Notes under the pieces: model-generated | Told to the model about the DNA's origin: nothing | Database searches by the model: none | What the model saw: the letters and a program-made list of their open reading frames with translations, nothing else | UHGV virus genome: UHGV-0057547 | Source: a virus | Length of the DNA: 64,000 bases | Reading direction: 5' to 3' (one strand) | Part shown: positions 1-64,000 of the stretch, one piece after another | Layout: each line of letters starts with the position of its first letter | How positions within the stretch are numbered: position 1 is the first letter of the stretch | Made by a program: the position numbers and the translations under genes

Positions 1-72
1 GTAAAGAAGAAAATAGTAAAATAATATTAGTAAATAACAAATTTACCTTCTAATTTGAAAGGAGGTGTAATT

Positions 73-629
73 ATGAATAACAAACTTAGATTACCTATTA
101 AAAGATTTGAAAGTACAGATGAAGTTTTAGTTAATACAAACTTTAAAAAAGTTAAAATATACATTATGCATACAGGTGAAAACCTTAATGGTTCTGTATT
201 TTCAGTAGATAGTATAAATGATTCAATAGATACACTTGCAAACATTCCAATATTGGCATTTGTTGAAAAAACTGATGGACAAGATAACAAAGATTTTGCA
301 GGACATGAAACTGATTTAGATATATTTACAGATGAAGATGGAACAATTAAAGTAAGAGAATACTATAAAGAAGTACCTATTGGAGTAATACCTGAAAGTA
401 ATGATTATTTCTTTGAAGAAAAAGATGGAGAAACATACTTAGGGTGTTATGGTTACATATGGAAATGTTATTCTAATGATGCTTATGACATATTAGAAGA
501 AGACCAAGAAAAAGAAGTCTCTATGGAAATTTATATAAATAATTGTTCTTATGATAGAAAACAAAGATGTAATATTAATAAATTTGAATTTCTTGGAGTT
601 ACAGTGTTAGGTGCTAAATACCCAGGAGT
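73..629 (+). CDS. Prohead protease/scaffold-like protein, exon 1. The ORF-track tail to 684 is intronic read-through.
   Basis: RBS GAAAGGAGGTG lies upstream of the ATG at 73. The exon ends at GGAGT, directly before the intron P1/P2 sequence GATTAGCTCCCTATATGG. Confidence 0.45.
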
Positions 630-1022
630 GATTAGCTCCCTATATGGAGTGATTCATATAGCAAACTCTCTGAATTGCTTGTAAATCCTAAAGCTAACTA
701 AACTACAACGTGATTGGAAACAATGGGCGTGAATGTGGCGAAAGCAGAAAAAATTAGTTAGATGGTATATGGTTAAATCCTAAGTACTTTTACAATGGAA
801 GTCTAGCAGGTAAGATTCTAAATTACTATAAGTGATATGAATAAACTTCAACGACTATTGAAATAATTGTAAGAACCTTATTACAATTAAAGTAAAGTAC
901 ATTCAAGTGAATGGAAGTAGAGAGTGTCTTATTTAATTAATGTAAGATAATGATATAGTCTCAACGTTTAGCGAAAGCTAAAGAAGTTCATAAGAGAACT
1001 GCATAAGAATAACGAACTTATG
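630..1022 (+). mobile_element. Group I intron A1, with no ORF
   Basis: P GAATTGCTTG lies near 690, Q GTCTAGCAGGTAAGATTCTAAATT near 815, R AACTTCAACGACTAT at 862 and S GATATAGTCTC near 945. The 3' end carries the shared ...CATAAGAGAAC...AACGAAC motif. Confidence 0.6.
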
Positions 1023-2238
1023 TGAAGATATTGCTATGGGGGAAGATTGTGTACTTAGTATGAATTTTTCTAAAGAAGATAGTGAATATAAAGAATATTT
1101 ATCTTCTGTTGAAAAATTAAATAAATTATTAAAATGTCAAAGAGAGGAGGGATTAAGTGTGGATGTAAATAAAGAAACTTCTACTGTTGAAAACAAAGAA
1201 GAATTTGCTGAAGAAAACAAAGATGAAGAAGTTTGTCCTGAATGTGGTGAAAATCCTTGTGTATGCAAAAAAGAAAATCATGCAGTTAATGATGATGAAG
1301 AAGATAAAGCAGATGACAAAAAAGATGATGATAAAGAAGACGATAAAGACAAAGAAGATGAATCTTGTAAAAAGAAAAATCATGCAACTGAAGATAAAGC
1401 AGATGATGATAAAAAAGACGATAAAGCAGATGACGAGGAAGACGACGACAAAGATGATGATAAATCAGATGAAGAAGATGACAAAGATAAAGACAAAGAA
1501 GATGAATCTTGCAAAAAGAAAAATCATACAGTAGAAGATGACAAAGCAGACTTTGGACTTTCTTTAAATAATACATTTAAAGCTATAAGAAAACAATTAG
1601 AATCTTACACTTATGAATATGTGAGCTATTGGGGTGACACTTATACTTGGAGAAAATATTACGTAGTAGAATTAATCCCTGAAGATTCTGTTGTTGTTAT
1701 AGAAGATGAAGAAGAAAATGAATTCTATGGAGTAACTTATTCTATAAATAATGATGATGTTACTTTAGATTTGGATAATAAAGCATTATATATTCAAGAA
1801 TGGAGACCTAAAGAAACTAGTTCTGCTAGATTTGAAAATACTGATAAAAAAGAAAAATATACTGCTAAAGATGAAATGTATCAAGCAGTTGGAAAAGAAT
1901 TAAAAGAACTTAGACAATTTAAAGCTGATATAGAAGCTCAAGAAGAAAAGGCTCAATTCGATGAAAAAGTTAATGCTATCTTATCACAATTTGAATTCAA
2001 TGAAGAAGAAACTTCTGATTTAGTAGAAAAAGTTTATAACAAATCAATTAATTTAGATATGTTTGAAACTTGCTTATTTGCTTTAGAAGCTAAAAAGAAT
2101 AGAGCAGAAAAAGAAAAATTTGCTAAAATGGAAAAAGAAAACAGTTTAAATATAGTTGATTCTAAAAAAGAAGAACCAGCAAAACCAAAATCAAGATTTG
2201 ATTATCTATTAAAAGAATTTGGAAACAAAAATAAATAA
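1023..2238 (+). CDS. Prohead protease/scaffold-like protein, exon 2 (acidic D/E/K repeat tract followed by coiled coil)
   Basis: The frame is open from the intron's 3' end through the annotated 400-aa ORF. The DDEEDKADDKKDD...ESCKKKNH motif repeats three times. The C-terminal coiled coil is typical of scaffolding proteins. Confidence 0.45.
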
Positions 2239-2257
2239 TAAAAGGAGCATGAAAAAC

Positions 2258-2782
2258 ATGGATGTAAAAAATATAGTTAGATTAGACATAATCGAAGGTA
2301 AACCAAGAACATTTGTTCATAGTGAAAACTTACAAAATGGACTTTTCCTAGAAATAGATGGAAAAGTTGAAAATGCTGTACTAGGAGTTGAAGCTGATTA
2401 TGAAGCTTATAAAGTTAAATTAGCTACTGCTGATACTAAAAGAGCTAATTTATTATTCCATTGCAGTGTTGCAAACCAATACGATGAAAGAAAATTACCT
2501 TGCGAATTTGAATTAGAAGCAGGTAGACCAGGAAGAGGATATCAACCAGTTTTAGGTGATATAGTTACAATACCTGAAGCATTAGTTGCTGATACAGTAG
2601 TTGAAAAAGACGAATTAAAATTAGGAGCAGATGGTAAATTAGCTAAAGCTACTACTGGTGACACTGTAATAGCTGTTGTTGAAGCTAAAGAAGACATAGT
2701 AATACCTATGTATAAATATGAATTTGGAAAACAAGGTGTAGACGATACAGTACAAAAATCATTAGTAATAAGATTTGTATAA
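2258..2782 (+). CDS. Hypothetical head protein, possibly a decoration or head-associated protein
   Basis: ATG at 2258 follows the RBS AAAAGGAGCATG. It sits between the scaffold and capsid genes. Confidence 0.35.
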   Translation: MDVKNIVRLDIIEGKPRTFVHSENLQNGLFLEIDGKVENAVLGVEADYEAYKVKLATADTKRANLLFHCSVANQYDERKLPCEFELEAGRPGRGYQPVLGDIVTIPEALVADTVVEKDELKLGADGKLAKATTGDTVIAVVEAKEDIVIPMYKYEFGKQGVDDTVQKSLVIRFV

Positions 2783-2827
2783 AATATAAAATAAATAAAA
2801 TATAAGATAAAAAGGAGAATGAGACGA

Positions 2828-3267
2828 ATGTCAGAATTAAATATAACTGATGTAAGAGATATGGCTTACAGTCTATATAAAGGTAAAACTGCTAATTTCG
2901 ATGCAGAATCTGCAAATGAAGCTATAAAAAATATAATACTTAAAACAGCTGGATGTGAAGATGGTTGGGATATGTATAAATTCATGGATAACAAATACAA
3001 AGTATTTGCTATAATGAGAGAAATATTAACTCCAGTTGTAGCTGAAAATGTTTTAGCTAGATTTGAATCTTGGGTAGACATAGAAGATATAGCTTTAGGT
3101 GATACTAAAGACTTTGAAGTTATGAACCAAGAATTATTTGAAATAGGATATGTAGCTGATGGTACTTCTGAATTAAGAAGACAAAACTTAACTCATGGTA
3201 AAATTACTATGACTGGTTTCCAATTAGGTGCTAAATTATATACTGAATTTGATGACTTTAGAAGGGG
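2828..3267 (+). CDS. Major capsid protein, exon 1
   Basis: RBS AAAGGAG at 2811-2817 lies 10 nt before the ATG at 2828. The ORF-track stop at 3283 is inside the intron. The 3' exon continues the same protein. Confidence 0.55.
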
Positions 3268-4604
3268 TAACTTAGTTTACTAGACAGCCCCCTATGTTTG
3301 TAAAAAGCATAGCAAATCCTTTTAATTGCTGGAAACTCCTAAAGCTCAATTCACTACAACGTAAGGTTAAATCCTAAGCGTGAATGTTACGAAAGTAGAA
3401 AAAAGTAATTGAGATTACCCAAGGTTAAATCCTAAAGGTGAATGAATGGACAATCAGCAGGGAAGATTTTAATTAACACTTAATTTTTTATAAGTTTATG
3501 AGTATAATATAAATAAGTGGAGGTGATGAAAATGACAAGAAAGATTTGGAATGAAATTACAATAAAAGAATTTATAGAAAATGAAACAAATTATAAATTC
3601 ATATCAATGGTTAAATTAAATGGAATGAAATCAATAGTGCTAGTATGGTGCGGTAATACTAATCATAAACCTTATAAAGTTCGATTTGATGCATTTAAAG
3701 GTACTTCTAAAAAAGAAGGAACGAGATGTGAACAATGTAGAAGAGAAAAGGATACTATTTGGACTAAAGATGAAATTATAAAATATGTAGAATCTCAAGA
3801 TTATAAATTTATAAGATTTGTAAAATTTAATAAATATGCAAGTATAATAGAAATTCAATGTAATAAAGGACACGAATCATATGAAACATACTTTAGTAAT
3901 TTCTATAATAATAGAAGATGTTTTCAATGTCATATAATATGGTCTAAAAAAGATATTATTAATTTTATAGAATCTCAAAATTATAAATTTATAAGATTTA
4001 TAACATATGAAAAAAATAATAGTTTAATAGAGATAAAGTGTCCTAAAGGACATATGAATCAAGTTAGATTTAGAAAATTTAAAGAAGGAACTAGATGCAC
4101 AGAATGTAATAAGTCTAAAGGTGAGGAAAAAGTAAAAGATATATTAAAAGAAATGTGTATAGATTTTAAATCACAATACAAATTCAAAGATTGTAAATGT
4201 AAAAAAGAGTTGCCATTTGATTTTTACATACCTTCATTAAATATTGCAATAGAATATGATGGAATACAACATTTTGAAATATTACCACATTGGGGTGGTA
4301 TTGATAAACTTATAGAAACTAAAATACATGATGAAATAAAAACACAATATTGTAAAAGAAAAAGAATAAAACTTATTAGAATTCCTTATTGGGAATTTAA
4401 AAATATAGAAAACATACTTATAAAAGAATTAGTGTTAAATTAGAATAACCTTCAACGACTAGAGCATAAGCTCGTACACTCAAGTGGGTGGAAATGGAGG
4501 ATACCTAGAAATAGGTAGTGATATAGTCTTGTCTCATGTGAAAGCATGAGCAGTTCATAAGAGAACGGATTAGGAGTAACGACCCTAGTCGAAAATAAAC
4601 GCAG
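3268..4604 (+). mobile_element. Group I intron A2 with an endonuclease ORF in P6
   Basis: P AATTGCTGGAAA at 3326, Q AATCAGCAGGG at 3452, R CTTCAACGACTAGAGC at 4452, S GATATAGTCTTGTCTCATGTGAAAGCATGAGCAGTT at 4530. Confidence 0.7.
3517..4443 (+). CDS. Intron-encoded endonuclease with tandem zinc-ribbon modules and a Vsr/DUF559-like PD-(D/E)XK domain
   Basis: Three modules of the form Y[KT][FL]I..........C..GH......F..G..C..C are followed by LPFDFYIPSLNIAIEYDGIQH...IKLIRIPYWEF. The ORF has its own promoter and RBS GTGGAGGTG. Confidence 0.7.
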   Translation: MEVMKMTRKIWNEITIKEFIENETNYKFISMVKLNGMKSIVLVWCGNTNHKPYKVRFDAFKGTSKKEGTRCEQCRREKDTIWTKDEIIKYVESQDYKFIRFVKFNKYASIIEIQCNKGHESYETYFSNFYNNRRCFQCHIIWSKKDIINFIESQNYKFIRFITYEKNNSLIEIKCPKGHMNQVRFRKFKEGTRCTECNKSKGEEKVKDILKEMCIDFKSQYKFKDCKCKKELPFDFYIPSLNIAIEYDGIQHFEILPHWGGIDKLIETKIHDEIKTQYCKRKRIKLIRIPYWEFKNIENILIKELVLN

Positions 4605-5169
4605 AACTGATTTTGCTGAATGGATAAGCAGATTAGGAAAATCATTTGAAGTTAAAATAGGTGAATATATAGTTAGAGGTATAGAAGATGCTTACTCTAG
4701 TTTAGGTGCTAAATTCGGTGTGACTGGTGCATACCAAGATGAAAAAATGGTTGAATTAATAGAAAGAGTTGAAGCTAAAACTGGACAAAAAGCTACTATA
4801 TACGGAACTAAAACTGCTTTAGCTAAATTAAGAACTGGTGCAGATGGTGCATTCCAAGCATACTTATCAGATAGCGACAAAGAAAACATAAGCAAAACTG
4901 GTAGAGTTGGAGATTACTACGGAACTCCTGTTGTTGAAATACCTCAATCAGTTAACAGAAAAGATGAATTTATGTTAAGTAATAAAATGCTTTATGTAAT
5001 ACCTAACGGAACTAAAATAATAAAATTATTATTTGAAGGCGATGTAGATGTTATAGAAGTATCTGACCCAGCAGTAAGAAAAGATATGCAATTTGAATAT
5101 ATGTTCATGAGAAGAATACAATTAGGTGTTTGTAAAGCTTCTGTTTATGGAATATACAAAATGAACTAA
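4605..5169 (+). CDS. Major capsid protein, exon 2
   Basis: The frame is open from 4561 and the ORF-track GTG start at 4720 is internal. Sequence ...TDFAEWISRLGKSF...VYGIYKMN. Confidence 0.55.
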
Positions 5170-5185
5170 TTTATAAATAGTAAAA

Positions 5186-5220
5186 AAGGGAGGATATAAT
5201 TTCTCCCTCGTATAATTATT
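5186..5220 (+). terminator. Putative intrinsic terminator after the capsid gene
   Basis: GGGAGG...TCTCCC hairpin followed by an A/T-rich tract. Confidence 0.35.
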
Positions 5221-5235
5221 TAAAGGAGAGATAAT

Positions 5236-5826
5236 ATGCGTGAAAGAAAAAAAGATAGATTAGATAAAAAAACAATCAGTGAGATGAAAAGAGATTTAAA
5301 GGATGCAGATATAACAATTAAAAATAATTCTATATTTGAAGTCGTTCTTAGAAGTGATAAAAATGGTGGAAGCTATATATCTTTAAAACCAACTGAAGAA
5401 GAAGATATAACTTTTAGTGATTTACAAAGTATAGTAAAAAAACAAAAGAGCTTATTTGAAGATTTCTCAGTATTAATAGAAGATGTATATTGTCCGAATA
5501 ATGAAAATATTGGTATAGAAGAATTAGAACAAATAGTAGGATTAGGAAGAATTAAAAAAGGCATGGAAGAAATCCCTGATGAAGAGTATTTTGATGATTT
5601 ACTTTCAGCTGACTGTAGTGTAGATGAGTTTTTCTATGAAGTAGATAAAATGAAAATCCAAGTAATTAATAGATTGATTGAAAGAGCTATTTATTTATAT
5701 AAAGAAAAAGAGTTTTCTAATAATTTCAAAATGTCATATTTAGAGAAAAAACTCGGTGTACAAAATGTTTTTGATGATATAGATAGAAGTATGAAGAAGA
5801 TACAATCAGATGTAGATAGATTATAA
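5236..5826 (+). CDS. Hypothetical protein, acidic
   Basis: ORF with RBS AAAGGAGAG upstream. Confidence 0.45.
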   Translation: MRERKKDRLDKKTISEMKRDLKDADITIKNNSIFEVVLRSDKNGGSYISLKPTEEEDITFSDLQSIVKKQKSLFEDFSVLIEDVYCPNNENIGIEELEQIVGLGRIKKGMEEIPDEEYFDDLLSADCSVDEFFYEVDKMKIQVINRLIERAIYLYKEKEFSNNFKMSYLEKKLGVQNVFDDIDRSMKKIQSDVDRL

Positions 5827-5842
5827 GAAGGAGGTGTTCATA

Positions 5843-6301
5843 ATGACACCTGTTTCAAACATATATGCAAGAATATCAGTTCTTATTGAGGATTCGAGAT
5901 ATTGCAAAATATCTGATGAAGAAATTGAGTTTATATTTGAAAAATATATAGAAACTGCAATTGTTCTTTTTAAAGAATTAAATAAAAAATATAAACCTAG
6001 AGTAGTTGAAGATGAATTTGGTGAAAAATTTATTAAGAAAACTATAAATTCTGATGATGAAGATTTAGATTTAGATGAAGAAGTTATATTGGCTCATGGT
6101 ATGATAATATCATGGCATAATAGTGTAGTTCTTAGAGATAGATTCTTAAAACAAAACCTTAATACAAGCGATTTCCAACAATTATCTAATGCTACAATGT
6201 TAGCTAATAATGAAGTTTTACATGAAAGAATTGAAAAAGATTTCATTAAAATGAGGATAAGATACAGAAATAGAGATTGGTCAGGTGATGGATTTGAATA
6301 A
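5843..6301 (+). CDS. Hypothetical protein in the head-tail connector region
   Basis: RBS GAAGGAGG lies 8 nt before the ATG at 5843. Confidence 0.45.
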   Translation: MTPVSNIYARISVLIEDSRYCKISDEEIEFIFEKYIETAIVLFKELNKKYKPRVVEDEFGEKFIKKTINSDDEDLDLDEEVILAHGMIISWHNSVVLRDRFLKQNLNTSDFQQLSNATMLANNEVLHERIEKDFIKMRIRYRNRDWSGDGFE

Positions 6302-7265
6302 TAAAGATTATCTTCAAATATTTAGAAGAAGAATGTATACTAATAGAGTTTGTAATCCATCAGAAGCAGGAACACAGGAAGCGAGAGAAACCTTCGATGA
6401 TTTAATAGATAATAAACTTGCACCAACTGTACATACAGTTCCTTATGTAAAAAGAGAGAATGTTGGAAAGAGTACTAAAGATTGTGAAATCAATGTTTTA
6501 GTTGAAGATACTTCTAAGAATGACCAAAAAACTAATGATGAAAAATATTTTAGCTTTAAATGGGATATGGATGTTAATAGTGGAGATATATTATTTTGGC
6601 ATGGACTATGGTGGGTAATGTATCATGAAGAAAAGAAAGCCGTATTATCACATAAAACTTTTACAGCTAAAAAATGTAATTTTTCATATGCATTTGATTT
6701 TCATGGAAAAAGATATATCATACCAATGTTAGTAACAAACTTAACACTATATAGTGATGGTTTAAAAGACAAGGTTTATATGTCTAATGAAGATGGTAAA
6801 AGAAGATTAACTTTTACAGATAATGAATTAACAAAACCACTTGATTGTGGTCTTAAAATAATGGTTAGTGGTAAAGTCTTTGAAATTACTCATATAGATG
6901 ATTTCAGTAGACCAGGTGTAAAAGATTGTATTGTCGGACAAATTTTTTCAACATCACTGGATGATAAAAAGAATAATCATGCTTATAATAAAGTAAATGA
7001 TGAAGTTGATGAAAGTGGAATTATAGGTCTTGATTATATATATTTAGGTGGTAATGAAGTTTATACAACAAATCATGAAGTTATCAGATGGGAAATAGAA
7101 GCCAAAGATAACTGTGTTTACATAGATACTAAATACAATGGTAAAGGTTGTAGGATAATTTGTACGGATGATATTGATTATATAGGCACTAAGGTTAAAT
7201 TAAAAATAATAAGAAGAAATCAAGAAGATATAGTTAAAGAAATTTTAGTGAAGGGGATGTTTTAG
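6288..7265 (+). CDS. Hypothetical structural protein
   Basis: 326-aa ORF that overlaps the previous stop. Confidence 0.45.
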   Translation: MDLNNKDYLQIFRRRMYTNRVCNPSEAGTQEARETFDDLIDNKLAPTVHTVPYVKRENVGKSTKDCEINVLVEDTSKNDQKTNDEKYFSFKWDMDVNSGDILFWHGLWWVMYHEEKKAVLSHKTFTAKKCNFSYAFDFHGKRYIIPMLVTNLTLYSDGLKDKVYMSNEDGKRRLTFTDNELTKPLDCGLKIMVSGKVFEITHIDDFSRPGVKDCIVGQIFSTSLDDKKNNHAYNKVNDEVDESGIIGLDYIYLGGNEVYTTNHEVIRWEIEAKDNCVYIDTKYNGKGCRIICTDDIDYIGTKVKLKIIRRNQEDIVKEILVKGMF

Positions 7266-7268
7266 AAT

Positions 7269-7769
7269 ATGGCATTATATGGTTATACGAATAAAGTGTT
7301 AGCTGAGATTCATGCACATTTATTAAAACACCCTGAGCTAACAAAATTCTTATATTATACTGATAATGAATATAAAGAAAAAGATATATTAGAACAAGAA
7401 AAACCAAAAGTTAGTGATATAGCAAATAAAAAGATATTCATGTATAAAAGAGTAGAAGAAACAGTTAAAGATGCTGGTGCTTATATGTTTATAGATGTAT
7501 ATAGAATTACTCCTACAACAATTGGGGGTAAAATTAGAGAAGTAACTTTTACAGTAGATATATTAGTTCATCAAGATTGTGTTGATACAATGCATGGTAA
7601 TAGAGCAATTTGTATATTAAGTGCCTTAGAAGAAGCATTAGGTGAATATGTGAAAAAACATTCCATTGGTTCTATTGATTTAATTAGGGTCGCTCCTATA
7701 TTAGGTATAATTAAACAATTCACCGGATACCAAATGCAATTCAGAGCCTATGGATTTAATGGAGATTAA
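7269..7769 (+). CDS. Hypothetical neck or tail-completion protein
   Basis: ORF tightly packed against its neighbours. Confidence 0.4.
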   Translation: MALYGYTNKVLAEIHAHLLKHPELTKFLYYTDNEYKEKDILEQEKPKVSDIANKKIFMYKRVEETVKDAGAYMFIDVYRITPTTIGGKIREVTFTVDILVHQDCVDTMHGNRAICILSALEEALGEYVKKHSIGSIDLIRVAPILGIIKQFTGYQMQFRAYGFNGD

Positions 7770-7772
7770 TAT

Positions 7773-8597
7773 ATGAAAAAGGTAAAGGAAGAAAAATTAT
7801 ATTTTGGTATACCTATAAAGTTTAATGATGAAGTTACTTTATATCAACCAACTTTAAAAGATATAATTTATAGTGACTTATCTTTTGAAGCTTTAGTAGA
7901 ACCATTTATGTCTTTAGATAAAAGAAATTTTGAATCAGAAGAAGAAAATAGTGAATTAGAAAATTTTGATATGTTTTTTATTCAAATATTTACTTCTTAT
8001 CTATCTGTGCTTAAAAATGGTGAAAGTATCACTTTGCAAGAATGGTTAGATTCAGAACTCTCTAAAGGCTTGGTACTTAATAGACTTGTAAAAGTTATTA
8101 AATTTTTGTTCAAGACTGATGATGTTCAAGTTTCAATGTGTGAAAATATCATTGATAAATTGGATGATAACTATATTTTAATCAATAAGTCTTATAAAAT
8201 AAATAGAAGTAACTATGAGGACTTTAAATGGATAATCTGTGATATATTTGATACAGATATGAAAGTAGAAAAGAAACGCCCTCAAACTGAAGAAGAAGAT
8301 GAACTTGCTAAAAGATTCGCTAAGAAGAAAGCAAGTTATGAGAAACAATATGGTAGAGAGGCTAGAGAAGGTAAAAATAAAGACCATTTAACAATTTATA
8401 CTCTAGTTAACTACATAGTAAATAATAAAAATTCTCAATATACTTATGAGAGTATACAAAATTTAACAATATATCAAATTAAAAACACTTTCAAATATTA
8501 TCAAAATCAAGAAAGTTATGATATAGATATCAGATATAGAACCAGTGGTAATTTTAAAGTAGATAAACAAAGTGAACATTGGTTCTTTGATAAATAA
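7773..8597 (+). CDS. Hypothetical protein
   Basis: 274-aa ORF. Confidence 0.4.
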   Translation: MKKVKEEKLYFGIPIKFNDEVTLYQPTLKDIIYSDLSFEALVEPFMSLDKRNFESEEENSELENFDMFFIQIFTSYLSVLKNGESITLQEWLDSELSKGLVLNRLVKVIKFLFKTDDVQVSMCENIIDKLDDNYILINKSYKINRSNYEDFKWIICDIFDTDMKVEKKRPQTEEEDELAKRFAKKKASYEKQYGREAREGKNKDHLTIYTLVNYIVNNKNSQYTYESIQNLTIYQIKNTFKYYQNQESYDIDIRYRTSGNFKVDKQSEHWFFDK

Positions 8598-8638
8598 AAT
8601 ATAAAATAATAAAATAATTAAAAGAAAGGTGATTACAA

Positions 8639-8783
8639 ATGGCTACACTATTTGCTATAAAAGATGCAATAGATTTAAAAATAACTAAAAAAGGTGAATC
8701 AGCAGTTTTCACTACAATAGACTACTTAAATGAATGTCAAATACAAATGGACTCAGAACAAGTATATGCTCTTAAAAAAGGAG
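8639..8783 (+). CDS. Major tail (tube) protein, exon 1
   Basis: RBS AAAGAAAGGTG precedes ATG 8639. The exon ends at AAAGGAG, directly before intron sequence TAATTTGCTCCCTATGTAAG. Confidence 0.45.
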
Positions 8784-10127
8784 TAATTTGCTCCCTATGT
8801 AAGTAAATTGCATAGCAAATCCTTTTAATTGCTGGAAACTCCTAAAGCCTTGCAAACCACAACGCAACTTGAAAAAGTAAACGTGATGGTGACGAAAGTA
8901 GAAAAAATTGTAAGGATTACCCAAGGTTAAATCCTAAAGGTGAATGAATGGACAATCAGCAGGTAAGATTTATATTTATTTTACTTTACTTTTAATAATT
9001 AATTTCGTATAATTTAAGTAAATGGAGGTGGTAGATATAAAATGGACAGAAGATAGAATTAAAGAATATGTTGAAAATCAAGGATATACTTATATAAAAA
9101 GAATTGAAGGAAAAGCAAGTATGTCGATTATAGAAGTTTGGTGTGGAAATCTTAATCATAAATCTTATAGGGTTATGTTTAAAAATTTTAAAGGTAATAA
9201 AGCAAAAAAACCAACAAGATGCCCATATTGTAGTAAAAATAAAAAATTAACCATTGAAGAAGTAAGAGTATTTGTTGAAAAATATGATTTTAGTTTATTA
9301 TCTGTAGAATATATTAATAATAGAACTCCATTAACACTACAATGTAAAAATGGACATATATTTTCAATAAGATTAGATAATTTTAAACAAAGTTTAAAAT
9401 GTCCAATGTGTTATAGACATTATGGTGCTTACACCGAAGATGAAGTTAAGCAATACCTTGAAAGTTTTGGTTATGAATTACTGAATAAATATATAGATAT
9501 ACATAAAAAAATAATAATTAAATGCCCTAAAGGTCATATTTATAAAACTTCATTTAATAGTTTTAAAAATAATGGAACTAGATGTTCTATTTGTAGAAAA
9601 TCAAAAGGTGAAGAAAAAATATCTAAAACATTAAAAGAATTAAAAATAAAATTCATAAGTCAATTTGTATTCGATGATTGTCAATATAAAACATATCTTC
9701 CATTTGATTTTTATTTACCTGAATATAATATATTAATTGAATACGATGGGATTCAACACTATGAACCTGTAGACTTTGGTGGTAAAGGAAATGAATGGGC
9801 AAATAAACAACTCGAATTAACAAAAATAAAAGACAATATAAAAACACAATATTGTGAAAATAATAATATAAAACTTATAAGAATATCTTATTGGGAATTT
9901 GATAGCATAGAAAATATATTAAGTAAAGAGTTAAAAGTAAGAAAATAAATATGAATAAACTTCAACGACTATTCCGTAAGGAAGTAAAGCCACAAGCTAT
10001 TGGTGGAAGAAATGGAGGATACCTAGAAATAGGTAGTGATATAGTCTGTTCTCATGTGAAAGCATGAGCAGTTTATATTGAATGAGTATAAACGATGTAT
10101 GTGTAGCGAACATATGTGAACACAAAG
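8784..10127 (+). mobile_element. Group I intron A3 with an endonuclease ORF
   Basis: P at 8826, Q at 8956 and R at 9963. S GATATAGTCTGTTCTCATGTGAAAGCATGAGCAGTT near 10043. The 3' end is GTGTAGCGAAC...CACAAAG. Confidence 0.65.
9022..9948 (+). CDS. Intron-encoded zinc-ribbon / Vsr-DUF559-like endonuclease (paralog)
   Basis: LPFDFYLPEYNILIEYDGIQHYE...IKLIRISYWEF, preceded by repeated C..C / GH..C modules. Confidence 0.7.
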   Translation: MEVVDIKWTEDRIKEYVENQGYTYIKRIEGKASMSIIEVWCGNLNHKSYRVMFKNFKGNKAKKPTRCPYCSKNKKLTIEEVRVFVEKYDFSLLSVEYINNRTPLTLQCKNGHIFSIRLDNFKQSLKCPMCYRHYGAYTEDEVKQYLESFGYELLNKYIDIHKKIIIKCPKGHIYKTSFNSFKNNGTRCSICRKSKGEEKISKTLKELKIKFISQFVFDDCQYKTYLPFDFYLPEYNILIEYDGIQHYEPVDFGGKGNEWANKQLELTKIKDNIKTQYCENNNIKLIRISYWEFDSIENILSKELKVRK

Positions 10128-10180
10128 ATAACTATATATCATTCTCAAGTGGTAGAACAGGAACATTAACAATGAACTGT
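10128..10180 (+). CDS. Putative mini-exon of the tail tube gene
   Basis: Open frame D-NYISFSSGRTGTLTMNCN lies between two intron cores. Both boundaries are uncertain. Confidence 0.25.
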
Positions 10181-10557
10181 AACTAGTACAGCGTATGTAA
10201 AGAAATTTACATAGGACACAACCTTAAAACCAGTAACTCCTAAAGCTCAACAACTACAACAAAGGATAGAATCAGAAACCTTTGTGAATGTGAGGAAACT
10301 CTGAAACAATAGTTGAGATGATATATGGCGAGAGCCTAAGTATTGTAACAATGGATGTTTGGTCGCCAAACTTAGAAATAAGAAGGTCAAACGACTATGA
10401 TTTGAAAGAATCATAAAGCCTCAAGCGAATGGAGGAAGAAATGGGTTGCCCCTAACAGATAATGCTGAGGGTGAAGAAATAGTCTAGTCACTCTAGGAAA
10501 CTAGGTGCTTAGAATTGACTAAGGTTTATAAGTTGCGATTATAAATAAATATTAACG
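10181..10557 (+). mobile_element. Group I intron A4 (divergent, no ORF)
   Basis: 5' region GTATGTAAAGAAATTTACATAGGACACAAC, R GGTCAAACGACTATGA at 10383, S GAAGAAATAGTCTAGTC. The 3' motif AAGGTTTATAAGTTGCGATTATAAATAAA matches the 3' end of intron A7. Confidence 0.5.
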
Positions 10558-10912
10558 TCAAGTAATGGATGAAGACTTCTTATGTATGATGCTTGGTGCT
10601 ACTAAAGGTGCAGATGGTAAAATATCTGTAACATCTTCAGTTCCAAACCAAAGTTATACAGCAGAAGGTACTTTCAGAACTACTTCATTAAATGGAGACC
10701 AATACAAAAAAATAAAATTCTACAACTTAAAAGCACAAGTTTCAGCTGACTTAACTTTATCTGCTTCTGATGTTTCTGAATTCTCATTAGTATTAGATAT
10801 AATGGCTGACGATGCTGGTAAAATATTAGATATAGAAAACACTGCTGGTGGAGTATCTGCTGGATTTAATGAACCTGAAATTGTTTCTATAAAAGCTAAA
10901 GCTGATAAATAA
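10558..10912 (+). CDS. Major tail (tube) protein, terminal exon
   Basis: ORF MDEDFLCMMLGATKGADGK... All three frames carry stop codons up to about 10555, so the exon must start after that point. Confidence 0.5.
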
Positions 10913-10933
10913 TTAAATATATACTTGATAAAT

Positions 10934-10970
10934 GGTGAGAGATAACTACTATCTCTTACCATTTTTTTTA
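10934..10970 (+). terminator. Rho-independent terminator after the tail tube gene
   Basis: GGTGAGAGATA-ACTAC-TATCTCTTACC forms an 11-bp stem and is followed by ATTTTTTTTA. Confidence 0.6.
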
Positions 10971-11015
10971 TGCCCCAATAGTCTTATTTTAGATATGTAA
11001 AATAAAAAGAAGGAG

Positions 11016-11570
11016 ATGATTTTTGTGGATAGATTAGCATTCACAAGCGATTTAATCGCAGATGATATAAGATGTAAATTAAAAGTTATAAGCAAAGAGG
11101 ATGGTGAACCTAGTTACATAACTATATGGAACATCAAAGGTGATAGAAGACAAGAAGTATTAAATGAATTAAACACTATTATGGAATTACATAATGAAGA
11201 TGATGAAAAATTATTTAATATGTTTTATACTAGTCTTATTTTAGAATTCACTGATTTAGTAATAGATACAGATGATGTATTATTTTTATTAAATGATAGC
11301 ACATTAACTGGAAAAATGTTAATGCAAGAATTTAATGATATGATATATGAAATACAATATGAAATAGCTATGGATAACTTACAACAAACTAGAAATTTAG
11401 CTATGGCTTTAATAGCTAAGTCTACAATAGATGAAATGAATTATGCACAAGAAAGAGTAGACCGTGCTAAAGATAAAAGAGATAAGAATATTTTTATAGA
11501 TTTAGAAAAAGAAAAAAGAGAAAAACATCTTGCCTGTAAAAGAAAAGGAAATAAAAAATATAGAAAATAG
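11016..11570 (+). CDS. Hypothetical protein, possibly a tail assembly chaperone
   Basis: Position immediately upstream of the TMP gene. RBS AAGAAGGAG. Confidence 0.4.
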   Translation: MIFVDRLAFTSDLIADDIRCKLKVISKEDGEPSYITIWNIKGDRRQEVLNELNTIMELHNEDDEKLFNMFYTSLILEFTDLVIDTDDVLFLLNDSTLTGKMLMQEFNDMIYEIQYEIAMDNLQQTRNLAMALIAKSTIDEMNYAQERVDRAKDKRDKNIFIDLEKEKREKHLACKRKGNKKYRK

Positions 11571-11573
11571 GAT

Positions 11574-11999
11574 GTGATTGAATTGGTTTTTGATTCAATG
11601 GAGCAACTAGAAGCATATGTATTAAAGGCAATGGATGATTGTGCTAAATTAAGTGCAAAAAAAATGTTAGACATAATGACAGATGAATTAGAAAATAGAA
11701 TTTATAATAATTATTCACCTAACCTATATGTAAGAACAGGTGATTTGATGAATACACCTCAAATAATTTCTGCTGATTCAACTGGAATGCATACTGAATT
11801 TGTAGATAATGGTGGTTGGTTTAGTTTAGTAAGTGCAACAAAAGGGCAACATTTCTTTGCTTTAGAAGGATTAGAAGGTGGTCATTCTTGGGGAAGAGAA
11901 GCAACAAATGCTTACCCATTTGCTTACACTAGATGTCTTTCTGAAATACCCGACTATTATAGAAGTTGTTTAGTGGCATTTGGGATACCAATAGTTTAA
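11574..11999 (+). CDS. Hypothetical protein in the same frame as the previous ORF, separated by a TAG and one codon
   Basis: Alternative GTG start. Could be a read-through extension or an independent gene. Confidence 0.35.
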   Translation: MIELVFDSMEQLEAYVLKAMDDCAKLSAKKMLDIMTDELENRIYNNYSPNLYVRTGDLMNTPQIISADSTGMHTEFVDNGGWFSLVSATKGQHFFALEGLEGGHSWGREATNAYPFAYTRCLSEIPDYYRSCLVAFGIPIV

Positions 12000-12033
12000 T
12001 CAATCTATTAATAAGAAAGAGTGGTGGTAATTT

Positions 12034-15000
12034 GTGAGTGAATTTGATATAAGAATTGGTACGCAACTAGATACTAGTAAAGCGTTACAACAATTGATGG
12101 AATTCGTCAAAAAATATGACAATAAAGAAAAGATAAATATAGACATAGGCCAAACAAAAGGTGCTAATAACATAAAAAACACAACCAAAGCTATGAAAGA
12201 AATGCAAAAGATAGCTAAGGCGTTAGGAAGCACAAAGATTGACATAGGTGGCAATATAGGTAAGGCTACTGGTGAAGCTACTAAATCATTAGAAAATAGT
12301 ATAGACAAACAAGCCAAATCTATTGCCAAAATAACTAGTAATGCACAAAGAGATTTAACTAAAGATGCTCAAAAAGGTATTGGGAATAGTCTTAAAGGTA
12401 TCAATGCAGAAATGAAAGATACCCAAAGAAATGTCGAGAGAATGATTAGTACTCTTGAACGAGCTAAGAAAGTTGAATTAATAGACCAAAAAGGTTTAGA
12501 TGAAGGGTTAGCTAAATTAAAAGATATGAAAGCTAATCTTAATATAGGTAATATTGACAATGTAGAAAAAAAATTAGGGGAAGTAGCAAGTGACTATAAG
12601 AAATTAATGACAGATGCAACTAAGGAAGCATTTAATAATGTTGAAGTATCAGGGTTATTAGAAGACTTAAAAGTTGTCAGAGAAGCTATGTCAGCTAAAA
12701 ACATGGATTTAAGTGGTGTTGATACTTTAATTTCTAAAGCTAAACAACTTACTTCTTTAAGTGTTGACCAAATGTTACAACAGTACAAAGAATTAAGACA
12801 AGTATTTAGTAAAGAATTAAAGATACCATTAGGTTTAAGTGGCATAATGAACGCTGAAACTGCAATTAAAAATGTTCTAGATTATAAAAACAAACTAACT
12901 GCTAAAGTTTCAGTTGAAACAAATTCAGAACAAATAGATATTTTAAAAGATAAAATAATAAGATGTGATGAAGTTGTTGAACAACTTAGAGGAGATTTAA
13001 ACTTAGTAGGTAGAAGTACAGCATTAAATTTAATGGAACAAGCTAATGAAAGAGAATTAGATACATTAAGCGCTAAATTAAAAAAATGTAAAAATGATTA
13101 TGCTAGTTTAGAAAAAGAAAGAGAAAGATTAAATAAAGATAGTAGATACCTTGGAACAGAAGATTTAAACAACATAGAGAAACAATCATTAGCCATAAAG
13201 AAAAACCTTGATAGTTTAAATGTTGGAAATTTAAATACTGATAAAATAAATAAAGTTACTGGTGACATAGATAATTTAAGAAAAACAATAGAATCAACTG
13301 GTAATTCAGCTAAAAAATTAGATATAGAAGCAACAGTTAAAGTAGATATGAAAAATGCTCAAGACCAATTAAATGGTATGTATTCTGCTTTAATAAAATC
13401 TAATAAATCTACCGTAATGGTTAAAAAATATAAAGATGAATTAGAAGGATTATTTGATTTATCTAAGACTAACCCAGGTGTAGCACTAGACAAAATAAGT
13501 GGTTTTATAGAAAAAGTAAATAAAGAAGCCAAGAATAAAGGTTTAGGTAAAATAACTGGTGGTTTAGACCAATACAAACAATACTTAAAAGATTATGAAT
13601 CATTAGTTAAAAAAGCTAGTGGTACTACTGATATTGGTTTTGCAAAAGCTTACAAATCAGAAGTTACACAAATAGAAAAAGCATTAGACCAATTAGAAAG
13701 TGGATTTAACCAAACTCAAAAATCTATGGCTAAATCTTTGAGATTAGAGTCAATTAATAAGAATACTCAAGAATTTATTAATCAAGTTGAGAAATCTATT
13801 AAGAAAACTCAAGAATATAAAAAAGAATTACAAACTCTTAATAATGATATAAATTTTGATGGTCTTACTTCTAAATTAGGTCAAAAAGTCAAAGAAGAAT
13901 TTGACGGAATGATTAATAAAACTAATCAATTAGAAAAAAGACTTGGCAATATGTTATCATCAGGTAACATAAATACTACTGAACTATCTAAGTTAAAATC
14001 AGAACTTGAAAGTACTTTTTCCGGACTTTCTAAACTTAAGGATACTAGTATAAAAATTAAAACTGATGAAACTGTATCAGGACTTAATAAAATCAAAAAA
14101 GATTTAGAAACATTAGGACAAGATACTAGTCAAATAGAAAGAGTTATTAACGCATTAAAAGAACTTAAAGCCAATTTCAATGGTGGTACAGCAGGTTATA
14201 AAGAATTAGCCAATGGAATAAAATCTATTGGAAAAGATAATAACTTAGAAAAACTAAATAGTTCTTTAGAAAAATCAGTTAAGAAATTTAATAACTTAGC
14301 TAAAGCTGTCGGAGAACTAAAGGTTAAAAATATAGGTAATATAGACCAAGGTGCTTTTCAATCTTTAGATAGTCAAGTTGCACGAATACAATCTCATATA
14401 GAAGGTTTAAATAAAAATGATATATCTTTAATAGATGTTAAAAAAGTTGAAGCAGAAGTAAATGAATTAAGCAACTGTGTAGAAAAAATGAGTAGTGAAT
14501 TAACTCAATATAGTAAATATTTGGAAGAATATAAAAGATTATCTAGTCAAGCAGGTAAAACAAATGATGTTAATTTAGCTACAAAATATCAACAAGAAGC
14601 AGAAGGTATAAAAGGTGTATTAACTCAATTAGAAAGTGAGTTTACACAAGCTCAAAAATCTATTGCTCAAGGATTAAAAACTGATGCTTTCTCTAATGCT
14701 AATGAAAAAATGTCTTCTGAAATTAATAAATCAATTAAAACAGTTGATAATCTTAAAGAAAAACTTAATACATTAGATAAAGATGTACATTTTGAAAATA
14801 TGACATCTGAATTAGGTAAAGAATTAAATAGTCAATTTGATACTTTAGCTAATAAAGGTGAAGAATTAAAAGATAAATTAAATAAAATATTAGCATCTGA
14901 TAACGTAGATATTTCTGCTTTAAGTAAAATTAAAAAAGAAATAAGCGAATTTGCAAGTGAAGTTAATAATTTAAAAAATTCTGCAATGGATAATGTTATT

Positions 15001-17166
15001 AGAGAATCTTTTGATAACATTAAAATACCTAATTTAAATAAACAACTAGAAGCCGTTAAAGATTTAATGTCACTTAAAAATATGGACACTAGTGGTATAG
15101 ATACTTTAATAGAAAGAACTAAAAAATTATCAAGTTTAAGCGTAGATAAAATAGGTCAAGAGTTTAAGGAAATACAAAATGCACTTGGTAAAGAAATTAA
15201 TTTACGTTTAGGTTCTAGTGGTATCAAAGATATAGAATCTGCATTAAAAGTTATATTACAATATAGAAATGAATTAAAAAATAAAATAGCAGTTGAAACA
15301 GATTCGTCAAAAGTAAAAGACCTTAATAACCAATTAGAAAAAACTGAGAATATAATAGAAAAGCTTAAAGGTCAAACTAGTGGTGGACTTGGTGCAAGTT
15401 TAATTAGCGATGCTAATAATAATAACTTAAAACAATTAGAAGATACTGCTAATGGATTAGAGAAAACATTCTCTAATTTAGAAAATGAAGTAAATAAATT
15501 AAACAGCGAAGCATTGAATAAGGTTGACATAAGTCAATTAAGGGAAATGAATGAAGTTGTTAATGATGTAAAGAAAAATTTAGCATCTATTGGAGAAGGA
15601 AATGTTAATGTTGATTCAATAAATAAAACAGCACAAGATATAGAAAAATTAAAAAGACTAATAGAAAACACTAAAAAGACAATTAGTGATATGAAATTAG
15701 AAGTTTCATTTAATATTAAATCAAATGAAGCAGAACAATATTTAGCAGGTTTTGAATCAGCTTTATTAAGATTAGGTAAATCAACTAGTGGAATAAATGA
15801 TTTAAAAAGTGAATTTGAAAGTATAAAAAATTCAGCTAACGGAAATTTAAGTAGTGCCATAAAAATGATTGATGACTTTATTAATAAATTAAAACAAATG
15901 GGTAGCAAACAAGGTCTAGGTAATATAAGTGGTACTATATCTCAATATAAACAATATGCTAAAGAATTACAACAAGCTATGAGTGGAGCATTGAAATCTA
16001 GTGGTTCTGATACAGCTAAAGGATTTGAACAACAAGCTGATAGAATAAAAAATGCTATGCAACGTTTAACTTCAAGTTTCAAAGAATCACAAAGAGAATC
16101 GGCTAATGCTTTTAACAGTAGTTCATTTAGTGGTTTTTCTTCTAAATATGAAGCTGAAATAAATAAAGTTGAAAAAAGTATAAACAGATTTAAATCATCA
16201 ATGCAAAATTTAGATAAAGCTGTAAACTTCAAAAGTTTCCAAAGTGATGTAGGTAGAGGTTTATCTGAACAATTTGACCAAATAATGGCGAAAGCCGAAC
16301 AATTAAGAGATAAACTAAAGAGTGCATTATCTTCAGGTACATTTGATATAAGTGAAATAAATAGAATAAAAGATGAATTAAAACAAGTTGAACAAGAAGC
16401 AGATTCATTAAAACAAAAATCTATTGTATTGAAATGTGCCGAAAGTATATCTGAATTAGAAAAGCTTAGTAGTAAACTAAGAGATATAGGTGGAGATACA
16501 TCACAAATAGACAGATTAAGAGATGAATTTGTTTCACTTGGTTCAGGTATAAAAGAGGGTACTGCTGGAATAGATGATGCAATTTCTAAACTGAAATCTT
16601 TATCTTCGGAAGCACAAAGAACTTTTAGTTCTTTTGAATCATCTACTGGTAAAATAGGTTCTTTTGGTTCTAAAATACAAGGTTTCTTTGGTTCTATTAA
16701 GGATTCATTTAGGAATTTTACTATTGGTGAATTAATGGCTGATGGTATAAATCAAGCTGTTTATCAAATAAAAGATACTATATCAGGTTTAGATGAAGCA
16801 ATGTCCGAATTTAAAAGGGTTGCTCCTGATAACTTTAGTTTAAACACATCTAACTTACAAAGTGTTGCTAATGAAGCAAGAGAAATAGGTATTAGTGTTG
16901 GGCAATCAGTAGAAGATGTTATCACTGGAATGAGTACTGCATTACAAGCTGGTGCAGGCGACATTAAAACAGCTTCTGAAATAGCTAAAAGTTCTGCTAT
17001 ATTCCAAAATGTTACAGATATGGATGCAAAAAGTGCCTCAAAAGCTATTTCTTCAATGGTTAACCAATATTATGATATGGATTCAGCATTAAATCAAGTT
17101 GACCACGGTGTAGGTAAATCTGTAAAAGGATACAATAACTTAACTGAAGCGATGGATTTGGTAATT
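12034..17166 (+). CDS. Tape measure protein (TMP), exon 1. The end is uncertain within 17166-17190.
   Basis: GTG start with RBS AAAGAGTGGTGG. Long coiled-coil repeats. TMP core motifs ...GISVGQSVEDVITGMSTALQAGAGDIKTASEIAKSSAIFQ... The stop at 17196 is followed by an HE cassette. Confidence 0.6.
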
Positions 17167-18205
17167 GATTTGCCGTTTATATTAGAAATAATATAAATTA
17201 TTAGAGGGCAAAATCGGTGAAGACTAAATATTTTAATTTATTTACTTTTAATAAAAAATATGGTATAATAATATAAAATAGGAGGGGATATAATGAGAAG
17301 ATTGAGTTATGAATATGTAAAAGAGTATATAGAAAATTTTGGTTATAAATTATTATCAAAAGAATATAAAAACAATAAAACTGAATTAGAAATACAATGT
17401 AATGATTGTGGGAATATATTCCATATGAGATTTAACAATTTTAAAGATGGTAAACATAGATGTGAATGTAAGAGCAAACCATTAGTTTTGACATATGAAT
17501 ATGTTAAAAATTATATTGAATCATGTGGATATAAATTATTATCAAAAGAATATAAAAATAATGCAACCTATTTATTGGTTTGGTGTGGAAATCCTAATCA
17601 CAAACCTTATAAAGTTAAATTTAATAATTTTAAAGATTGTAATAGTAGATGTCCTGAATGTAATACAACTTCAAAAGGTGAAGAAAAAATAAAAGAAATT
17701 CTAATAAAATATAATATAAAATTTAATCAACAATATTTATTTAATGATTGTAGAAATACAAGACCACTTCCATTTGATTTTTATTTACCACAGTATAATA
17801 TTACAATAGAATATGATGGGAGACAACATTATAAATTAGATTGTTTTAATATGAATTTATTAGATTTAATGAATTTGAAATATAATGATAATAAAAAAAC
17901 ACAATATTGCAATAATAATAATATAAAACTTATAAGAATACCATATTGGGATTTTAATAATATAGAAAAAATACTTAAAAAAGAATTAAAAGTAAATTGA
18001 ATAAAGTACAAGTTAATACCGAGATAACTTATTAGATTACGAAAAGGCTAATAAGTATTGTAGAGCATAGAGGATGAATAAATATAACTCCTCCAAGAGT
18101 GTCCTCCATCCTAACGTAAAGACGAGGATGAAAATATATGCCATACTGAATTGGAATAGACCAATTGATGAAAATGAGGGAAACCTCCAGAGCATAAGAT
18201 AAAAA
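17167..18205 (+). mobile_element. Type-B intron-like insertion B1 with a Vsr/DUF559-like endonuclease ORF
   Basis: 5' block TTAGAGGGCAAAATCGGTGAAGACTAA. After the ORF comes AATACCGAG...CCTCC...TAACGTAAAGACGAGG...GAAAATATATGC...AGATAAAAAG. This core is shared with B2 at 19883-20151. Confidence 0.5.
17293..18000 (+). CDS. Intron-encoded zinc-ribbon / Vsr-DUF559-like endonuclease (paralog, 2 modules)
   Basis: RPLPFDFYLPQYNITIEYDGRQHY...IKLIRIPYWDF. Promoter and RBS GGAGGGG lie upstream. Confidence 0.65.
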   Translation: MRRLSYEYVKEYIENFGYKLLSKEYKNNKTELEIQCNDCGNIFHMRFNNFKDGKHRCECKSKPLVLTYEYVKNYIESCGYKLLSKEYKNNATYLLVWCGNPNHKPYKVKFNNFKDCNSRCPECNTTSKGEEKIKEILIKYNIKFNQQYLFNDCRNTRPLPFDFYLPQYNITIEYDGRQHYKLDCFNMNLLDLMNLKYNDNKKTQYCNNNNIKLIRIPYWDFNNIEKILKKELKVN

Positions 18206-18238
18206 GCTTATGGATAATAACAATAGAAATTACGCTGG
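18206..18238 (+). CDS. TMP 33-nt mini-exon (LMDNNNRNYAG)
   Basis: Exactly 11 codons lie between the B1 3' G (AGATAAAAAG|) and the A5 5' splice site GCTGGT|. The putative P1 is CUGGU with AGCCAG, including a U-G pair. Confidence 0.4.
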
Positions 18239-18620
18239 TTAGAATTAGCCAGGCTATATGGAGACATATAGTACAAATCTCTTTTGAATTGCTGGAAAGG
18301 ACTTAGAGCCTATTGAACTACAACGTAGATGGAAACATCAAACGTGAATGTTAAAAAATCAATAGGATTGTTCAATCAGCAGGTAAAATTCTAAGTGATA
18401 ATTTATCATATGAATAAACTTCAACGACTATCCCTTGGATTTGCTAATTTAGTAAATCAATAGGAGTACGGCTCAAGCGATTGGAGTGGGTGAGAATCCC
18501 TTAAATGGAAGTGGAAGAGGACTTATAAAAGTTCAAGATATAGTCTACTCTCGTAGGAAATCTACGAGCAGTCCTTTTTTTGGACGGTATGTATATAGCG
18601 AATACATATGAATATTAAGG
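18239..18620 (+). mobile_element. Group I intron A5, no ORF
   Basis: P2 hairpin CTATATGGAGACATATAG, P AATTGCTGGAAAGG at 18287, Q AATCAGCAGGTAAAATTCTAAG at 18375, R at 18421, S AAGATATAGTCTACTC at 18541. The 3' end is ...ATGAATATTAAGG. Confidence 0.7.
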
Positions 18621-19004
18621 AATAACTTCGCAATTTCATCTGATGGTGTAACAGAAGCATTACAACGTGGTGGTTCTGTATTATCTAACTATGGAGTAGA
18701 TTTAAAAGATTCCATTGCAATGATAACTGGAGCAAATGAATCTTTACAAGACCCTGCTCGTATAGGTAATGGTTTAAAATCTATAGCAATTAACCTTTCA
18801 GGTATTAAAACAAATGCACAAACAGGTGCTCTTGAATTAAATAAAACAGCAAAAGCATTACAAGAAACTGCTAAAATAGATATATTTACTGATAAATCTA
18901 AAACACAAGTTAAAGATATTGTTAGTATACTAGATGAAGTAAAAGATAAATGGGCTTCTTTGACTGATGTTGAACAAAAAGGATTATCAGAAGCCATAGC
19001 AGGT
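18621..19004 (+). CDS. TMP exon 3
   Basis: In-frame NNFAISSDGVTEALQRGGSVLSNYGVDLKDSIAMITGANESLQDPARIGNGLKSIAINLSG..., which is the typical TMP core region. Confidence 0.55.
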
Positions 19005-20151
19005 AGTATGTAAGATTTTGTCTTATTAATTTATTGAATAGACATTATACAAAAATAGTAGTATAATATAAGTAATAAATTAATAAGGAGGGAACTTTCA
19101 TGGGGAAAAGTTCAAAAGATAAATATGAATTAGGTAAAGAAATGTTTTTACAAGGGAAAACAACAATGAATATAGCAAAAGAATTAAATATATCAAGAAG
19201 TAGATTTTCAAGATATTTAAGGGAGTGTGGAATAGATAGTCAACAATATCATAAATTTCCTATAGATGAAAATGTTTTTAATGTAATAGATACAGAAGAA
19301 AAAGCGTACTGGTTAGGATTTTGGTTTGCAGATGGATATGTAAGTTCAAATAGAAATACAGTAGGTATTGATTTAAAACCGAGCGATTTAAATCATCTAA
19401 ATAAATTAAAAACATTTTTAAAATGGAAAGGCGATATAAAAGTAGAAGAAACTAGATGTAGATTAAATTTTAGAAATGATAAAATTAAGAATGATTTAAT
19501 AAAATATGGATGTGTTCCAAATAAATCATTAACGTTAAAATTTCCAAAATCTATAAAAGAAAGTTTTATTCCAGCTTTTATAAGAGGTTATTTTGATGGC
19601 GATGGCTGTTTATGTTACACTGAAAAGACATTAGAAGTAAGCGTAATAAGCACTTATGAATTTCTTGAATCTATATGCGACATAATTAACATTGATAAAA
19701 AAAGAATATATGATTTAAATAAAAATAAAAAAACAAGTCGTATAGTTCTTAGTTCAAAAAAAGATATTAAAAACTTTCTTGAATATATTTATAAAGATGC
19801 TAATATTTACTTAGATAGAAAATATGAAAAATATAAAAATCTTAAAACTGCCGTCTTTGATAGAAATATTAAAGATAATTAGAGGGATGTATCGGTGAAG
19901 CCTAAGTCGAAAGATATGGTAATACCGAGGGTATCTTAACAGAGAATATCCGTAACGCATAGGGAGTGAGCGATATTGTTAGCAATAACCTCCCCACGAG
20001 CTTCCTCCACGATTATATATATAAGAATAATCACTTATAGATGTTGCTACTATAAGTTCTAACGTTAAACGAGAGTGAAAATATATGCTGGACTTATGAG
20101 AAATCATAAGAAGTGGATGTGTGAATTGACACACTATTAATAGATAAAAAG
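19005..20151 (+). mobile_element. Type-B intron-like insertion B2 with a LAGLIDADG ORF
   Basis: The ORF begins right after the 5' junction. The post-ORF core matches B1 (AGAGGGATGTATCGGTGAAG...AATACCGAG...TAACGTTAAACGAGAG...AGATAAAAAG). Confidence 0.5.
19100..19882 (+). CDS. LAGLIDADG homing endonuclease, double-motif
   Basis: The two LAGLIDADG-type motifs are YWLGFWFADGY and IRGYFDGDGC. RBS AAGGAGGG. Confidence 0.75.
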   Translation: MGKSSKDKYELGKEMFLQGKTTMNIAKELNISRSRFSRYLRECGIDSQQYHKFPIDENVFNVIDTEEKAYWLGFWFADGYVSSNRNTVGIDLKPSDLNHLNKLKTFLKWKGDIKVEETRCRLNFRNDKIKNDLIKYGCVPNKSLTLKFPKSIKESFIPAFIRGYFDGDGCLCYTEKTLEVSVISTYEFLESICDIINIDKKRIYDLNKNKKTSRIVLSSKKDIKNFLEYIYKDANIYLDRKYEKYKNLKTAVFDRNIKDN

Positions 20152-20286
20152 CTCCACGATAACAAATCGAAAACTCAAGCCGGTGTATTCCAAGCATTAA
20201 TGACAGGTTGGGAAAGAGTTCGTCAATATCAAAAAGAATACAATGAAGGTTGGATGATAGGTTCAGCTCAAAGAGAGAAACAACAT
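20152..20286 (+). CDS. TMP exon 4
   Basis: Open frame LHDNKSKTQAGVFQALMTGWERVRQYQKEYNEGWMIGSAQREKQH. It ends at a codon boundary on U, before intron sequence TCTCCGTATGTACAG. Confidence 0.4.
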
Positions 20287-20658
20287 TCTCCGTATGTACA
20301 GAAATGTGCATAGGACATAGATTTAATTGCAGGTAATCCCTAAAGCTCTACACCACAATATATCTGAAAAGAATATATGAAGGTACGAAAGTAGAAAAAA
20401 CGTAGAGATTCTCATATGGTTAAATCCTAAGTGAGAGTAACAATGGGTGTTCATGCAGGTAAGATTCTAAGTGATAATTTATCATATGAATAAACTTCAA
20501 CGACTAGAATGCAAATTCGTAGGGTGTAAGCGATTGACACTCGAAAAGGTCTACCCTTAATATTAAGGTGAAGAAATAGTCTACTCTTATAGGAAACTAT
20601 AAGCAGTTTTCATATAAAGAAAACGGATTAAGTGTAGCGAACTTAATTGAATAAATGG
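20287..20658 (+). mobile_element. Group I intron A6, no ORF
   Basis: P variant AATTGCAGGTAATCCC at 20327, Q GTTCATGCAGGTAAGATTCTAAG at 20460, R at 20497, S GAAGAAATAGTCTACTC. The 3' end is GTGTAGCGAACTTAATTGAATAAATGG. Confidence 0.65.
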
Positions 20659-23600
20659 AATGAAATCTATATGGATTCCATTGCTGGTAAATTTAATACT
20701 TTAAAAGAAAATCTTAAAGGAATATTAACTAGCAATGTTACAACAGATATGTTTAAAGGACTATTAGATGGTGCTAATAAAGTAGTAGAAGCAGTAGGAA
20801 AAATAAGTTCAAGCTTAGGTAAAATTGGTTCTGCTGGTGCATTAGTAGGTATTTCATCTTTTGTAAAAACTTTATCAAATTTAGATAAAGCTAAAACAAT
20901 AGGTGGTGGTTTTACAGGATTTGATAACCTATTAGAAGTAATACAAGGTACTGCTGTTACTTCTTCCGGTGAAATAAAAACACTAGGCGATAGTTTTAAA
21001 GAATTAGGTGTTAAGACAACTCTATCTAAAGTAGCATTAGGATTATTTAAAGGTGTATTAATGGGTATTGCATTTACTGCTGTTGTTAAAGGAATAGATG
21101 CTATGGTAAAAGCATGGGACAATTATATTCATGCAACAGAAAATGCAGTAAAGGCTTCTAAAGAAAGACAAGATGGATATAGAGACGAAGCACAAACATT
21201 AAGTACTAAAAAATCAAGTCTACAAGAAATAGCTAAAGAATATGATAATTTAAATAATAAATCTGATAAAACTGCTGAAGATTTAACTAGATTAAATGAA
21301 TTAAAACAACAAATAGGACAAATAGCTCCTGACCTTGTTAAAGGATATGATTCAGCAGGTAATCCAATATTAAATCTTACTACTAGTATGCAAGGTTATA
21401 TAGCTGAATTAGATAAAGCAATCGCTAAACAACGAGAACTATATAATTATGAAACTAAAAAACAAGCACGAGAATATATGAAGAAAAATGACACTAAAAA
21501 TGGTGCTCAAGACCCTGAAAGAAATTCTTATGAAACTGAATTAAATCATCTTCAAAATGCAAATGATAGAAAAACTAGAGAAGAAAAAAGATATACTGGT
21601 AGTTTAAAAAATATTATTAAAGATAGAAATAAATATAGAGAAGACCAAGAAAAAAGTATTAATGATAGATTAGAAAGAATTAGAAATGCACAAACAGAAG
21701 TTAATAATAGAGATACTACAATTGAAGATAATTATGTTAACGAATTTAATAAGAAAACTAAATTAGCCGAAAAAGAACAAAATAAATTTGCTACTTTTAT
21801 GAAAGGACTAAATTGGGGTACTTATGGTGAAGCAGAAGCCAATAGAATGGCTAAAGGTTTACAAACATTATCTGAAAAAACTGCGTTTACAACTCAAGAA
21901 ATGACAAAAGGATTATCAGGTAGTATGTCAAAAAAAGTTTCAGCAGAAATTGCTAAAGTAAATGCAGAATTCAAAAAGACAAATGCCATAAACGAATGGG
22001 GAAAAAATTTAAGAAATATAGCTAATGAAACAGGAAAATTTGATTTTTCAAATTGGAGTAATTACTTATCAGAAGTTCAAACTCGTTTTGAACAAGGAGT
22101 AAGTACTAATGAACAATATACACATTCATTAGGAATCATGGCTGATGCTATGGAAGATTTAACTGGTATAGATTCAGATGTATTCTTACCAGCTTTAAAA
22201 GGTGGAGCAGATTTAGAAGAAGCCTTTAAATCAGCAACTGAAGGTTTAAATGGTTTTATGAGTGCTTATGGTTCTTCTACTGCAAAATTACAACAAGGCG
22301 ATTCATTTGCTAAAAAGTTAGAGTCTCAATTTAAAGAACTTGAAAATTTTGAAACTGAATTTGAAGGTCAATATGAGATGGAAGGTAAAGTTAGGGTAGA
22401 CTGGTTAATAGAACAAAAAGATAATAAAGATTTACCTAAACAATTAAGAACTATAATAGATGCGGTAACAAAAGACAATGAAGTAACAGAAGTAGAAGAA
22501 AAATTAGTATTAGCCTGTGAAACAGAAATAAAAGATAAAGGTAAGTTGGAACAAAGTACAATAGATGCAATAAATCAAGTAATGGACGGAACATGGGATG
22601 TAAATAAAACTATTGAAATAGGTGGTATGGAATTTACATCATCTGAAATAAAAGAATTAATGTCATTAGCTGACCAATTAGGTATATCTTTAGAAGGCTT
22701 AAATATTGGTGATACAGGATTAGATGGAGAAGCTCAAAAAGCTCAAGCATTAAAAGATGCAATAGATTCAATCTCAGATAGAGAAATAAAAGTAGCAATA
22801 GAGGCTGAAGGATTTGAAAATTCCGACCAAGTTAACAATATAATGTCAGTTGTTGACCAAATAGATGGAAGACAAGCTAAAGTTGATTTTATAGCAGATG
22901 CTTCTCAATACTTTATGGAAAATGATAGTGTTGAATCAGCAATAGAAGCTATGCCTGATGAAATAAAACTTAAATATAATATTGGGGTTGAAGGTGATGA
23001 AAGACTAGAAGGAATACAAAGTAGACTTGAAAAATTACCAAAAGATATTAGAACTATGGTATATGCTCAAACATATGGTGTAGAAAATGTTGAAATGCTA
23101 GAAAAAATGGTAGATACTTTTGGTGGAAAAACTGCAACAGCAATATTACAAATAGAAGGTATACAAGATTCTCTTAAAAATGCTACTACATTTGAGGAAC
23201 AATTAAAAATAATTGGAGACTATGTATGTAAACCTGGAGTAGAAATAGAAGGTAAAGATAAAATACTTGACACAATTGATAGCATATTAAAGAAATTAAA
23301 AGAAACAGATGGTAAAGAAGGTAAAGCTAAAGTAGAAGTAGAAGGAGATACTTCAGGAGCTGAGAAAGTAGAGAAAAAAGTAGAAGAAGTAGATGGTAAG
23401 GAAGGTAAAGCTAAGGCAAAAGTTGATGGAGATACTTCAGGAGCAGATAAAGTAGAGAAAAAAGTTGATGAAGTGGACGGCAAGGAAGGGACTGCTAAAG
23501 TAAAAGTAGATGCTGATACTTCTGAAGCTGAAAAAGCTAAAAAAGAAGTAGACAATTTAGCTGTTAATAAAAATGGTACAGTTACTTTATTAGTAAATGG

Positions 23601-26600
23601 TCAAGAAAAAATAGCAGAAGCCAAAATCAATAAAGGTCAATTAGAAGTAGATGGTAAAGCAGTTACGACTATTTCTGTTAATGGTAAAGACCAATTGCCA
23701 GTTGCTATTAATGAAAAAGGTCAATTAGAAGTAAATGGTCAAGCTATAACTAATGTTAATGTTAATGGTAAAGACCAATTAACTTTGGCTAGAAATGAAA
23801 AAGGGCAATTAGAAGTAAATGGTAAAGCTATAACTAATATCGATGTAACAGGAAAAGAAAAAGTTTCTGATGCAAAAAAAGAAGTTGACGATTTAACTAA
23901 AGATAATAAAAATGTTAGTATTAATATTGATGTCTCATTAAAAGAAACTGTTGGTGAAATATTATCAAGATTTGGACTAAATAAGAAAACAGAAAATGTT
24001 GAAATTAACGTATCATGTAATGATAATGCAACTCCAGTATTAGAAAAAATAATGTCAAGACAAGATAAAACTATACATATAACAGTAGATTGTACAGACC
24101 ATGCAACTTCTAAAATAAACAATATAACTAAAATCGGAAATAAAACTGTAACAGTTACAATAAATTGTCAAGATAATGCTACTCCTAAAATAAATAGTGT
24201 GGCTAAGTTAGGAAATAAATCTGTAACAGTTACAATAAATTGTCAAGATAACGCAAGTTCTACGATAAACAGGGTTACAAGCGCACCTTCTTCTAAGTCA
24301 ATAAATGTTGTAGTAACTTGTTCAAATGGAGGAGCAGTTCTTAATACTCTTTCACAATTGGCTAGTAAAGTAATACCTAGCAAAAAATTTACTATAACTT
24401 GTGCAGATAGTGCTAGTAGTGTAGTAAGTAGAGTTAATGGTTTAAGAATATCTGATAAGAGATTTAAAATAGATTGTACAGATAATGCAACTGCTAAAGT
24501 AAATAGAGTTATTAGTAAAAAAATACCAAATAAATCATTTACTATAAGTTGTAACGATAACGCTAGTGGTAAGTTAAGCAGTATTATAAGCAAAATAAGT
24601 AATATCCATAGTAAATCAGTAACAATTACTACTAATCATGTAAGTAAAGGTGAAAAATCATCTGTTGGCGAACCAACAATTGTTGATTTACAACCTCAAC
24701 CATTTGGTAGTGCTCAAGCTTCTAATCCTCAAGTACAATCATTAGGCGAACAAGTTCAAGTATTAAGTGATAGTGTACAACAACAAACTGACAATAATAA
24801 TGAAGTTAGTGTAATGGCTAAGAAAACATATAAAGCCAATATTGATACTGGTTTAACAGTAAGTGCAGTTAAATATAATATTGATTTATTAACTAACATG
24901 AATAATCTACTTAAAAAATTAGGAACTCAAGTTGATATATTAAAAGCTAAACAAGAAAGAACTTGGGGTAATGCAAGTGCTAAATTACTTAGAAGTCAAA
25001 TTGCTTTACTAACTAAACAACAAAGTTTAACTAAAGTAAATATTAAGAACATGGAAGGCATGGCTAAAAAACTTAAGGGTAGTTTACAAAAACAAGGATT
25101 TAAGTTTAAAGATGATGGAACAATAAGTAATTACAATAGTAAACTTGTTAAAATGCAAAAAACTGTTGAAAGTTTAGAAAAAGCCGAAAAAGCATTAGAA
25201 GACCAAATAGATAAAACTGAGAAACAAATTTCAAAATCTGAAAAGAAATCTTCAAGCAAGAAAAAATCAACTAGTAAAAAGAAATCTTCAAGTAAGAAAA
25301 AGAGTACAAGCAAAAAGAAGAAAACTTCAAGTAAGAAAAAATCAACTAAGAAAAAGAGCACTACTAAGAAGAAATCAACTAGTAAGAAAAAGAGCTCTAG
25401 TAAGAGCAATAGAAAGACTACATCAAGTAAAGCTAGTAAAAAGAAAACTACTAAGAAGAAAAAATCAACTAGCAAGAAAAAGAGTACATCAACTAAGAAG
25501 AAAAGTACTAAGAAAAGCACTACTAAAAAGAAATCGACTAAGAAGAAGAGTACTAAGAAAAGCACTAAGAAGACAAGCACTAAATCAAAAGCAACTAAAG
25601 CATTAGAAAGTAAGAAGAGTGGATTAGAAAAGAAAAAAGATGCAATAAGCAAAAAATTAGAAAAAGCACAAAAAGAATTATCAGAAACTCAAAGCAAATT
25701 AAATGAATATTATAATCTACAATTTAGCGAAATTCCTGAAGCTCAACAACAATGGGAAGAATATGCTAATGCTATTGCAGAAGCTAAGGCAGAAATAATT
25801 AGATGTGAATTAGAAGCTAAAACATTCTTCAAGACAATTAAAATGGAAATGAAGGATGCTATGATTAGCAGAAATGAAACTTGGGCAGATACATTTATGT
25901 TAAAAGCTGATTTAAGTAGTTGGTCTAAGGCAGTAGGATACATTAAAGAAGCTAATAAATTATTAGAAAAAAATCAAAAACATCAACAATCAAAATTAGA
26001 AACTGCACAAGATAGAGCAAATGATAATAAAGCATTCTTAAAGAAACAAGGATTTAAATTTGATAAAAATGGATATGTAACAGGTGCTGAAAAAACTTTA
26101 GAAAAAATAAAAAAATCTAAATCTACTCAAGAATATGATGCTATAAAAGAAGCATTTGACCAATATGTTGAAGATATGTATGAAAACATTCCTAAAGCTG
26201 AAAATGAATGGTGGAAATTAGAACAAGAAATAAAGGAAAATGAAAGACAAATAAAAGAAACCACTAAGGCTATGAATGACTTAGTTAATTCAGCTAAGGT
26301 AGATAAATTAACTAGACAATTCGATGTACTTTCAAATAGTTTAGATATATTAGACCTTAAAATGGAACGTGCTTATGGAGCTAATAAAATAGACTATATG
26401 CAACAACAACTTGATATATTGACTAGTATGAAGAATAAGAATCAAGAAATTATTAATCAAAATACTGAGTTGTTAAATGATAGTAAGAAACAATTAGCTC
26501 AATATGGTATTACATTTGATGAAGATGGCAATATAGATAATTTATCAAGTGCATTGAAAAAATTAGATAATTTACAAGACATGGAAGATTTACAAGACTT

Positions 26601-27270
26601 AGTTGATGAATATAATGATTATAAAGATTCAATAGATGATGCTAGTAAATCAATTGAAGAAGAAACTAATAAACAACTTGAATTAAAAGATTCAATGATG
26701 GAAATTAGAGAAGAAATGAGAAAACTTAGAGATGATGCGTGGGTTAAAACTTATGAAAATGGTCTAAAAGTTATTCAAAATCGTATTGATACAATAGATT
26801 CTTTATTAGATTTGGAAGATGAAAATCAATTTGGTTTACTAAATCAAAAAATTGAAGAATATAAGAATTTAACTAAGGCAACTGAAGATAGTTTAGCTTA
26901 TCAAAAACATAGAAAAGTTACTATGCAAAAAACATTAATTGATTACGGATTCACTATTAATGATGATGGTACAATAGATGGAACTGCTAATAAATTAGAA
27001 CAACTTAAAAATACATTATCTGAAACTGAATTTGGTATAGTAAGTGATACATTAGAAGATTATTTTGATACTGCTTTAGATACAATTCCTGAATTAGAAA
27101 GAGAATTAATAAAATATCAAAAAGATTTAAAAGATATACAAAATACTAAACTAGAAAAAACTAAAACTATTGAAGAAAAAATTACAGAAATATATAATGA
27201 TGAAATAGATAAAAGAACTAAAAAGATACAAGAAGAAGCAGAAGCACAAACTAAAGCACTAAATAAGGCT
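20659..27270 (+). CDS. TMP exon 5, about 2,204 aa. It carries internal tandem repeats and a K/S/T-rich tract.
   Basis: In frame from the intron's 3' G. Sequence NEIYMDSIAGKF... The ORF-track TTG start at 20647 lies inside the intron's 3' end. Confidence 0.55.
23290..23560 (+). repeat. Three tandem coding repeats in the TMP of about 60 nt each
   Basis: The repeated peptide is (V/A)EGDTSGAEKVEKKV(E/D)EVDGKEGKAK. Confidence 0.6.
24090..24620 (+). repeat. About eight tandem coding repeats in the TMP
   Basis: The repeat is ...TVTINCQDNATPKIN.V.K.GNKS... with degenerate copies. Confidence 0.55.
25240..25610 (+). repeat. Low-complexity K/S/T-rich coding tract in the TMP
   Basis: KKSSSKKKSTSKKKSSSKKK... 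runs for about 120 aa. Confidence 0.6.
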
Positions 27271-27498
27271 AAATTTAGCCTGGTTGTCGAGTAATCGGCT
27301 TCAAAAATAATAGATTTAATTGCAGGTAATTCCTAAAGCCTTACACCACAAGCACAGAGAAATCATGTGTTGAAGGTACGAAAGTAGAAAAAACGTAAGG
27401 ATGGATATAAGGTTAAATCCTAAGTATCCAAACATATTTATATATGTTAAAATGGATGTTCATGCAGGTAAGATTCTAAATTAAATTATTTTAAATAT

Positions 27499-27541
27499 TT
27501 GACTTTTAATAAGATAAATTGTATAATATAAGTAAAGAGAG
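27499..27541 (+). promoter_or_regulatory. Sigma70-like promoter and RBS driving the intron-encoded HNH ORF
   Basis: TTGACT-17 nt-TATAAT with the TGTATAAT extended form, then AGAGAGGTGG as RBS. Confidence 0.5.
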
Positions 27542-28444
27542 GTGGAATATATGGGTCAAAAATTGAATAGAAAAAAAATAGAAAAATATATAAATCAATA
27601 TAATTATGAAGTTTTATATTGTAAACATGATAAAAATAAATATAAATGGAAACTCATTTTAATGTGCCCTAATTTTCATATTTTCAAAATGGATTTTGAT
27701 AAATTTCAAAATAATAGAAGATGCCCTTGTTGTAATGGTTCTAAGTATAATGAAGATTTTGTTAGAGAATATATGTTAAATAATGGAGATATACTTTTAT
27801 CTCATTATCATAATGGAAATGAAAAATTAAAAGTAATGTGTAAATATGGTCATATTTTTTATCCAATATTTAATAATTACTATAATAAAAATTCAAGATG
27901 TCCATATTGTAATGGGAATATAACTATGGAGCATAAAAGTTTTATTAATAGATTAAATACAATTAACCCTAACATAGAAATATTGGGTGAATATAAAAAT
28001 AGTCATACTAAAATTAAATGTAAGTGTAAAATAGATGGGCATGAATGGGAGGCAAAGCCTACTAATCTATTAGGAAGTAAAAATGCAAAACCAACTGGAT
28101 GTCCAAAGTGTTATAGACGAACTTATCGAGGTGAAACACATCCTTTATTTGACCATAGTAAAACAAAAGAAGATAGAGAAGATGATAGAAGTTATTTTGA
28201 ATATAATGAATGGAGAACTAAATGTTTTGAGAGAGATAAATATACTTGTCAAGTTACCGGACAACAAGGTGGAAGATTAGTAGTACATCATTTATATTCT
28301 TATAATAAATATTATTGTTTAAGAACGACATTGGAAAATGGTATAACAATATCAGAAGAAATACATAAAAAATTCCATTCTATTTATGGAAATGGAAATA
28401 ATACATTCGAACAATGGGAAGAATTTATTAAAAGTTTAAAATAA
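27542..28444 (+). CDS. Intron-encoded HNH endonuclease with N-terminal zinc-ribbon modules
   Basis: The zinc-ribbon modules resemble those of the Vsr-like family. The C-terminus carries CQVTGQQGGRLVVHHLYSYNKYYCLRTTLENGITISEEIHKKFH. Confidence 0.65.
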   Translation: MEYMGQKLNRKKIEKYINQYNYEVLYCKHDKNKYKWKLILMCPNFHIFKMDFDKFQNNRRCPCCNGSKYNEDFVREYMLNNGDILLSHYHNGNEKLKVMCKYGHIFYPIFNNYYNKNSRCPYCNGNITMEHKSFINRLNTINPNIEILGEYKNSHTKIKCKCKIDGHEWEAKPTNLLGSKNAKPTGCPKCYRRTYRGETHPLFDHSKTKEDREDDRSYFEYNEWRTKCFERDKYTCQVTGQQGGRLVVHHLYSYNKYYCLRTTLENGITISEEIHKKFHSIYGNGNNTFEQWEEFIKSLK

Positions 28445-28642
28445 TTTAACATGAATAAACTTCAACGACTATCCCTTGGATTTACTAATTTAGTAAATCA
28501 ATAGGAGTACGGCTCAAGTGATTGGAGTGGGTGAAATCCCCTTAAATGGAAAAGGTCTACTCCTACAATTGTAGGATGAAGAAATAGTCTTGACACGTTT
28601 TGAAAGAAAGTGCTTAGAATTAACTAAGGTTTATAAAATGCG

Positions 28643-29006
28643 ATTATAAATAAAATTTTTCGTAAAGAAGCTTATCAAAGATGGAGAGACGATGTTGACT
28701 ATAAAGATGATTATAACAAACAATTAAAAACTGTTGAAGATTTACAAAAGAAAATAGAAATAGCGAAACGTGATGATAGTTTAACTGGACAAAAACGTTT
28801 AGCAGATTTGATGAAAGAATTAAAAGAAGAACAAGAAAATCTTGAAGATATGGTTCAAGACAAAATTAACAGTGACGTGAATAATATGTTTGATGACCAA
28901 ATAGACAAAATAGAAGAAAATTCTGATGAAGAAGTTAAGAATTTGGAAAAAACATGGTCAGAAAGCAAAATAGCTGAAATGGTTAAACAAGCACTTGATA
29001 CTGGAG
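28643..29006 (+). CDS. TMP exon 6
   Basis: IINKIFRKEAYQRWRDDVDYKDD...KQALDTG. The frame is continuous with exon 5 when the intron ends at the G of ATGCG. Confidence 0.45.
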
Positions 29007-29217
29007 TAAATTAGCTCCTTTTACTAAGTAATTAGTATTAAAACTCATTGAATTGCTGGAACTTCCTAAAGCTAACTAAACTACAATATGGCTAGAAATG
29101 GCGAATATGAATGTGGCGAAAGCAGAAAAAATTAGTTAGATATTCATATGGTTAAATCCTAAGTGAATATAAATGGATAATCAGCAGGTAAGTGCCTAAA
29201 TTTATTTTATAAAATAA

Positions 29218-29268
29218 TTGACTTTTAATAAGATAAAACGTATAATATAAGTAAAGAAAGGGGTTGAG
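29218..29268 (+). promoter_or_regulatory. Sigma70-like promoter and RBS driving an intron-encoded endonuclease
   Basis: TTGACTTTTAATAAGATAAAACGTATAATATAAGTAAAGAAAGGGG is nearly identical to the cassette at 27499. Confidence 0.5.
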
Positions 29269-30360
29269 ATGATGAAAAAACATGATTATAAATTTATTAA
29301 AGAATATGTTGAAAGTTTTGGATATAAATTATTATCAACAGAATATAAAAATGCTAATACTAAATTAAAAATAGAATGTCAAGAAGGACATATGTTTGAA
29401 AGAACATTTAGTAAGTTTAAACAAACTCAAAATTGTCCATATTGCACTAATACTAGAAAATGGAATATTTTAGAAATAAAAGAGTATTTAAAAAACATAG
29501 GTTATACATTATTAAGTACAGAGTATAAAAATAATCAAACCAAATTAGATATGATTTGTTCAGAGGGACATAAAATACAAATGACTTTAGGAAATATCCA
29601 ACAAGGTAAAAGATGTCATATATGTTCAAGAAAAACAGCTTCAGAAAAAAGAAAACATGATTATGAATTCGTTAAGCAATATATTGAAAATGAAGGTTAT
29701 AAATTATTATCCAAAACATATATAAATCAAGATGAAAAATTAAAAATAAGATGTTCGAAAGGTCATATATTTTTAATGAGTTTTTGTAAATTTAAACAAG
29801 GTCAAAGATGTCCTCAATGTTGTAAAAATAAAAAAATGTCTCATAAAGAATTTTTAGAAAAATTCTATAATCAAAATTACAATACTGAAAATATAGAAAT
29901 ATTGAGTGAATATATAAATGCTAAGACGAAAATAAAATGTAAATGTCTAAAAGACGGTTGTATTTGGTATGTTATACCTAATAGTTTACTAAACGGAACT
30001 GGTTGTCCTCAATGTAACGAATCTAAAGGAGAAAAAAGAGTTGCTAAATATTTAGATAGTAGAAATATAGAATATGAAAGACAATATAAATTTAATGATT
30101 GTAAAAGTAACAAAGAGTTACCTTTTGATTTTTATATACATAGTTTAAATATAGCTATAGAATATGATGGTGGACAACATTATATGATAGTAAACCATTT
30201 TGGAGGACTTAATGGATTTATAACTACTAAAATACATGACACTATAAAAACACAATATTGCAAAAATAACAATATTCGTTTAATAAGAATACCATATTGG
30301 GATTTTGATAATATAGAAAATATACTAAGTCAATTATTAAATATAAATATGAATAAATAA
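29269..30360 (+). CDS. Intron-encoded zinc-ribbon / Vsr-DUF559-like endonuclease (paralog, 4 modules)
   Basis: ELPFDFYIHSLNIAIEYDGGQHY...IRLIRIPYWDF. Confidence 0.7.
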   Translation: MMKKHDYKFIKEYVESFGYKLLSTEYKNANTKLKIECQEGHMFERTFSKFKQTQNCPYCTNTRKWNILEIKEYLKNIGYTLLSTEYKNNQTKLDMICSEGHKIQMTLGNIQQGKRCHICSRKTASEKRKHDYEFVKQYIENEGYKLLSKTYINQDEKLKIRCSKGHIFLMSFCKFKQGQRCPQCCKNKKMSHKEFLEKFYNQNYNTENIEILSEYINAKTKIKCKCLKDGCIWYVIPNSLLNGTGCPQCNESKGEKRVAKYLDSRNIEYERQYKFNDCKSNKELPFDFYIHSLNIAIEYDGGQHYMIVNHFGGLNGFITTKIHDTIKTQYCKNNNIRLIRIPYWDFDNIENILSQLLNINMNK

Positions 30361-30508
30361 GGCAAAACTTCAACGACTATATATACTAGTAGTCTAGTTA
30401 GTGGTGAGCATCCTTATGGGATGATGATATAGTCTACTCTCATGTGAAAGCATGAGCAGTTCATAAGAGAACGGTATAAGGTTTAACGAACTTTATATGA
30501 ATATTAAG

Positions 30509-30910
30509 GTGTTTACAGATATTGATGGAAATATCAAAACTCTTCAAACAGCATTAATGGATTTTGCTAATACAAGTTCTGATTATTTTGGAGTTATGGG
30601 TGATTCATTAAAGAAAGAATTGTTAAATAATCTTAATGTAGCATTAGAGACTATGAAAGAACTTCAAAAAATGTCAGATAATTATACTGCTCCTAATATA
30701 GATTATAGCAATACAGTACTTCCAAAAGATAGTGGTATTAATACTTCTCCACAAGTTTCTAGTAATGTTGAAACTAATAATATTACAATTGGAGATACTA
30801 ATATTACAATTCAAGGTGGTGCAGATGATGTTACTTTAGGAAAAGTAGATGAAATGTTAAAAGATTACAAAGCAAGCATTTGTAAGGAAATTGTTAAAAA
30901 TATGAAATAA
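30509..30910 (+). CDS. TMP terminal exon
   Basis: VFTDIDGNIKTLQTALMDF... The ORF-track ATG at 30497 is intronic sequence ATGAATATTAAG. Confidence 0.45.
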   Translation: MFTDIDGNIKTLQTALMDFANTSSDYFGVMGDSLKKELLNNLNVALETMKELQKMSDNYTAPNIDYSNTVLPKDSGINTSPQVSSNVETNNITIGDTNITIQGGADDVTLGKVDEMLKDYKASICKEIVKNMK

Positions 30911-30916
30911 ATTTAC

Positions 30917-30958
30917 GAAGGAAGGGTTAAAATATAACTCTTCCTTCTTATTTTATAT
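30917..30958 (+). terminator. Putative terminator after the TMP gene
   Basis: GAAGGAAG...CTTCCTTC hairpin followed by TTATTTTAT. Confidence 0.45.
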
Positions 30959-30987
30959 ATGTAAGATAAAAGAAAGGAGAAAGGAAT

Positions 30988-31695
30988 ATGGCAAAGCCTT
31001 ATTATTTAAAATTTAAAATATGTAGTACTTGTAAAAATATATTACATATAAGTAAATTTAATAAAAATAAAAAATGTAAATATGGTGTGTCATCTCGATG
31101 CAGAGAGTGTGATAGAAAATATTATAAAAAATACTATGGGAGTAATAAAGAAAAAATAATAGAAACAAATAAAGAATATTATAAAAACAATAAAGAAAAA
31201 ATTTTAGAATACCATAAAGAATATTATGAAGACAATAAAGAAAAAATCTATAAAAAAACAAGACAATATGCAATTGATAATAAAGAGAAAACTAATGAAT
31301 ATAAAAGAAAATATAAAAAAAATAATCCTAATAAAACATTTAATAACAGTATAAAAAGAAGATTAAATGAAAAAACACAAGGTAATGGAATTACTAAAGA
31401 ACAATGGTATGAAATGATGGGATTTTTTGATTGGAAATGTGCTTATAGTGGAGAATACATAGGTGGAGATAATGATAATAGAACTATAGACCATATTGTA
31501 CCTTTAAACAATGATGGAGAACATGAAATTTGGAATTGTGTACCTATGTATCAACCTTACAACAGTGGTAAACGTGATAGAAATATGTTAGAATGGTATT
31601 TAAAACAAGAATATTTCTCAATAGAAAAATTAACTAAAATATATGAATGGAGAATATATGCATATAATAAATGGGGTGATATAAATGGCAAGTAG
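30988..31695 (+). CDS. Free-standing HNH endonuclease with an N-terminal NKEKI/EYY repeat domain
   Basis: RTIDHIVPLNNDGEHEIWNCVPM forms the HNH core. The K/Y-rich heptad-like repeats are NKEKIIETNKEYYKNNKEKILEYHKEYYEDNKEKIYKK. Confidence 0.6.
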   Translation: MAKPYYLKFKICSTCKNILHISKFNKNKKCKYGVSSRCRECDRKYYKKYYGSNKEKIIETNKEYYKNNKEKILEYHKEYYEDNKEKIYKKTRQYAIDNKEKTNEYKRKYKKNNPNKTFNNSIKRRLNEKTQGNGITKEQWYEMMGFFDWKCAYSGEYIGGDNDNRTIDHIVPLNNDGEHEIWNCVPMYQPYNSGKRDRNMLEWYLKQEYFSIEKLTKIYEWRIYAYNKWGDINGK

Positions 31696-32467
31696 TTTTT
31701 GGAATGGTAGCTTTTATTTCAACAATGTATATTCTGAAACTTTCAATGTTGTAATAATTGATTTTGATAGTTCGGATAGACTAAAACAAATAGGAAGTAC
31801 AATTAATATAGAATTAAATGAAGAAAATACACTTAATGGGAAAAAGAGTTATATTGAAGGAACTCGCACTTCTGAAAATATAGTCTTACAATTAATGAAA
31901 AAAGATGGTGACATATGGAGTGATGGAGATATAATCAATGTATACAATTGGTTATTTCAAAAAGATTTTAAAAAATTCCAAACAGTAGATTATTCTAGTG
32001 GATATAATCTATGTTATTATTTGAAAGCAGTAAGTTTTTCAAAATTTTTAACTCCTGATTTTAGGGGTTATTTAGAAGTAGAATTTATGAGTTATGCTCC
32101 TTATTGTTATTCTATACCAACAAATAGGCTTAATTTGAAAGCTAGTGGTCAATCAGGTGTTTTATTTAATTATAGTAATCTATATGAAACATATAAGCCA
32201 AAAATTAATGTAACAGCCTCAAATAGTGATAGTATTAAAATATTAAATAATACAAATGGTACTTTTGTAGAATTAAGTGGATTAAACAGTGGAGAAATGG
32301 TTACAATAGATTGTGCTATGGGAACTGTAATAAACAGTGGTGGAGCTAATAGATTTGAAACATTAAAAAATTATAATTTATTAGAATTAGATAAAGGAAA
32401 TAACAATATAACACTTACTGGAAGTGCAAATATAGAATTTATTTGCGAATTTCCTGTAATTATATAG
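31685..32467 (+). CDS. Putative distal tail protein (Dit-like)
   Basis: Position immediately downstream of the TMP gene. About 260 aa. Confidence 0.35.
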   Translation: MASSFWNGSFYFNNVYSETFNVVIIDFDSSDRLKQIGSTINIELNEENTLNGKKSYIEGTRTSENIVLQLMKKDGDIWSDGDIINVYNWLFQKDFKKFQTVDYSSGYNLCYYLKAVSFSKFLTPDFRGYLEVEFMSYAPYCYSIPTNRLNLKASGQSGVLFNYSNLYETYKPKINVTASNSDSIKILNNTNGTFVELSGLNSGEMVTIDCAMGTVINSGGANRFETLKNYNLLELDKGNNNITLTGSANIEFICEFPVII

Positions 32468-32478
32468 TAGGTGATTAA

Positions 32479-34164
32479 ATGAAAATAAGAGGTGCTAAAG
32501 ATTCATACAATTTAATATTAAGCAAAATGAATGGAAAAAAATTAGGTATTATACCTTGTTCCATTATAGAAAGTATGCAAAAAGGTGTTAAAACTGTTAG
32601 TGAATTTACATTTTCAGTTAATAAATATTATGGTGAAAATAATGAAATAAATCCCTTGTATGATGAACTTAAAACAGAAAGATTTATATTTTTAGATGAA
32701 GATGAATGTTATGTAATAAAAAATATAAGTGAAGAAAATGAGAAGAAAAAAACCATAACAGCTTATTCAAGAGAAAAAAAATTATTTAAAAATATAGCAG
32801 AATTTGAGGATATTACACTAACATTAAAAACTCCATATGCTGATATAGAAGGTTGCTTTAGCTTAGATGAATTGTTATATGATGCAACTGGTTGGCATGT
32901 TGGATATGTAAGTCCTAAAGTTTTATATAAATCAAAAGAAACAATATTAGACAATGTCACAGGTGAAATAATAGTAGAATTGACAAAAGAAGAAAAATTA
33001 AGATACCAAGAAAGTGTATCGTCAAATTGGTATGATTTTATTAATGATGATATATCAGAACAATTTGAATGTTTTCCTGTATTTAATAGCTATGATAAAA
33101 CAGTTGACTTATATGATGACGAAGAATTAGGTGATGACCCTAATTTAATATTATCTTATGATAATTATCTTAAGAGTATGGAAAAAGAAGATGACACAGA
33201 AGATATTACAACTGTATTAACATTATCAGGAAATGATGATTTAACTATAAGTGAAGTTAATCCTAGTGGTGATACTTATGTAGAAAATTTTTCATATTTT
33301 ATAGAAAATGAAGAAATGAGTACTGAATTAATAAATGCATTAAATAAATATTATCAAATGGTAAATGTAAGAGCAGTAACATGGAATCAATTGAGAACAG
33401 AAAAAGAAGAAAAAACTGCCACATTAACACAGAAGAAAAATAGATTATTAATAGTTTATGCACAAATGAAATCCATTGAGTTTACTATAGAACAAACTAC
33501 TGATGAAAAATTTAAAGCTCAACAACAAGAAAGATTAGTAAAGCTAAATGATGAAAAAGTATTATTAGAAAAAGAAGTAACAGAATTAGATGAGAACATT
33601 AGAAATATAGATGCTTCAATAGATAATATAAATAAATTATGTAAGAAAAAATATGCAACTGATGAAAATGGCGTATTGATATTTACCGAAAGTTTATTAA
33701 ATGAATTAAAAGATTTTATATATCAAGATACTTATAGCAATGATTCTATTACAGATGGTTTAACCTTAATGAGAATAGGTAAAAAACAATTAAAAGAAAG
33801 TTGTTATCCTACTAAAACTTGGACTATTGATTCTGTTAATTTTATTGAAAAATTAATTGATAATGGTTTTAGACAACATTGGAATGGAGAATTAGGCTTA
33901 GGAGATATGATAGTATTAAAAGGTGAAACAACTATTGAAGTTGTATATTTAATAAATTATACACAAAATTTTAAAGATAAAACAATTGAGTTACAATTAT
34001 CTAATAAAAAAGATGAGAATACATTTTCACTATCAATAGGTGAAAGATTAACACAAGGTAAAGAGGCTTATGAAATAGCTAAGAAAAGTAGAAGTACTAT
34101 TAATAGAGTAAATAAGAATAGAGTAGGACTTAATTATGACAAGATTAATAAAAAAATTTTATAG
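32479..34164 (+). CDS. Putative tail-associated protein (Tal-like)
   Basis: 561-aa ORF following the Dit-like gene, with a coiled-coil segment. Confidence 0.35.
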   Translation: MKIRGAKDSYNLILSKMNGKKLGIIPCSIIESMQKGVKTVSEFTFSVNKYYGENNEINPLYDELKTERFIFLDEDECYVIKNISEENEKKKTITAYSREKKLFKNIAEFEDITLTLKTPYADIEGCFSLDELLYDATGWHVGYVSPKVLYKSKETILDNVTGEIIVELTKEEKLRYQESVSSNWYDFINDDISEQFECFPVFNSYDKTVDLYDDEELGDDPNLILSYDNYLKSMEKEDDTEDITTVLTLSGNDDLTISEVNPSGDTYVENFSYFIENEEMSTELINALNKYYQMVNVRAVTWNQLRTEKEEKTATLTQKKNRLLIVYAQMKSIEFTIEQTTDEKFKAQQQERLVKLNDEKVLLEKEVTELDENIRNIDASIDNINKLCKKKYATDENGVLIFTESLLNELKDFIYQDTYSNDSITDGLTLMRIGKKQLKESCYPTKTWTIDSVNFIEKLIDNGFRQHWNGELGLGDMIVLKGETTIEVVYLINYTQNFKDKTIELQLSNKKDENTFSLSIGERLTQGKEAYEIAKKSRSTINRVNKNRVGLNYDKINKKIL

Positions 34165-34179
34165 GAAGGAGTTGGTTTA

Positions 34180-37100
34180 ATGTTATTACCTAACATTCCT
34201 GCAACGACATATATATCTTGGACTGGATTAGTAATAATTGATAAATCAGATAATACACCATACATAGTAAATGATGGTAAATCTTGTATGAAGTATATAT
34301 ATTGGGATATGAATGATAATCCATATGTTTTAAAAGAAAGCAATGAATGGATAAAAGAAACAGCAACTAAAAAAATGATATATATAAATGAAAATGGTAT
34401 AGGAACACAAGTTCCCCATGACGATTATGATATTTATTATAATGATACTGGTAATGGAGCTTCTTCTAAATTAACAGGTGAAGCATTAGGTAAATATGAT
34501 GAATTAAATGGAAAATATATGACAATAAAAGAAGATGTAGATGGAATTAAACAAGTATTAGGTTCTACTGAAAGTGGTTCAGGTTCTTTGGTCGAAAGAG
34601 TTAATAAAATAGAAAAAACAGCTGAAGAAACTAAAGAAACAATATCTACTGTTGAAAAAAACTTTAGTAATAACAAAGAATTAGAAGAATTAAGAAATAA
34701 TATAAATGTTTCAATGATAAATCTAGGTGAAACATTGGCTCAATACGAAGAATTAATAACAAAAGTATCAGAAGATATGGAAATTTCATCTGATGAAAAA
34801 ATAGACATATCAGCTATACAGAATCAATTACTAGATGATTATACTGTTATGTCACAATATCATCAAGTTTTAATTGAGAGATTAAAGAATTCAGAGGAAG
34901 ATAATACTGAGACAATAAATAATTTAAATAAAAATTTAGATGCATTAAATACTTCTATTAATAATTTAAACTCATTAGTTAATGATTCTATAAGTGATAA
35001 CACAATAGTCCCTAGTGAAATTACTGTTATGTTAAATGCAATAGCTAATGTATCTGTAAAAAATACTCAATATAAAAATGCAGTATCAGATGCAATACTA
35101 TTAGGTATAGGTGGTAAATTAGTAGAAAGTATTTTAGACATAAGAAAAACTTCTAATAATTTTAGTCAAACAATATCTAAAATGGAAGAAGATATTGATG
35201 GTAAAACTGGTTTAAAAGTTTTAGTTCAAAAAAATGCTACTGCAATTAAACAAACTGCTGATAATTTAATTTTGAATTATGTTAAGTACAATCAAACCAC
35301 TTCTCAATTAACTATTGGAGATAATGTAATTAAATTAGATGCTGGAAAAGTATTAATGACAGGAACATTAACTTGGGATAGCTTAGACGATTCAGCTAAA
35401 AAGAATTTAAAAGGTGAAGCAGGTTCTGCTCAATATGTAATGTTAGTTGGCGACCAAATATTTAAATATGATAAAGATGGAAATCCTAATGTTTCATCAA
35501 TAACTTTAAATGTTCAAGTATCCAATATACAAAATCCTGTATTCGACTGGTATTATAGAGATGCTAAAGTAACTAATGAATGGACAAATATACCTAGCAA
35601 TTCTAACTTAAGTTCATTTATATTAAAACATGATGACCCAATATGGGGAAATAATTCAAATTCTATCACTATAAAAGTAGTATGTGGTGAATATACTGAT
35701 GAAATGACTATTGTAAAATTGCATGATGGTGTAGTTGGTCAAGATGCTAAATCAGTATCAATTAATGGTAATCAATTATTTAGATATAAAGGTGGTTTTA
35801 CAGAAACTCCAAATCCAACTTCAATTACATTAACAGCTACTAGAAATAATATATCTGCTGATAGAACTTCAAGATGGTATTATAGAGTTTCTGAAAATGA
35901 TGATTGGACTGAAATAACTTCATCAAAAAATGCAAATACTTTAATAGTAAATCATGATAGCTATTTTGGTGATTCAAAAATATTAATGATAAGATATGAG
36001 ATAGACACTTATTATGATATTATGACATTAGCAAAAATTACTGATGGTTCAGATGGATATGCAGTGTTATTAACCAATGAAAATCATAGTGTTCCTTGTG
36101 ATGAAAATGGTAACTATACATTTGAAGCTATAAGTACTGCTTATACTTATGTAAAAGTTTATAAAGGATTATCTGAAATTACTTCATTTAACCTAGAGAG
36201 AATAGATGATGGTTGTACTTCTGTTTATAGTAGTGCAACAAGAAGATTAGATGTAACTTCATTATCTAAAAATATAGCTACTGTTACATTAAATATAACA
36301 GTAGATAAAAATACTTTCCAAAAAGTAATGACTATAACTAAATCAATAAAAGGGGAAAAAGGTGAAGAGGGTACAGGTGTTAATATAATTGGTAAATTAG
36401 AAAATAAAGACCAATTACCTACAACTGGTAAACCTGGAGATGCTTATGTTATAGACGGTTTATTATATGTTTGGTTAGAAGAAAATAATGGTTGGTCAGA
36501 TGGAGTACCTTTTAGAGGAGAACAAGGTATACCAGGTAAGAATGGTACTGACGGAAGAACTACTTATTTACATATAAAATACAGTAATGATGGCAAAACA
36601 TTTACAAATAACAACGGAGAAGACACTGGAGATTGGATAGGACAATATACAGATTATGTTGAAGCTGATTCAACTAATTTTGCTGATTATAAATGGAAAA
36701 AGATAAAAGGTGAAGATGGAGAAAAGGGTATAGTTGCAAATTTAACTAATGACACTCACATAGTACCTATTGAACCTGATGGTACTTTTGGAGAAGACTC
36801 TTTTAAAGATTGTTCTGCTAAGATAACTTTATCTTATGTTGGACAAGAATTAATTAATGGAGTTTCATATAGTGCTAAACCTAATAGTGATATAGAAGGT
36901 ACTTTAGATACAAAAACAGGAACTTATACAGTTACAAATTGGACAGGTGAAGCAAAAGGTACTTATGTTGATTTAATAGCTACTTATGATGGAGTATCAT
37001 ATACAAAAAGATTTTCAATCAATAGAGCAAAAAATCCTTTAGATGCATATACTGTTGTATTAACAAATGAAGCACATGTTTTTCCTGGTGATATTTCTAA

Positions 37101-40100
37101 TGCTTTAGCAAGTTTTACTACTTGTAATGTCTTAGTATATAGAGGAGACCAATTAGTTAAAGCTACTATTGGAACAATAGAAAATATACCTAAAGGAATG
37201 ACAATCACTATTGATAATAACAATACAATTACTCCTACTATGAATATAAATGTTAATACTAACTTAACTGAAAATGGTGAATTAAGTATACCTATTACAG
37301 TTGGATTATTAAAATTTACTAAAACATTTACTTATTCAATATCCTTTAAGGGTATGCAAGGAATTCCAGGTACTCCTGGTAAAGATGGTAAAGATGGGAA
37401 TTCAGTAAGAGTATTGGGAAGATATGATAGTAAAGAACAATTAGATTCTGCTCATCCTACTGGAAATGAAAATGGTGACGGATATATAATTAATAAAGAT
37501 TTATGGGTATGGACAGAAGATAAATTTATAAATGTTGGTCAGTTCCAAGGTGAAGATGGTACTTCTGCTTATGTACATATTAGATATTCTAATGACGGAG
37601 TAACCTTTACTGGTAGTGATGGTGAAGAAGTTGGTACTTGGATGGGTATGTATGTAGATAATATTGAAACAGATTCAACAGTGTTTTCAAAATATAAATG
37701 GAAAAAAATAGAAGGTTCAGATGCTAGATTATTATCACTATCTGCAAGTAGACAAACAATAGCTTTTAATAGCGATAATACATTAAAAGATAATTCTGAA
37801 ATAGTATTAACAGTTAATCAACAAAATTTTAATGATATTATAACATGGTCTACTTCACCAAATGTAGAATTAGGTAGTAGTGGTAATAATAGAACATTAA
37901 ATCCAACAATCTTTACAGATAATAACCAAATAAAAATAACAGTAACTGGTGGAGGTTTAACCGATAGTATTACAATAGTAAAAGTATTAGATGGACAAAA
38001 GGGTTCAGATGGTACTTCAGTTAAAATATTAGATTCTTATAATAGTAAAGAAGAATTAGACCAAGCTCATCCTAATGGAAATGAAAATGGTGACGGATAT
38101 ATAATTGATAAAGACTTATGGGTATGGAATGGTAATGAATTTATAAACGTTGGTCAAATAAAAGGAAATGATGGGCAAGATGGTCAAAATGGTTTAAATG
38201 GTACTTCTGCTTATGTACATATAAAATATTCTAACGATGGTGGTACAACATTCACTAATAATAATGGTGAAGACCCTGGTGATTATATGGGTGTATATAC
38301 AGATGAAATTAAAGCAGATAGTACAAATCCTTCTGATTACACTTGGAGTTTGACTAAAGGTAATGATGGTTGGGATGCTTATACTGTCTTACTAACAAAT
38401 GAATCTCATACATTTGCAGGTAATTCATCAACTGCTTTAGTTGGTTCTGCAAATTGTGGTATTATAGGTTACAAAGGTGGTACTCAAGTAGCTACAACAA
38501 TAGGTAATATTACAGGAATGCCAAATGGTATGAGTGTATCAATAACAAATAATGGTACGACAAATACTTATTTTATAGTTACAGTATCTAATAGTATGTC
38601 AACAAGAAATGGTACGTTAACAATTCCTATTACAGTTGATGGAATAACATTTACAAAAAAATTTACTTACGCTTTATCATTAAAAGGTGAAGATGGTACA
38701 GATGGTACTAATGGTTCAGATGCTAGATTGCTATCATTATCTGCAAATAGACAAGCAATAGCATTTGATAAAAATAATTCTCCTAAAGATTCAACAGTTA
38801 TAACTTTAACTGCTAATCAACAAAATTTTAATGATACTATAACATGGTCTACAAGTCCAAATGTTACTTTAAATGGTGAAGGAAACACAAGAACCTTATC
38901 AGTTAATGATTTTACTAATAATTTAAAAATATCTATTACTATTAAAGCAGGTGACTTAAGTGATACTATAACATTAGTTAAAGTAATTGATGGTGTAGAT
39001 GGGATAGATGGTTCTGATGGAACTGATGGTGTAGATGGATGTACTATTAACTTAACTAATGATAATCATAGCTTCGTAGCTAACGCAGAAGGACAAATTG
39101 AAATGCAACAAGCTGTCACTACAACAGTTATATCTTATAAAGGTAGTGAGATTGTAACACCTAGTTTTGGCACAATGCCAACTGTTAATGGTTTAAAAAT
39201 CACAAGAGATGGATTAACTATAACAATAGTTGCTTTGGTTGGAAGTACACTTGCTTCAAATGGCTCATTTAATATTCCTGTAATAATTGATGGAATAACT
39301 TTTAATAAAGCATTTAGCTATAGTAAAGTAAAATGTGGTGATGATGGAGCAGATGGATATACCATAATATTAACTAATGAAAACCATACATTTCCTTGTG
39401 AAAATAATGGAACTATAGAAACAGCTATTACTACAACAACACAAGTAAAAGTTTACCAAGGTACTAAAGAAATAACACCTACTATTGGTACTTTACCTAC
39501 TGTAGATGGATTAACATTGACTAAAAATGGAACAACTATAACTATTACGGCTATAACAGGTGACAAATTGGCTTCATCAGGTAATTTTAGTGTTCCGATT
39601 GTAATTAATGATGTTACTTATTATAAGGTATTTAGTTGGGCAAAAGCATTTAAAGGTAATGCAGGTCAAGATGGTAAAGCAGATTTACCAACTTGGATTA
39701 CTGAATGGGATACTGGTAAGACAACAATTAATGGTTCAACTGTATTAACTCCTAAAATATTTGCAGGTACAGTTAGTAATGGATTACCAACTGGTGTTGC
39801 TATGGGTAAAAATGTATTCGGAACTAGTGGTAGTTATAGTGGTGTTAATGGTATAGTTGGATATAAGAGTGGTACTAAAACTTATGAATTTAATACTAAT
39901 GGAGAAGTATTAATAGGTAATAAAAATGCTTCACATATTAGTTGGGATGGTAGTAATTTAGAAATAGTAAGTGGTAGTAGTCCAGTTGCTAGTAAATCTG
40001 ATATTGATAAAGTAAATCAAAAGATTAATGAAATAAAAGAAAATGTAGATGATTATACAATAGTTATAACTAAAGATACAATAGTAACTAAATGTGATAT

Positions 40101-40122
40101 AAATGGAAATATAATAGATTAA
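34180..40122 (+). CDS. Tail fibre protein with collagen-like G-X-Y stretches and a triplicated module of about 330 aa
   Basis: GIPGKNGTDG, GIPGTPGKDGKDG and GQDGQNGLNG. The repeated blocks are GEDGTSAYVHIRYSNDG.TFT...YKWKKI.G and DGY.V.LTNE.H.F. Confidence 0.55.
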   Translation: MLLPNIPATTYISWTGLVIIDKSDNTPYIVNDGKSCMKYIYWDMNDNPYVLKESNEWIKETATKKMIYINENGIGTQVPHDDYDIYYNDTGNGASSKLTGEALGKYDELNGKYMTIKEDVDGIKQVLGSTESGSGSLVERVNKIEKTAEETKETISTVEKNFSNNKELEELRNNINVSMINLGETLAQYEELITKVSEDMEISSDEKIDISAIQNQLLDDYTVMSQYHQVLIERLKNSEEDNTETINNLNKNLDALNTSINNLNSLVNDSISDNTIVPSEITVMLNAIANVSVKNTQYKNAVSDAILLGIGGKLVESILDIRKTSNNFSQTISKMEEDIDGKTGLKVLVQKNATAIKQTADNLILNYVKYNQTTSQLTIGDNVIKLDAGKVLMTGTLTWDSLDDSAKKNLKGEAGSAQYVMLVGDQIFKYDKDGNPNVSSITLNVQVSNIQNPVFDWYYRDAKVTNEWTNIPSNSNLSSFILKHDDPIWGNNSNSITIKVVCGEYTDEMTIVKLHDGVVGQDAKSVSINGNQLFRYKGGFTETPNPTSITLTATRNNISADRTSRWYYRVSENDDWTEITSSKNANTLIVNHDSYFGDSKILMIRYEIDTYYDIMTLAKITDGSDGYAVLLTNENHSVPCDENGNYTFEAISTAYTYVKVYKGLSEITSFNLERIDDGCTSVYSSATRRLDVTSLSKNIATVTLNITVDKNTFQKVMTITKSIKGEKGEEGTGVNIIGKLENKDQLPTTGKPGDAYVIDGLLYVWLEENNGWSDGVPFRGEQGIPGKNGTDGRTTYLHIKYSNDGKTFTNNNGEDTGDWIGQYTDYVEADSTNFADYKWKKIKGEDGEKGIVANLTNDTHIVPIEPDGTFGEDSFKDCSAKITLSYVGQELINGVSYSAKPNSDIEGTLDTKTGTYTVTNWTGEAKGTYVDLIATYDGVSYTKRFSINRAKNPLDAYTVVLTNEAHVFPGDISNALASFTTCNVLVYRGDQLVKATIGTIENIPKGMTITIDNNNTITPTMNINVNTNLTENGELSIPITVGLLKFTKTFTYSISFKGMQGIPGTPGKDGKDGNSVRVLGRYDSKEQLDSAHPTGNENGDGYIINKDLWVWTEDKFINVGQFQGEDGTSAYVHIRYSNDGVTFTGSDGEEVGTWMGMYVDNIETDSTVFSKYKWKKIEGSDARLLSLSASRQTIAFNSDNTLKDNSEIVLTVNQQNFNDIITWSTSPNVELGSSGNNRTLNPTIFTDNNQIKITVTGGGLTDSITIVKVLDGQKGSDGTSVKILDSYNSKEELDQAHPNGNENGDGYIIDKDLWVWNGNEFINVGQIKGNDGQDGQNGLNGTSAYVHIKYSNDGGTTFTNNNGEDPGDYMGVYTDEIKADSTNPSDYTWSLTKGNDGWDAYTVLLTNESHTFAGNSSTALVGSANCGIIGYKGGTQVATTIGNITGMPNGMSVSITNNGTTNTYFIVTVSNSMSTRNGTLTIPITVDGITFTKKFTYALSLKGEDGTDGTNGSDARLLSLSANRQAIAFDKNNSPKDSTVITLTANQQNFNDTITWSTSPNVTLNGEGNTRTLSVNDFTNNLKISITIKAGDLSDTITLVKVIDGVDGIDGSDGTDGVDGCTINLTNDNHSFVANAEGQIEMQQAVTTTVISYKGSEIVTPSFGTMPTVNGLKITRDGLTITIVALVGSTLASNGSFNIPVIIDGITFNKAFSYSKVKCGDDGADGYTIILTNENHTFPCENNGTIETAITTTTQVKVYQGTKEITPTIGTLPTVDGLTLTKNGTTITITAITGDKLASSGNFSVPIVINDVTYYKVFSWAKAFKGNAGQDGKADLPTWITEWDTGKTTINGSTVLTPKIFAGTVSNGLPTGVAMGKNVFGTSGSYSGVNGIVGYKSGTKTYEFNTNGEVLIGNKNASHISWDGSNLEIVSGSSPVASKSDIDKVNQKINEIKENVDDYTIVITKDTIVTKCDINGNIID

Positions 40123-40132
40123 GGAAGGTGAT

Positions 40133-42709
40133 ATGATGGCAAATCTTTCAATTATTGGTAGTCCTTCGACTACCAATAATAACCTTATAGTTAATTATAG
40201 TACGGATATTTCAGATATTACTAATATAGAAATTAGTAATAATGGAAGTAATTACATAAGTGCAACAACTTTTTCAAATAGTTCTGCAATTTTCGATGTA
40301 TCTAGTTGGAAAAATGGTACTTATAATTCATGTACTTTGAGAGTTACATATGGTAAAAATGGCGAAGAAACACAATTACTTATTAATAATATAGGAAATA
40401 TAACACAAACAGTAGGAAATTCATTCTATATTCAATATTCTACAAATAAAGCAGTAGTAAAACATGAAGTTTCATGGGATGGAGGAAACACATTCTATGA
40501 TAAAACAAGTGATGTAACATCTAGTGGTAATAATTATTCTTTTAAACACGATGATAAAACTAGTGCTGGAACTTATAGGATGGCTATAAGAGTTACAACT
40601 TCAAGTGGAGAAACAGTAACAAGTAATATATTTACTGTAACTATAAATTCAGGAGTATCAGTAGATACTTATTATACTGTTAAATATAACTTAAATAATG
40701 CTACTAGTTCTAATTCAAACACAACTGTTAAAAAGGGTTCTAGTTATTCTACAACTATCACTCCTACAAGTGGTTATAGAATAACTAAAATATATTGCGT
40801 AATGAATGGTGATGACATAAGTAATTCAACTGTTAATGGTAATAATATCAATATACCTAATGTTACAGGAGAAATTAATATTACTGTATATACAGAAGCA
40901 ACTGGTGGAAGTACAGATACTTATTATACTATAGCTTATAATTTAAATAATTCAGTAAGTAGCAATACTAGTACATCTATTAAAAAAGGCTCTAGTTATC
41001 ATACTGTTATTACTGCCAATGCAGGTCATAAAATAACTAGAATTCTATGTACAATGGGTGGTGTAAATATAATTGATAGAGATGGTACGAGTGGTGATAT
41101 CAGCATAGCCAATGTTTCAGGTGATATTACTATTTCTATTACAACAGAAGCAATTGGAGGAAGTACAGATACTTATTATACAATAAGATATTCTTTACAT
41201 GATGCTACTAGTTCTAATACAAGTACCTCTATTAAAAAAGGTTCTAGCTATTCTACTACTATTGCCCCTGAGAATGGTTATAGAATAACTCAAATATATT
41301 GTGTAATGGGTGGCACTGATATAAGTAGCTCAGCTGTTAATGGTAATAATGTCTACATAGGCAATGTTACAGGTGATGTGAGTATTTTAGTAAATACAGA
41401 AGCAACTGGTGGAAGTACAGATACTTATCCTGTAACTTATACTCTATTTGAATCAACAAGTACTAATTCAGCTACAACTGTTAAAAAAGGTTCTAGTTAT
41501 TCTACTACTGTTGCTCCAAAAAGTGGTTATAGAATAACTAAAATTTATTGTGTAATGGGTGGTACTGATGTAAGTAGTTCAACAGTTAGTGGAAACAATA
41601 TCAATATACCTAACGTTACTGGTGAAATTTATATTACAGTATATACAGAAGCGATTTCAGGCACTAAGGTTTATACAGTAACTAGAAATGTAACTAATTG
41701 TATATCAACAGGAAGTGATACTTTAGATACTTCAATAACTACAACATTCCAAAGCATAGTTGCACCTAATGAAGGATATACATTAAAAACTTTAACTGTA
41801 AGTATGGGTGGAGTTGATTATACTGATGGACTTGGTGTTATAACAGATGTGGAATGGGAAGGAAAATCTGCTAAACAAATAACTATTGAAAATGTACATG
41901 GAAATATAGTTATCAATGCAGTTGCTGAAAAAGAAACTACTAAACCTGATATACCTGATACACCAATTGTAGATGATACTTTAGAAATATTACCTTCATG
42001 CACATATATTGATATTGCTGAAGGTGGAAATAAAACAATATACTTTAAATTATCAAATAAACCTACATCAAGTACAACTATAAATATTACTTCATCATCT
42101 TCTTATTTGACACTTTCTACAAGTCAATTAACTTTTACTGCTGATAATTATCATATTGCTCAATCTGTAAACGTAACTTCTATTAGTGATAACAATAAAA
42201 CTGATGATGTATATAATATAACTGTATCAGCAAATGGCTTAACAAGTAAAACAATAACAGTAGATGTTATAGATAGTGCTAATAGTAATTTTGAAGTAAT
42301 TTATGACAATGGTACTTTAGTGGAAGGTGCTTCATTTACATTAAATAATGCAGTTAATTATGGAACTTATATAAGTACTAATCAAAATCAAGATGTTAGT
42401 GTTGCTATAAGTAATCATCCATTAAATCTTAATAAAAATGATAAAGTACACGTAGTTTTAGGATTAGGAACAAGTGACCCATCATCAATTTATTCTTTAC
42501 GTAGTTTGGTTTTAGGTGATGGTTCAGCTAATAACATAAGTAATTCTAACATGATTAATGAGGTGCAAATAAATGAAGCGTTATCTAGTGATGGTAAAGT
42601 AGATACTTATTGGACTATTGCTGGTAATTTATCAAATATAACATTGACATTCACATGTTATTTTGCACGAGTTAATATTTATAAAATTTATATAGAAAGA
42701 GGGAAATAA
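40133..42709 (+). CDS. Tail protein with five tandem Ig-like repeats of about 80 aa
   Basis: STDTYYT..Y.L....S.N....KKGSSY.T.I.P..GYRIT.IYCVMGG.D..... occurs five times. An N-terminal module is shared with the next gene. Confidence 0.5.
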   Translation: MMANLSIIGSPSTTNNNLIVNYSTDISDITNIEISNNGSNYISATTFSNSSAIFDVSSWKNGTYNSCTLRVTYGKNGEETQLLINNIGNITQTVGNSFYIQYSTNKAVVKHEVSWDGGNTFYDKTSDVTSSGNNYSFKHDDKTSAGTYRMAIRVTTSSGETVTSNIFTVTINSGVSVDTYYTVKYNLNNATSSNSNTTVKKGSSYSTTITPTSGYRITKIYCVMNGDDISNSTVNGNNINIPNVTGEINITVYTEATGGSTDTYYTIAYNLNNSVSSNTSTSIKKGSSYHTVITANAGHKITRILCTMGGVNIIDRDGTSGDISIANVSGDITISITTEAIGGSTDTYYTIRYSLHDATSSNTSTSIKKGSSYSTTIAPENGYRITQIYCVMGGTDISSSAVNGNNVYIGNVTGDVSILVNTEATGGSTDTYPVTYTLFESTSTNSATTVKKGSSYSTTVAPKSGYRITKIYCVMGGTDVSSSTVSGNNINIPNVTGEIYITVYTEAISGTKVYTVTRNVTNCISTGSDTLDTSITTTFQSIVAPNEGYTLKTLTVSMGGVDYTDGLGVITDVEWEGKSAKQITIENVHGNIVINAVAEKETTKPDIPDTPIVDDTLEILPSCTYIDIAEGGNKTIYFKLSNKPTSSTTINITSSSSYLTLSTSQLTFTADNYHIAQSVNVTSISDNNKTDDVYNITVSANGLTSKTITVDVIDSANSNFEVIYDNGTLVEGASFTLNNAVNYGTYISTNQNQDVSVAISNHPLNLNKNDKVHVVLGLGTSDPSSIYSLRSLVLGDGSANNISNSNMINEVQINEALSSDGKVDTYWTIAGNLSNITLTFTCYFARVNIYKIYIERGK
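40640..41650 (+). repeat. Five tandem coding repeats of about 240 nt (Ig-like)
   Basis: The repeated motif is GGSTDTYYT...KKGSSYSTT..P..GYRIT.IYCVMGG. Confidence 0.55.
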
Positions 42710-42711
42710 GT

Positions 42712-45700
42712 ATGGCAAATACAATAAATTCTACTAATAATCTCACATCCACAAAAATACCTGAATTATATATTAGATATTTCAATCCTAAACAAAAAAT
42801 TAATGAAACGATAAGTATTAAATATTATGTATCTGATAGTACTCAAGCTGAGTATTTAAATAAAGATGATAGTAAAAGTTTTACAACTATTGTTAAAATA
42901 AATGATAAGTCATATTCTAAAACCACTAAAGCAGGAGAATATTCAATAGATATAGGTTCAATTGCTATTACTGGAGAAACTTACTTTAGCATTCAAACCA
43001 TAGATGACAATGGTGTAGCGAGTATTGAACAATTTTTTGATATACTAATAGTTAATGATACATATAATCAAGTAAATAATTATAATATGACAACTGCTGA
43101 TTTATCTACATATAATATTACTGTTGGTGAAACTGCTAGTATATCACAAGCTAAAACAAATAATACAGGATTGAACAACTTGTTTAAAGCAGTTAAAAAT
43201 AATGGTCATAATAAGATTACTATGCTAAATAAAATTTATATGTTAGATTATCATTCTGATAAAGTAGTTTTACCTGACCATTTCACAGTAGATATGAATG
43301 GTGCTACATTTAAGGCAACACAATGTAATGACATTAATGTATCAAATCTAGTAGACTTAAGAGATTGCTTTGATTCTCATGTTAAAAATGGTAAATTAAT
43401 TGGTAACTATGATGGATTTGATTTTGAAGCAACGAAAACTAATACAAATTATAACATACCTGGTGAAGGTCTTGCAGTTGCTGAAATCAATGGTGCAAGA
43501 TATTCATCTTTTGAAGATATGGAAATGGGATATTCAGTTGGTTACAATTTAGGTGTATTTGGAGGTAAATTAGCAGGATATGTAGGAACTCCTGGTCAAT
43601 TAGCCTTCCCAAATGCATATTATATAAATGACCAAGGCAACACAGTTAGTAGTACTACTATGAGTACAACAGAATTAATTGATATTTCAACATTGTTAGA
43701 TAGAGGTGAAATACAATGTAATGTGTATTTAGGATATGGAGGATTGGCTTTAAACAAAGCAGAATTGTTTTTTCATTTTTATGATAGTCATTCTGCATAT
43801 AAAACAACAATAAAAACAAGACAGTATCAAGTAGTTAAAATACCAAGTGGTTCAAAATCTATGAGAATTACTAGTTTCACTTCAACTACAACATCATCAG
43901 GTATGACAATATGCCATACAGGTGGGGCTACAAATTGTGAACTAATTAATGTGAAATCACATAATACAAGAACATGTGCTATGCATCCTGGTATATACAA
44001 TCATTTGTTAATAAAGAATTGTTCATTCAACTATGTTGCTGATGAAAATGAATATAAAGTAACAAAGTTAGCTTTGGATTTTGAAGATGGATATGAGAAC
44101 GGTAAAAATTTATTTTTCATAAACAATGAAGTTTATAATGGAACATCTGCTTTGACAATCCAAAGAGGTTTCAATTGTAATGTTATTAATTGTAGAAATT
44201 TTGGATTAGACTTAAGAGGACATATAAAAGGAGCAAATATTAAAAATAATTTCTTCAATGATGGAAGTATTTATACTACTAATTTTGACTCTCAATCACA
44301 TTTAAAATTGGACAATAATACATTCTTTAAAATATTGAAATTCTTAAAATGGGATAATACTGGAAATTATTCTACTGTTGGATTAACTAAATTAGATTGT
44401 AAACAAAGTTATCAAAATAACTCTAATATCAATGTAATAATTGATAAAGCGGTTGAAAGTGGTGGTAGTGGAGGAGGAACTACTCCTGAAACATTAACTA
44501 TAAGTAATATATCAAACATAACACAATCAGAAAAAACAGAATTCTATATTGAATATTCCACAAATATAGCAGTAGTAAAACATGAAGTTTCATGGGATGG
44601 AGGAAATACATTCTACGATAAAACAAGTGATGTTGTAGTAAACGGAACATCATATAAATTTAAACATGATAATAAAGGTAATGCTGGAACTTATCAAATG
44701 GCTATAAGGGTAACAACAGCTAAAGGTACTACTAAGACAAGTAATGTATTTACTGTTACTTTAGTAGATAATAATCAATTAGCTTTCACTCAATACAAAC
44801 GACTTAATGAGGGTGTAATTACAGATACAACAGATGGTACATATTATAGTACATTAAATTATATAAGTGTAACTGCTGGTAAATCATATACTATCAATCT
44901 TAATAAAGCTAATTATGTATGTGTTTGTTATTACAATTCATCAAATTCTTATGTATCCTATGTCGAAGGCAATACAGATGACTGGTCAAATAAAGCTTTG
45001 TCATATACGTTTACTGTACCAGCAAATATAGCTAAAATATTAATATGTGCTACTGGTGATGCAAGTACTGCTATCACAGCTACATTAAAAGAAAATGGTT
45101 CAAGTTCAAGCTCATTACTAGATTCTACTGGTGCTTATGTAATAGATGATTTCTCAGGTAATAGTGTAGACTCAAATAAATGGGGATATGAATTGGGTTA
45201 TGTTAGAAATAATGAAACTCAAAGATATACAAACACTAATGCTGAAATCAACGATGGTATATTAGCATTAAGAGGTAAAAAAGCAAGTGATGGTTCTTGG
45301 ACATCAGCATCAATTATCTCTAAAGGTCATTTTGCTTTTATGTATGGTAAAATAGTAGCAAGAGTTAGACCATGTAATTGGAATGGTTCTTTTGGTGCAT
45401 TTTGGACTTTAGGAGACAGTTTTGAATTTGGATATAAAGAAAATGGTAGTCCTGATACATTAGGTGAATGGTGGGCTTATTGTGGTGAATTTGATGTAAT
45501 GGAATTTTACAATGGTAAACTAACTTGTGGTACGTTCTTTAATGAAAAAGAAGAAAGTGGTCGTGTATGGTATAATAATTATCCTACTGGTGATTGGCAT
45601 GAGTTTGCTATGGAATGGAATACAGATGGTAGTTTAGTTTTCTCTATTGATGGAAATGAATTAAGCAGAACAAGTGCTACTGATAACAGAGCATTCCATA

Positions 45701-48700
45701 TACCACACTTTATTTTACTTAATCAGGCAATTGGTGCTAGTGGTGGTACTCCTGATAGCAATACAACAGAAATAACTCAATATGTTGATTGGGTAAAATA
45801 TTATCCATTGAGTACTGATAACCTAGTGTTAAACTCTAATGACTTCTCTTTAAGTGCTATGGATTTTAATGATAGTTCACATAACTGCATGGTAAGACCT
45901 ACTTTTAATGATAATTGTATTAATAAATCACTAACATGGTCATCTAATAATTCTAGTCTAGTTTGGGTTCATAGTGGACTATGTTCTACTTATGCAGGAG
46001 CTAATGGTGAAGTAATAATTACAGGTACTTCACATTCAGGTGTATCAAAACAAATTACATTAACTGTATCAAATGGTACACTAAGAGCTAAAGATTCAGG
46101 TGGTACAACTCCTTCTCAAACTATAGGTAACATGACTTATGGAAAAGGTATAAATCAAAGTACACATGTTATAACTGATAATGCAGAATGTTGGGCAACA
46201 GTTAATGCAGTAACAGTTGAAAAAGGTGCAACTTATACACTACAAATGGATGCTACATGGACTTGGGCATATGCTTATGACGACAATGATAAATTTGTTA
46301 AAGAGTTATTCACTAGTACTGGTAATAATAACTATAAATACACATTCACTGCACCTACAAACAAAATAAGATATGGTTGTTATGACCCAGGTAAGTATTT
46401 AACATATTGTAATTTAACTAAAAATTCAACTGCATTAACTATAAGTAATATATCAAACATAACACAAACTGAAAAAACAGAATTTTACATTGAATATAGT
46501 ACAAATATAGCAGTAACAAAACATGAAGTATCATGGGATGGTGGAAATATGTTCTACGATAAAACAGAGGATGTAACTGCTAATGGGACAACTTATAAAT
46601 TTAAGCATGATAATTCAGGTAATGCAGGAACTTATAGAATGGCTATAAGAGTTACAGATTCAGATGGTAATACTAAGACAAGTAATGTATTTACTGTTAC
46701 TCTTACAAGCACATCTACTCCTACACCAGTATACGAATTAGCCGATACAGTATTTGACGGTTCTTCTAAATATATAGACACTGGAGTAAAACCATTCAAG
46801 ACTGCAAGTGATTACACTATATTCATTGACTTTGATGATTATGGAGCTAGTCAAGGGCAACAGCCATATTTATTCCACTGTGCATATGAGAATGCCGACG
46901 GTGACGGATTAAAAGTATATTATAATAACGAAGATAATCACTACTATATAATAGGAAATAGACAAAACGCTAGCGATGGTACTTATGAATCTAGTTGGAC
47001 ATTAGTTGGTGGTAAAAATAATAAAATTGCTATAGCAATCTCTAAAGGTGTGGTTAGCCAAATAGTAATAAATGGCTCAGCTGTTGCAGTTACTAAGAAT
47101 GCATACGACATGAACGACTATTCATTAATACTAGGAGCTTATCAAGATGCGGAATGCAATAAGAGTAAATATTGGAAAGGTACAATACATACTTTCAAAG
47201 TATGGAATTCAGCTTTCACAGTAGCTCAATTAAAAGAACTATGTAACTCATCTAGTGGAGGTGGTAGTAACCCAGGAGGTGGCGATAGTGGTTCAAGCGA
47301 TGCTTATAGACCAGGTAGAACCCTAATATGGGAGGATGACTTCACTGGTACAACTTTAAATACTGCTAACTGGGATTATGAAAACAACTATAGTAGACCG
47401 AATGAAGTTCAAAATTATGTGGCAGGAACAAATAACGTATGGGTAGAAAATAGTAACCTTGTTATAAAAGCTAAGAAGGAATGGTCAAATGGTAAAGAAT
47501 GGTCAAGTGGTTGTATCCATACAGACAACAAACGAGAATTTATGTATGGTAGATTTGAAGCTAAAATTAAGATACCACAAACAATAGGTTCATTCCCAGC
47601 ATTTTGGACATTAGGAGGTAACTACGAAGAAGGTGGAGGAATTACATGGCCATACTGTGGTGAAATCGACATCATGGAACACAAATATGGTTATGCTTGG
47701 ACTACAGCCGGTGCATTGTACAGAACAGACTTAGTATGGGACAACTGGGATGCGAAAGATTTAGGTAGGGTTGATTCAGGAAACATAGGAAGCTTCGATG
47801 ATTACCATATCTATGCTATGGAATGGACTCACGATAGACTAGATTACTATGTAGATGATAGACTTATAGGACATTCTGACATATCCGATGATAACACATG
47901 GTTCATGTTCCACCAACCACATTATATTCTACTAAATCAAGCTTTAGGTGCCGCCGGTGGTAGTGTTCCTAGTAATATGACTGAATACACTATGTATGTT
48001 GATTGGGTTAGAGTTTACGCTCCTCAAGAAGCACCGAGTGGTGGAGGTACTTCAAATCAAATTTGGTTTGAGGACACAAGTGCTAGACATATGAATAAAT
48101 GGTCTAAACTTGGATTAATACTTAAATTCAACGAAAGTTGGAATAATAAAGTAGTTACATGGAAATCTAATAATACAAACATAGCTACTGTATGTGGTGG
48201 TAGAGTAGACTCTAAAGGAGTTGACGGAACTTGTATTATAACTGCGACAACATTAGAAGGTAATTCAGCTAGCATAACTGTTAATGTAGGTTCAGGAGGA
48301 AGTAGTTCTGATAGTACTGAATATGAAACATCTATAGCATCTGATTACATTTTAGACAAGATGTACCCCATGCCACAAAATCATGAAGTTTTGCCCAGTG
48401 GAGTAACTGACACTTGGGCAACTCAATCACGTTGGGAAAATCAACAAAGACCTACTGCAATAGCTCACAATTGTGGTCAAGCAGGTTGTCCAGGAGCAGT
48501 ACAATTTAGAGCATTAGGTGCGTGGGCAAATGTATACAGAGTTAAAAATTCAGGTTTTAGTACAAATACTGGAGTGGAAATGAGAAATATAAAAGTTTAT
48601 GGATGGTATAATGGTCAATGGGAAAAAGTGCAAGATTTACCAGTTCCTAATGGAAACTTCTATGCTGAAAGTTTTTCAGGTGATAGTAATCAATATTTTA

Positions 48701-49074
48701 GTGACAGTATAAAAACTACAAGCACTAGTAAAACTATAATCTTACGAGAAACCAATAAGGTTAATGGTGAAAATTGTATGTATCACCCATTCTCTGATAT
48801 TAAAAACTTTGACACAAAATATGAATATGTATATACTTGCATAGATTTACGTAAGGTAAAATGGAATGAAAGTGGTACAGATGATAGAGATAGTTCTCAT
48901 TATTGTGCAAGTTGTGGTGGTGACTGGTGGTTAGCTGAAGGTTTAACATTTGATAGTAGTTGGCAACATAACAAAGGTATAGCTCAACCTAAGATAATAG
49001 AAATTACAAAAGAGTGGAGAAGATTCTCAATGACTACTGTTCCACAAAATTGGACTAACGGATTCCCAAAATAG
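42712..49074 (+). CDS. Tail-associated beta-helix protein with two GH16 (laminarinase-like) glucanase domains
   Basis: The GH16 ExDxxE motifs are GEFDVMEF near 45490 and GEIDIMEH near 47660. The beta-helix region is NCELINVKSHNTRTCAMHPG. Two copies of the module shared with the 40133 ORF are present. Confidence 0.55.
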   Translation: MANTINSTNNLTSTKIPELYIRYFNPKQKINETISIKYYVSDSTQAEYLNKDDSKSFTTIVKINDKSYSKTTKAGEYSIDIGSIAITGETYFSIQTIDDNGVASIEQFFDILIVNDTYNQVNNYNMTTADLSTYNITVGETASISQAKTNNTGLNNLFKAVKNNGHNKITMLNKIYMLDYHSDKVVLPDHFTVDMNGATFKATQCNDINVSNLVDLRDCFDSHVKNGKLIGNYDGFDFEATKTNTNYNIPGEGLAVAEINGARYSSFEDMEMGYSVGYNLGVFGGKLAGYVGTPGQLAFPNAYYINDQGNTVSSTTMSTTELIDISTLLDRGEIQCNVYLGYGGLALNKAELFFHFYDSHSAYKTTIKTRQYQVVKIPSGSKSMRITSFTSTTTSSGMTICHTGGATNCELINVKSHNTRTCAMHPGIYNHLLIKNCSFNYVADENEYKVTKLALDFEDGYENGKNLFFINNEVYNGTSALTIQRGFNCNVINCRNFGLDLRGHIKGANIKNNFFNDGSIYTTNFDSQSHLKLDNNTFFKILKFLKWDNTGNYSTVGLTKLDCKQSYQNNSNINVIIDKAVESGGSGGGTTPETLTISNISNITQSEKTEFYIEYSTNIAVVKHEVSWDGGNTFYDKTSDVVVNGTSYKFKHDNKGNAGTYQMAIRVTTAKGTTKTSNVFTVTLVDNNQLAFTQYKRLNEGVITDTTDGTYYSTLNYISVTAGKSYTINLNKANYVCVCYYNSSNSYVSYVEGNTDDWSNKALSYTFTVPANIAKILICATGDASTAITATLKENGSSSSSLLDSTGAYVIDDFSGNSVDSNKWGYELGYVRNNETQRYTNTNAEINDGILALRGKKASDGSWTSASIISKGHFAFMYGKIVARVRPCNWNGSFGAFWTLGDSFEFGYKENGSPDTLGEWWAYCGEFDVMEFYNGKLTCGTFFNEKEESGRVWYNNYPTGDWHEFAMEWNTDGSLVFSIDGNELSRTSATDNRAFHIPHFILLNQAIGASGGTPDSNTTEITQYVDWVKYYPLSTDNLVLNSNDFSLSAMDFNDSSHNCMVRPTFNDNCINKSLTWSSNNSSLVWVHSGLCSTYAGANGEVIITGTSHSGVSKQITLTVSNGTLRAKDSGGTTPSQTIGNMTYGKGINQSTHVITDNAECWATVNAVTVEKGATYTLQMDATWTWAYAYDDNDKFVKELFTSTGNNNYKYTFTAPTNKIRYGCYDPGKYLTYCNLTKNSTALTISNISNITQTEKTEFYIEYSTNIAVTKHEVSWDGGNMFYDKTEDVTANGTTYKFKHDNSGNAGTYRMAIRVTDSDGNTKTSNVFTVTLTSTSTPTPVYELADTVFDGSSKYIDTGVKPFKTASDYTIFIDFDDYGASQGQQPYLFHCAYENADGDGLKVYYNNEDNHYYIIGNRQNASDGTYESSWTLVGGKNNKIAIAISKGVVSQIVINGSAVAVTKNAYDMNDYSLILGAYQDAECNKSKYWKGTIHTFKVWNSAFTVAQLKELCNSSSGGGSNPGGGDSGSSDAYRPGRTLIWEDDFTGTTLNTANWDYENNYSRPNEVQNYVAGTNNVWVENSNLVIKAKKEWSNGKEWSSGCIHTDNKREFMYGRFEAKIKIPQTIGSFPAFWTLGGNYEEGGGITWPYCGEIDIMEHKYGYAWTTAGALYRTDLVWDNWDAKDLGRVDSGNIGSFDDYHIYAMEWTHDRLDYYVDDRLIGHSDISDDNTWFMFHQPHYILLNQALGAAGGSVPSNMTEYTMYVDWVRVYAPQEAPSGGGTSNQIWFEDTSARHMNKWSKLGLILKFNESWNNKVVTWKSNNTNIATVCGGRVDSKGVDGTCIITATTLEGNSASITVNVGSGGSSSDSTEYETSIASDYILDKMYPMPQNHEVLPSGVTDTWATQSRWENQQRPTAIAHNCGQAGCPGAVQFRALGAWANVYRVKNSGFSTNTGVEMRNIKVYGWYNGQWEKVQDLPVPNGNFYAESFSGDSNQYFSDSIKTTSTSKTIILRETNKVNGENCMYHPFSDIKNFDTKYEYVYTCIDLRKVKWNESGTDDRDSSHYCASCGGDWWLAEGLTFDSSWQHNKGIAQPKIIEITKEWRRFSMTTVPQNWTNGFPK

Positions 49075-49089
49075 GAGAGTGATTAAATA

Positions 49090-50928
49090 ATGAGTAGTTA
49101 TATAAGTAATTCGTTTTCAGTATCGGTCAATAGACCGACTACTGGAACAATTGAACCAGTATCAACAGTTAATATATATAAAAATGAAAAAATGTTACAA
49201 GCTGTAAATGGTACACCAGGAGATGGAGAATATAAAGTTATTATAACAAATACGACAAATTGTAGTGCTAGCATAAAATCTGATAATAAAACTATATTAT
49301 TAAATTCTGTATCAGGAAATAATGGTACAATAGAAATATCAGTAAATATTGAAAATAAAAAAACATATAGTAAAACTATTTCTGTTGCTAATGTTAATGA
49401 TACATCTGTTTTAAGTAGTAATTTTAGTAGAATTGAACAAACTGCTAATAAAATAAGTTGGTTAGTAAAAAGTGGTACTAGTTCAAGTAATATGACATTA
49501 ACAGATGAAGCACTGGATATTATTTCAAAAAATATTAATATTACAGGTAAGGTTACTTTTTCTAGTTTAGATAGTTATACTCAAAATAGAATAAATAATT
49601 CATATGATTTAACTTCATCTTGGAAATATGGAGGAACAACTACAATCAATGGTGCTAAAATACAAACAGGTACAATAACAGCCGACCAAATAAGTGCCAA
49701 TGCAATTACAGGTAAAAATATTACAGGTGGTACAATAAATATAGGTAGTGGTACTTTTATAGTTAATAAAAATGGTCAAATTGTTGCAAGTACAGAGCCT
49801 AACGAAAAAGGTCAATATTTGGAAATGAATAGTTCAAATTATAAAATTTTTAATGGTTCTAAAACTGTTGCTATGACAATGGGGTTTAGAGATTTAGACT
49901 TTGAAAATGGTAATATATCAACTTCATCACCATCAATATTTTTAGGTGCAAATGGTATAAATATTGACGGTGGCACTAGTTACTCAGCTGGAACAGGTAG
50001 ATATTATGGTAGAATATTTGCAACAGATAATAAAACATCTATGACAAATACTCATGTTGGTGTTCCTATGATGGAAATAAACTTTAATACAAAATATACT
50101 GATTATGATACCAATCATCCAATAGCAAGTCAATTTAGACTTTTTGGAGATGGAGATATAGTACTAGCTCCAGTTTGTGACTTCCAAATAAGAACCCATC
50201 AAAAAGATAATCAAGTAACAAAAGGAGGTTCAGAGTACGAAATAGCTTACTTTGCTTCAAGTTCATCTGAATGGTATCCATCATTTATGAGAGCTTATGC
50301 AATAACAAATAATTATAATAAAAAAGGTTTGTTTTTAGGAGATTATTACATGAGTGCTGATGGTAACGGTTATGATTCTAGTTTAGGTAGTTTTGTTAGT
50401 GCAGTTCTTGTAAAAGCTGGTGTAGCAAGTTCAGGAGCTAAAATGAGAACATTTAGACCTCATGCAGATAATGTTGCTATATTAGGTTCAGGTAGTTATA
50501 GATGGTCAAAACTTTATTGTGGTAGTAGTTCAATAAATACTTCAGATAGAAGATGTAAGACAAACATAAATTATCTTACTTCAGATAACGCAAGGGTCGC
50601 AAGTAAGCCATTATTTGATGAAAATGAAATATGGAATTTTGTAAAAGATATTGATTTTGCAACATATAACTTTATAGATAACGAAACAGGAGGAGCTAAA
50701 GAAGATAATCAAATAGGATTTATTTTACAAGATTTAATTCAGTCTTATCCTGATTTGACTAATTCTTTATTATTAGATAAAGGTAGTTATGATATAGAAG
50801 AAGGCGAAGATGATACAATAGTTCCTATGTTAGGATATAATAGTGGAAACTATGTTAATTTATTAGGTTGTGCTTTAAAACAAGCATTGCAAAGAATAGA
50901 AAAATTAGAAGAACAAATAAATAAATAG
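49090..50928 (+). CDS. Tail fibre with a C-terminal peptidase S74 intramolecular chaperone domain
   Basis: C-terminal ...NTSDRRCKTNINYL... followed by a coiled coil. Confidence 0.5.
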   Translation: MSSYISNSFSVSVNRPTTGTIEPVSTVNIYKNEKMLQAVNGTPGDGEYKVIITNTTNCSASIKSDNKTILLNSVSGNNGTIEISVNIENKKTYSKTISVANVNDTSVLSSNFSRIEQTANKISWLVKSGTSSSNMTLTDEALDIISKNINITGKVTFSSLDSYTQNRINNSYDLTSSWKYGGTTTINGAKIQTGTITADQISANAITGKNITGGTINIGSGTFIVNKNGQIVASTEPNEKGQYLEMNSSNYKIFNGSKTVAMTMGFRDLDFENGNISTSSPSIFLGANGINIDGGTSYSAGTGRYYGRIFATDNKTSMTNTHVGVPMMEINFNTKYTDYDTNHPIASQFRLFGDGDIVLAPVCDFQIRTHQKDNQVTKGGSEYEIAYFASSSSEWYPSFMRAYAITNNYNKKGLFLGDYYMSADGNGYDSSLGSFVSAVLVKAGVASSGAKMRTFRPHADNVAILGSGSYRWSKLYCGSSSINTSDRRCKTNINYLTSDNARVASKPLFDENEIWNFVKDIDFATYNFIDNETGGAKEDNQIGFILQDLIQSYPDLTNSLLLDKGSYDIEEGEDDTIVPMLGYNSGNYVNLLGCALKQALQRIEKLEEQINK

Positions 50929-50978
50929 ATTAAAGTCTTATAAATATAATGTAAAATAAAAATAAAGGAGAGATATTA

Positions 50979-51140
50979 ATGGATATAAAACTTGAAATTG
51001 CTTTTCAACAAGCAATGGAAGAAATAGCAAATTTAAATCAAAGAGTGATTCTTGAAAAAAGTTTAAGAATACAAGTAGAAGAAGAAAATAAAGAATTAAA
51101 GGAAAAAATAGCAAAATTAGAAAAAGATAATCCTCAATAA
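50979..51140 (+). CDS. Small coiled-coil protein
   Basis: RBS AAAGGAGAG. 53 aa. Not in the ORF track because it is under 60 aa. Confidence 0.35.
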   Translation: MDIKLEIAFQQAMEEIANLNQRVILEKSLRIQVEEENKELKEKIAKLEKDNPQ

Positions 51141-51164
51141 ATATAAATAAAAGAAGGTGATAGA

Positions 51165-51644
51165 ATGAGTGATAACTTAATAAAAAAACCTTTAACTATT
51201 ACTATTAATGGAAACACTGCTAGTTTAAATGAAACTATGTATTTTTATCAAGAGGATAGATGGATAGATTTTGAATTTACTATAGCAGATGTAAAATATA
51301 AATTTAATGAATATAGTGGTAACATATTAGTTGAATCCAATGCTTCTTATGCAGTAATTAAAGTATTAAAACCAAATGGTGATAGATTTATGACTGATAA
51401 ATTACCAATACAAAATAATACAGTTATACTTTCTATAACAGATGAATTCGCTGATGAATGTGAAGAATGTGGAACTCACACAATGCAGATACATTTATAT
51501 GATGATGAAAGAAATGATGCAACAGGAAAAAAAATACAAGGTAAAGTTACTATTCCACCTGTAAATTTTGAAGTATATGAACCTATATTTCATGATGATA
51601 AAAGTATGGCAACTGTTTCTTGTGTAAGAGCAGATGATGAATAA
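51165..51644 (+). CDS. BppU-N-like baseplate protein, paralog 1
   Basis: The N-terminal 140 aa are homologous to the next ORF: LTITINGNTASLNETMYFYQEDRWIDFEF against IVVTINGTTVQLDEPLYLYQRDKNIDVYF. Confidence 0.4.
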   Translation: MSDNLIKKPLTITINGNTASLNETMYFYQEDRWIDFEFTIADVKYKFNEYSGNILVESNASYAVIKVLKPNGDRFMTDKLPIQNNTVILSITDEFADECEECGTHTMQIHLYDDERNDATGKKIQGKVTIPPVNFEVYEPIFHDDKSMATVSCVRADDE

Positions 51645-53047
51645 TGGCTGAAAATTATATTACAAAAAATATTGTTGTTACTATAAATGGAACTACTGTG
51701 CAATTAGATGAGCCACTGTATTTATACCAACGTGATAAAAATATAGATGTATATTTTTTAATAAGAAATTTTAAATATGACTTTGCAAAAGGTACTCAAG
51801 AAGAAGTTAATGTTGTTGAAAAAACAAATGCTAGTTATGCAACAATAAGAGTATTAAAACCTGAAATCTATGCAACAAAAATTGGTGAAGATGGCAAACC
51901 ACTTGGAGAAGATGGTAGAAAATTTGTTAGTGATGAACCAATACCAGTTGTAGATGGAAAGGTTTTATTTACTGTTACAGAAACTTTTATAGATGAAGTA
52001 GAAGAAATAGGTAATTATCAACTTCAAATTTCTTTATGGGATGAAAATCAAGGTGGTAAAATTACAATACCACCTATTCCTTTTGAAGTTTTAAAACCCA
52101 TATTTCCTGATGAATATGTTGGAGATTTTACACCAGGGCAAATAGATATAACTAAAATAGGAATGTCAAGAATAGTCAATGATGATTATGTTATTAGTGG
52201 TAATAATGACAATGAAATTAGTGTTATGGCTTTGCGAGAAGATAGTGGTTTAGAGGAATGGAAATATGGACAAATAATTTCAGCCACAAGAATGAATGCT
52301 ATAACATCTAATTTAAATGATATATGGACTGAATTAAAAGAACTAGGTAAATCTATTGATATAAATGCTTCTAATGTAAAATATGACAATGCTTTATATC
52401 CAACAGTATCAAAAGCTTTAGATAAATTGTTATATATAAAATTAGCAATATCTAATTTTTCAGTAAAATTAGATGAAACTTATTCCAATAATATTATTTG
52501 GGAATTAGGAAAAACTTTTAATTCACCAATAACTATTAATTGGAGTTATAATAAAACAATGGAAGAAATAACAAATCAAACTCTAACACTTCCAAAAAGT
52601 GGAGTAATTAGCAATCTTGAAAAATCCTTAACATATACTTGCAATGATACAATAAATGGAAATGATAATTATTCTTTTAAAATAACGGCTACCGATGGTA
52701 AGGAGACTATAAGTAGAACAATAACACTTATTCATTATAATAAGGTTTATTGGGGCACTTCAAGTAGTACAACTTTTAATAATACTTTTATTGCTACTTT
52801 AAAAAATAGTACGTTAAGTAATAATATAAAAAGAATTATAAATGTTACTGCCACATCTAATGAATATATTTACTATGCATTTCCCACAAGATTAGGTACA
52901 CCTGTATTTAAAGTTGGAGGATTTGAAGGTGGATTTAATAAAGTTAGTACAATCTACTTTACTAATTCTTATAACTATGTTGAAAAATATGATATTTATA
53001 AAAGTACAAATGCAGGATTGGGAAATACAACTGTAGATATATCTTAG
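51644..53047 (+). CDS. BppU-like baseplate upper protein, paralog 2
   Basis: Shares its N-terminal domain with paralog 1. Confidence 0.4.
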   Translation: MAENYITKNIVVTINGTTVQLDEPLYLYQRDKNIDVYFLIRNFKYDFAKGTQEEVNVVEKTNASYATIRVLKPEIYATKIGEDGKPLGEDGRKFVSDEPIPVVDGKVLFTVTETFIDEVEEIGNYQLQISLWDENQGGKITIPPIPFEVLKPIFPDEYVGDFTPGQIDITKIGMSRIVNDDYVISGNNDNEISVMALREDSGLEEWKYGQIISATRMNAITSNLNDIWTELKELGKSIDINASNVKYDNALYPTVSKALDKLLYIKLAISNFSVKLDETYSNNIIWELGKTFNSPITINWSYNKTMEEITNQTLTLPKSGVISNLEKSLTYTCNDTINGNDNYSFKITATDGKETISRTITLIHYNKVYWGTSSSTTFNNTFIATLKNSTLSNNIKRIINVTATSNEYIYYAFPTRLGTPVFKVGGFEGGFNKVSTIYFTNSYNYVEKYDIYKSTNAGLGNTTVDIS

Positions 53048-53063
53048 TAAAGGTGGTGATTTT

Positions 53064-53735
53064 ATGGCTATAGAAATTATAGATACCTTAAAACAAAAGA
53101 ATAATGGTACTTTTGGTTTAGTAGATAGTAACGATATTATTGGTGGATTTTATCAAACTGATAATATAACTGAAAGAAATTCCATACCTTCAAATAGAAG
53201 AAAAGAAGGTATGTTTTGTTGGGTTAAAGAAGAAAAAAAGGTTTTTCAATTAGTAAACGGATTGACTAATGAATGTTGGATTGAATTTAAATCAGGTAGC
53301 TCGGATAGTGGAGGTACTATAATAGATGGATATGCACATATATGGATAGGTGATAAGCCACCAAAAGATAAAAATATGTTATGGTTAGATACTAATTCAG
53401 ATGGAATATTAGAAGATGAAACCGATATAGAAACAGTAAAAAAATTACTTAATAAAATATCTGATTTAGAAATAAAAATATCACAATTAACTAAAAGGGT
53501 TGCTTATTTAGAAGAACATGGAGTAGTTAATCCTGATAAACCTGATAAACCTGGCGTATTAACAAGTGTTGGCTTGTTACTTGAAGATGGAACACCTTTA
53601 TTACTTGAAGATGGAACTCCATTATTGTTAGAGGGAGAAAAAAGCGAAAGTAGTGGCAATGTAATAAATGGAATATTATTAGAAGATAAAACAAATATAT
53701 TATTAGAAGATAACACTCCATTGTTATTAGAATAA
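53064..53735 (+). CDS. Hypothetical protein with C-terminal LLEDGTPLLLE repeats
   Basis: LLEDGTPLLLEDGTPLLLEGEK...LLEDKTNILLEDNTPLLLE. Confidence 0.4.
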   Translation: MAIEIIDTLKQKNNGTFGLVDSNDIIGGFYQTDNITERNSIPSNRRKEGMFCWVKEEKKVFQLVNGLTNECWIEFKSGSSDSGGTIIDGYAHIWIGDKPPKDKNMLWLDTNSDGILEDETDIETVKKLLNKISDLEIKISQLTKRVAYLEEHGVVNPDKPDKPGVLTSVGLLLEDGTPLLLEDGTPLLLEGEKSESSGNVINGILLEDKTNILLEDNTPLLLE

Positions 53736-53755
53736 ATATAGGAGATGATAAATAA

Positions 53756-55138
53756 ATGGCAACAGAAGGTAAAAAAATAAGTCAATTAACAGAAGTGTTA
53801 AGTGTTGACAAAGAAAATGACTATATAATCGTACAACGTGGGACAGATAATAAAAAGTTAAAATTAGCCAATGTGATGACTACGGATAATATGGGCGACA
53901 ATTATGTTGATTTAAAATCATATGAAGATAAAAGTGAATTCAGATTAATTATAAATGATGATGGAAAAGTTCAAGTATTTCCAAAAGAATGCGTTGAAGG
54001 TCATACTTATGCTGAAAATGATAATTTACAAATGCCCTTAAAATTAGCTAGCTATATAGGTAATTCTCAAACTGCATTATCTACTGCTAATAATGGAGGT
54101 ATTGTTATAAATCAAATTTATGGTGGTGGAGATTTAATTCCTAGTTCAACTTTACAAGCACCTAGCGTTAGTCATAGTTTTGTTGAACTATATAATTGTA
54201 ATGTTGTAGATATTAATCTAAAGGGATTATATTTACATTATAAAGGTAATGATGAAACTGTTTGGAAAACATTAGCATTAAGAGGACTTTTACCAGCTCA
54301 TACTGCTTTTTTAATTAGAGGTAAACAACACGGAGATTTAATGAGTGACTTAGTAAGATGTAAAATATATGATTATGACCAAGAATGGATAGATGCTGAT
54401 AAAAATGAACCAATAGCATTTAGTAGAAATGGTATGTCAATGTATTTATCAACTAACTCAGTACCTCCTGAAGTAAATGAAAATCCAAATAGATATCTTA
54501 TAACTACTGATAGTACTGGTGTATCAACATTATCATATGTTGATGGATATTATGTAGATTTATTAGGTGTAGGTAGTGCTGATGGAACTAAGAACCCAGT
54601 TGCATATGAAAAATTCTATTGGACTTGTATGGATAAAGATACTGCAATAAGAAGAATAGATTTTTACAATAATAAGAATAACAAATATGATTCAAAAGCT
54701 ATAAATTATAAAACTTGCAATATAGAACATTATAGACCAAGAAGTTTAAGAGATGGAATTTGGGATAACTATTGTGATAAAGCAAGTATAAATGAAAATA
54801 TACCTAATCTTATAGATATAACTTTTGGTGAACAACCTACAACAAGACTTTTTACATGGCAATCTGTTTTAACAGATAATGGTTGTGTGAGACTTAGAAG
54901 AATAAAAGATAAAAGTGGAGTAGCAGTAACTGAAAATTGGAAAGAATATGAAAGTGAACGTGAAATAGTTAATAATCATGGTACATTTATGACAATACAT
55001 AGAACTAAAATAACTAATATAACACCTGGTTTATATGAATATCAATGTGGAAAAGAAGGTTATTGGTCAGATATACAAATGATAGAAATGAGAGAATATA
55101 CAGATACTAGCACTATTAAAATGCTATGGACTACGGAT
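53756..55138 (+). CDS. Lamin-tail-domain / purple acid phosphatase-like metallophosphoesterase, exon 1
   Basis: The lamin-tail-domain motif is SFVELYNCNVVDINLKGLYLHY. The PAP N-terminal domain motif is ...TPGLYEYQCG. Confidence 0.5.
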
Positions 55139-55463
55139 TAATTTTAGTCCCTATGTAAAGAAATTTATATAGCAAACCCTTTGAATTGCTGGAAAACCCT
55201 TAGAGCCTTAATACTACAATAGAGAGGAAACTACTCTATGAAAGTTTGAAAAGTTTAAGGATTGGGTAATCAGCAGGTAAGATTCTAAATTACTATAAGT
55301 AATATGAATAAACTTCAACGACTAAGTATCCTAGTAGTCTAGGTAGTGGAGGGCATCCCTTCATGGGATGATGATATAGTCTACTCTCATGTGAAAGCAT
55401 GAGCAGTTTTCTTTGAGTAAGAAAACGGATAGAATAATAGCGATATTCTATTGAATATAAAGG
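55139..55463 (+). mobile_element. Group I intron A9, no ORF
   Basis: P GAATTGCTGGAAAACCC at 55185, Q AATCAGCAGGTAAGATTCTAAATT at 55268, R at 55313, S GATGATATAGTCTACTCTCATGTGAAAGCATGAGCAGTT. The 3' end is ...GAATATAAAGG. Confidence 0.65.
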
Positions 55464-55586
55464 CAACAAGGATTCACACAACCTGAATATGAGGCTTGGA
55501 GAACTTGTGTTAAAGCTATGCAAACTAGAACTGATTTTTATAATAGTTATGGTTTGCCTGTATTTGATTTTCATTTGAATACTGGA
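55464..55586 (+). CDS. Metallophosphoesterase exon 2 (41 codons)
   Basis: QQGFTQPEYEAWRTCVKAMQTRTDFYNSYGLPVFDFHLNTG. Splicing onto DISQNA recreates a GDxxY-like motif. Confidence 0.45.
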
Positions 55587-56747
55587 GTAACAAATTAAGC
55601 TCCCTATGTAAGTAAATTGCATAGCAAACCCTTTGAATTGCTTGTAATCCCTAAAGTCAACTAAACTACAACGTGGCTAGAAATGGCGAACGTGAATGTG
55701 GCGAAAGCAGAAAAAATTAGTTGAATGGTATATGGTTAAACCCTAAGTACTTTTGTAATGGGTGTCTAGCAGGTAAGATTCTAAATTAAATTATAAAATT
55801 AAGTTTATTTTTTATAAAAATATAAGTATAATATAAATAGGGGGTGAATATTATGGGTAAACGTAAAATGAGTGAAGAACATAAAAGGAAACGATTAGAT
55901 ATAGTTAAAAAGAAATGTGATGAATTAGGCTATACATTATTGACAAAAGAGTATATTAACAATAAAACAAAATTAGAAATTGTATGTGATAAAGGACATT
56001 TATGGACACCAACTTTTGATAATTTCATTATGAAAGATAGAAGATGTAGAAAATGTGCTGATAAACAAAATGGTATAAATCAAAGGTTATCTTGGGAAGA
56101 AGTGCTAAATAGAGTAGAACCTTATGGATATAAAATGATTAGCAATAAAGAAGATTATATCAATCAAGATTCTAAACTCAAAGCCTTATGTCCAAATGGA
56201 CATATTTATAAATTTAGTATAAATAATTTTCAACGAGGTAAAAGATGTTCTCAATGTAAAATGTCCGGTGGCGAACAGGAAATATCAAGAATATTGAATA
56301 AATATTCTATAGAATATAAATTCAATTATAAATTCAATACGAATAATATAATAAAAACAAAGCCTTTTGATTTTAAAATATTAAATAAAAACATATGTAT
56401 TGAATATGATGGACAACAACATTATCATTTTCAATTTGATAATAATCTTTTAGATTTAATGAATAGAAAACATATAGATACTATAAAAACAAAATATTGC
56501 GAAGACAATAATATAAAACTTATTAGAATTCCTTATTGGGAATTTGATAATATAGAAAATATACTTATAAAAGAACTTAATTTAAAATAATTTAATATGA
56601 ATAAACTTCAACGACTATATATACTAGTAGTCTAGTTAGTGGAGGGCATCCCTTCATGGGATGATGATATAGTCTACTCTCATATGAAAGTATGAGCAGT
56701 TCATAAGAGAACGGTATAAAGTTTAACGAACTTTATATGAATATTAG
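55587..56747 (+). mobile_element. Group I intron A10 with an endonuclease ORF
   Basis: The 5' sequence is GTAACAAATTAAGCTCCCTATGTAAGTAAATTGCATAGC. P GAATTGCTTG at 55648, Q GTCTAGCAGGTAAGATTCTAAATT at 55768, R at 56603. The 3' end is ...ATGAATATTAG. Confidence 0.7.
55844..56590 (+). CDS. Intron-encoded zinc-ribbon / Vsr-DUF559-like endonuclease (paralog)
   Basis: KPFDFKILNKNICIEYDGQQHYH...IKLIRIPYWEF. Confidence 0.7.
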   Translation: MNIMGKRKMSEEHKRKRLDIVKKKCDELGYTLLTKEYINNKTKLEIVCDKGHLWTPTFDNFIMKDRRCRKCADKQNGINQRLSWEEVLNRVEPYGYKMISNKEDYINQDSKLKALCPNGHIYKFSINNFQRGKRCSQCKMSGGEQEISRILNKYSIEYKFNYKFNTNNIIKTKPFDFKILNKNICIEYDGQQHYHFQFDNNLLDLMNRKHIDTIKTKYCEDNNIKLIRIPYWEFDNIENILIKELNLK

Positions 56748-56846
56748 GACATTTCACAAAACGCCTCTAATTTATTTGAATGGTTATATTACACTGATTA
56801 TGCTAAAGAATTTTGTAGAAATATACCTCATTTAACAGCTTGTGGT
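56748..56846 (+). CDS. Metallophosphoesterase exon 3 (33 codons)
   Basis: DISQNASNLFEWLYYTDYAKEFCRNIPHLTACG ends in GUGGU. The putative IGS GCCAC lies in the intron and includes a U-G pair. Confidence 0.45.
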
Positions 56847-57161
56847 AAATGTTAGCCACCTTTACATAGTGATATGTAATGAAAAACTCATTGAATTGCT
56901 GGGAAGCCCTAACGTAAAGACGAGGGTAATCAGCAGGGAAGTCTCTTTAAAATGGGAAACCTTCAACGACTATCCCTTGGATGTTGAAATACATCAATAG
57001 GAGTACGGCTCAAGTGATTGGAGTGGGTGAAATTCCCTTAAATGGAAGTGGTGAGCATCTCAATGGAGATGAAGATATAGTCTACTCTCATATGAAAGTA
57101 TGAGCAGTTTTGTATATATACAAAACGGATTAAGTGTAGCGAACTTAATTGAATATAAAGG
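56847..57161 (+). mobile_element. Group I intron A11, no ORF, with a short P5
   Basis: P AATTGCTGGGAAGCC, Q AATCAGCAGGG, R at 56963, S GAAGATATAGTCTACTCTCATATGAAAGTATGAGCAGTT. The 3' end is GTGTAGCGAACTTAATTGAATATAAAGG. Confidence 0.65.
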
Positions 57162-57563
57162 AATAATGACCTTGTTGATAAAAAATATGGATTTGCTTAT
57201 GACCATTATGTAACATTTGAAAATCAACCAAGATTAAATGATTATCATAAAGAAGTTTTAGCAACAACAGATTTTCCTATGGTATCAACTTATTCATTTG
57301 ATTTAGGGTCTACTCATTTCATATGTTTAAATTCAAATCAAGAACAAATGTATGATGATTATGGTATAAATCAAACAGAATTCTTATTAAAACAAGCATA
57401 TTTCCTAGATAGAGATTTATGGAAAGTTAGTAAAAGAACTACAAAACCTAAATGGGTAATTGTATATGCACATTTAAGTCCATTTACTGTAACAAGAGCA
57501 AAAAGATTACAACATTGGATACCTATACTTGAAAAATATGGTGTAGATTTATTCTTATGTGGT
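57162..57563 (+). CDS. Metallophosphoesterase exon 4
   Basis: NNDLVDKKYGF... contains the GNHD/E-like motif. ...KWVIVYAHLSPF... and ...DLFLCG follow. Confidence 0.5.
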
Positions 57564-57936
57564 CAAGTTGACCTGGTTGTCGAGTAATCGGCTTCAAAAA
57601 TTACAGATTTAATTGCAGGTAATTCCTAAAGCCTTACACCACAATAGAGGGGGAAACTACTCTATGATGGTATGAAAGTAGAAAAAACGTAAGGATTCTT
57701 ATATGGTTAAACCCTAAGTAAGAGTTAACAATGGATGTTCATGCAGGTAAGATTCTAAGTTGCTATAAGCGATATGAATAAACTTCAACGACTAGAGCAT
57801 AAGCTCGTACACTCAAGCGAGTGGAAAAGGTCTGTCCCTATATAAATAGGGTAAAGAAATAGTCTAATATCCTAATGAAAGTTAGGGCTAGAGTAATTCT
57901 AGGCTTGTAAGTAGCGATTACAAGAACAATATAATG
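57564..57936 (+). mobile_element. Group I intron A12, no ORF. Its 5' 110 nt are nearly identical to A7.
   Basis: CAAGTTGACCTGGTTGTCGAGTAATCGGCTTCAAAAATTACAGATTTAATTGCAGGTAATTCC. R at 57783, S AAAGAAATAGTCTAAT. It ends at ...ATATAATG. Confidence 0.6.
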
Positions 57937-58548
57937 CACAATCACACATATTCAAGAAGTATACCAATCAAATGTGGATATGAAAAATCTGCATATGCAG
58001 ATATGATTAATGAAAAAAATTATAATACTTATGTACCAAAAGGTGGTAAAAATTATACTTTAGTGAATGAAACAAAATTAAATGGTAGTGAAATAACTAG
58101 AAGTGCTAATATATCTCAAGGTGTTTATTATGTTATGTTCCAAGCAGGTGGGGCTAAACAAAGTGGTAAAGAAAAAGCAATTGATATGAGTACTATAACA
58201 TTCTTAAATAGTACTGGTGGAACAGTAACAAGTGGTACTGAATATACTAAACATTTCCATAGTGGAACAAATAGACCTTGGTGGTATGAATACACTGGTG
58301 CTTTACCAGTACAACCTTGTTTTGCAACTTTGGATATTTCACCAACATCAATAAAAATAAGTATGAACTATGTTAAAGCAGTTGAAGCTATAGATAAAGA
58401 AACTGGTGTAATGACAGTAGATAAATATGACCCAAATAAACATACAATTGTTAACTTTGATAATTTAACAATAAATTATAGCGATAGAAATCCAGCTTAT
58501 AGAACTGGAGTATCTGCTCCTTATTATAATGAAAATAAAAATTATTAA
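57937..58548 (+). CDS. Metallophosphoesterase terminal exon
   Basis: Splicing ...LFLCG onto HNHTYSRS restores a GHxHxYxRS purple-acid-phosphatase motif. Confidence 0.5.
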   Translation, partial: HNHTYSRSIPIKCGYEKSAYADMINEKNYNTYVPKGGKNYTLVNETKLNGSEITRSANISQGVYYVMFQAGGAKQSGKEKAIDMSTITFLNSTGGTVTSGTEYTKHFHSGTNRPWWYEYTGALPVQPCFATLDISPTSIKISMNYVKAVEAIDKETGVMTVDKYDPNKHTIVNFDNLTINYSDRNPAYRTGVSAPYYNENKNY

Positions 58549-58561
58549 AGGGGATGGTTAA

Positions 58562-61282
58562 ATGTCTATTAAAAGATGTATTATTAAAGACGGAAAAGAA
58601 CAATGGATAGAAGTTGCTGGAGGAAGTAGTTCTATAAATACAGGTGAAGCAATAAATGTTAGTATAAGAGATAATGATAATCTATTTGAAAGTCAAAACG
58701 TAGAAGGGGCTTTAACAGAAATATCTTATGAAATACAAAATGTAGACAATGTTTTAACCAATCATATAAACAATTCTGCTATACATGGTGGAGGTGGAGG
58801 TGGTGGTAGTATGCCTACCATCACTTCTGATTTTACTATAAATAAATCAGATGGTATAACTGAAATAGAAATACCTATATTTTTTAATTCACCTAACTTA
58901 GGAGAAGGTTTAGCTTATGTATTAGTTAATAATGTTGAGGTAGGTACACAAACAGTTCAACAAGGTAATAATACAATTATAGTTCCTCCTTTGGGAGCTG
59001 GTAAAAATATAATTATATCAATCTATGTAAAAGATAGAGCAGGACTAATATCTAACCAAATAAACTGGACAGTAACAAGTGGTGGTATAACATTAACAAT
59101 GCTTACTGACACAAGTGCAGATTATGGTATTACAAGTAGAATAGTTTTATCATATACAATATCTTCTATGACTGGTGAAGATATTGAAGTTTTCTTTGAT
59201 GTAGATGGTACAACATATAAAACAAAAGGTACAAATGGATATAATACTTATGAAATTACAGGATTAGATATAGGAGTGCATGTTATAACTTATTGGGCAA
59301 TATCAGCTGAATATGAAACAAAACACAGCACATTCACATTAATAGTAGTAAGTAAAGACCAAGTAATAATATCAACTCAATTTGATTCAACTGTTGAATA
59401 TGAAAGTGGTATACCAATTAGTATACCATATAGATTATCAGTAGATAGAGATGAAGATTTTACTGTAAATTTATATATAAATAATGTTTTAGATAAAACT
59501 ATAGTAACTAGACCAGCTTCATTGTATTGGACTATATCATCATTAGATGCAGGTGATTATACTTTAAAAATAGAAGCGAAAAATGAATCTTTAGGAATGA
59601 GTAATTATATAGAATTTAAATGTAAAGTTATTCAAGGTGAATATACTAGAATACAACCAGTAATAGATAGTTCTTTAATAGCTTGGTTTGATGCAACAGA
59701 TAGAACTAATAATGATAATGATAGAGATGTTTGGACAGATAAAATAAAAGGTAATAAAGGTTATCTTCATAATTTCAACTATGGTTCTAATGGATGGTTA
59801 AAACAAACTGGTAAAGAAATTAGTGAACTTGTTATGAATGGTACTGCTTATGTTGAAATTGATATGACACCTTTTGCTGATAACTTTAAAAATGGTGGTG
59901 TAATTGAATTAGTATTTAAAACTAGAGATGTTGGTAATAGTAACGCTAGGGTTTTAGATATAACTGATACATTGTCACCATATAAAGGTGTTTATATAGA
60001 TACAAGAGAAGCATACTTATCTACTTCATCACAATCTATAAATGGTTCTATAGGTGAAGATGAATATATACAAGTGTTATATAATATAGATAGAATTAAT
60101 AAATATTGTCATATAGTTGTTAATGGAGTAATAATAAAATCTTGTAAATTAGCTGATAGTGGTAGTGGTACTTCTGCTATATTAGAATCATTGGCTCACA
60201 CTAAAAAGATTTATTTAAACTGCCAAAAAGGAACTGATAATTTTGGTTCTTGTGAAATAACACATTTAAGAATATATGATAGAAACTTTACTTTTGATGA
60301 AATATTACAAAACTTTTTATCAAATTATGATGACTTAAAAGTACAAAAAAGTAAATCGGATTTTAACAATCCATTAAAAAATATAATGCCTGTTATGAAT
60401 ATAACAGCTGACCAAAAACGTTTAGATGATATGACAGATACAAATAGAGTTGAAGTTGCTATGACATATACATCACCTAATGCTGATTTATATGGACAAA
60501 CTTTAACAAATGCTAGTAACTGCTTAATGTATTGGCAAGGTACATCTTCTATAGCATATAATATTAAAAACTATAATATATTACTTAGAGATGAAAATAG
60601 ACAACCAATAATGTATAGTCCTTTTAAAAATTGTATACCACAAGATTTATTTTGTTTAAAAGCAAACTTAATGGAATCTACTAATGCTCACAACGTAGGT
60701 ATAGCTGAATATGTTCATGATTACCTGTATACAACCTTAAATCCAGCACAAAAAATAGATAGTAAAGCTAGTAGAACAGTACAAGGTTTCCCTATATTGC
60801 TTTATATAAATGGTGAACTACAAGGAGTATATGACTTCAACTTAGATAGATATTCAACAAAAGCATTTGGATATGAATTAGATGAATATAAAGATACTTG
60901 TAGAGTATATGAAGTTTCAGCAAATACTAATAAAACTGCTGGTGCATTTATTCCTTGGACTAAAGAAACAGGTATGGATGAATGGACATGGTATAAAAAT
61001 GACTTTGTTGGTATATATCCTGAACGTATACAAAATTCAATTAATGATGATTTCTCTGCATTAAAAACACTAATATCATTTGTGCATGATTCTACCGATG
61101 AAGTTTTTACTACAAATTTTGCCACATATTTTGATAAGGAATCAGTAATAAGATATTATATTTTAGTAATGGTTTTGGGAATGGTAGACTCACTTGGTAA
61201 AAATGCTAAGTTAGTAACATTTGATGGTGTTAAATGGGAAATGCAATTCTATGACTGTGATACGGCTTTTGGGTTAAAATAA
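58562..61282 (+). CDS. CotH-like tail protein, exon 1. An N-terminal Ig-like domain follows a poly-Gly linker. The 3' boundary is uncertain.
   Basis: HGGGGGGGS linker. The C-terminal region ...VMVLGMVDSLGKNAKLVTFDGVKWEMQFYDCDTAFG resembles the CotH D.D..FG region. Confidence 0.4.
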   Translation: MSIKRCIIKDGKEQWIEVAGGSSSINTGEAINVSIRDNDNLFESQNVEGALTEISYEIQNVDNVLTNHINNSAIHGGGGGGGSMPTITSDFTINKSDGITEIEIPIFFNSPNLGEGLAYVLVNNVEVGTQTVQQGNNTIIVPPLGAGKNIIISIYVKDRAGLISNQINWTVTSGGITLTMLTDTSADYGITSRIVLSYTISSMTGEDIEVFFDVDGTTYKTKGTNGYNTYEITGLDIGVHVITYWAISAEYETKHSTFTLIVVSKDQVIISTQFDSTVEYESGIPISIPYRLSVDRDEDFTVNLYINNVLDKTIVTRPASLYWTISSLDAGDYTLKIEAKNESLGMSNYIEFKCKVIQGEYTRIQPVIDSSLIAWFDATDRTNNDNDRDVWTDKIKGNKGYLHNFNYGSNGWLKQTGKEISELVMNGTAYVEIDMTPFADNFKNGGVIELVFKTRDVGNSNARVLDITDTLSPYKGVYIDTREAYLSTSSQSINGSIGEDEYIQVLYNIDRINKYCHIVVNGVIIKSCKLADSGSGTSAILESLAHTKKIYLNCQKGTDNFGSCEITHLRIYDRNFTFDEILQNFLSNYDDLKVQKSKSDFNNPLKNIMPVMNITADQKRLDDMTDTNRVEVAMTYTSPNADLYGQTLTNASNCLMYWQGTSSIAYNIKNYNILLRDENRQPIMYSPFKNCIPQDLFCLKANLMESTNAHNVGIAEYVHDYLYTTLNPAQKIDSKASRTVQGFPILLYINGELQGVYDFNLDRYSTKAFGYELDEYKDTCRVYEVSANTNKTAGAFIPWTKETGMDEWTWYKNDFVGIYPERIQNSINDDFSALKTLISFVHDSTDEVFTTNFATYFDKESVIRYYILVMVLGMVDSLGKNAKLVTFDGVKWEMQFYDCDTAFGLK

Positions 61283-61354
61283 TAGCTCAAATAAAACCTT
61301 TTCTGATATACGGCGAAACTCCTGGAGAGGACAACGCCTTCCAACTATTATTTA

Positions 61355-61421
61355 TTGACAAATTATAAAAATATATGTATAATATAAATATAAAGAGAAT
61401 ATATATATAGGAGGTGATTAT
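61355..61421 (+). promoter_or_regulatory. Sigma70-like promoter and RBS for the C1 endonuclease
   Basis: TTGACA-17-TGTATAAT and GGAGGTG. Confidence 0.45.
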
Positions 61422-62279
61422 GTGTGTAAGAAAGAGAATAGTTTTGCACAATGGTTTATAAATGAATTTGGATTAGAAAAATTTAACACTGTTATAAATC
61501 ATGAAAAAAATAAATCATTAGGCATAGATATTTGGAACGTATCAAAGAGAAGTGGTTGTAAAATTTGGTTTAAATGTGAAAATAAAGATTATCACGAATA
61601 TCAACTTACAGCCGATAAATATTTTATTGGTAATAGATGTAAATATTGTGGTAGAACAAAATATGTTCATCCAAGAGATTCGTTAGGTCAATATATAATT
61701 GATAACTTTGGAGAAGATTTTTTAAATAGAGTATGGTCAACAAAAAATAAAAAATCGCCTTTTGAATATACTATTGGAACTGAGAAGAAAGTTTGGTTTA
61801 ATTGTATCAATGGTATTCATGAACCAAAATTAAGACAAATAAAAAATTCTGTTGCTAACGATTTTAAATGCCCATTTTGTTTAAAAAATTGCCATATTTC
61901 AAAATTAGAAAAGAAAGTGTTTTTATATTTAAAAAGCATTTTTAAAAACATAAATAGAGAAAGCAATTGTAATTTAATACCCAAAAATCCTAAAACTAAT
62001 AAAATAATGCCTTATGATAATGAGATAGTGGATATAAAATTAATAATAGAAGTACATGGAAAACAGCATTATGAATTATCAGGAGATACAAGTGCATGGT
62101 TACATGGATTATCACCAAAAGAGTATCTTCATAAAAGAAAATTGTATGATAGGTATAAAAGAATGTACGCAAAGTCCAATGGTTATTATTATTTAGAAAT
62201 ACCTTATTGGGCTGATGATTTAGAAGAAACTTGGAAAATTATGATTGATGATAAAATAAAAGAAATATTAAGTCAATAA
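61422..62279 (+). CDS. Divergent zinc-ribbon / PD-(D/E)XK-like endonuclease inside C1
   Basis: C..C modules and IIEVHGKQHYE...LEIPYW. Promoter TTGACA-17-TGTATAAT and RBS GGAGGTG lie upstream. Confidence 0.5.
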   Translation: MCKKENSFAQWFINEFGLEKFNTVINHEKNKSLGIDIWNVSKRSGCKIWFKCENKDYHEYQLTADKYFIGNRCKYCGRTKYVHPRDSLGQYIIDNFGEDFLNRVWSTKNKKSPFEYTIGTEKKVWFNCINGIHEPKLRQIKNSVANDFKCPFCLKNCHISKLEKKVFLYLKSIFKNINRESNCNLIPKNPKTNKIMPYDNEIVDIKLIIEVHGKQHYELSGDTSAWLHGLSPKEYLHKRKLYDRYKRMYAKSNGYYYLEIPYWADDLEETWKIMIDDKIKEILSQ

Positions 62280-62448
62280 ATAATAGGGGAACAACGACTA
62301 AGCGAAAAGGGCTTGTAAAACAAGTATGCAATAGTCTGAACTCACACTATAACTCAAAATATTAAGAAATGTGAGAAGAGGGGTCATCGGTAATCAGACC
62401 GATAGTTTAAAATTATTTCATATAAAATAAAAGAGGGGTGATAAAATA

Positions 62449-63201
62449 ATGAAGAAAAGAAATTATAATCATTTAATAGGTAAAAAAATTGGTTCAATAA
62501 TTGTACTTGGAATAAATGAAGAAGAAAGTGAAATAAAAAAAAGATGTATTTTAGATATAAAATGTGATTGTGGAGAATTAAAATGCGTTAGAGCAAGTGA
62601 TGTTGAAAGTGGAAATGTTAAGACTTGTGGAAAACGTAAAATTCATAAAATACAATATTATGATAATATAGAAGGTCAAAAATTTGGAAAATTAACAGCT
62701 ATTAAATATACATCTACTATAAATAAACATGCTTATTGGTTATGTGAATGTGAGTGTGGCAATTATTGTATTGTACAATCTTCAAACTTAAAAACAAATC
62801 ATACTACTTCATGTGGTTGTAATAAAATAACAAATACTAATGGAACATTTATAAAACATTTAAGAAATATCCTAAAACCAATAACACTTAAAAAGATAGA
62901 AGATGCTGATTATAAATGTGAAATTTTAAATAAAGAATGTGAAATACAAGTGCATCACATAATACCTTTTAAAGATTTATATGAAAAAACATTAGCTGAC
63001 TTGAATATTGACTTCAGAAAAGAATTAAGTCAATATAATATGGATGAAATAAAAAGAATAGATGATTATTTTTTAAAATTAAACTCGACAGATATTCTTA
63101 TTGTTATTTCTTCTGAACTCCACATGTCTTTTCATAAAAAATATGGATATAAAAATTTTAAAAAAGAAGATTTTGATGAATTTATAAATAGTGTGAAATA
63201 A
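62449..63201 (+). CDS. HNH endonuclease inside C1
   Basis: CEILNKECEIQVHHIIPF...SSELHMSFHKKYG, with cysteine-rich N-terminal modules. RBS AAGAGGGGTG. Confidence 0.55.
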   Translation: MKKRNYNHLIGKKIGSIIVLGINEEESEIKKRCILDIKCDCGELKCVRASDVESGNVKTCGKRKIHKIQYYDNIEGQKFGKLTAIKYTSTINKHAYWLCECECGNYCIVQSSNLKTNHTTSCGCNKITNTNGTFIKHLRNILKPITLKKIEDADYKCEILNKECEIQVHHIIPFKDLYEKTLADLNIDFRKELSQYNMDEIKRIDDYFLKLNSTDILIVISSELHMSFHKKYGYKNFKKEDFDEFINSVK

Positions 63202-63280
63202 TTTTAACAAGAAGAACCTCTCTCGCTAGACATATTATGTCTAGTCAGTAGCCTTATATGGTGAAAGTAACAGAATGTAG

Positions 63281-63738
63281 ATAATACAGGTGCGTTAAAA
63301 TATGATGTGGATATAGAAGTTGACCCTGAACATTTCAATACTGCTGATTCAGTATTATGGACTAGAATTAGAGATTTATTCCATAATGATATAGTTGCTG
63401 AATATAATAATATGAGAAATCAAAATTTAACACCTGAAAAAATATATGAAAGCGTATTTACAAATCAAATAGAAAAAATACCTGAAAGTCAATATAATCT
63501 TAGTACTCAAAAGAAATATCTTGATACAGGTGAATATATTATGATGTCTAATGGTAATAGATATTATAATTTAAAACGTTGGATAAAAGAAAGATTTATA
63601 TATTGTGATACTTTATTTGATTACACTCCTACAACTGCTAGTTATGTAACTGTACGTTCAGGAGTAGAAGGTAAGGCTTATTTGGATATAGAAACTTATT
63701 ATCCTATGTATATAACTATAGAGTGGAGGAAACAATAT
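63281..63738 (+). CDS. CotH-like protein, downstream exon. It ends at a conserved 5' splice site.
   Basis: Open frame NTGALKYDVDIEVDPEHFNT... The exon ends ...EWRKQY at AAACAATAT|TCCTCGTATGTAGAG, which matches the A6 junction. Confidence 0.4.
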
Positions 63739-64000
63739 TCCTCGTATGTAGAGAAATCTGCATAGGACACAACTTTAATTGCAGGTAATGGGTAAAGCTC
63801 TACACCACAAGCATAGAGAAATCATGTGTTGAAGGTACGAAAGTAGAAAAAACGTAGAGATTCTCATATGGTTAAATCCTAAGTGAGAAGTGATTAAATT
63901 CACACAATCCCTGTTCATGCAGGTAAGATTCTAAGTGATAATTTATCATATGAATAAACTTCAACGACTATCCTGGAAAGATAGGTTAAAATCCCTATCA
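63739..64000 (+). mobile_element. Group I intron A13, truncated by the window end
   Basis: P TTAATTGCAGGTAATGGG at 63785, Q GTTCATGCAGGTAAGATTCTAAG at 63915, R AACTTCAACGACTATCC at 63961. Confidence 0.6.

Follow-up and report, generated by a model that had tools for sequence, protein, structure and literature searches.

Exon targets, internal guides and mosaic copies in a group I intron family of an AT-rich phage

In the late-gene region of an uncultivated AT-rich phage, a tape-measure-like gene and a metallophosphoesterase gene are interrupted by group I introns, A8 and A10, that follow almost the same ten exon nucleotides. This raises the question of how related introns came to occupy different genes. 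A sequence-only reading had proposed ectopic homing to near-identical exon targets, together with recombination between intron copies. After comparison with related phages, the observation was partly confirmed and its interpretation partly supported: spread to new sites and recombination between copies were upheld and near-identical targets were not. The account that we consider probable is that a single intron family spread by guide-compatible insertion, with native targets, tuning of the exons and mosaic exchange between copies.

The intron family and its host genes

The window, which is the whole stretch of 64,000 nt that was analysed, has a G+C content of about 28%, and its long ORFs all lie on the + strand. 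Direct-repeat analysis and motif searches revealed a group I intron family of 13 paralogous copies in these 64 kb, all on the + strand (Table 1). Profiles of the two intron halves, searched with nhmmer, found exactly 13 5' domains and 12 3' domains, again all on the + strand, A13 being cut by the window end. The gathering score of Rfam Intron_gpI (RF00028) was reached by A11 (98.4 bits), A9 (95.4 bits) and A12 (53.4 bits), and also by the form of A8 without an endonuclease gene found in relative L009 (82.1 bits). The 3' half of A10 scored just 30.2 bits, and the other copies were assigned to the family by nhmmer homology to both domains. The group I core was present, with an R element (ACTTCAACGACTA) in 12 copies and an S element (GAWATAGTC) in 12, in matching order. 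A boundary ending in a terminal G (omega-G) was possible at every site having an intron-less comparator. For self-splicing with exon ligation the indications are indirect: the reading frames would be restored at all sites, and the predicted spliced products match intron-less homologues. An ORF is carried by six copies (A2, A3, A5, A7, A8 and A10).

For comparison, megablast of 12 kb of the window found no close relative among GenBank phages. In IMG/VR, five contigs of 147-198 kb and additional fragments were found; their exons match the window at 93-99% identity, and their intron content differs. Among these close relatives, intron-less alleles were available for eight sites (A2, A3, A4, A6, A7, A9, A12 and A13), and boundaries were fixed at the DNA level by comparison with such alleles; the A3 junction, for example, was fixed by L023 and L024. 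The A10 and A11 sites were intron-less in more distant metagenome contigs, and the A8 site in L014, a relative with 40% amino-acid identity. No intron-less A8 allele was found among the close relatives, and A1 and A5 were likewise without one. No match to an intron-less A10 or A8 junction came from exact-pattern scans of IMG/VR, and none to the A3/A4 host protein from tblastn against phages.

Several other features of the host genes were observed. If all its exons are joined, the tape-measure-like protein, which at least five introns interrupt, is about 4,400 aa long; the phage would then have an unusually long tail, or the protein would combine several functions by fusion. Within the same frame, an 18-nt periodic repeat (repeat family D1) encodes a Lys/Ser/Thr-rich low-complexity stretch. 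A separate intron-like insertion with a LAGLIDADG ORF, outside the 13-copy family and with no Rfam match, is absent in L013, where the flanks are joined as GCTGGA/AAAACCCAAGCC. The CotH gene holds a divergent group I-like insertion with an R-like AACAACGACTAAG and an S-like GCAATAGTCTG element near 62290-62340. It is shorter in relatives, with about 140 nt in its place in L016 and no second ORF in L020 and L021.

Table 1. Positions of host genes, introns, flanks, endonuclease genes and other features in the window. 5' boundaries (exon/intron) are given with omega-G kept; tuning gives the intron-less, then the intron-bearing, exon codons.
Feature	Position	Strand	5' boundary	Remarks
Tape-measure-like frame (TMP), very long	12034-30910	+
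Repeat family D1	25196-25550
Metallophosphoesterase gene	53756-58548	+		Homologous to phage G gp352 and crAss-like phage phosphatases
CotH-domain protein	start 58562	+
Intron A1	629-1033	+		Exon GGAG, guide CUCC; 3' end set by homology with site-Z intron of L013
Intron A2	3268-4601	+	GGGG/U (3267/3268)	Endonuclease ORF 3517-4443; absent in L023, L026; tuning AGA GGT to AGG GGC
Intron A3	8784-10127	+	GGAG/U (8783/8784)	Guide CUCC; P2 identical to that of A10; endonuclease ORF 9022-9948; absent in L023, L024
Intron A4	10180-10557	+		Absent in L024
Intron A5	17163-18619	+		Boundaries +/-2 nt (no intron-less allele); endonuclease ORF 17293-18000; R-to-P8 segment 18418-18477
Intron A6	20278-20658	+	GAGAG/A (20277/20278)	Earlier placed at 20287; absent in L009-L011, L013; tuning GAA to GAG
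Intron A7	27270-28662	+	GGC/U (27269/27270)	HNH-type endonuclease ORF 27542-28444; R-to-P8 segment 28459-28518; absent in L009, L010, L012, L013, L015; tuning AAA GCC to AAG GCT; nearest neighbours: P1-P2 A12, P3-P4 A12, P5 extension A13, R-P8 A11, tail A4
5' exon flank of A8	28997-29006	+		GATACTGGAG, tape-measure gene; codons D-T-G and G of Val
P1 of A8	29003-29018	+		GGAG/U AAAUUA G CUCC; exon GGAG pairs with CUCC, first intron U with G
Intron A8 (TMP)	29007-30509	+		Guide CUCC behind exon GGAG; omega-G at 30509
Endonuclease ORF of A8	29269-30360	+		In P6 loop; zinc-finger repeats and Vsr/I-Bth0305I-like nuclease domain (predicted)
Intron A9	55139-55463	+		Rfam 95 bits; canonical U.G at 5' splice site; absent in L004, L006, L007; tuning ACT GAC to ACG GAT
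5' exon flank of A10	55578-55587	+		AATACTGGAG; conserved N-T-G-D motif II of the metallophosphoesterase
Intron A10	55588-56748	+	GGAG/U (55587/55588)	GGAG/UAAC...UUAGG/ACAUU; guide CUCC; junction fixed by intron-less L027/L029 and phage G homologue; nearest neighbours: P1-P2 A3, P3-P5 A1, R-P8 A9, S-P9 A11, tail A8
Endonuclease ORF of A10	55844-56590	+		Missing from A10 in each of the five close relatives
Intron A11	56847-57161	+		Rfam 98 bits; R-to-P8 segment related to those of A5 and A7
Intron A12	57564-57936	+		5' half 87% identical to A7, P3-P4 100%; absent in L003-L005
Intron A13 (CotH-like gene)	63730-64000	+	GGAGG/A (63729/63730)	Cut by window end; guide CCUC behind exon GAGG; earlier placed at 63739; absent in L016, L019; tuning GAA TGG CGT to GAG TGG AGG
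P6-loop endonuclease genes, window	e.g. 29200-30365, 55790-56600			A2, A3, A7, A8, A10
P6-loop endonuclease genes, relatives				A1 in L024; A11 in L004; A12 in L006-L008; X in L009/L012
Site X	28789/28790		UGGG/U	Empty in window, occupied by family member in relatives (L009-L012); guide CCC(U) behind exon (U)GGG; tuning GGA to GGG
Site Y	10164/10165		GGAA/U	Empty in window, occupied in L023/L024
Site V	17143/17144		GAGG/U	Empty in window, occupied in L013; guide CCUC; tuning GAA to GAG
Site Z	18741/18742			Empty in window, occupied in relatives (L013)
Site W	~30602			Empty in window, family member in relatives; guide CCC(U) behind exon (U)GGG
Site A0	upstream of window start			Occupied in L023-L025; exon GGAG, guide CUCC
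Site in L028			GCAG/A
Intron-like insertion in TMP	19004-20169			LAGLIDADG ORF 19100-19882
Insertion in CotH gene	61283-63270			ORFs 61422-62279 (zinc fingers and Vsr-like domain) and 62449-63201

Exon flanks at A8/A10 and A6/A13

The resemblance around A8 and A10 was re-examined. The two 5' flanks that had been quoted were present and match at nine of ten positions; four of the matching bases are the GGAG half of P1. After each flank, the introns begin with TAA(A/C)...GCTCC as had been noted, except that A8 continues as GCTCCT rather than GCTCCC. The 3' exons had also been described as similar, but TGTTTACAGA and ACATTTCACA match at five of ten positions, which is chance level. Compared with random coding positions, the 9/10 match is an outlier (P = 0.013 for a maximum of at least nine among 12 sites). 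Conditional on the shared GGAG, a match at five or more of the six upstream bases has a probability of 0.018 for a single pair; the window has four GGAG-class sites, and over the six pairs that they form the probability rises to 0.10. Gapped local alignment of the 40-nt reconstituted sites, for which the null was built from spaced positions with repeat masking, was not significant for A8/A10 (P = 0.66). Beyond GGAG, the additional likeness is weak. The shared codon phase of the GGAG-class sites was considered as a further signal and rejected, 93 of the 118 coding GGAG words (79%) being in the GGA/G phase.

Each flank consists of codons native to its gene, (D/N)-T-G. Splicing of A10 would give AATACTGGAG/ACATT, which encodes the conserved N-T-G-D-I motif, and this 15-mer occurs without interruption in L027 as well as in phage G gp352 (34% protein identity). 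For A8, the spliced product DTG/VFTDIDG matches STGVFEDIDG of the intron-less L014, where the DNA reads ACAGGAG/TATTT. The intron-less targets would have been GATACTGGAG/TGTTTACAG in the tape-measure gene and AATACTGGAG/ACATTTCAC in the phosphatase gene. The third-position T behind the 9/10 match is polymorphic in relatives (GAC ACT, AAC ACT). Unoccupied copies of these flanks also exist: AATACTGGAG at 48565-48574, on the + strand of a tail-gene ORF, and GACACTGGAGTAAA at 46777-46790, and the degenerate word RATACTGGAG occurs four times in the window. One ORF (42712-49074) contains both unoccupied flanks, the former as AATACTGGAGTGG; both are candidates for future insertion.

One explanation for such a shared flank is exon co-conversion, in which ATACTGGAG arrived with the intron from a donor gene and overwrote the recipient exon. 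Synonymous changes adjoining the junction in the intron-bearing alleles of A2, A6, A7, A9, A13, X and V speak for it. However, the intron-less L027 and L029 and phage G carry the same AATACTGGAGACATT at the A10 site, within the conserved NTGD motif, and L014 already has ACAGGAG/T at the A8 site without an intron; overwriting by a donor exon is accordingly judged most unlikely. On the sequence comparison, the A8/A10 likeness is GGAG, a Thr codon and two more bases native to both genes. A sequence preference, of an endonuclease or otherwise, may have made a modest contribution to the five of six bases shared beyond GGAG.

For A6 and A13, a common exon flank, AG(A/G)GRAAACAAYAT, and a common intron start, TCYYCGTATGTASAGAAAT, had been reported. 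Both sequences are indeed common to the two introns, but the boundary had been placed 9 nt too far 3' and the exon similarity did not survive its correction. The intron-less alleles place the A6 boundary at ...AAAGAGAG/AAACAACAT... (L009-L011 and L013) and that of A13 at ...GTGGAGG/AAACAATAT... (L016 and L019). Because the boundary lies 9 nt upstream, most of the claimed exon similarity is intron; AAACAAYAT belongs to the P1 loop region. The true 5' flanks, TCAAAGAGAG and AGAGTGGAGG, match at three of ten positions and the 3' flanks at five of ten.

Guide pairing, exon tuning and the 5' splice site

Immediately before P2 lie four intron nucleotides, the internal guide, with which the final four nucleotides of the exon pair. 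A P1 mini-alignment was assembled by hand from the 11 sites with a boundary from DNA or protein comparison, with three pieces from each: exon positions -4 to -1, the base that opens the intron, and the 5 nt preceding P2. With the P2 start uncertain by 1-2 nt in some introns, 90.9% of the cells were paired compared with 61.8% in shuffles, and none of 500 shuffles was as high. Compensatory changes were seen at all five pairs, and the register was unique, with pairing collapsing on sliding. The guides could be grouped by the exon word they face, CUCC being found at four sites in the window and at A0 in relatives (Table 1). These comparisons support a choice of site that tracks the 4-nt guide, with the similarity between sites ending at the four guide-paired exon nucleotides. 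The proposal of near-identical exon targets was not supported, since the resemblance is mostly the four bases with which each intron pairs and the A6/A13 case arose from a boundary error.

At seven of the 12 sites, the intron-bearing allele differs synonymously from the intron-less one in a direction that raises guide pairing, and at none is pairing lowered (Table 1). The A3, A10 and Y targets were fully complementary to the guide before insertion. In the 3' exon of A9, three synonymous differences fall within the first 12 nt, a tract of the kind left by homing.

The U.G pair at the group I 5' splice site has been described as 'completely conserved' and is used as a filter by a recent intron database (PMC11835236), while engineering of the Anabaena intron found a pyrimidine alone to be tolerated at that position (PMC12355055). 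In the present family, DNA and protein comparison, rather than RNA, was used to locate the last exon position, and with omega-G kept it is not U at most sites. It is G at A2, A3, A6, A10, A13, X, V and the L028 site, C at A7 and A at Y; U stands there at A9, A12 and Z alone, with A5 and A11 as probable further cases. No boundary that leaves U at the end of the exon yields the product observed in the intron-less sequence or conserved protein for any of A3, A6, A10, A13, X, Y and V. Canonical boundaries (U at -1 plus omega-G) were tried for every intron and rejected where they produced a frameshift, a stop or the loss of an invariant residue; the canonical boundary of A10 would change D to V in the GD motif.

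In many copies, the U.G pair is found one position inside the intron, and the position of the cut is constant relative to P2. The P1-P2 modules of A7 and A12 are nearly identical, yet the same guide position forms C-G in one and U-A in the other. On these boundaries, most introns of the family would be without the canonical U where the 5' exon ends, which needs confirmation from RNA. A bolder reading, to which we give slightly less than even credence, is that position and not the U.G pair defines the 5' splice site, the cut following the fourth base pair above P2, and that these phages record guide-directed ectopic transposition of the reverse-splicing type.

Site occupancy, mosaic copies and routes to new sites

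Across the close relatives, at least 20 distinct family sites were found with presence/absence polymorphism; the relatives are closely related, so that these sites are not fully independent. Spread to new sites, as first proposed, was borne out: relatives with exons 93-99% identical to the window lack A2, A3, A4, A6, A7, A9, A12 or A13, and family members occur in relatives at X, Y, V, Z and W, all of which are empty in the window. Relatives have at site X an A6-like core (89-93% identity across 337 nt), and the A6 site is empty in the same relatives. The flank of X (TTAACTGGG/CAAAAACG) and its P1-P2 module both differ from those of A6. In L028, an intron lies 27 nt downstream of the empty A10 site.

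These data were also weighed against coincidence, that is, old, vertically inherited introns whose flanks are alike by chance in an AT-rich, codon-biased genome. The non-significant gapped alignment, the prevailing GGA/G phase and the fourfold occurrence of RATACTGGAG would fit it. Against it, exons and guides pair and covary at every site to a degree beyond chance; phages that share 93-99% identity do not have the same sites occupied; and near-identical cores stand at different sites (A6 and X). We consider coincidence very unlikely.

Recombination between copies, the other part of the original proposal, was supported by identity matrices, in which the nearest neighbour shifts segment by segment along every intron (see A7 and A10 in Table 1). 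The 5' sequence reported to be shared by A7 and A12 comprises 73 nt with two mismatches, and their whole 5' halves have the identity given in Table 1. The 60-nt R-to-P8 segment was found in A5 and A7, with one mismatch rather than the claimed complete identity, and its related copy in A11 carries a deletion.

To characterise the encoded proteins, the five ORFs of A2, A3, A5, A8 and A10 were aligned. They have two to five N-terminal treble-clef zinc-finger repeats followed by a C-terminal nuclease domain, with an invariant E-Y-D-G-x-Q-H; the A7 ORF has an HNH-type C-terminus. Searches against PDB by sequence, single or profile, returned nothing significant, and matches to Pfam DUF559 and PvuRts1I_N fell below their cut-offs. 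An AlphaFold2 model of the nuclease domain (pLDDT 79, pTM 0.72) gave as its best Foldseek match PDB 3r3p_B, with a modest E-value of 5.6e-3 (prob 1.00, TM 0.56/0.65), followed by AbaSI, PvuRts1I and Vsr. From the model, a Vsr/I-Bth0305I-like fold is predicted. PDB 3R3P is I-Bth0305I, the EDxHD homing endonuclease of Bacillus phage 0305phi8-36. Besides being the best fold match, that enzyme is likewise encoded in a phage group I intron; it differs in sequence (20% identity, no significant match), in its motif (E-D-x-H-D compared with IEYDGxQH here) and at the N-terminus, which in the present enzymes consists of zinc-finger repeats.

Wherever present, the endonuclease gene occupies the same P6-loop position, and its presence is polymorphic for each intron among near-identical phages. 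This pattern suggests transfer of endonuclease genes from one intron copy to another, a process that could drive mosaic gene conversion. Hypothetically, the endonucleases might cleave paralogous introns without the gene, with inter-copy repair following as a possible driver of the mosaicism.

These data bear on the original explanation, in which an intron-encoded endonuclease, loose in its specificity, cleaved a similar-looking target in another gene (between tape-measure and phosphatase in either direction, or tape-measure to CotH) and the intron was copied in. The 9/10 flank match, the endonuclease ORFs held by both A8 and A10 in the window and the identity of their 3' parts (96-97%) agree with it. 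However, endonuclease targets normally span both exons, and the A8/A10 3' flanks match at five of ten, with P = 0.10 for the 5' side beyond GGAG. The two endonucleases share only 41% amino-acid identity, that of A10 being closer to the one in A5, and the gene is absent from A10 in five of five relatives and from A8 in four of five. Neither are the P1-P2 modules sisters, with 67% identity between A8 and A10 and 85% between A10 and its nearest copy, A3. The same 10-mer stands unoccupied at 48565, and the A6/A13 support disappeared with the boundary correction. Endonuclease-driven jumping between look-alike exon targets is thus poorly supported, is unneeded and appears improbable.

In contrast, related introns at different sites, each with an exon complement to its guide, are what was found and what a reverse-splicing model expects. 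In the favoured account of guide-compatible insertion, new sites would be reached wherever the 4-nt guide pairs; judged from sequence, the route would be integration of the reverse-splicing type, or illegitimate insertion followed by selection for splicing. After insertion, synonymous exon changes would improve pairing, so that exon and guide co-adapt. At occupied sites, the endonucleases would drive homing, and the introns would behave as ordinary mobile elements, with presence/absence polymorphism, co-conversion-like synonymous tracts and an optional P6-loop endonuclease gene. Copies would swap segments by recombination or gene conversion, yielding mosaic introns.

Phage group I introns with loop-encoded homing endonucleases include those of T4 td, nrdB and sunY, SPO1 DNA polymerase, and Twort orf142 and nrdE. 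Like them, the present introns reside in phage protein-coding genes, have the Intron_gpI core with R and S elements and omega-G, hold an optional endonuclease ORF in a peripheral loop, and vary in presence or absence together with differences in flanking markers, which is the pattern of homing; Twort likewise offers a case of several related introns within a single gene. Here, however, there are 13 members in 64 kb, all in late structural genes (a single phosphatase gene has four of them and the tape-measure gene several), segment exchange between copies is pervasive, and in most cases a nucleotide other than U precedes the inferred 5' splice site. Phage introns of this kind have been reviewed (PMC3984707). 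For nuclear group I introns at different rDNA positions, spread by reverse splicing has been proposed (PMC1299323; PMC3984707). The circumstantial case for ectopic integration is of the same kind here: related introns at different sites, the sole shared requirement being a 4-6-nt complement to the P1 guide. The differences are that the targets are protein-coding phage genes and not rRNA, that the time scale is short (sites differ between genomes 93-99% identical), that synonymous exon sites appear to adjust to the guide, and that endonuclease genes are also present.

If RNA confirms splice sites without U, a textbook rule changes, which matters for annotation pipelines that filter on U and for engineered group I systems. 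If the positional rule is true, changes at four guide nucleotides would serve any exon 4-mer, which would explain the colonisation of at least 20 sites. The way in which group I introns arrive at new sites is a recognised puzzle; according to a review, transposition by reverse splicing has no direct evidence, the best circumstantial case being rDNA (PMC3984707). The present phages offer a dense natural data set, in which a single family occupies no fewer than 20 sites in protein-coding genes, alleles with and without the intron occur in genomes of 93-99% identity, guide classes track 4-nt exon words, synonymous changes tune pairing, and copies are mosaic. The question is therefore testable by crosses, cleavage assays and splicing assays.

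Follow-up and report, generated by a model that had tools for sequence, protein, structure and literature searches.

The 64-kb window, the whole 64,000-nucleotide stretch of DNA analysed here, carries on its plus strand a phosphatase-like gene whose coding sequence is broken into five exons. Joining 53756-55138, 55464-55587, 56749-56846, 57162-57563 and 57937-58548 gives 2619 nt and an 872-aa reading frame with no internal stop. The exons, the predicted introns (scored with Rfam RF00028, a 253-position model with a gathering score of 50 bits) and the ORF of intron 2 are as follows.

53756..55138, + strand: exon 1, aa 1-461; N-terminal region, LTD-like beta-sandwich, purple acid phosphatase (PAP) N-terminal domain, and motif I, whose last residue is Asp461 (…LWTTD)
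55139..55463, + strand: intron 1, group I, 325 nt, no ORF; RF00028 95.4 bits
55464..55587, + strand: exon 2, aa 462-502 and the first base of the Asp503 codon; QQGFTQ…FHLNTG; last base G, from intron 3′-end alignment
55588..56748, + strand: intron 2, group I, 1161 nt, ORF in the P6a loop; 3′ end …UUAGG
55844..56590, + strand: intron-2 ORF, 248 aa when read from GTG; start probably ATG 55853, which follows GGGGGTG
56749..56846, + strand: exon 3, remainder of the Asp503 codon through Gly535; DISQNASNLFEWLYY…HLTACG
56847..57161, + strand: intron 3, group I, 315 nt, no ORF; RF00028 98.4 bits
57162..57563, + strand: exon 4, aa 536-669; NNDLVDKKYG … VYAH639LSP … DLFLCG
57564..57936, + strand: intron 4, group I, 373 nt, no ORF; RF00028 53.4 bits
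57937..58548, + strand: exon 5, aa 670-872 and stop; H670-N-H672-TYSRS, then a beta-rich C-terminal region

The 872-aa product can be aligned over its whole length with homologues of 860-880 aa that lack interruptions (P0001-P0047; 52-75% identity, 99-100% query coverage), and colinearity is kept across all four junctions. The five-exon, four-intron structure of the initial annotation is thus borne out, as every predicted junction yields the product seen in intron-less homologues. The junctions match the family consensus (arrows mark splice sites): LWTTD↓QQGFT, HLNTG↓DISQNA, CG↓NNDLVDKKYG and LFLCG↓HNHTYSRS. They were placed by protein colinearity and the terminal-G rule, and the expected ligated sequences would read ACGGAT↓CAACAAGG, ACTGGAG↓ACATTTCA, TGTGGT↓AATAATGA and TGTGGT↓CACAATCA. 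The coordinates first proposed give the right product, since a repeated G makes exon 2 ends at 55586 and 55587 equivalent, but intron 2 is better written 55588-56748, as aligning paralogue 3′ ends indicates. Neither exon 2 (41 aa) nor exon 3 (33 aa) has its own start codon, and exons 1 and 2 are continuous, without an intron, in L001-L004. Between the window and L013, exons 3-5 show 45 synonymous and 21 non-synonymous codon differences and no stops; these exons, downstream of intron 2, are therefore translated in this frame. Very probably, then, this is one gene for a PAP-like metallophosphoesterase, invaded by four related self-splicing group I introns of the IA type.

The four inserts are predicted to be related IA-type group I introns. 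Each ends in G, has a predicted P1 hairpin and places an in-frame stop codon 0-7 codons past the 5′ splice site (in intron 1, a TAA follows immediately). Intron 4 clears the Rfam cut-off by just 3 bits, and shares 80% identity with the core of another intron, at 20319-20583. In intron 2 the ORF separates two halves that share 94-99% identity with an ORF-less orthologue of 365 nt in L001, itself scoring 71.1 bits; the 3′ half in the window scores 30 bits. Sequence similarity puts the number of family members in the window at about 13, about nine of them outside this gene, and the family is related at the DNA level to Staphylococcus (Twort-like), Bacillus and Clostridium phage introns. Fold prediction gives introns 1 and 3 a canonical P1 with U·G at the splice site (GGAU↓…GUCC and GUGGU↓…GCCAC, both with 3′ ends …AAAGG). 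In intron 4 (GGU↓CAA…UUGACC; 3′ end …AUAAUG) the U at -1 pairs with A rather than G, and its orthologue in L008 shows compensatory P1 changes (GGG↓U…GCCC). As introns 2 and 4 lack the canonical splice-site wobble (G at -1 and U-A, respectively), the efficiency of their splicing is uncertain.

The 5′ splice site of intron 2 departs furthest from convention. Its P1, GGAG↓U…GCUCC, has a 5′ exon ending in G and the U·G pair one base inside the intron. When possible intron-2 junctions were enumerated, none with U at -1 yielded the invariant Asp503, so the cut must fall after G, one base 5′ of the U·G. The same geometry is required for in-frame joining in two other genes of the window, and the major capsid gene shows it as GGGG↓U…GCCCC, with a spliced product that fits the invariant G-R-x-D of its homologues. 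This predicted arrangement is rare, with experimental precedent in group B IStrons such as BcISt1 of Bacillus cereus (Tourasse et al. 2014, PMC4227781), for which RT-PCR demonstrated splicing after G, with the U·G pair shifted. There, too, G closes the 5′ exon, U opens the intron and the U·G pair, displaced by one base, borders the P1 loop, exactly as in intron 2 and three other introns of the window. However, IStrons encode transposases of the IS200/IS605 or IS607 type and spread by transposition, whereas the window introns carry homing-endonuclease-like ORFs and occupy homing-type sites within conserved codons; we therefore rejected an IStron identity for them.

In an unlikely alternative, introns 2 and/or 4 are cleaved at the U·G or left unspliced; the frame then shifts, translation yields mainly a product of about 505 aa that comprises the N-terminal region, the LTD and the PAP N-terminal domain but lacks the catalytic domain, and the downstream exons are recent relics. 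A cut after U55588 joined to either terminal G would indeed cause a frameshift and a stop within a few codons, gene callers report 505-aa products in many assemblies (P0028 has 360 member sequences), and intron 2 is fixed among all close relatives. Yet across these genomes, all with intron 2, exons 3-5 have changed mostly synonymously and acquired no stops, and the shifted geometry recurs in the major capsid gene, which is necessarily expressed whole, besides its RT-PCR support in IStrons.

It is still less probable that the gene is dead, with non-splicing selfish DNA (free-standing endonuclease genes or degenerate ribozyme remnants) dividing it into fragments that are pseudogenic or separately translated. 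Automatic annotation does split the locus into ORFs of 461/505, 102 and 204 aa, and splicing is here a prediction from sequence; but three inserts match the full-length Rfam model above threshold, the inserts are exact and their removal restores every conserved residue. The missing start codons of exons 2 and 3, a substitution pattern indicating purifying selection and the same arrangement in at least 11 independent assemblies likewise argue against it. That the introns are assembly artefacts or metagenome-contig chimeras is very improbable: the window has no near match among isolated phages, but these introns recur, in differing combinations and at identical nucleotide positions, in independent ENA and IMG/VR assemblies (contigs of 120-200 kb). 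In the favoured reading of a single, intron-invaded gene, each ribozyme would excise itself after transcription, and the ligated mRNA would encode the intact enzyme.

Profile searches of the spliced protein support two of the three domains proposed for it, Metallophos (Pfam 34.4 bits, cut-off 21.5) and the PAP N-terminal domain (Pur_ac_phosph_N, 33.0 bits, cut-off 30, aa 350-440). The proposed LTD scores 24.6 bits at aa 110-191, under the Pfam cut-off of 34.3, but is likely present because homologues carry PF00932 matches. The domain order is thus an N-terminal region, a sub-threshold LTD-like part, the PAP N-terminal domain, then a metallophosphoesterase domain of the calcineurin type. In an AlphaFold model of the 872-aa protein (pLDDT 78.5), plant purple acid phosphatases give the best PDB fold matches (E 1e-16 to 1e-19; target TM 0.53-0.71), ahead of PhoD; sequence similarity to PDB phosphatase entries is marginal (E ~1e-3). 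Kidney bean PAP (1kbp/2qfp), lupin PPD1 (3zk4) and other plant and mammalian PAPs, as well as PhoD (2yeq), share the succession of an N-terminal fibronectin-like domain and a metallophosphoesterase sandwich, and the Asp, Asp, Asn, His, His, His ligands of PAPs are present here too (D461, D503, N536, H639, H670 and H672, invariant across the family). The phage protein differs in its extra LTD-like domain and C-terminal domain of about 200 aa, and in two motif positions: the GDxxY Tyr is Gln506, and the His of GNH(D/E) is replaced by Asn (GNND). Position 506 is Gln in 16 of the 17 full-length aligned sequences and Glu in the other.

The initial annotation had made seven conserved ligands the test of its PAP assignment. 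Six are present and the chromophoric Tyr is Gln (GDISQ), so purple acid phosphatase identity is rejected and the enzyme is called PAP-like. Splicing does rebuild the catalytic motifs, as had been proposed, but these are not the canonical PAP forms. The protein is most likely a putative dinuclear-metal phosphoesterase with a PAP-like fold and no Fe(III)-tyrosinate site; the loss of both the Tyr and the GNH His calls its status as an active phosphatase into question.

The gene lies within a tail-fibre/host-recognition block of a large (~150-200 kb), low-GC human gut phage; among its neighbours are genes for a Peptidase_S74 fibre-like protein, for a GH16/Big_13 protein of 2120 aa and for one resembling CotH. 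Homologues of the major capsid protein point to a host of the Clostridia type. In BFVD, the top fold hits are Bacillus phage G gp352 ('metallophosphoesterase') and a crAss-like phage 'phosphatase' (crAss002 gp19). Both are homologous over the full-length architecture (31% identity over 84% and 25% over 83% of the query, respectively), but their genes are uninterrupted; crAss002 gp19 sits in a structural block beside a giant protein. A search for evidence of virion location for these two proteins found none, nor was virion proteomics found among the homologues. A role as a tail component is suggested by gene neighbourhood only; no PHROG tail family matches exon 1. Our best guess is a virion-associated or released enzyme that acts on a phosphate-containing host surface polymer; wall teichoic acid as its substrate is speculation.

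The ORF within intron 2 is a putative homing endonuclease, with CapR/treble-clef zinc-finger repeats followed by a nuclease-like C-terminal region. It matches Pfam CapR (3.5e-12), DUF4379 (1.1e-5) and, weakly, DUF559, as well as PHROGs 559, 9084 and 7140 (endonuclease / homing endonuclease / intron-encoded nuclease); no sequence relative was found in the PDB. With ORFs in other introns, both in the window and in relatives, it shares 37-44% identity, and it lacks one N-terminal repeat present in its paralogues. The intron ORFs belong to a single endonuclease family, which has radiated into many introns.

Among eleven loci from near-identical phages, introns 1 and 4 vary in occupancy and introns 2-4 in ORF content, so the gene's introns are polymorphic and probably mobile recently. 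Intron 1 is absent from L001-L004, L010, L011 and L014 and present in L012 and L013; intron 3 carries a 287-aa endonuclease-like ORF (1229 nt) in L001, L003, L004, L010, L011 and L014. Intron 4 is absent from L001, L003, L013 and L014, contains ORFs of 257-302 aa in L002, L004 and L008, and is similarly long (~1.3 kb) in L010 and L012. Intron-less alleles are known for all four sites: sites 1 and 4 lack an intron in genomes that are >98% identical, as do sites 1-3 in L008 and P0001-P0047. The initial annotation mentioned neither this polymorphism nor the non-canonical intron-2 splice site and the further introns of the window.

One close parallel is Staphylococcus phage Twort orf142, a structural gene interrupted by three group I introns (Landthaler & Shub 1999, as cited in PMC11878797). 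Both cases involve several related IA-type introns in one late or structural phage gene, short exons between them and in-frame stops after the 5′ splice sites. Splicing and exon skipping were demonstrated experimentally for Twort (as reported in PMC11878797), whereas the present case, read from sequence, has four introns in a metallophosphoesterase gene with a metal ligand at every junction. By arithmetic, skipping exons 2 and 3 (222 nt) would keep the frame here. Genes split by two or three group I introns, with polymorphic occupancy and endonuclease ORFs, are also known from Bastillevirinae, with multiple introns in polymerase and terminase genes (PMC11878797), and from 'Jug' gut phages (360-402-kb genomes, mean 18.5 introns per genome), for which metatranscriptomes confirmed splicing of about half of the introns tested (PMC12880540). 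Most of those introns interrupt DNA-metabolism and terminase genes, in contrast to the structural/tail-module genes affected here, and the density in the window (~13 in 64 kb) is several-fold above that of Jug genomes.

A metal ligand directly adjoins all four junctions (D461↓Q462, G↓D503, G↓N536 and G↓H670); the first of these, at the motif-I Asp, was missing from the three motif junctions listed initially. About 14 of 871 possible junctions touch one of seven ligand positions, so four out of four would arise by chance with a probability of ~7e-8 if the junctions are independent, and the adjacency is far beyond chance. Such placement fits homing into the most conserved DNA: introns may have settled directly beside metal-ligand codons because intron-encoded homing endonucleases and ribozyme guide sequences would persist best where DNA is invariable. 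The gene is thus an unusually dense yet mechanistically ordinary instance of intron homing into conserved sequence.

The gene under study, for which the initial annotation proposed five exons, lies on the + strand at 53756-58548 as five ORF segments separated by four stretches that are either non-coding or ORF-bearing. Joined at the annotated coordinates, these segments form a 2619-nt ORF encoding 872 amino acids. A search of ~5.8 billion proteins returned 271 relatives of this product, 47 of them uninterrupted (847-881 aa, 52-75% identity, 99-100% query coverage). On alignment with these homologues, all four joined junctions match the family consensus (LWTTD/QQGFT, FHLNTG/DISQNA, CG/NNDLVDKKYG and LFLCG/HNHTYSRS, with a slash marking the splice junction), and the proposed exons and junctions are upheld. 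The alignment supports a reading in which the gene would be split by four introns, and we infer their exact excision from two observations, colinearity with homologues that lack introns and purifying selection on the downstream exons. Among isolated phages, a near-identity DNA search gave a sole match, a 72-nt intron stretch in a Bacillus phage.

Introns of the phosphatase-like gene (+ strand), with P1 pairing, match to the Rfam group I model RF00028, last nucleotides, distance to the first in-frame stop after the 5' splice site and predicted ligated junction
Intron 1: 55139-55463; P1 GGAU/…GUCC, canonical U·G at the splice site; RF00028 55130-55403, 95.4 bits; …AAAGG; stop within 0 codons; ACGGAT/CAACAAGG
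Intron 2: 55588-56748; P1 GGAG/U…GCUCC, G at -1 (last base of the 5' exon), U·G 1 base downstream; …UUAGG; stop within 3 codons; ACTGGAG/ACATTTCA
Intron 3: 56847-57161; P1 GUGGU/…GCCAC, canonical U·G at the splice site; RF00028 56841-57104, 98.4 bits; …AAAGG; stop within 2 codons; TGTGGT/AATAATGA
Intron 4: 57564-57936; P1 GGU/CAA…UUGACC, U at -1 paired with A; RF00028 57553-57887, 53.4 bits; …AUAAUG; stop within 7 codons; TGTGGT/CACAATCA

Judged by sequence, the four inserts are predicted to be IA-like group I introns. Three exceed the curated RF00028 cut-off of 50 bits. Intron 2 (1161 nt) reaches only 30 bits over its 3' half because of its ORF insert; an ORF-less 365-nt orthologue in a related phage (L001) scores 71.1 bits, and the flanks of the intron-2 ORF are 94-99% identical to it. 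At the junctions demanded by protein colinearity, every intron ends in G (omega-G). The four are mutually related, with a common P3-P9 core (…UUCAACGACUA…GAUAUAGUCU…), P7.1-type inserts and P9.1/P9.2 extensions, and they resemble at the DNA level introns of Staphylococcus, Bacillus, Enterococcus and Clostridium phages. Inteins can be rejected as the nature of the inserts, as there is no in-frame insert, and group II introns were rejected for want of any match. The arrangement recurs in many independent assemblies, which argues against an assembly artefact.

Exons 2 (55464-55587, 124 nt) and 3 (56749-56846, 98 nt) each shift the frame if lost alone, and loss of both (222 nt; an exon 1-exon 4 join) is in frame and removes motif II and the motif-III Gly. 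Exon skipping has been reported for Twort orf142 and is conceivable here too, introns 1-3 being close paralogues.

As initially annotated, the spliced protein contains Metallophos (PF00149, 34.4 bits, cut-off 21.5) and PAP N-terminal (Pur_ac_phosph_N, PF16656, 33.0 bits, cut-off 30) domains. The lamin tail domain (LTD, PF00932) scores 24.6 bits against a cut-off of 34.3 (E 3.5e-5, aa 110-191), and PF00932 matches are precomputed for several homologues. Purple acid phosphatases (PAPs) use seven metal ligands (Asp, Asp, Tyr, Asn, His, His, His); the Tyr of GDxxY gives the Fe(III)-tyrosinate colour, and GNH(D/E) holds a catalytic His. With motif positions that we assume from these textbook PAP motifs, D461, D503, N536, H639, H670 and H672 are present and invariant. 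These make six of the seven ligands expected; the Tyr position is occupied by Gln506 (Gln in 16 and Glu in one of 17 full-length aligned sequences), and GNH(D/E) is replaced by G535-N-N-D538 in 17/17. The motifs that splicing rebuilds are not the canonical PAP ones initially proposed, and the protein is therefore PAP-like rather than a purple acid phosphatase. In the AlphaFold model (pLDDT 78.5) each motif lies at the C-terminal end of a beta strand, the arrangement found in metallophosphoesterases; the best PDB fold matches are plant purple acid phosphatases, followed by PhoD. Among viral proteins, Bacillus phage G gp352 and a crAss-like 'phosphatase' match best. A PAP-like enzyme lacking the Tyr ligand is common to Bacillus phage G, crAss-like phages and the phage of the window.

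All four junctions touch a metal ligand: D461/Q462, G502/D503 (within the Asp codon), G535/N536 and G669/H670. Only motif IV (H639) is uninterrupted, and an arithmetic estimate puts the chance of four such junctions at (14/871)^4, or ~7e-8. Homing endonucleases and intron guide sequences last longest at the least variable DNA. Their persistence there accounts for junctions at the motifs, and no role of the introns in the enzyme is required. Introns 3 and 4 both follow the hexamer UGUGGU (Cys-Gly codons; 56846/56847 and 57563/57564), giving the motifs CG/NND and CG/HNH; GGA(U/G) precedes introns 1 and 2, as well as those at 629 and 8784.

Occupancy of the four sites in the window and related phage loci (+, present; -, absent; ORFs read directly in the window, L001-L004 and L008/L009; for L010-L012 and L014, a long intron denotes a same-size insert)
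Window: 1 +; 2 + with ORF; 3 +; 4 +
L001, L003, L014: 1 -; 2 +; 3 + with ORF; 4 -
L002: 1 -; 2 +; 3 +; 4 + with ORF
L004: 1 -; 2 +; 3 + with ORF; 4 + with ORF
L010, L011: 1 -; 2 +; 3 + (1229 nt); 4 + (1328-1349 nt)
L012: 1 +; 2 +; 3 +; 4 + (1328 nt)
L013 (~95% identical): 1 +; 2 +; 3 +; 4 -
L008, L009 (77% identical): 1 -; 2 -; 3 -; 4 + with ORF

Occupancy varies at sites 1 and 4, which are empty in >98%-identical genomes. The 248-aa ORF of intron 2 sits in the P6a loop and matches PHROG families annotated as endonuclease, homing endonuclease and intron-encoded nuclease; in relatives, introns 3 and 4 hold its paralogues. These intron ORFs are 37-45% identical paralogues with repeated CapR/treble-clef zinc-finger modules, and pairs from the same site are closer (71-84%). 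A PDB sequence search with the intron ORF gave no match, and no solved endonuclease family could be assigned. ORF homology and presence/absence polymorphism together indicate that the introns are probably mobile, with a putative homing endonuclease, and the occupancy pattern fits the established homing cycle, in which invasion is followed by loss of the ORF and then of the intron. At L002 7877-8689, exons 3 and 4 show 88% and 95.5% amino acid identity to the window, with exons 1 and 5 at ~99%; co-conversion of flanking exons from another intron donor would fit this divergence.

By blastn and core motifs, the 64-kb window holds ~13 introns of this family: the four in the gene, eight further ones and one probable, different one at 61283-~63300. 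The further introns interrupt a scaffold- or protease-like gene, the major capsid gene, several tail genes and a CotH-like gene, and the endonuclease-like ORFs in four of them encode 300-363 aa.

Further introns in the window
629-1027: boundaries worked out
3268-4601: boundaries worked out; endonuclease-like ORF 3517-4443
8784-10127: boundaries worked out; endonuclease-like ORF 9022-9948
~18283-18617: compact, ORF-less
~20288-20653: compact, ORF-less
~27279-28620: endonuclease-like ORF 27542-28444
~29008-30509: endonuclease-like ORF 29269-30360
~63740 to window end: core seen

The major capsid gene (2819-5169) is split by the intron at 3268-4601 with its endonuclease ORF. Its joined 338-aa product aligns across the junction (…DDFRRG/RTDFAEW) with structural proteins of Clostridioides phages LIBA2945 and phiCD211 and Brevibacillus phage Sundance, restoring a G-R-x-D that is invariant in the Clostridioides and Brevibacillus phage homologues. 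The 906-aa CotH-like ORF (region 58562-64000) stops with the last third of the Pfam CotH profile unmatched, and ends at about the same place in its L008 orthologue. It is followed by endonuclease-like ORFs at 61422-62279 and 62449-63201, a P7-like element at ~62290-62340, a coding stretch at 63307-~63738 and the intron core from ~63740. The gene is probably split by at least two introns; its presumed C-terminal exon has no Pfam match.

Rfam reports three of these ~13 introns, the ORF-less ones of the phosphatase-like gene. RF00028 at permissive thresholds found no others across the whole window or in 18000-21000, and it misses 18283-18617 and 20288-20653 even at E ≤ 1, one of which is 80% identical to the intron-4 core (53 bits). 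Standard Rfam annotation would overlook most introns in this phage, and automatic annotation fragments the phosphatase-like gene, the major capsid gene and others. With so few introns detected, both the intron load and the gene content of such gut phages are put too low.

In group I introns the last base of the 5' exon is a U that pairs, as U·G, with the internal guide sequence within P1. A U at -1 in such a pair is seen in introns 1 and 3 but not in introns 2 and 4. For intron 2, all junctions compatible with Asp503 place G or A at -1, with the U·G 1 base downstream, and only two yield this residue, GGA/g…ag/GAC and GGAG/u…agg/AC. Boundaries at 55587/55588 and 56748/56749 are favoured because the 3' end then aligns with those of introns 1 and 3; the 5' exon therefore ends in G, and the U·G falls 1 base inside the intron, beside the loop. 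A canonical U at -1 was rejected since no such junction yields Asp503, and the canonical cut would give a frameshifted join, ACTGGAGT/ACATTT; the site without intron 2 in L008 reads …AATACAGGTGATATTTCACAAAAT…. Shifting both ends by +1 was likewise rejected, as it gives Val503 and a terminal A.

Selection, recurrence and precedent all indicate that the odd 5' splice site of intron 2 is probably real. Intron 2 is present in 11/11 close-relative loci, yet in exons 3-5 the window and L013 are separated by 45 synonymous and 21 non-synonymous codon differences with no stops. Two other split genes (introns 629-1027 and 8784-10127) require the same GGAG/U…GCUCC if their exons are to join in frame. The L008 orthologue of intron 4 has P1 GGG/U…GCCC, a compensatory change with G again at -1; a +1 shift there was rejected, placing Tyr at His670. 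In the capsid gene, P1 is GGGG/U…GCCCC, and the -1 base is G provided that the intron has a terminal G. At the protein level the same GRTD product arises from G/U with a terminal G or U/A with a terminal C; other 3' ends were rejected, as homologues support the GRTD version. The distance from the P1 base to the splice site is 4 bp in 6/9 cases examined. In a distant phosphatase homologue (L037, 7257-8577, ~35% identical), a single intron of the family occupies a fifth site, within the Thr codon of …TTDQQAWT/VEE…. Its -1 base is C, paired with a guide G, and the joined protein equals the uninterrupted L029 sequence across the junction.

Precedent comes from group B IStrons, which splice after a G by RT-PCR (Tourasse et al. 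2014, PMC4227781); C at -1 is called exceptional in that paper. Only the shifted 5' splice-site geometry is common to these elements and intron 2. The intron-2 ORF contains no IS200/IS605- or IS607-type transposase and matches only CapR, zinc-finger and endonuclease-like proteins. Intron 2, the capsid-gene intron and at least two more in the window are candidates for a cut 5' of the U·G. We lean slightly towards the view that a family of phage group I introns with a homing endonuclease routinely splices 1 nt 5' of the U·G, after a G, and that the intron density of this lineage is perhaps a record. Treated as universal, the 'U at -1' rule has served to filter intron databases, with 16,427 candidates rejected for lacking such a U (PMC11835236); if the cut is routine, a whole class of phage introns breaks this rule.

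The initial placement of the protein in the tail finds no such backing. Exon 1 has no match to any PHROG family at E ≤ 1e-3, BFVD matches are named 'phosphatase' or unnamed, and literature searches on what LTD-phosphoesterase proteins of phages do, or on their presence in the virion, returned nothing usable. What remains is gene position: upstream lie baseplate- or fibre-like giants of 1980, 858 and 2120 aa (the last with GH16 and Big_13) and a 612-aa fibre-like Peptidase_S74 protein, and directly downstream the CotH-like gene. The gene for crAss002 gp19 likewise lies within a structural block. Across 53756-61282 the LTD-like phosphatase-like gene stands beside the CotH (kinase-like) gene, a pairing kept in L001-L004 and L008. 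This position supports, and does not prove, a virion or host-recognition role. Canonical PAP, tail and teichoic acid are labels that are not established, and teichoic acid, capsule phosphodiesters and extracellular DNA are all candidate substrates.

Intron homing as a mechanism is not new. Twort orf142 is cited in PMC11878797 as having three introns, genes of Bastillevirinae have two or three (PMC11878797), and Jug gut phages carry 18.5 introns per 360-402-kb genome (PMC12880540). With four introns in one gene and ~1 per 5 kb, the phage of the window stands above all these figures, and the group I intron density of its lineage, mostly in structural genes, may be the highest yet seen.

The PAP-like family without the Tyr ligand is widespread and may act in host recognition. 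The gene in the window offers a natural intron-homing experiment: it has four sites, all next to catalytic residues, which near-identical genomes catch empty, filled without an ORF or filled with one. What is newest here is the shifted 5' splice site of phage introns of the endonuclease type, a point that can be tested. Such a site carries an IStron oddity over to ordinary mobile phage introns and bears on how intron boundaries are defined; if true, the splice site would be set by distance from the P1 base and not by the wobble pair alone.
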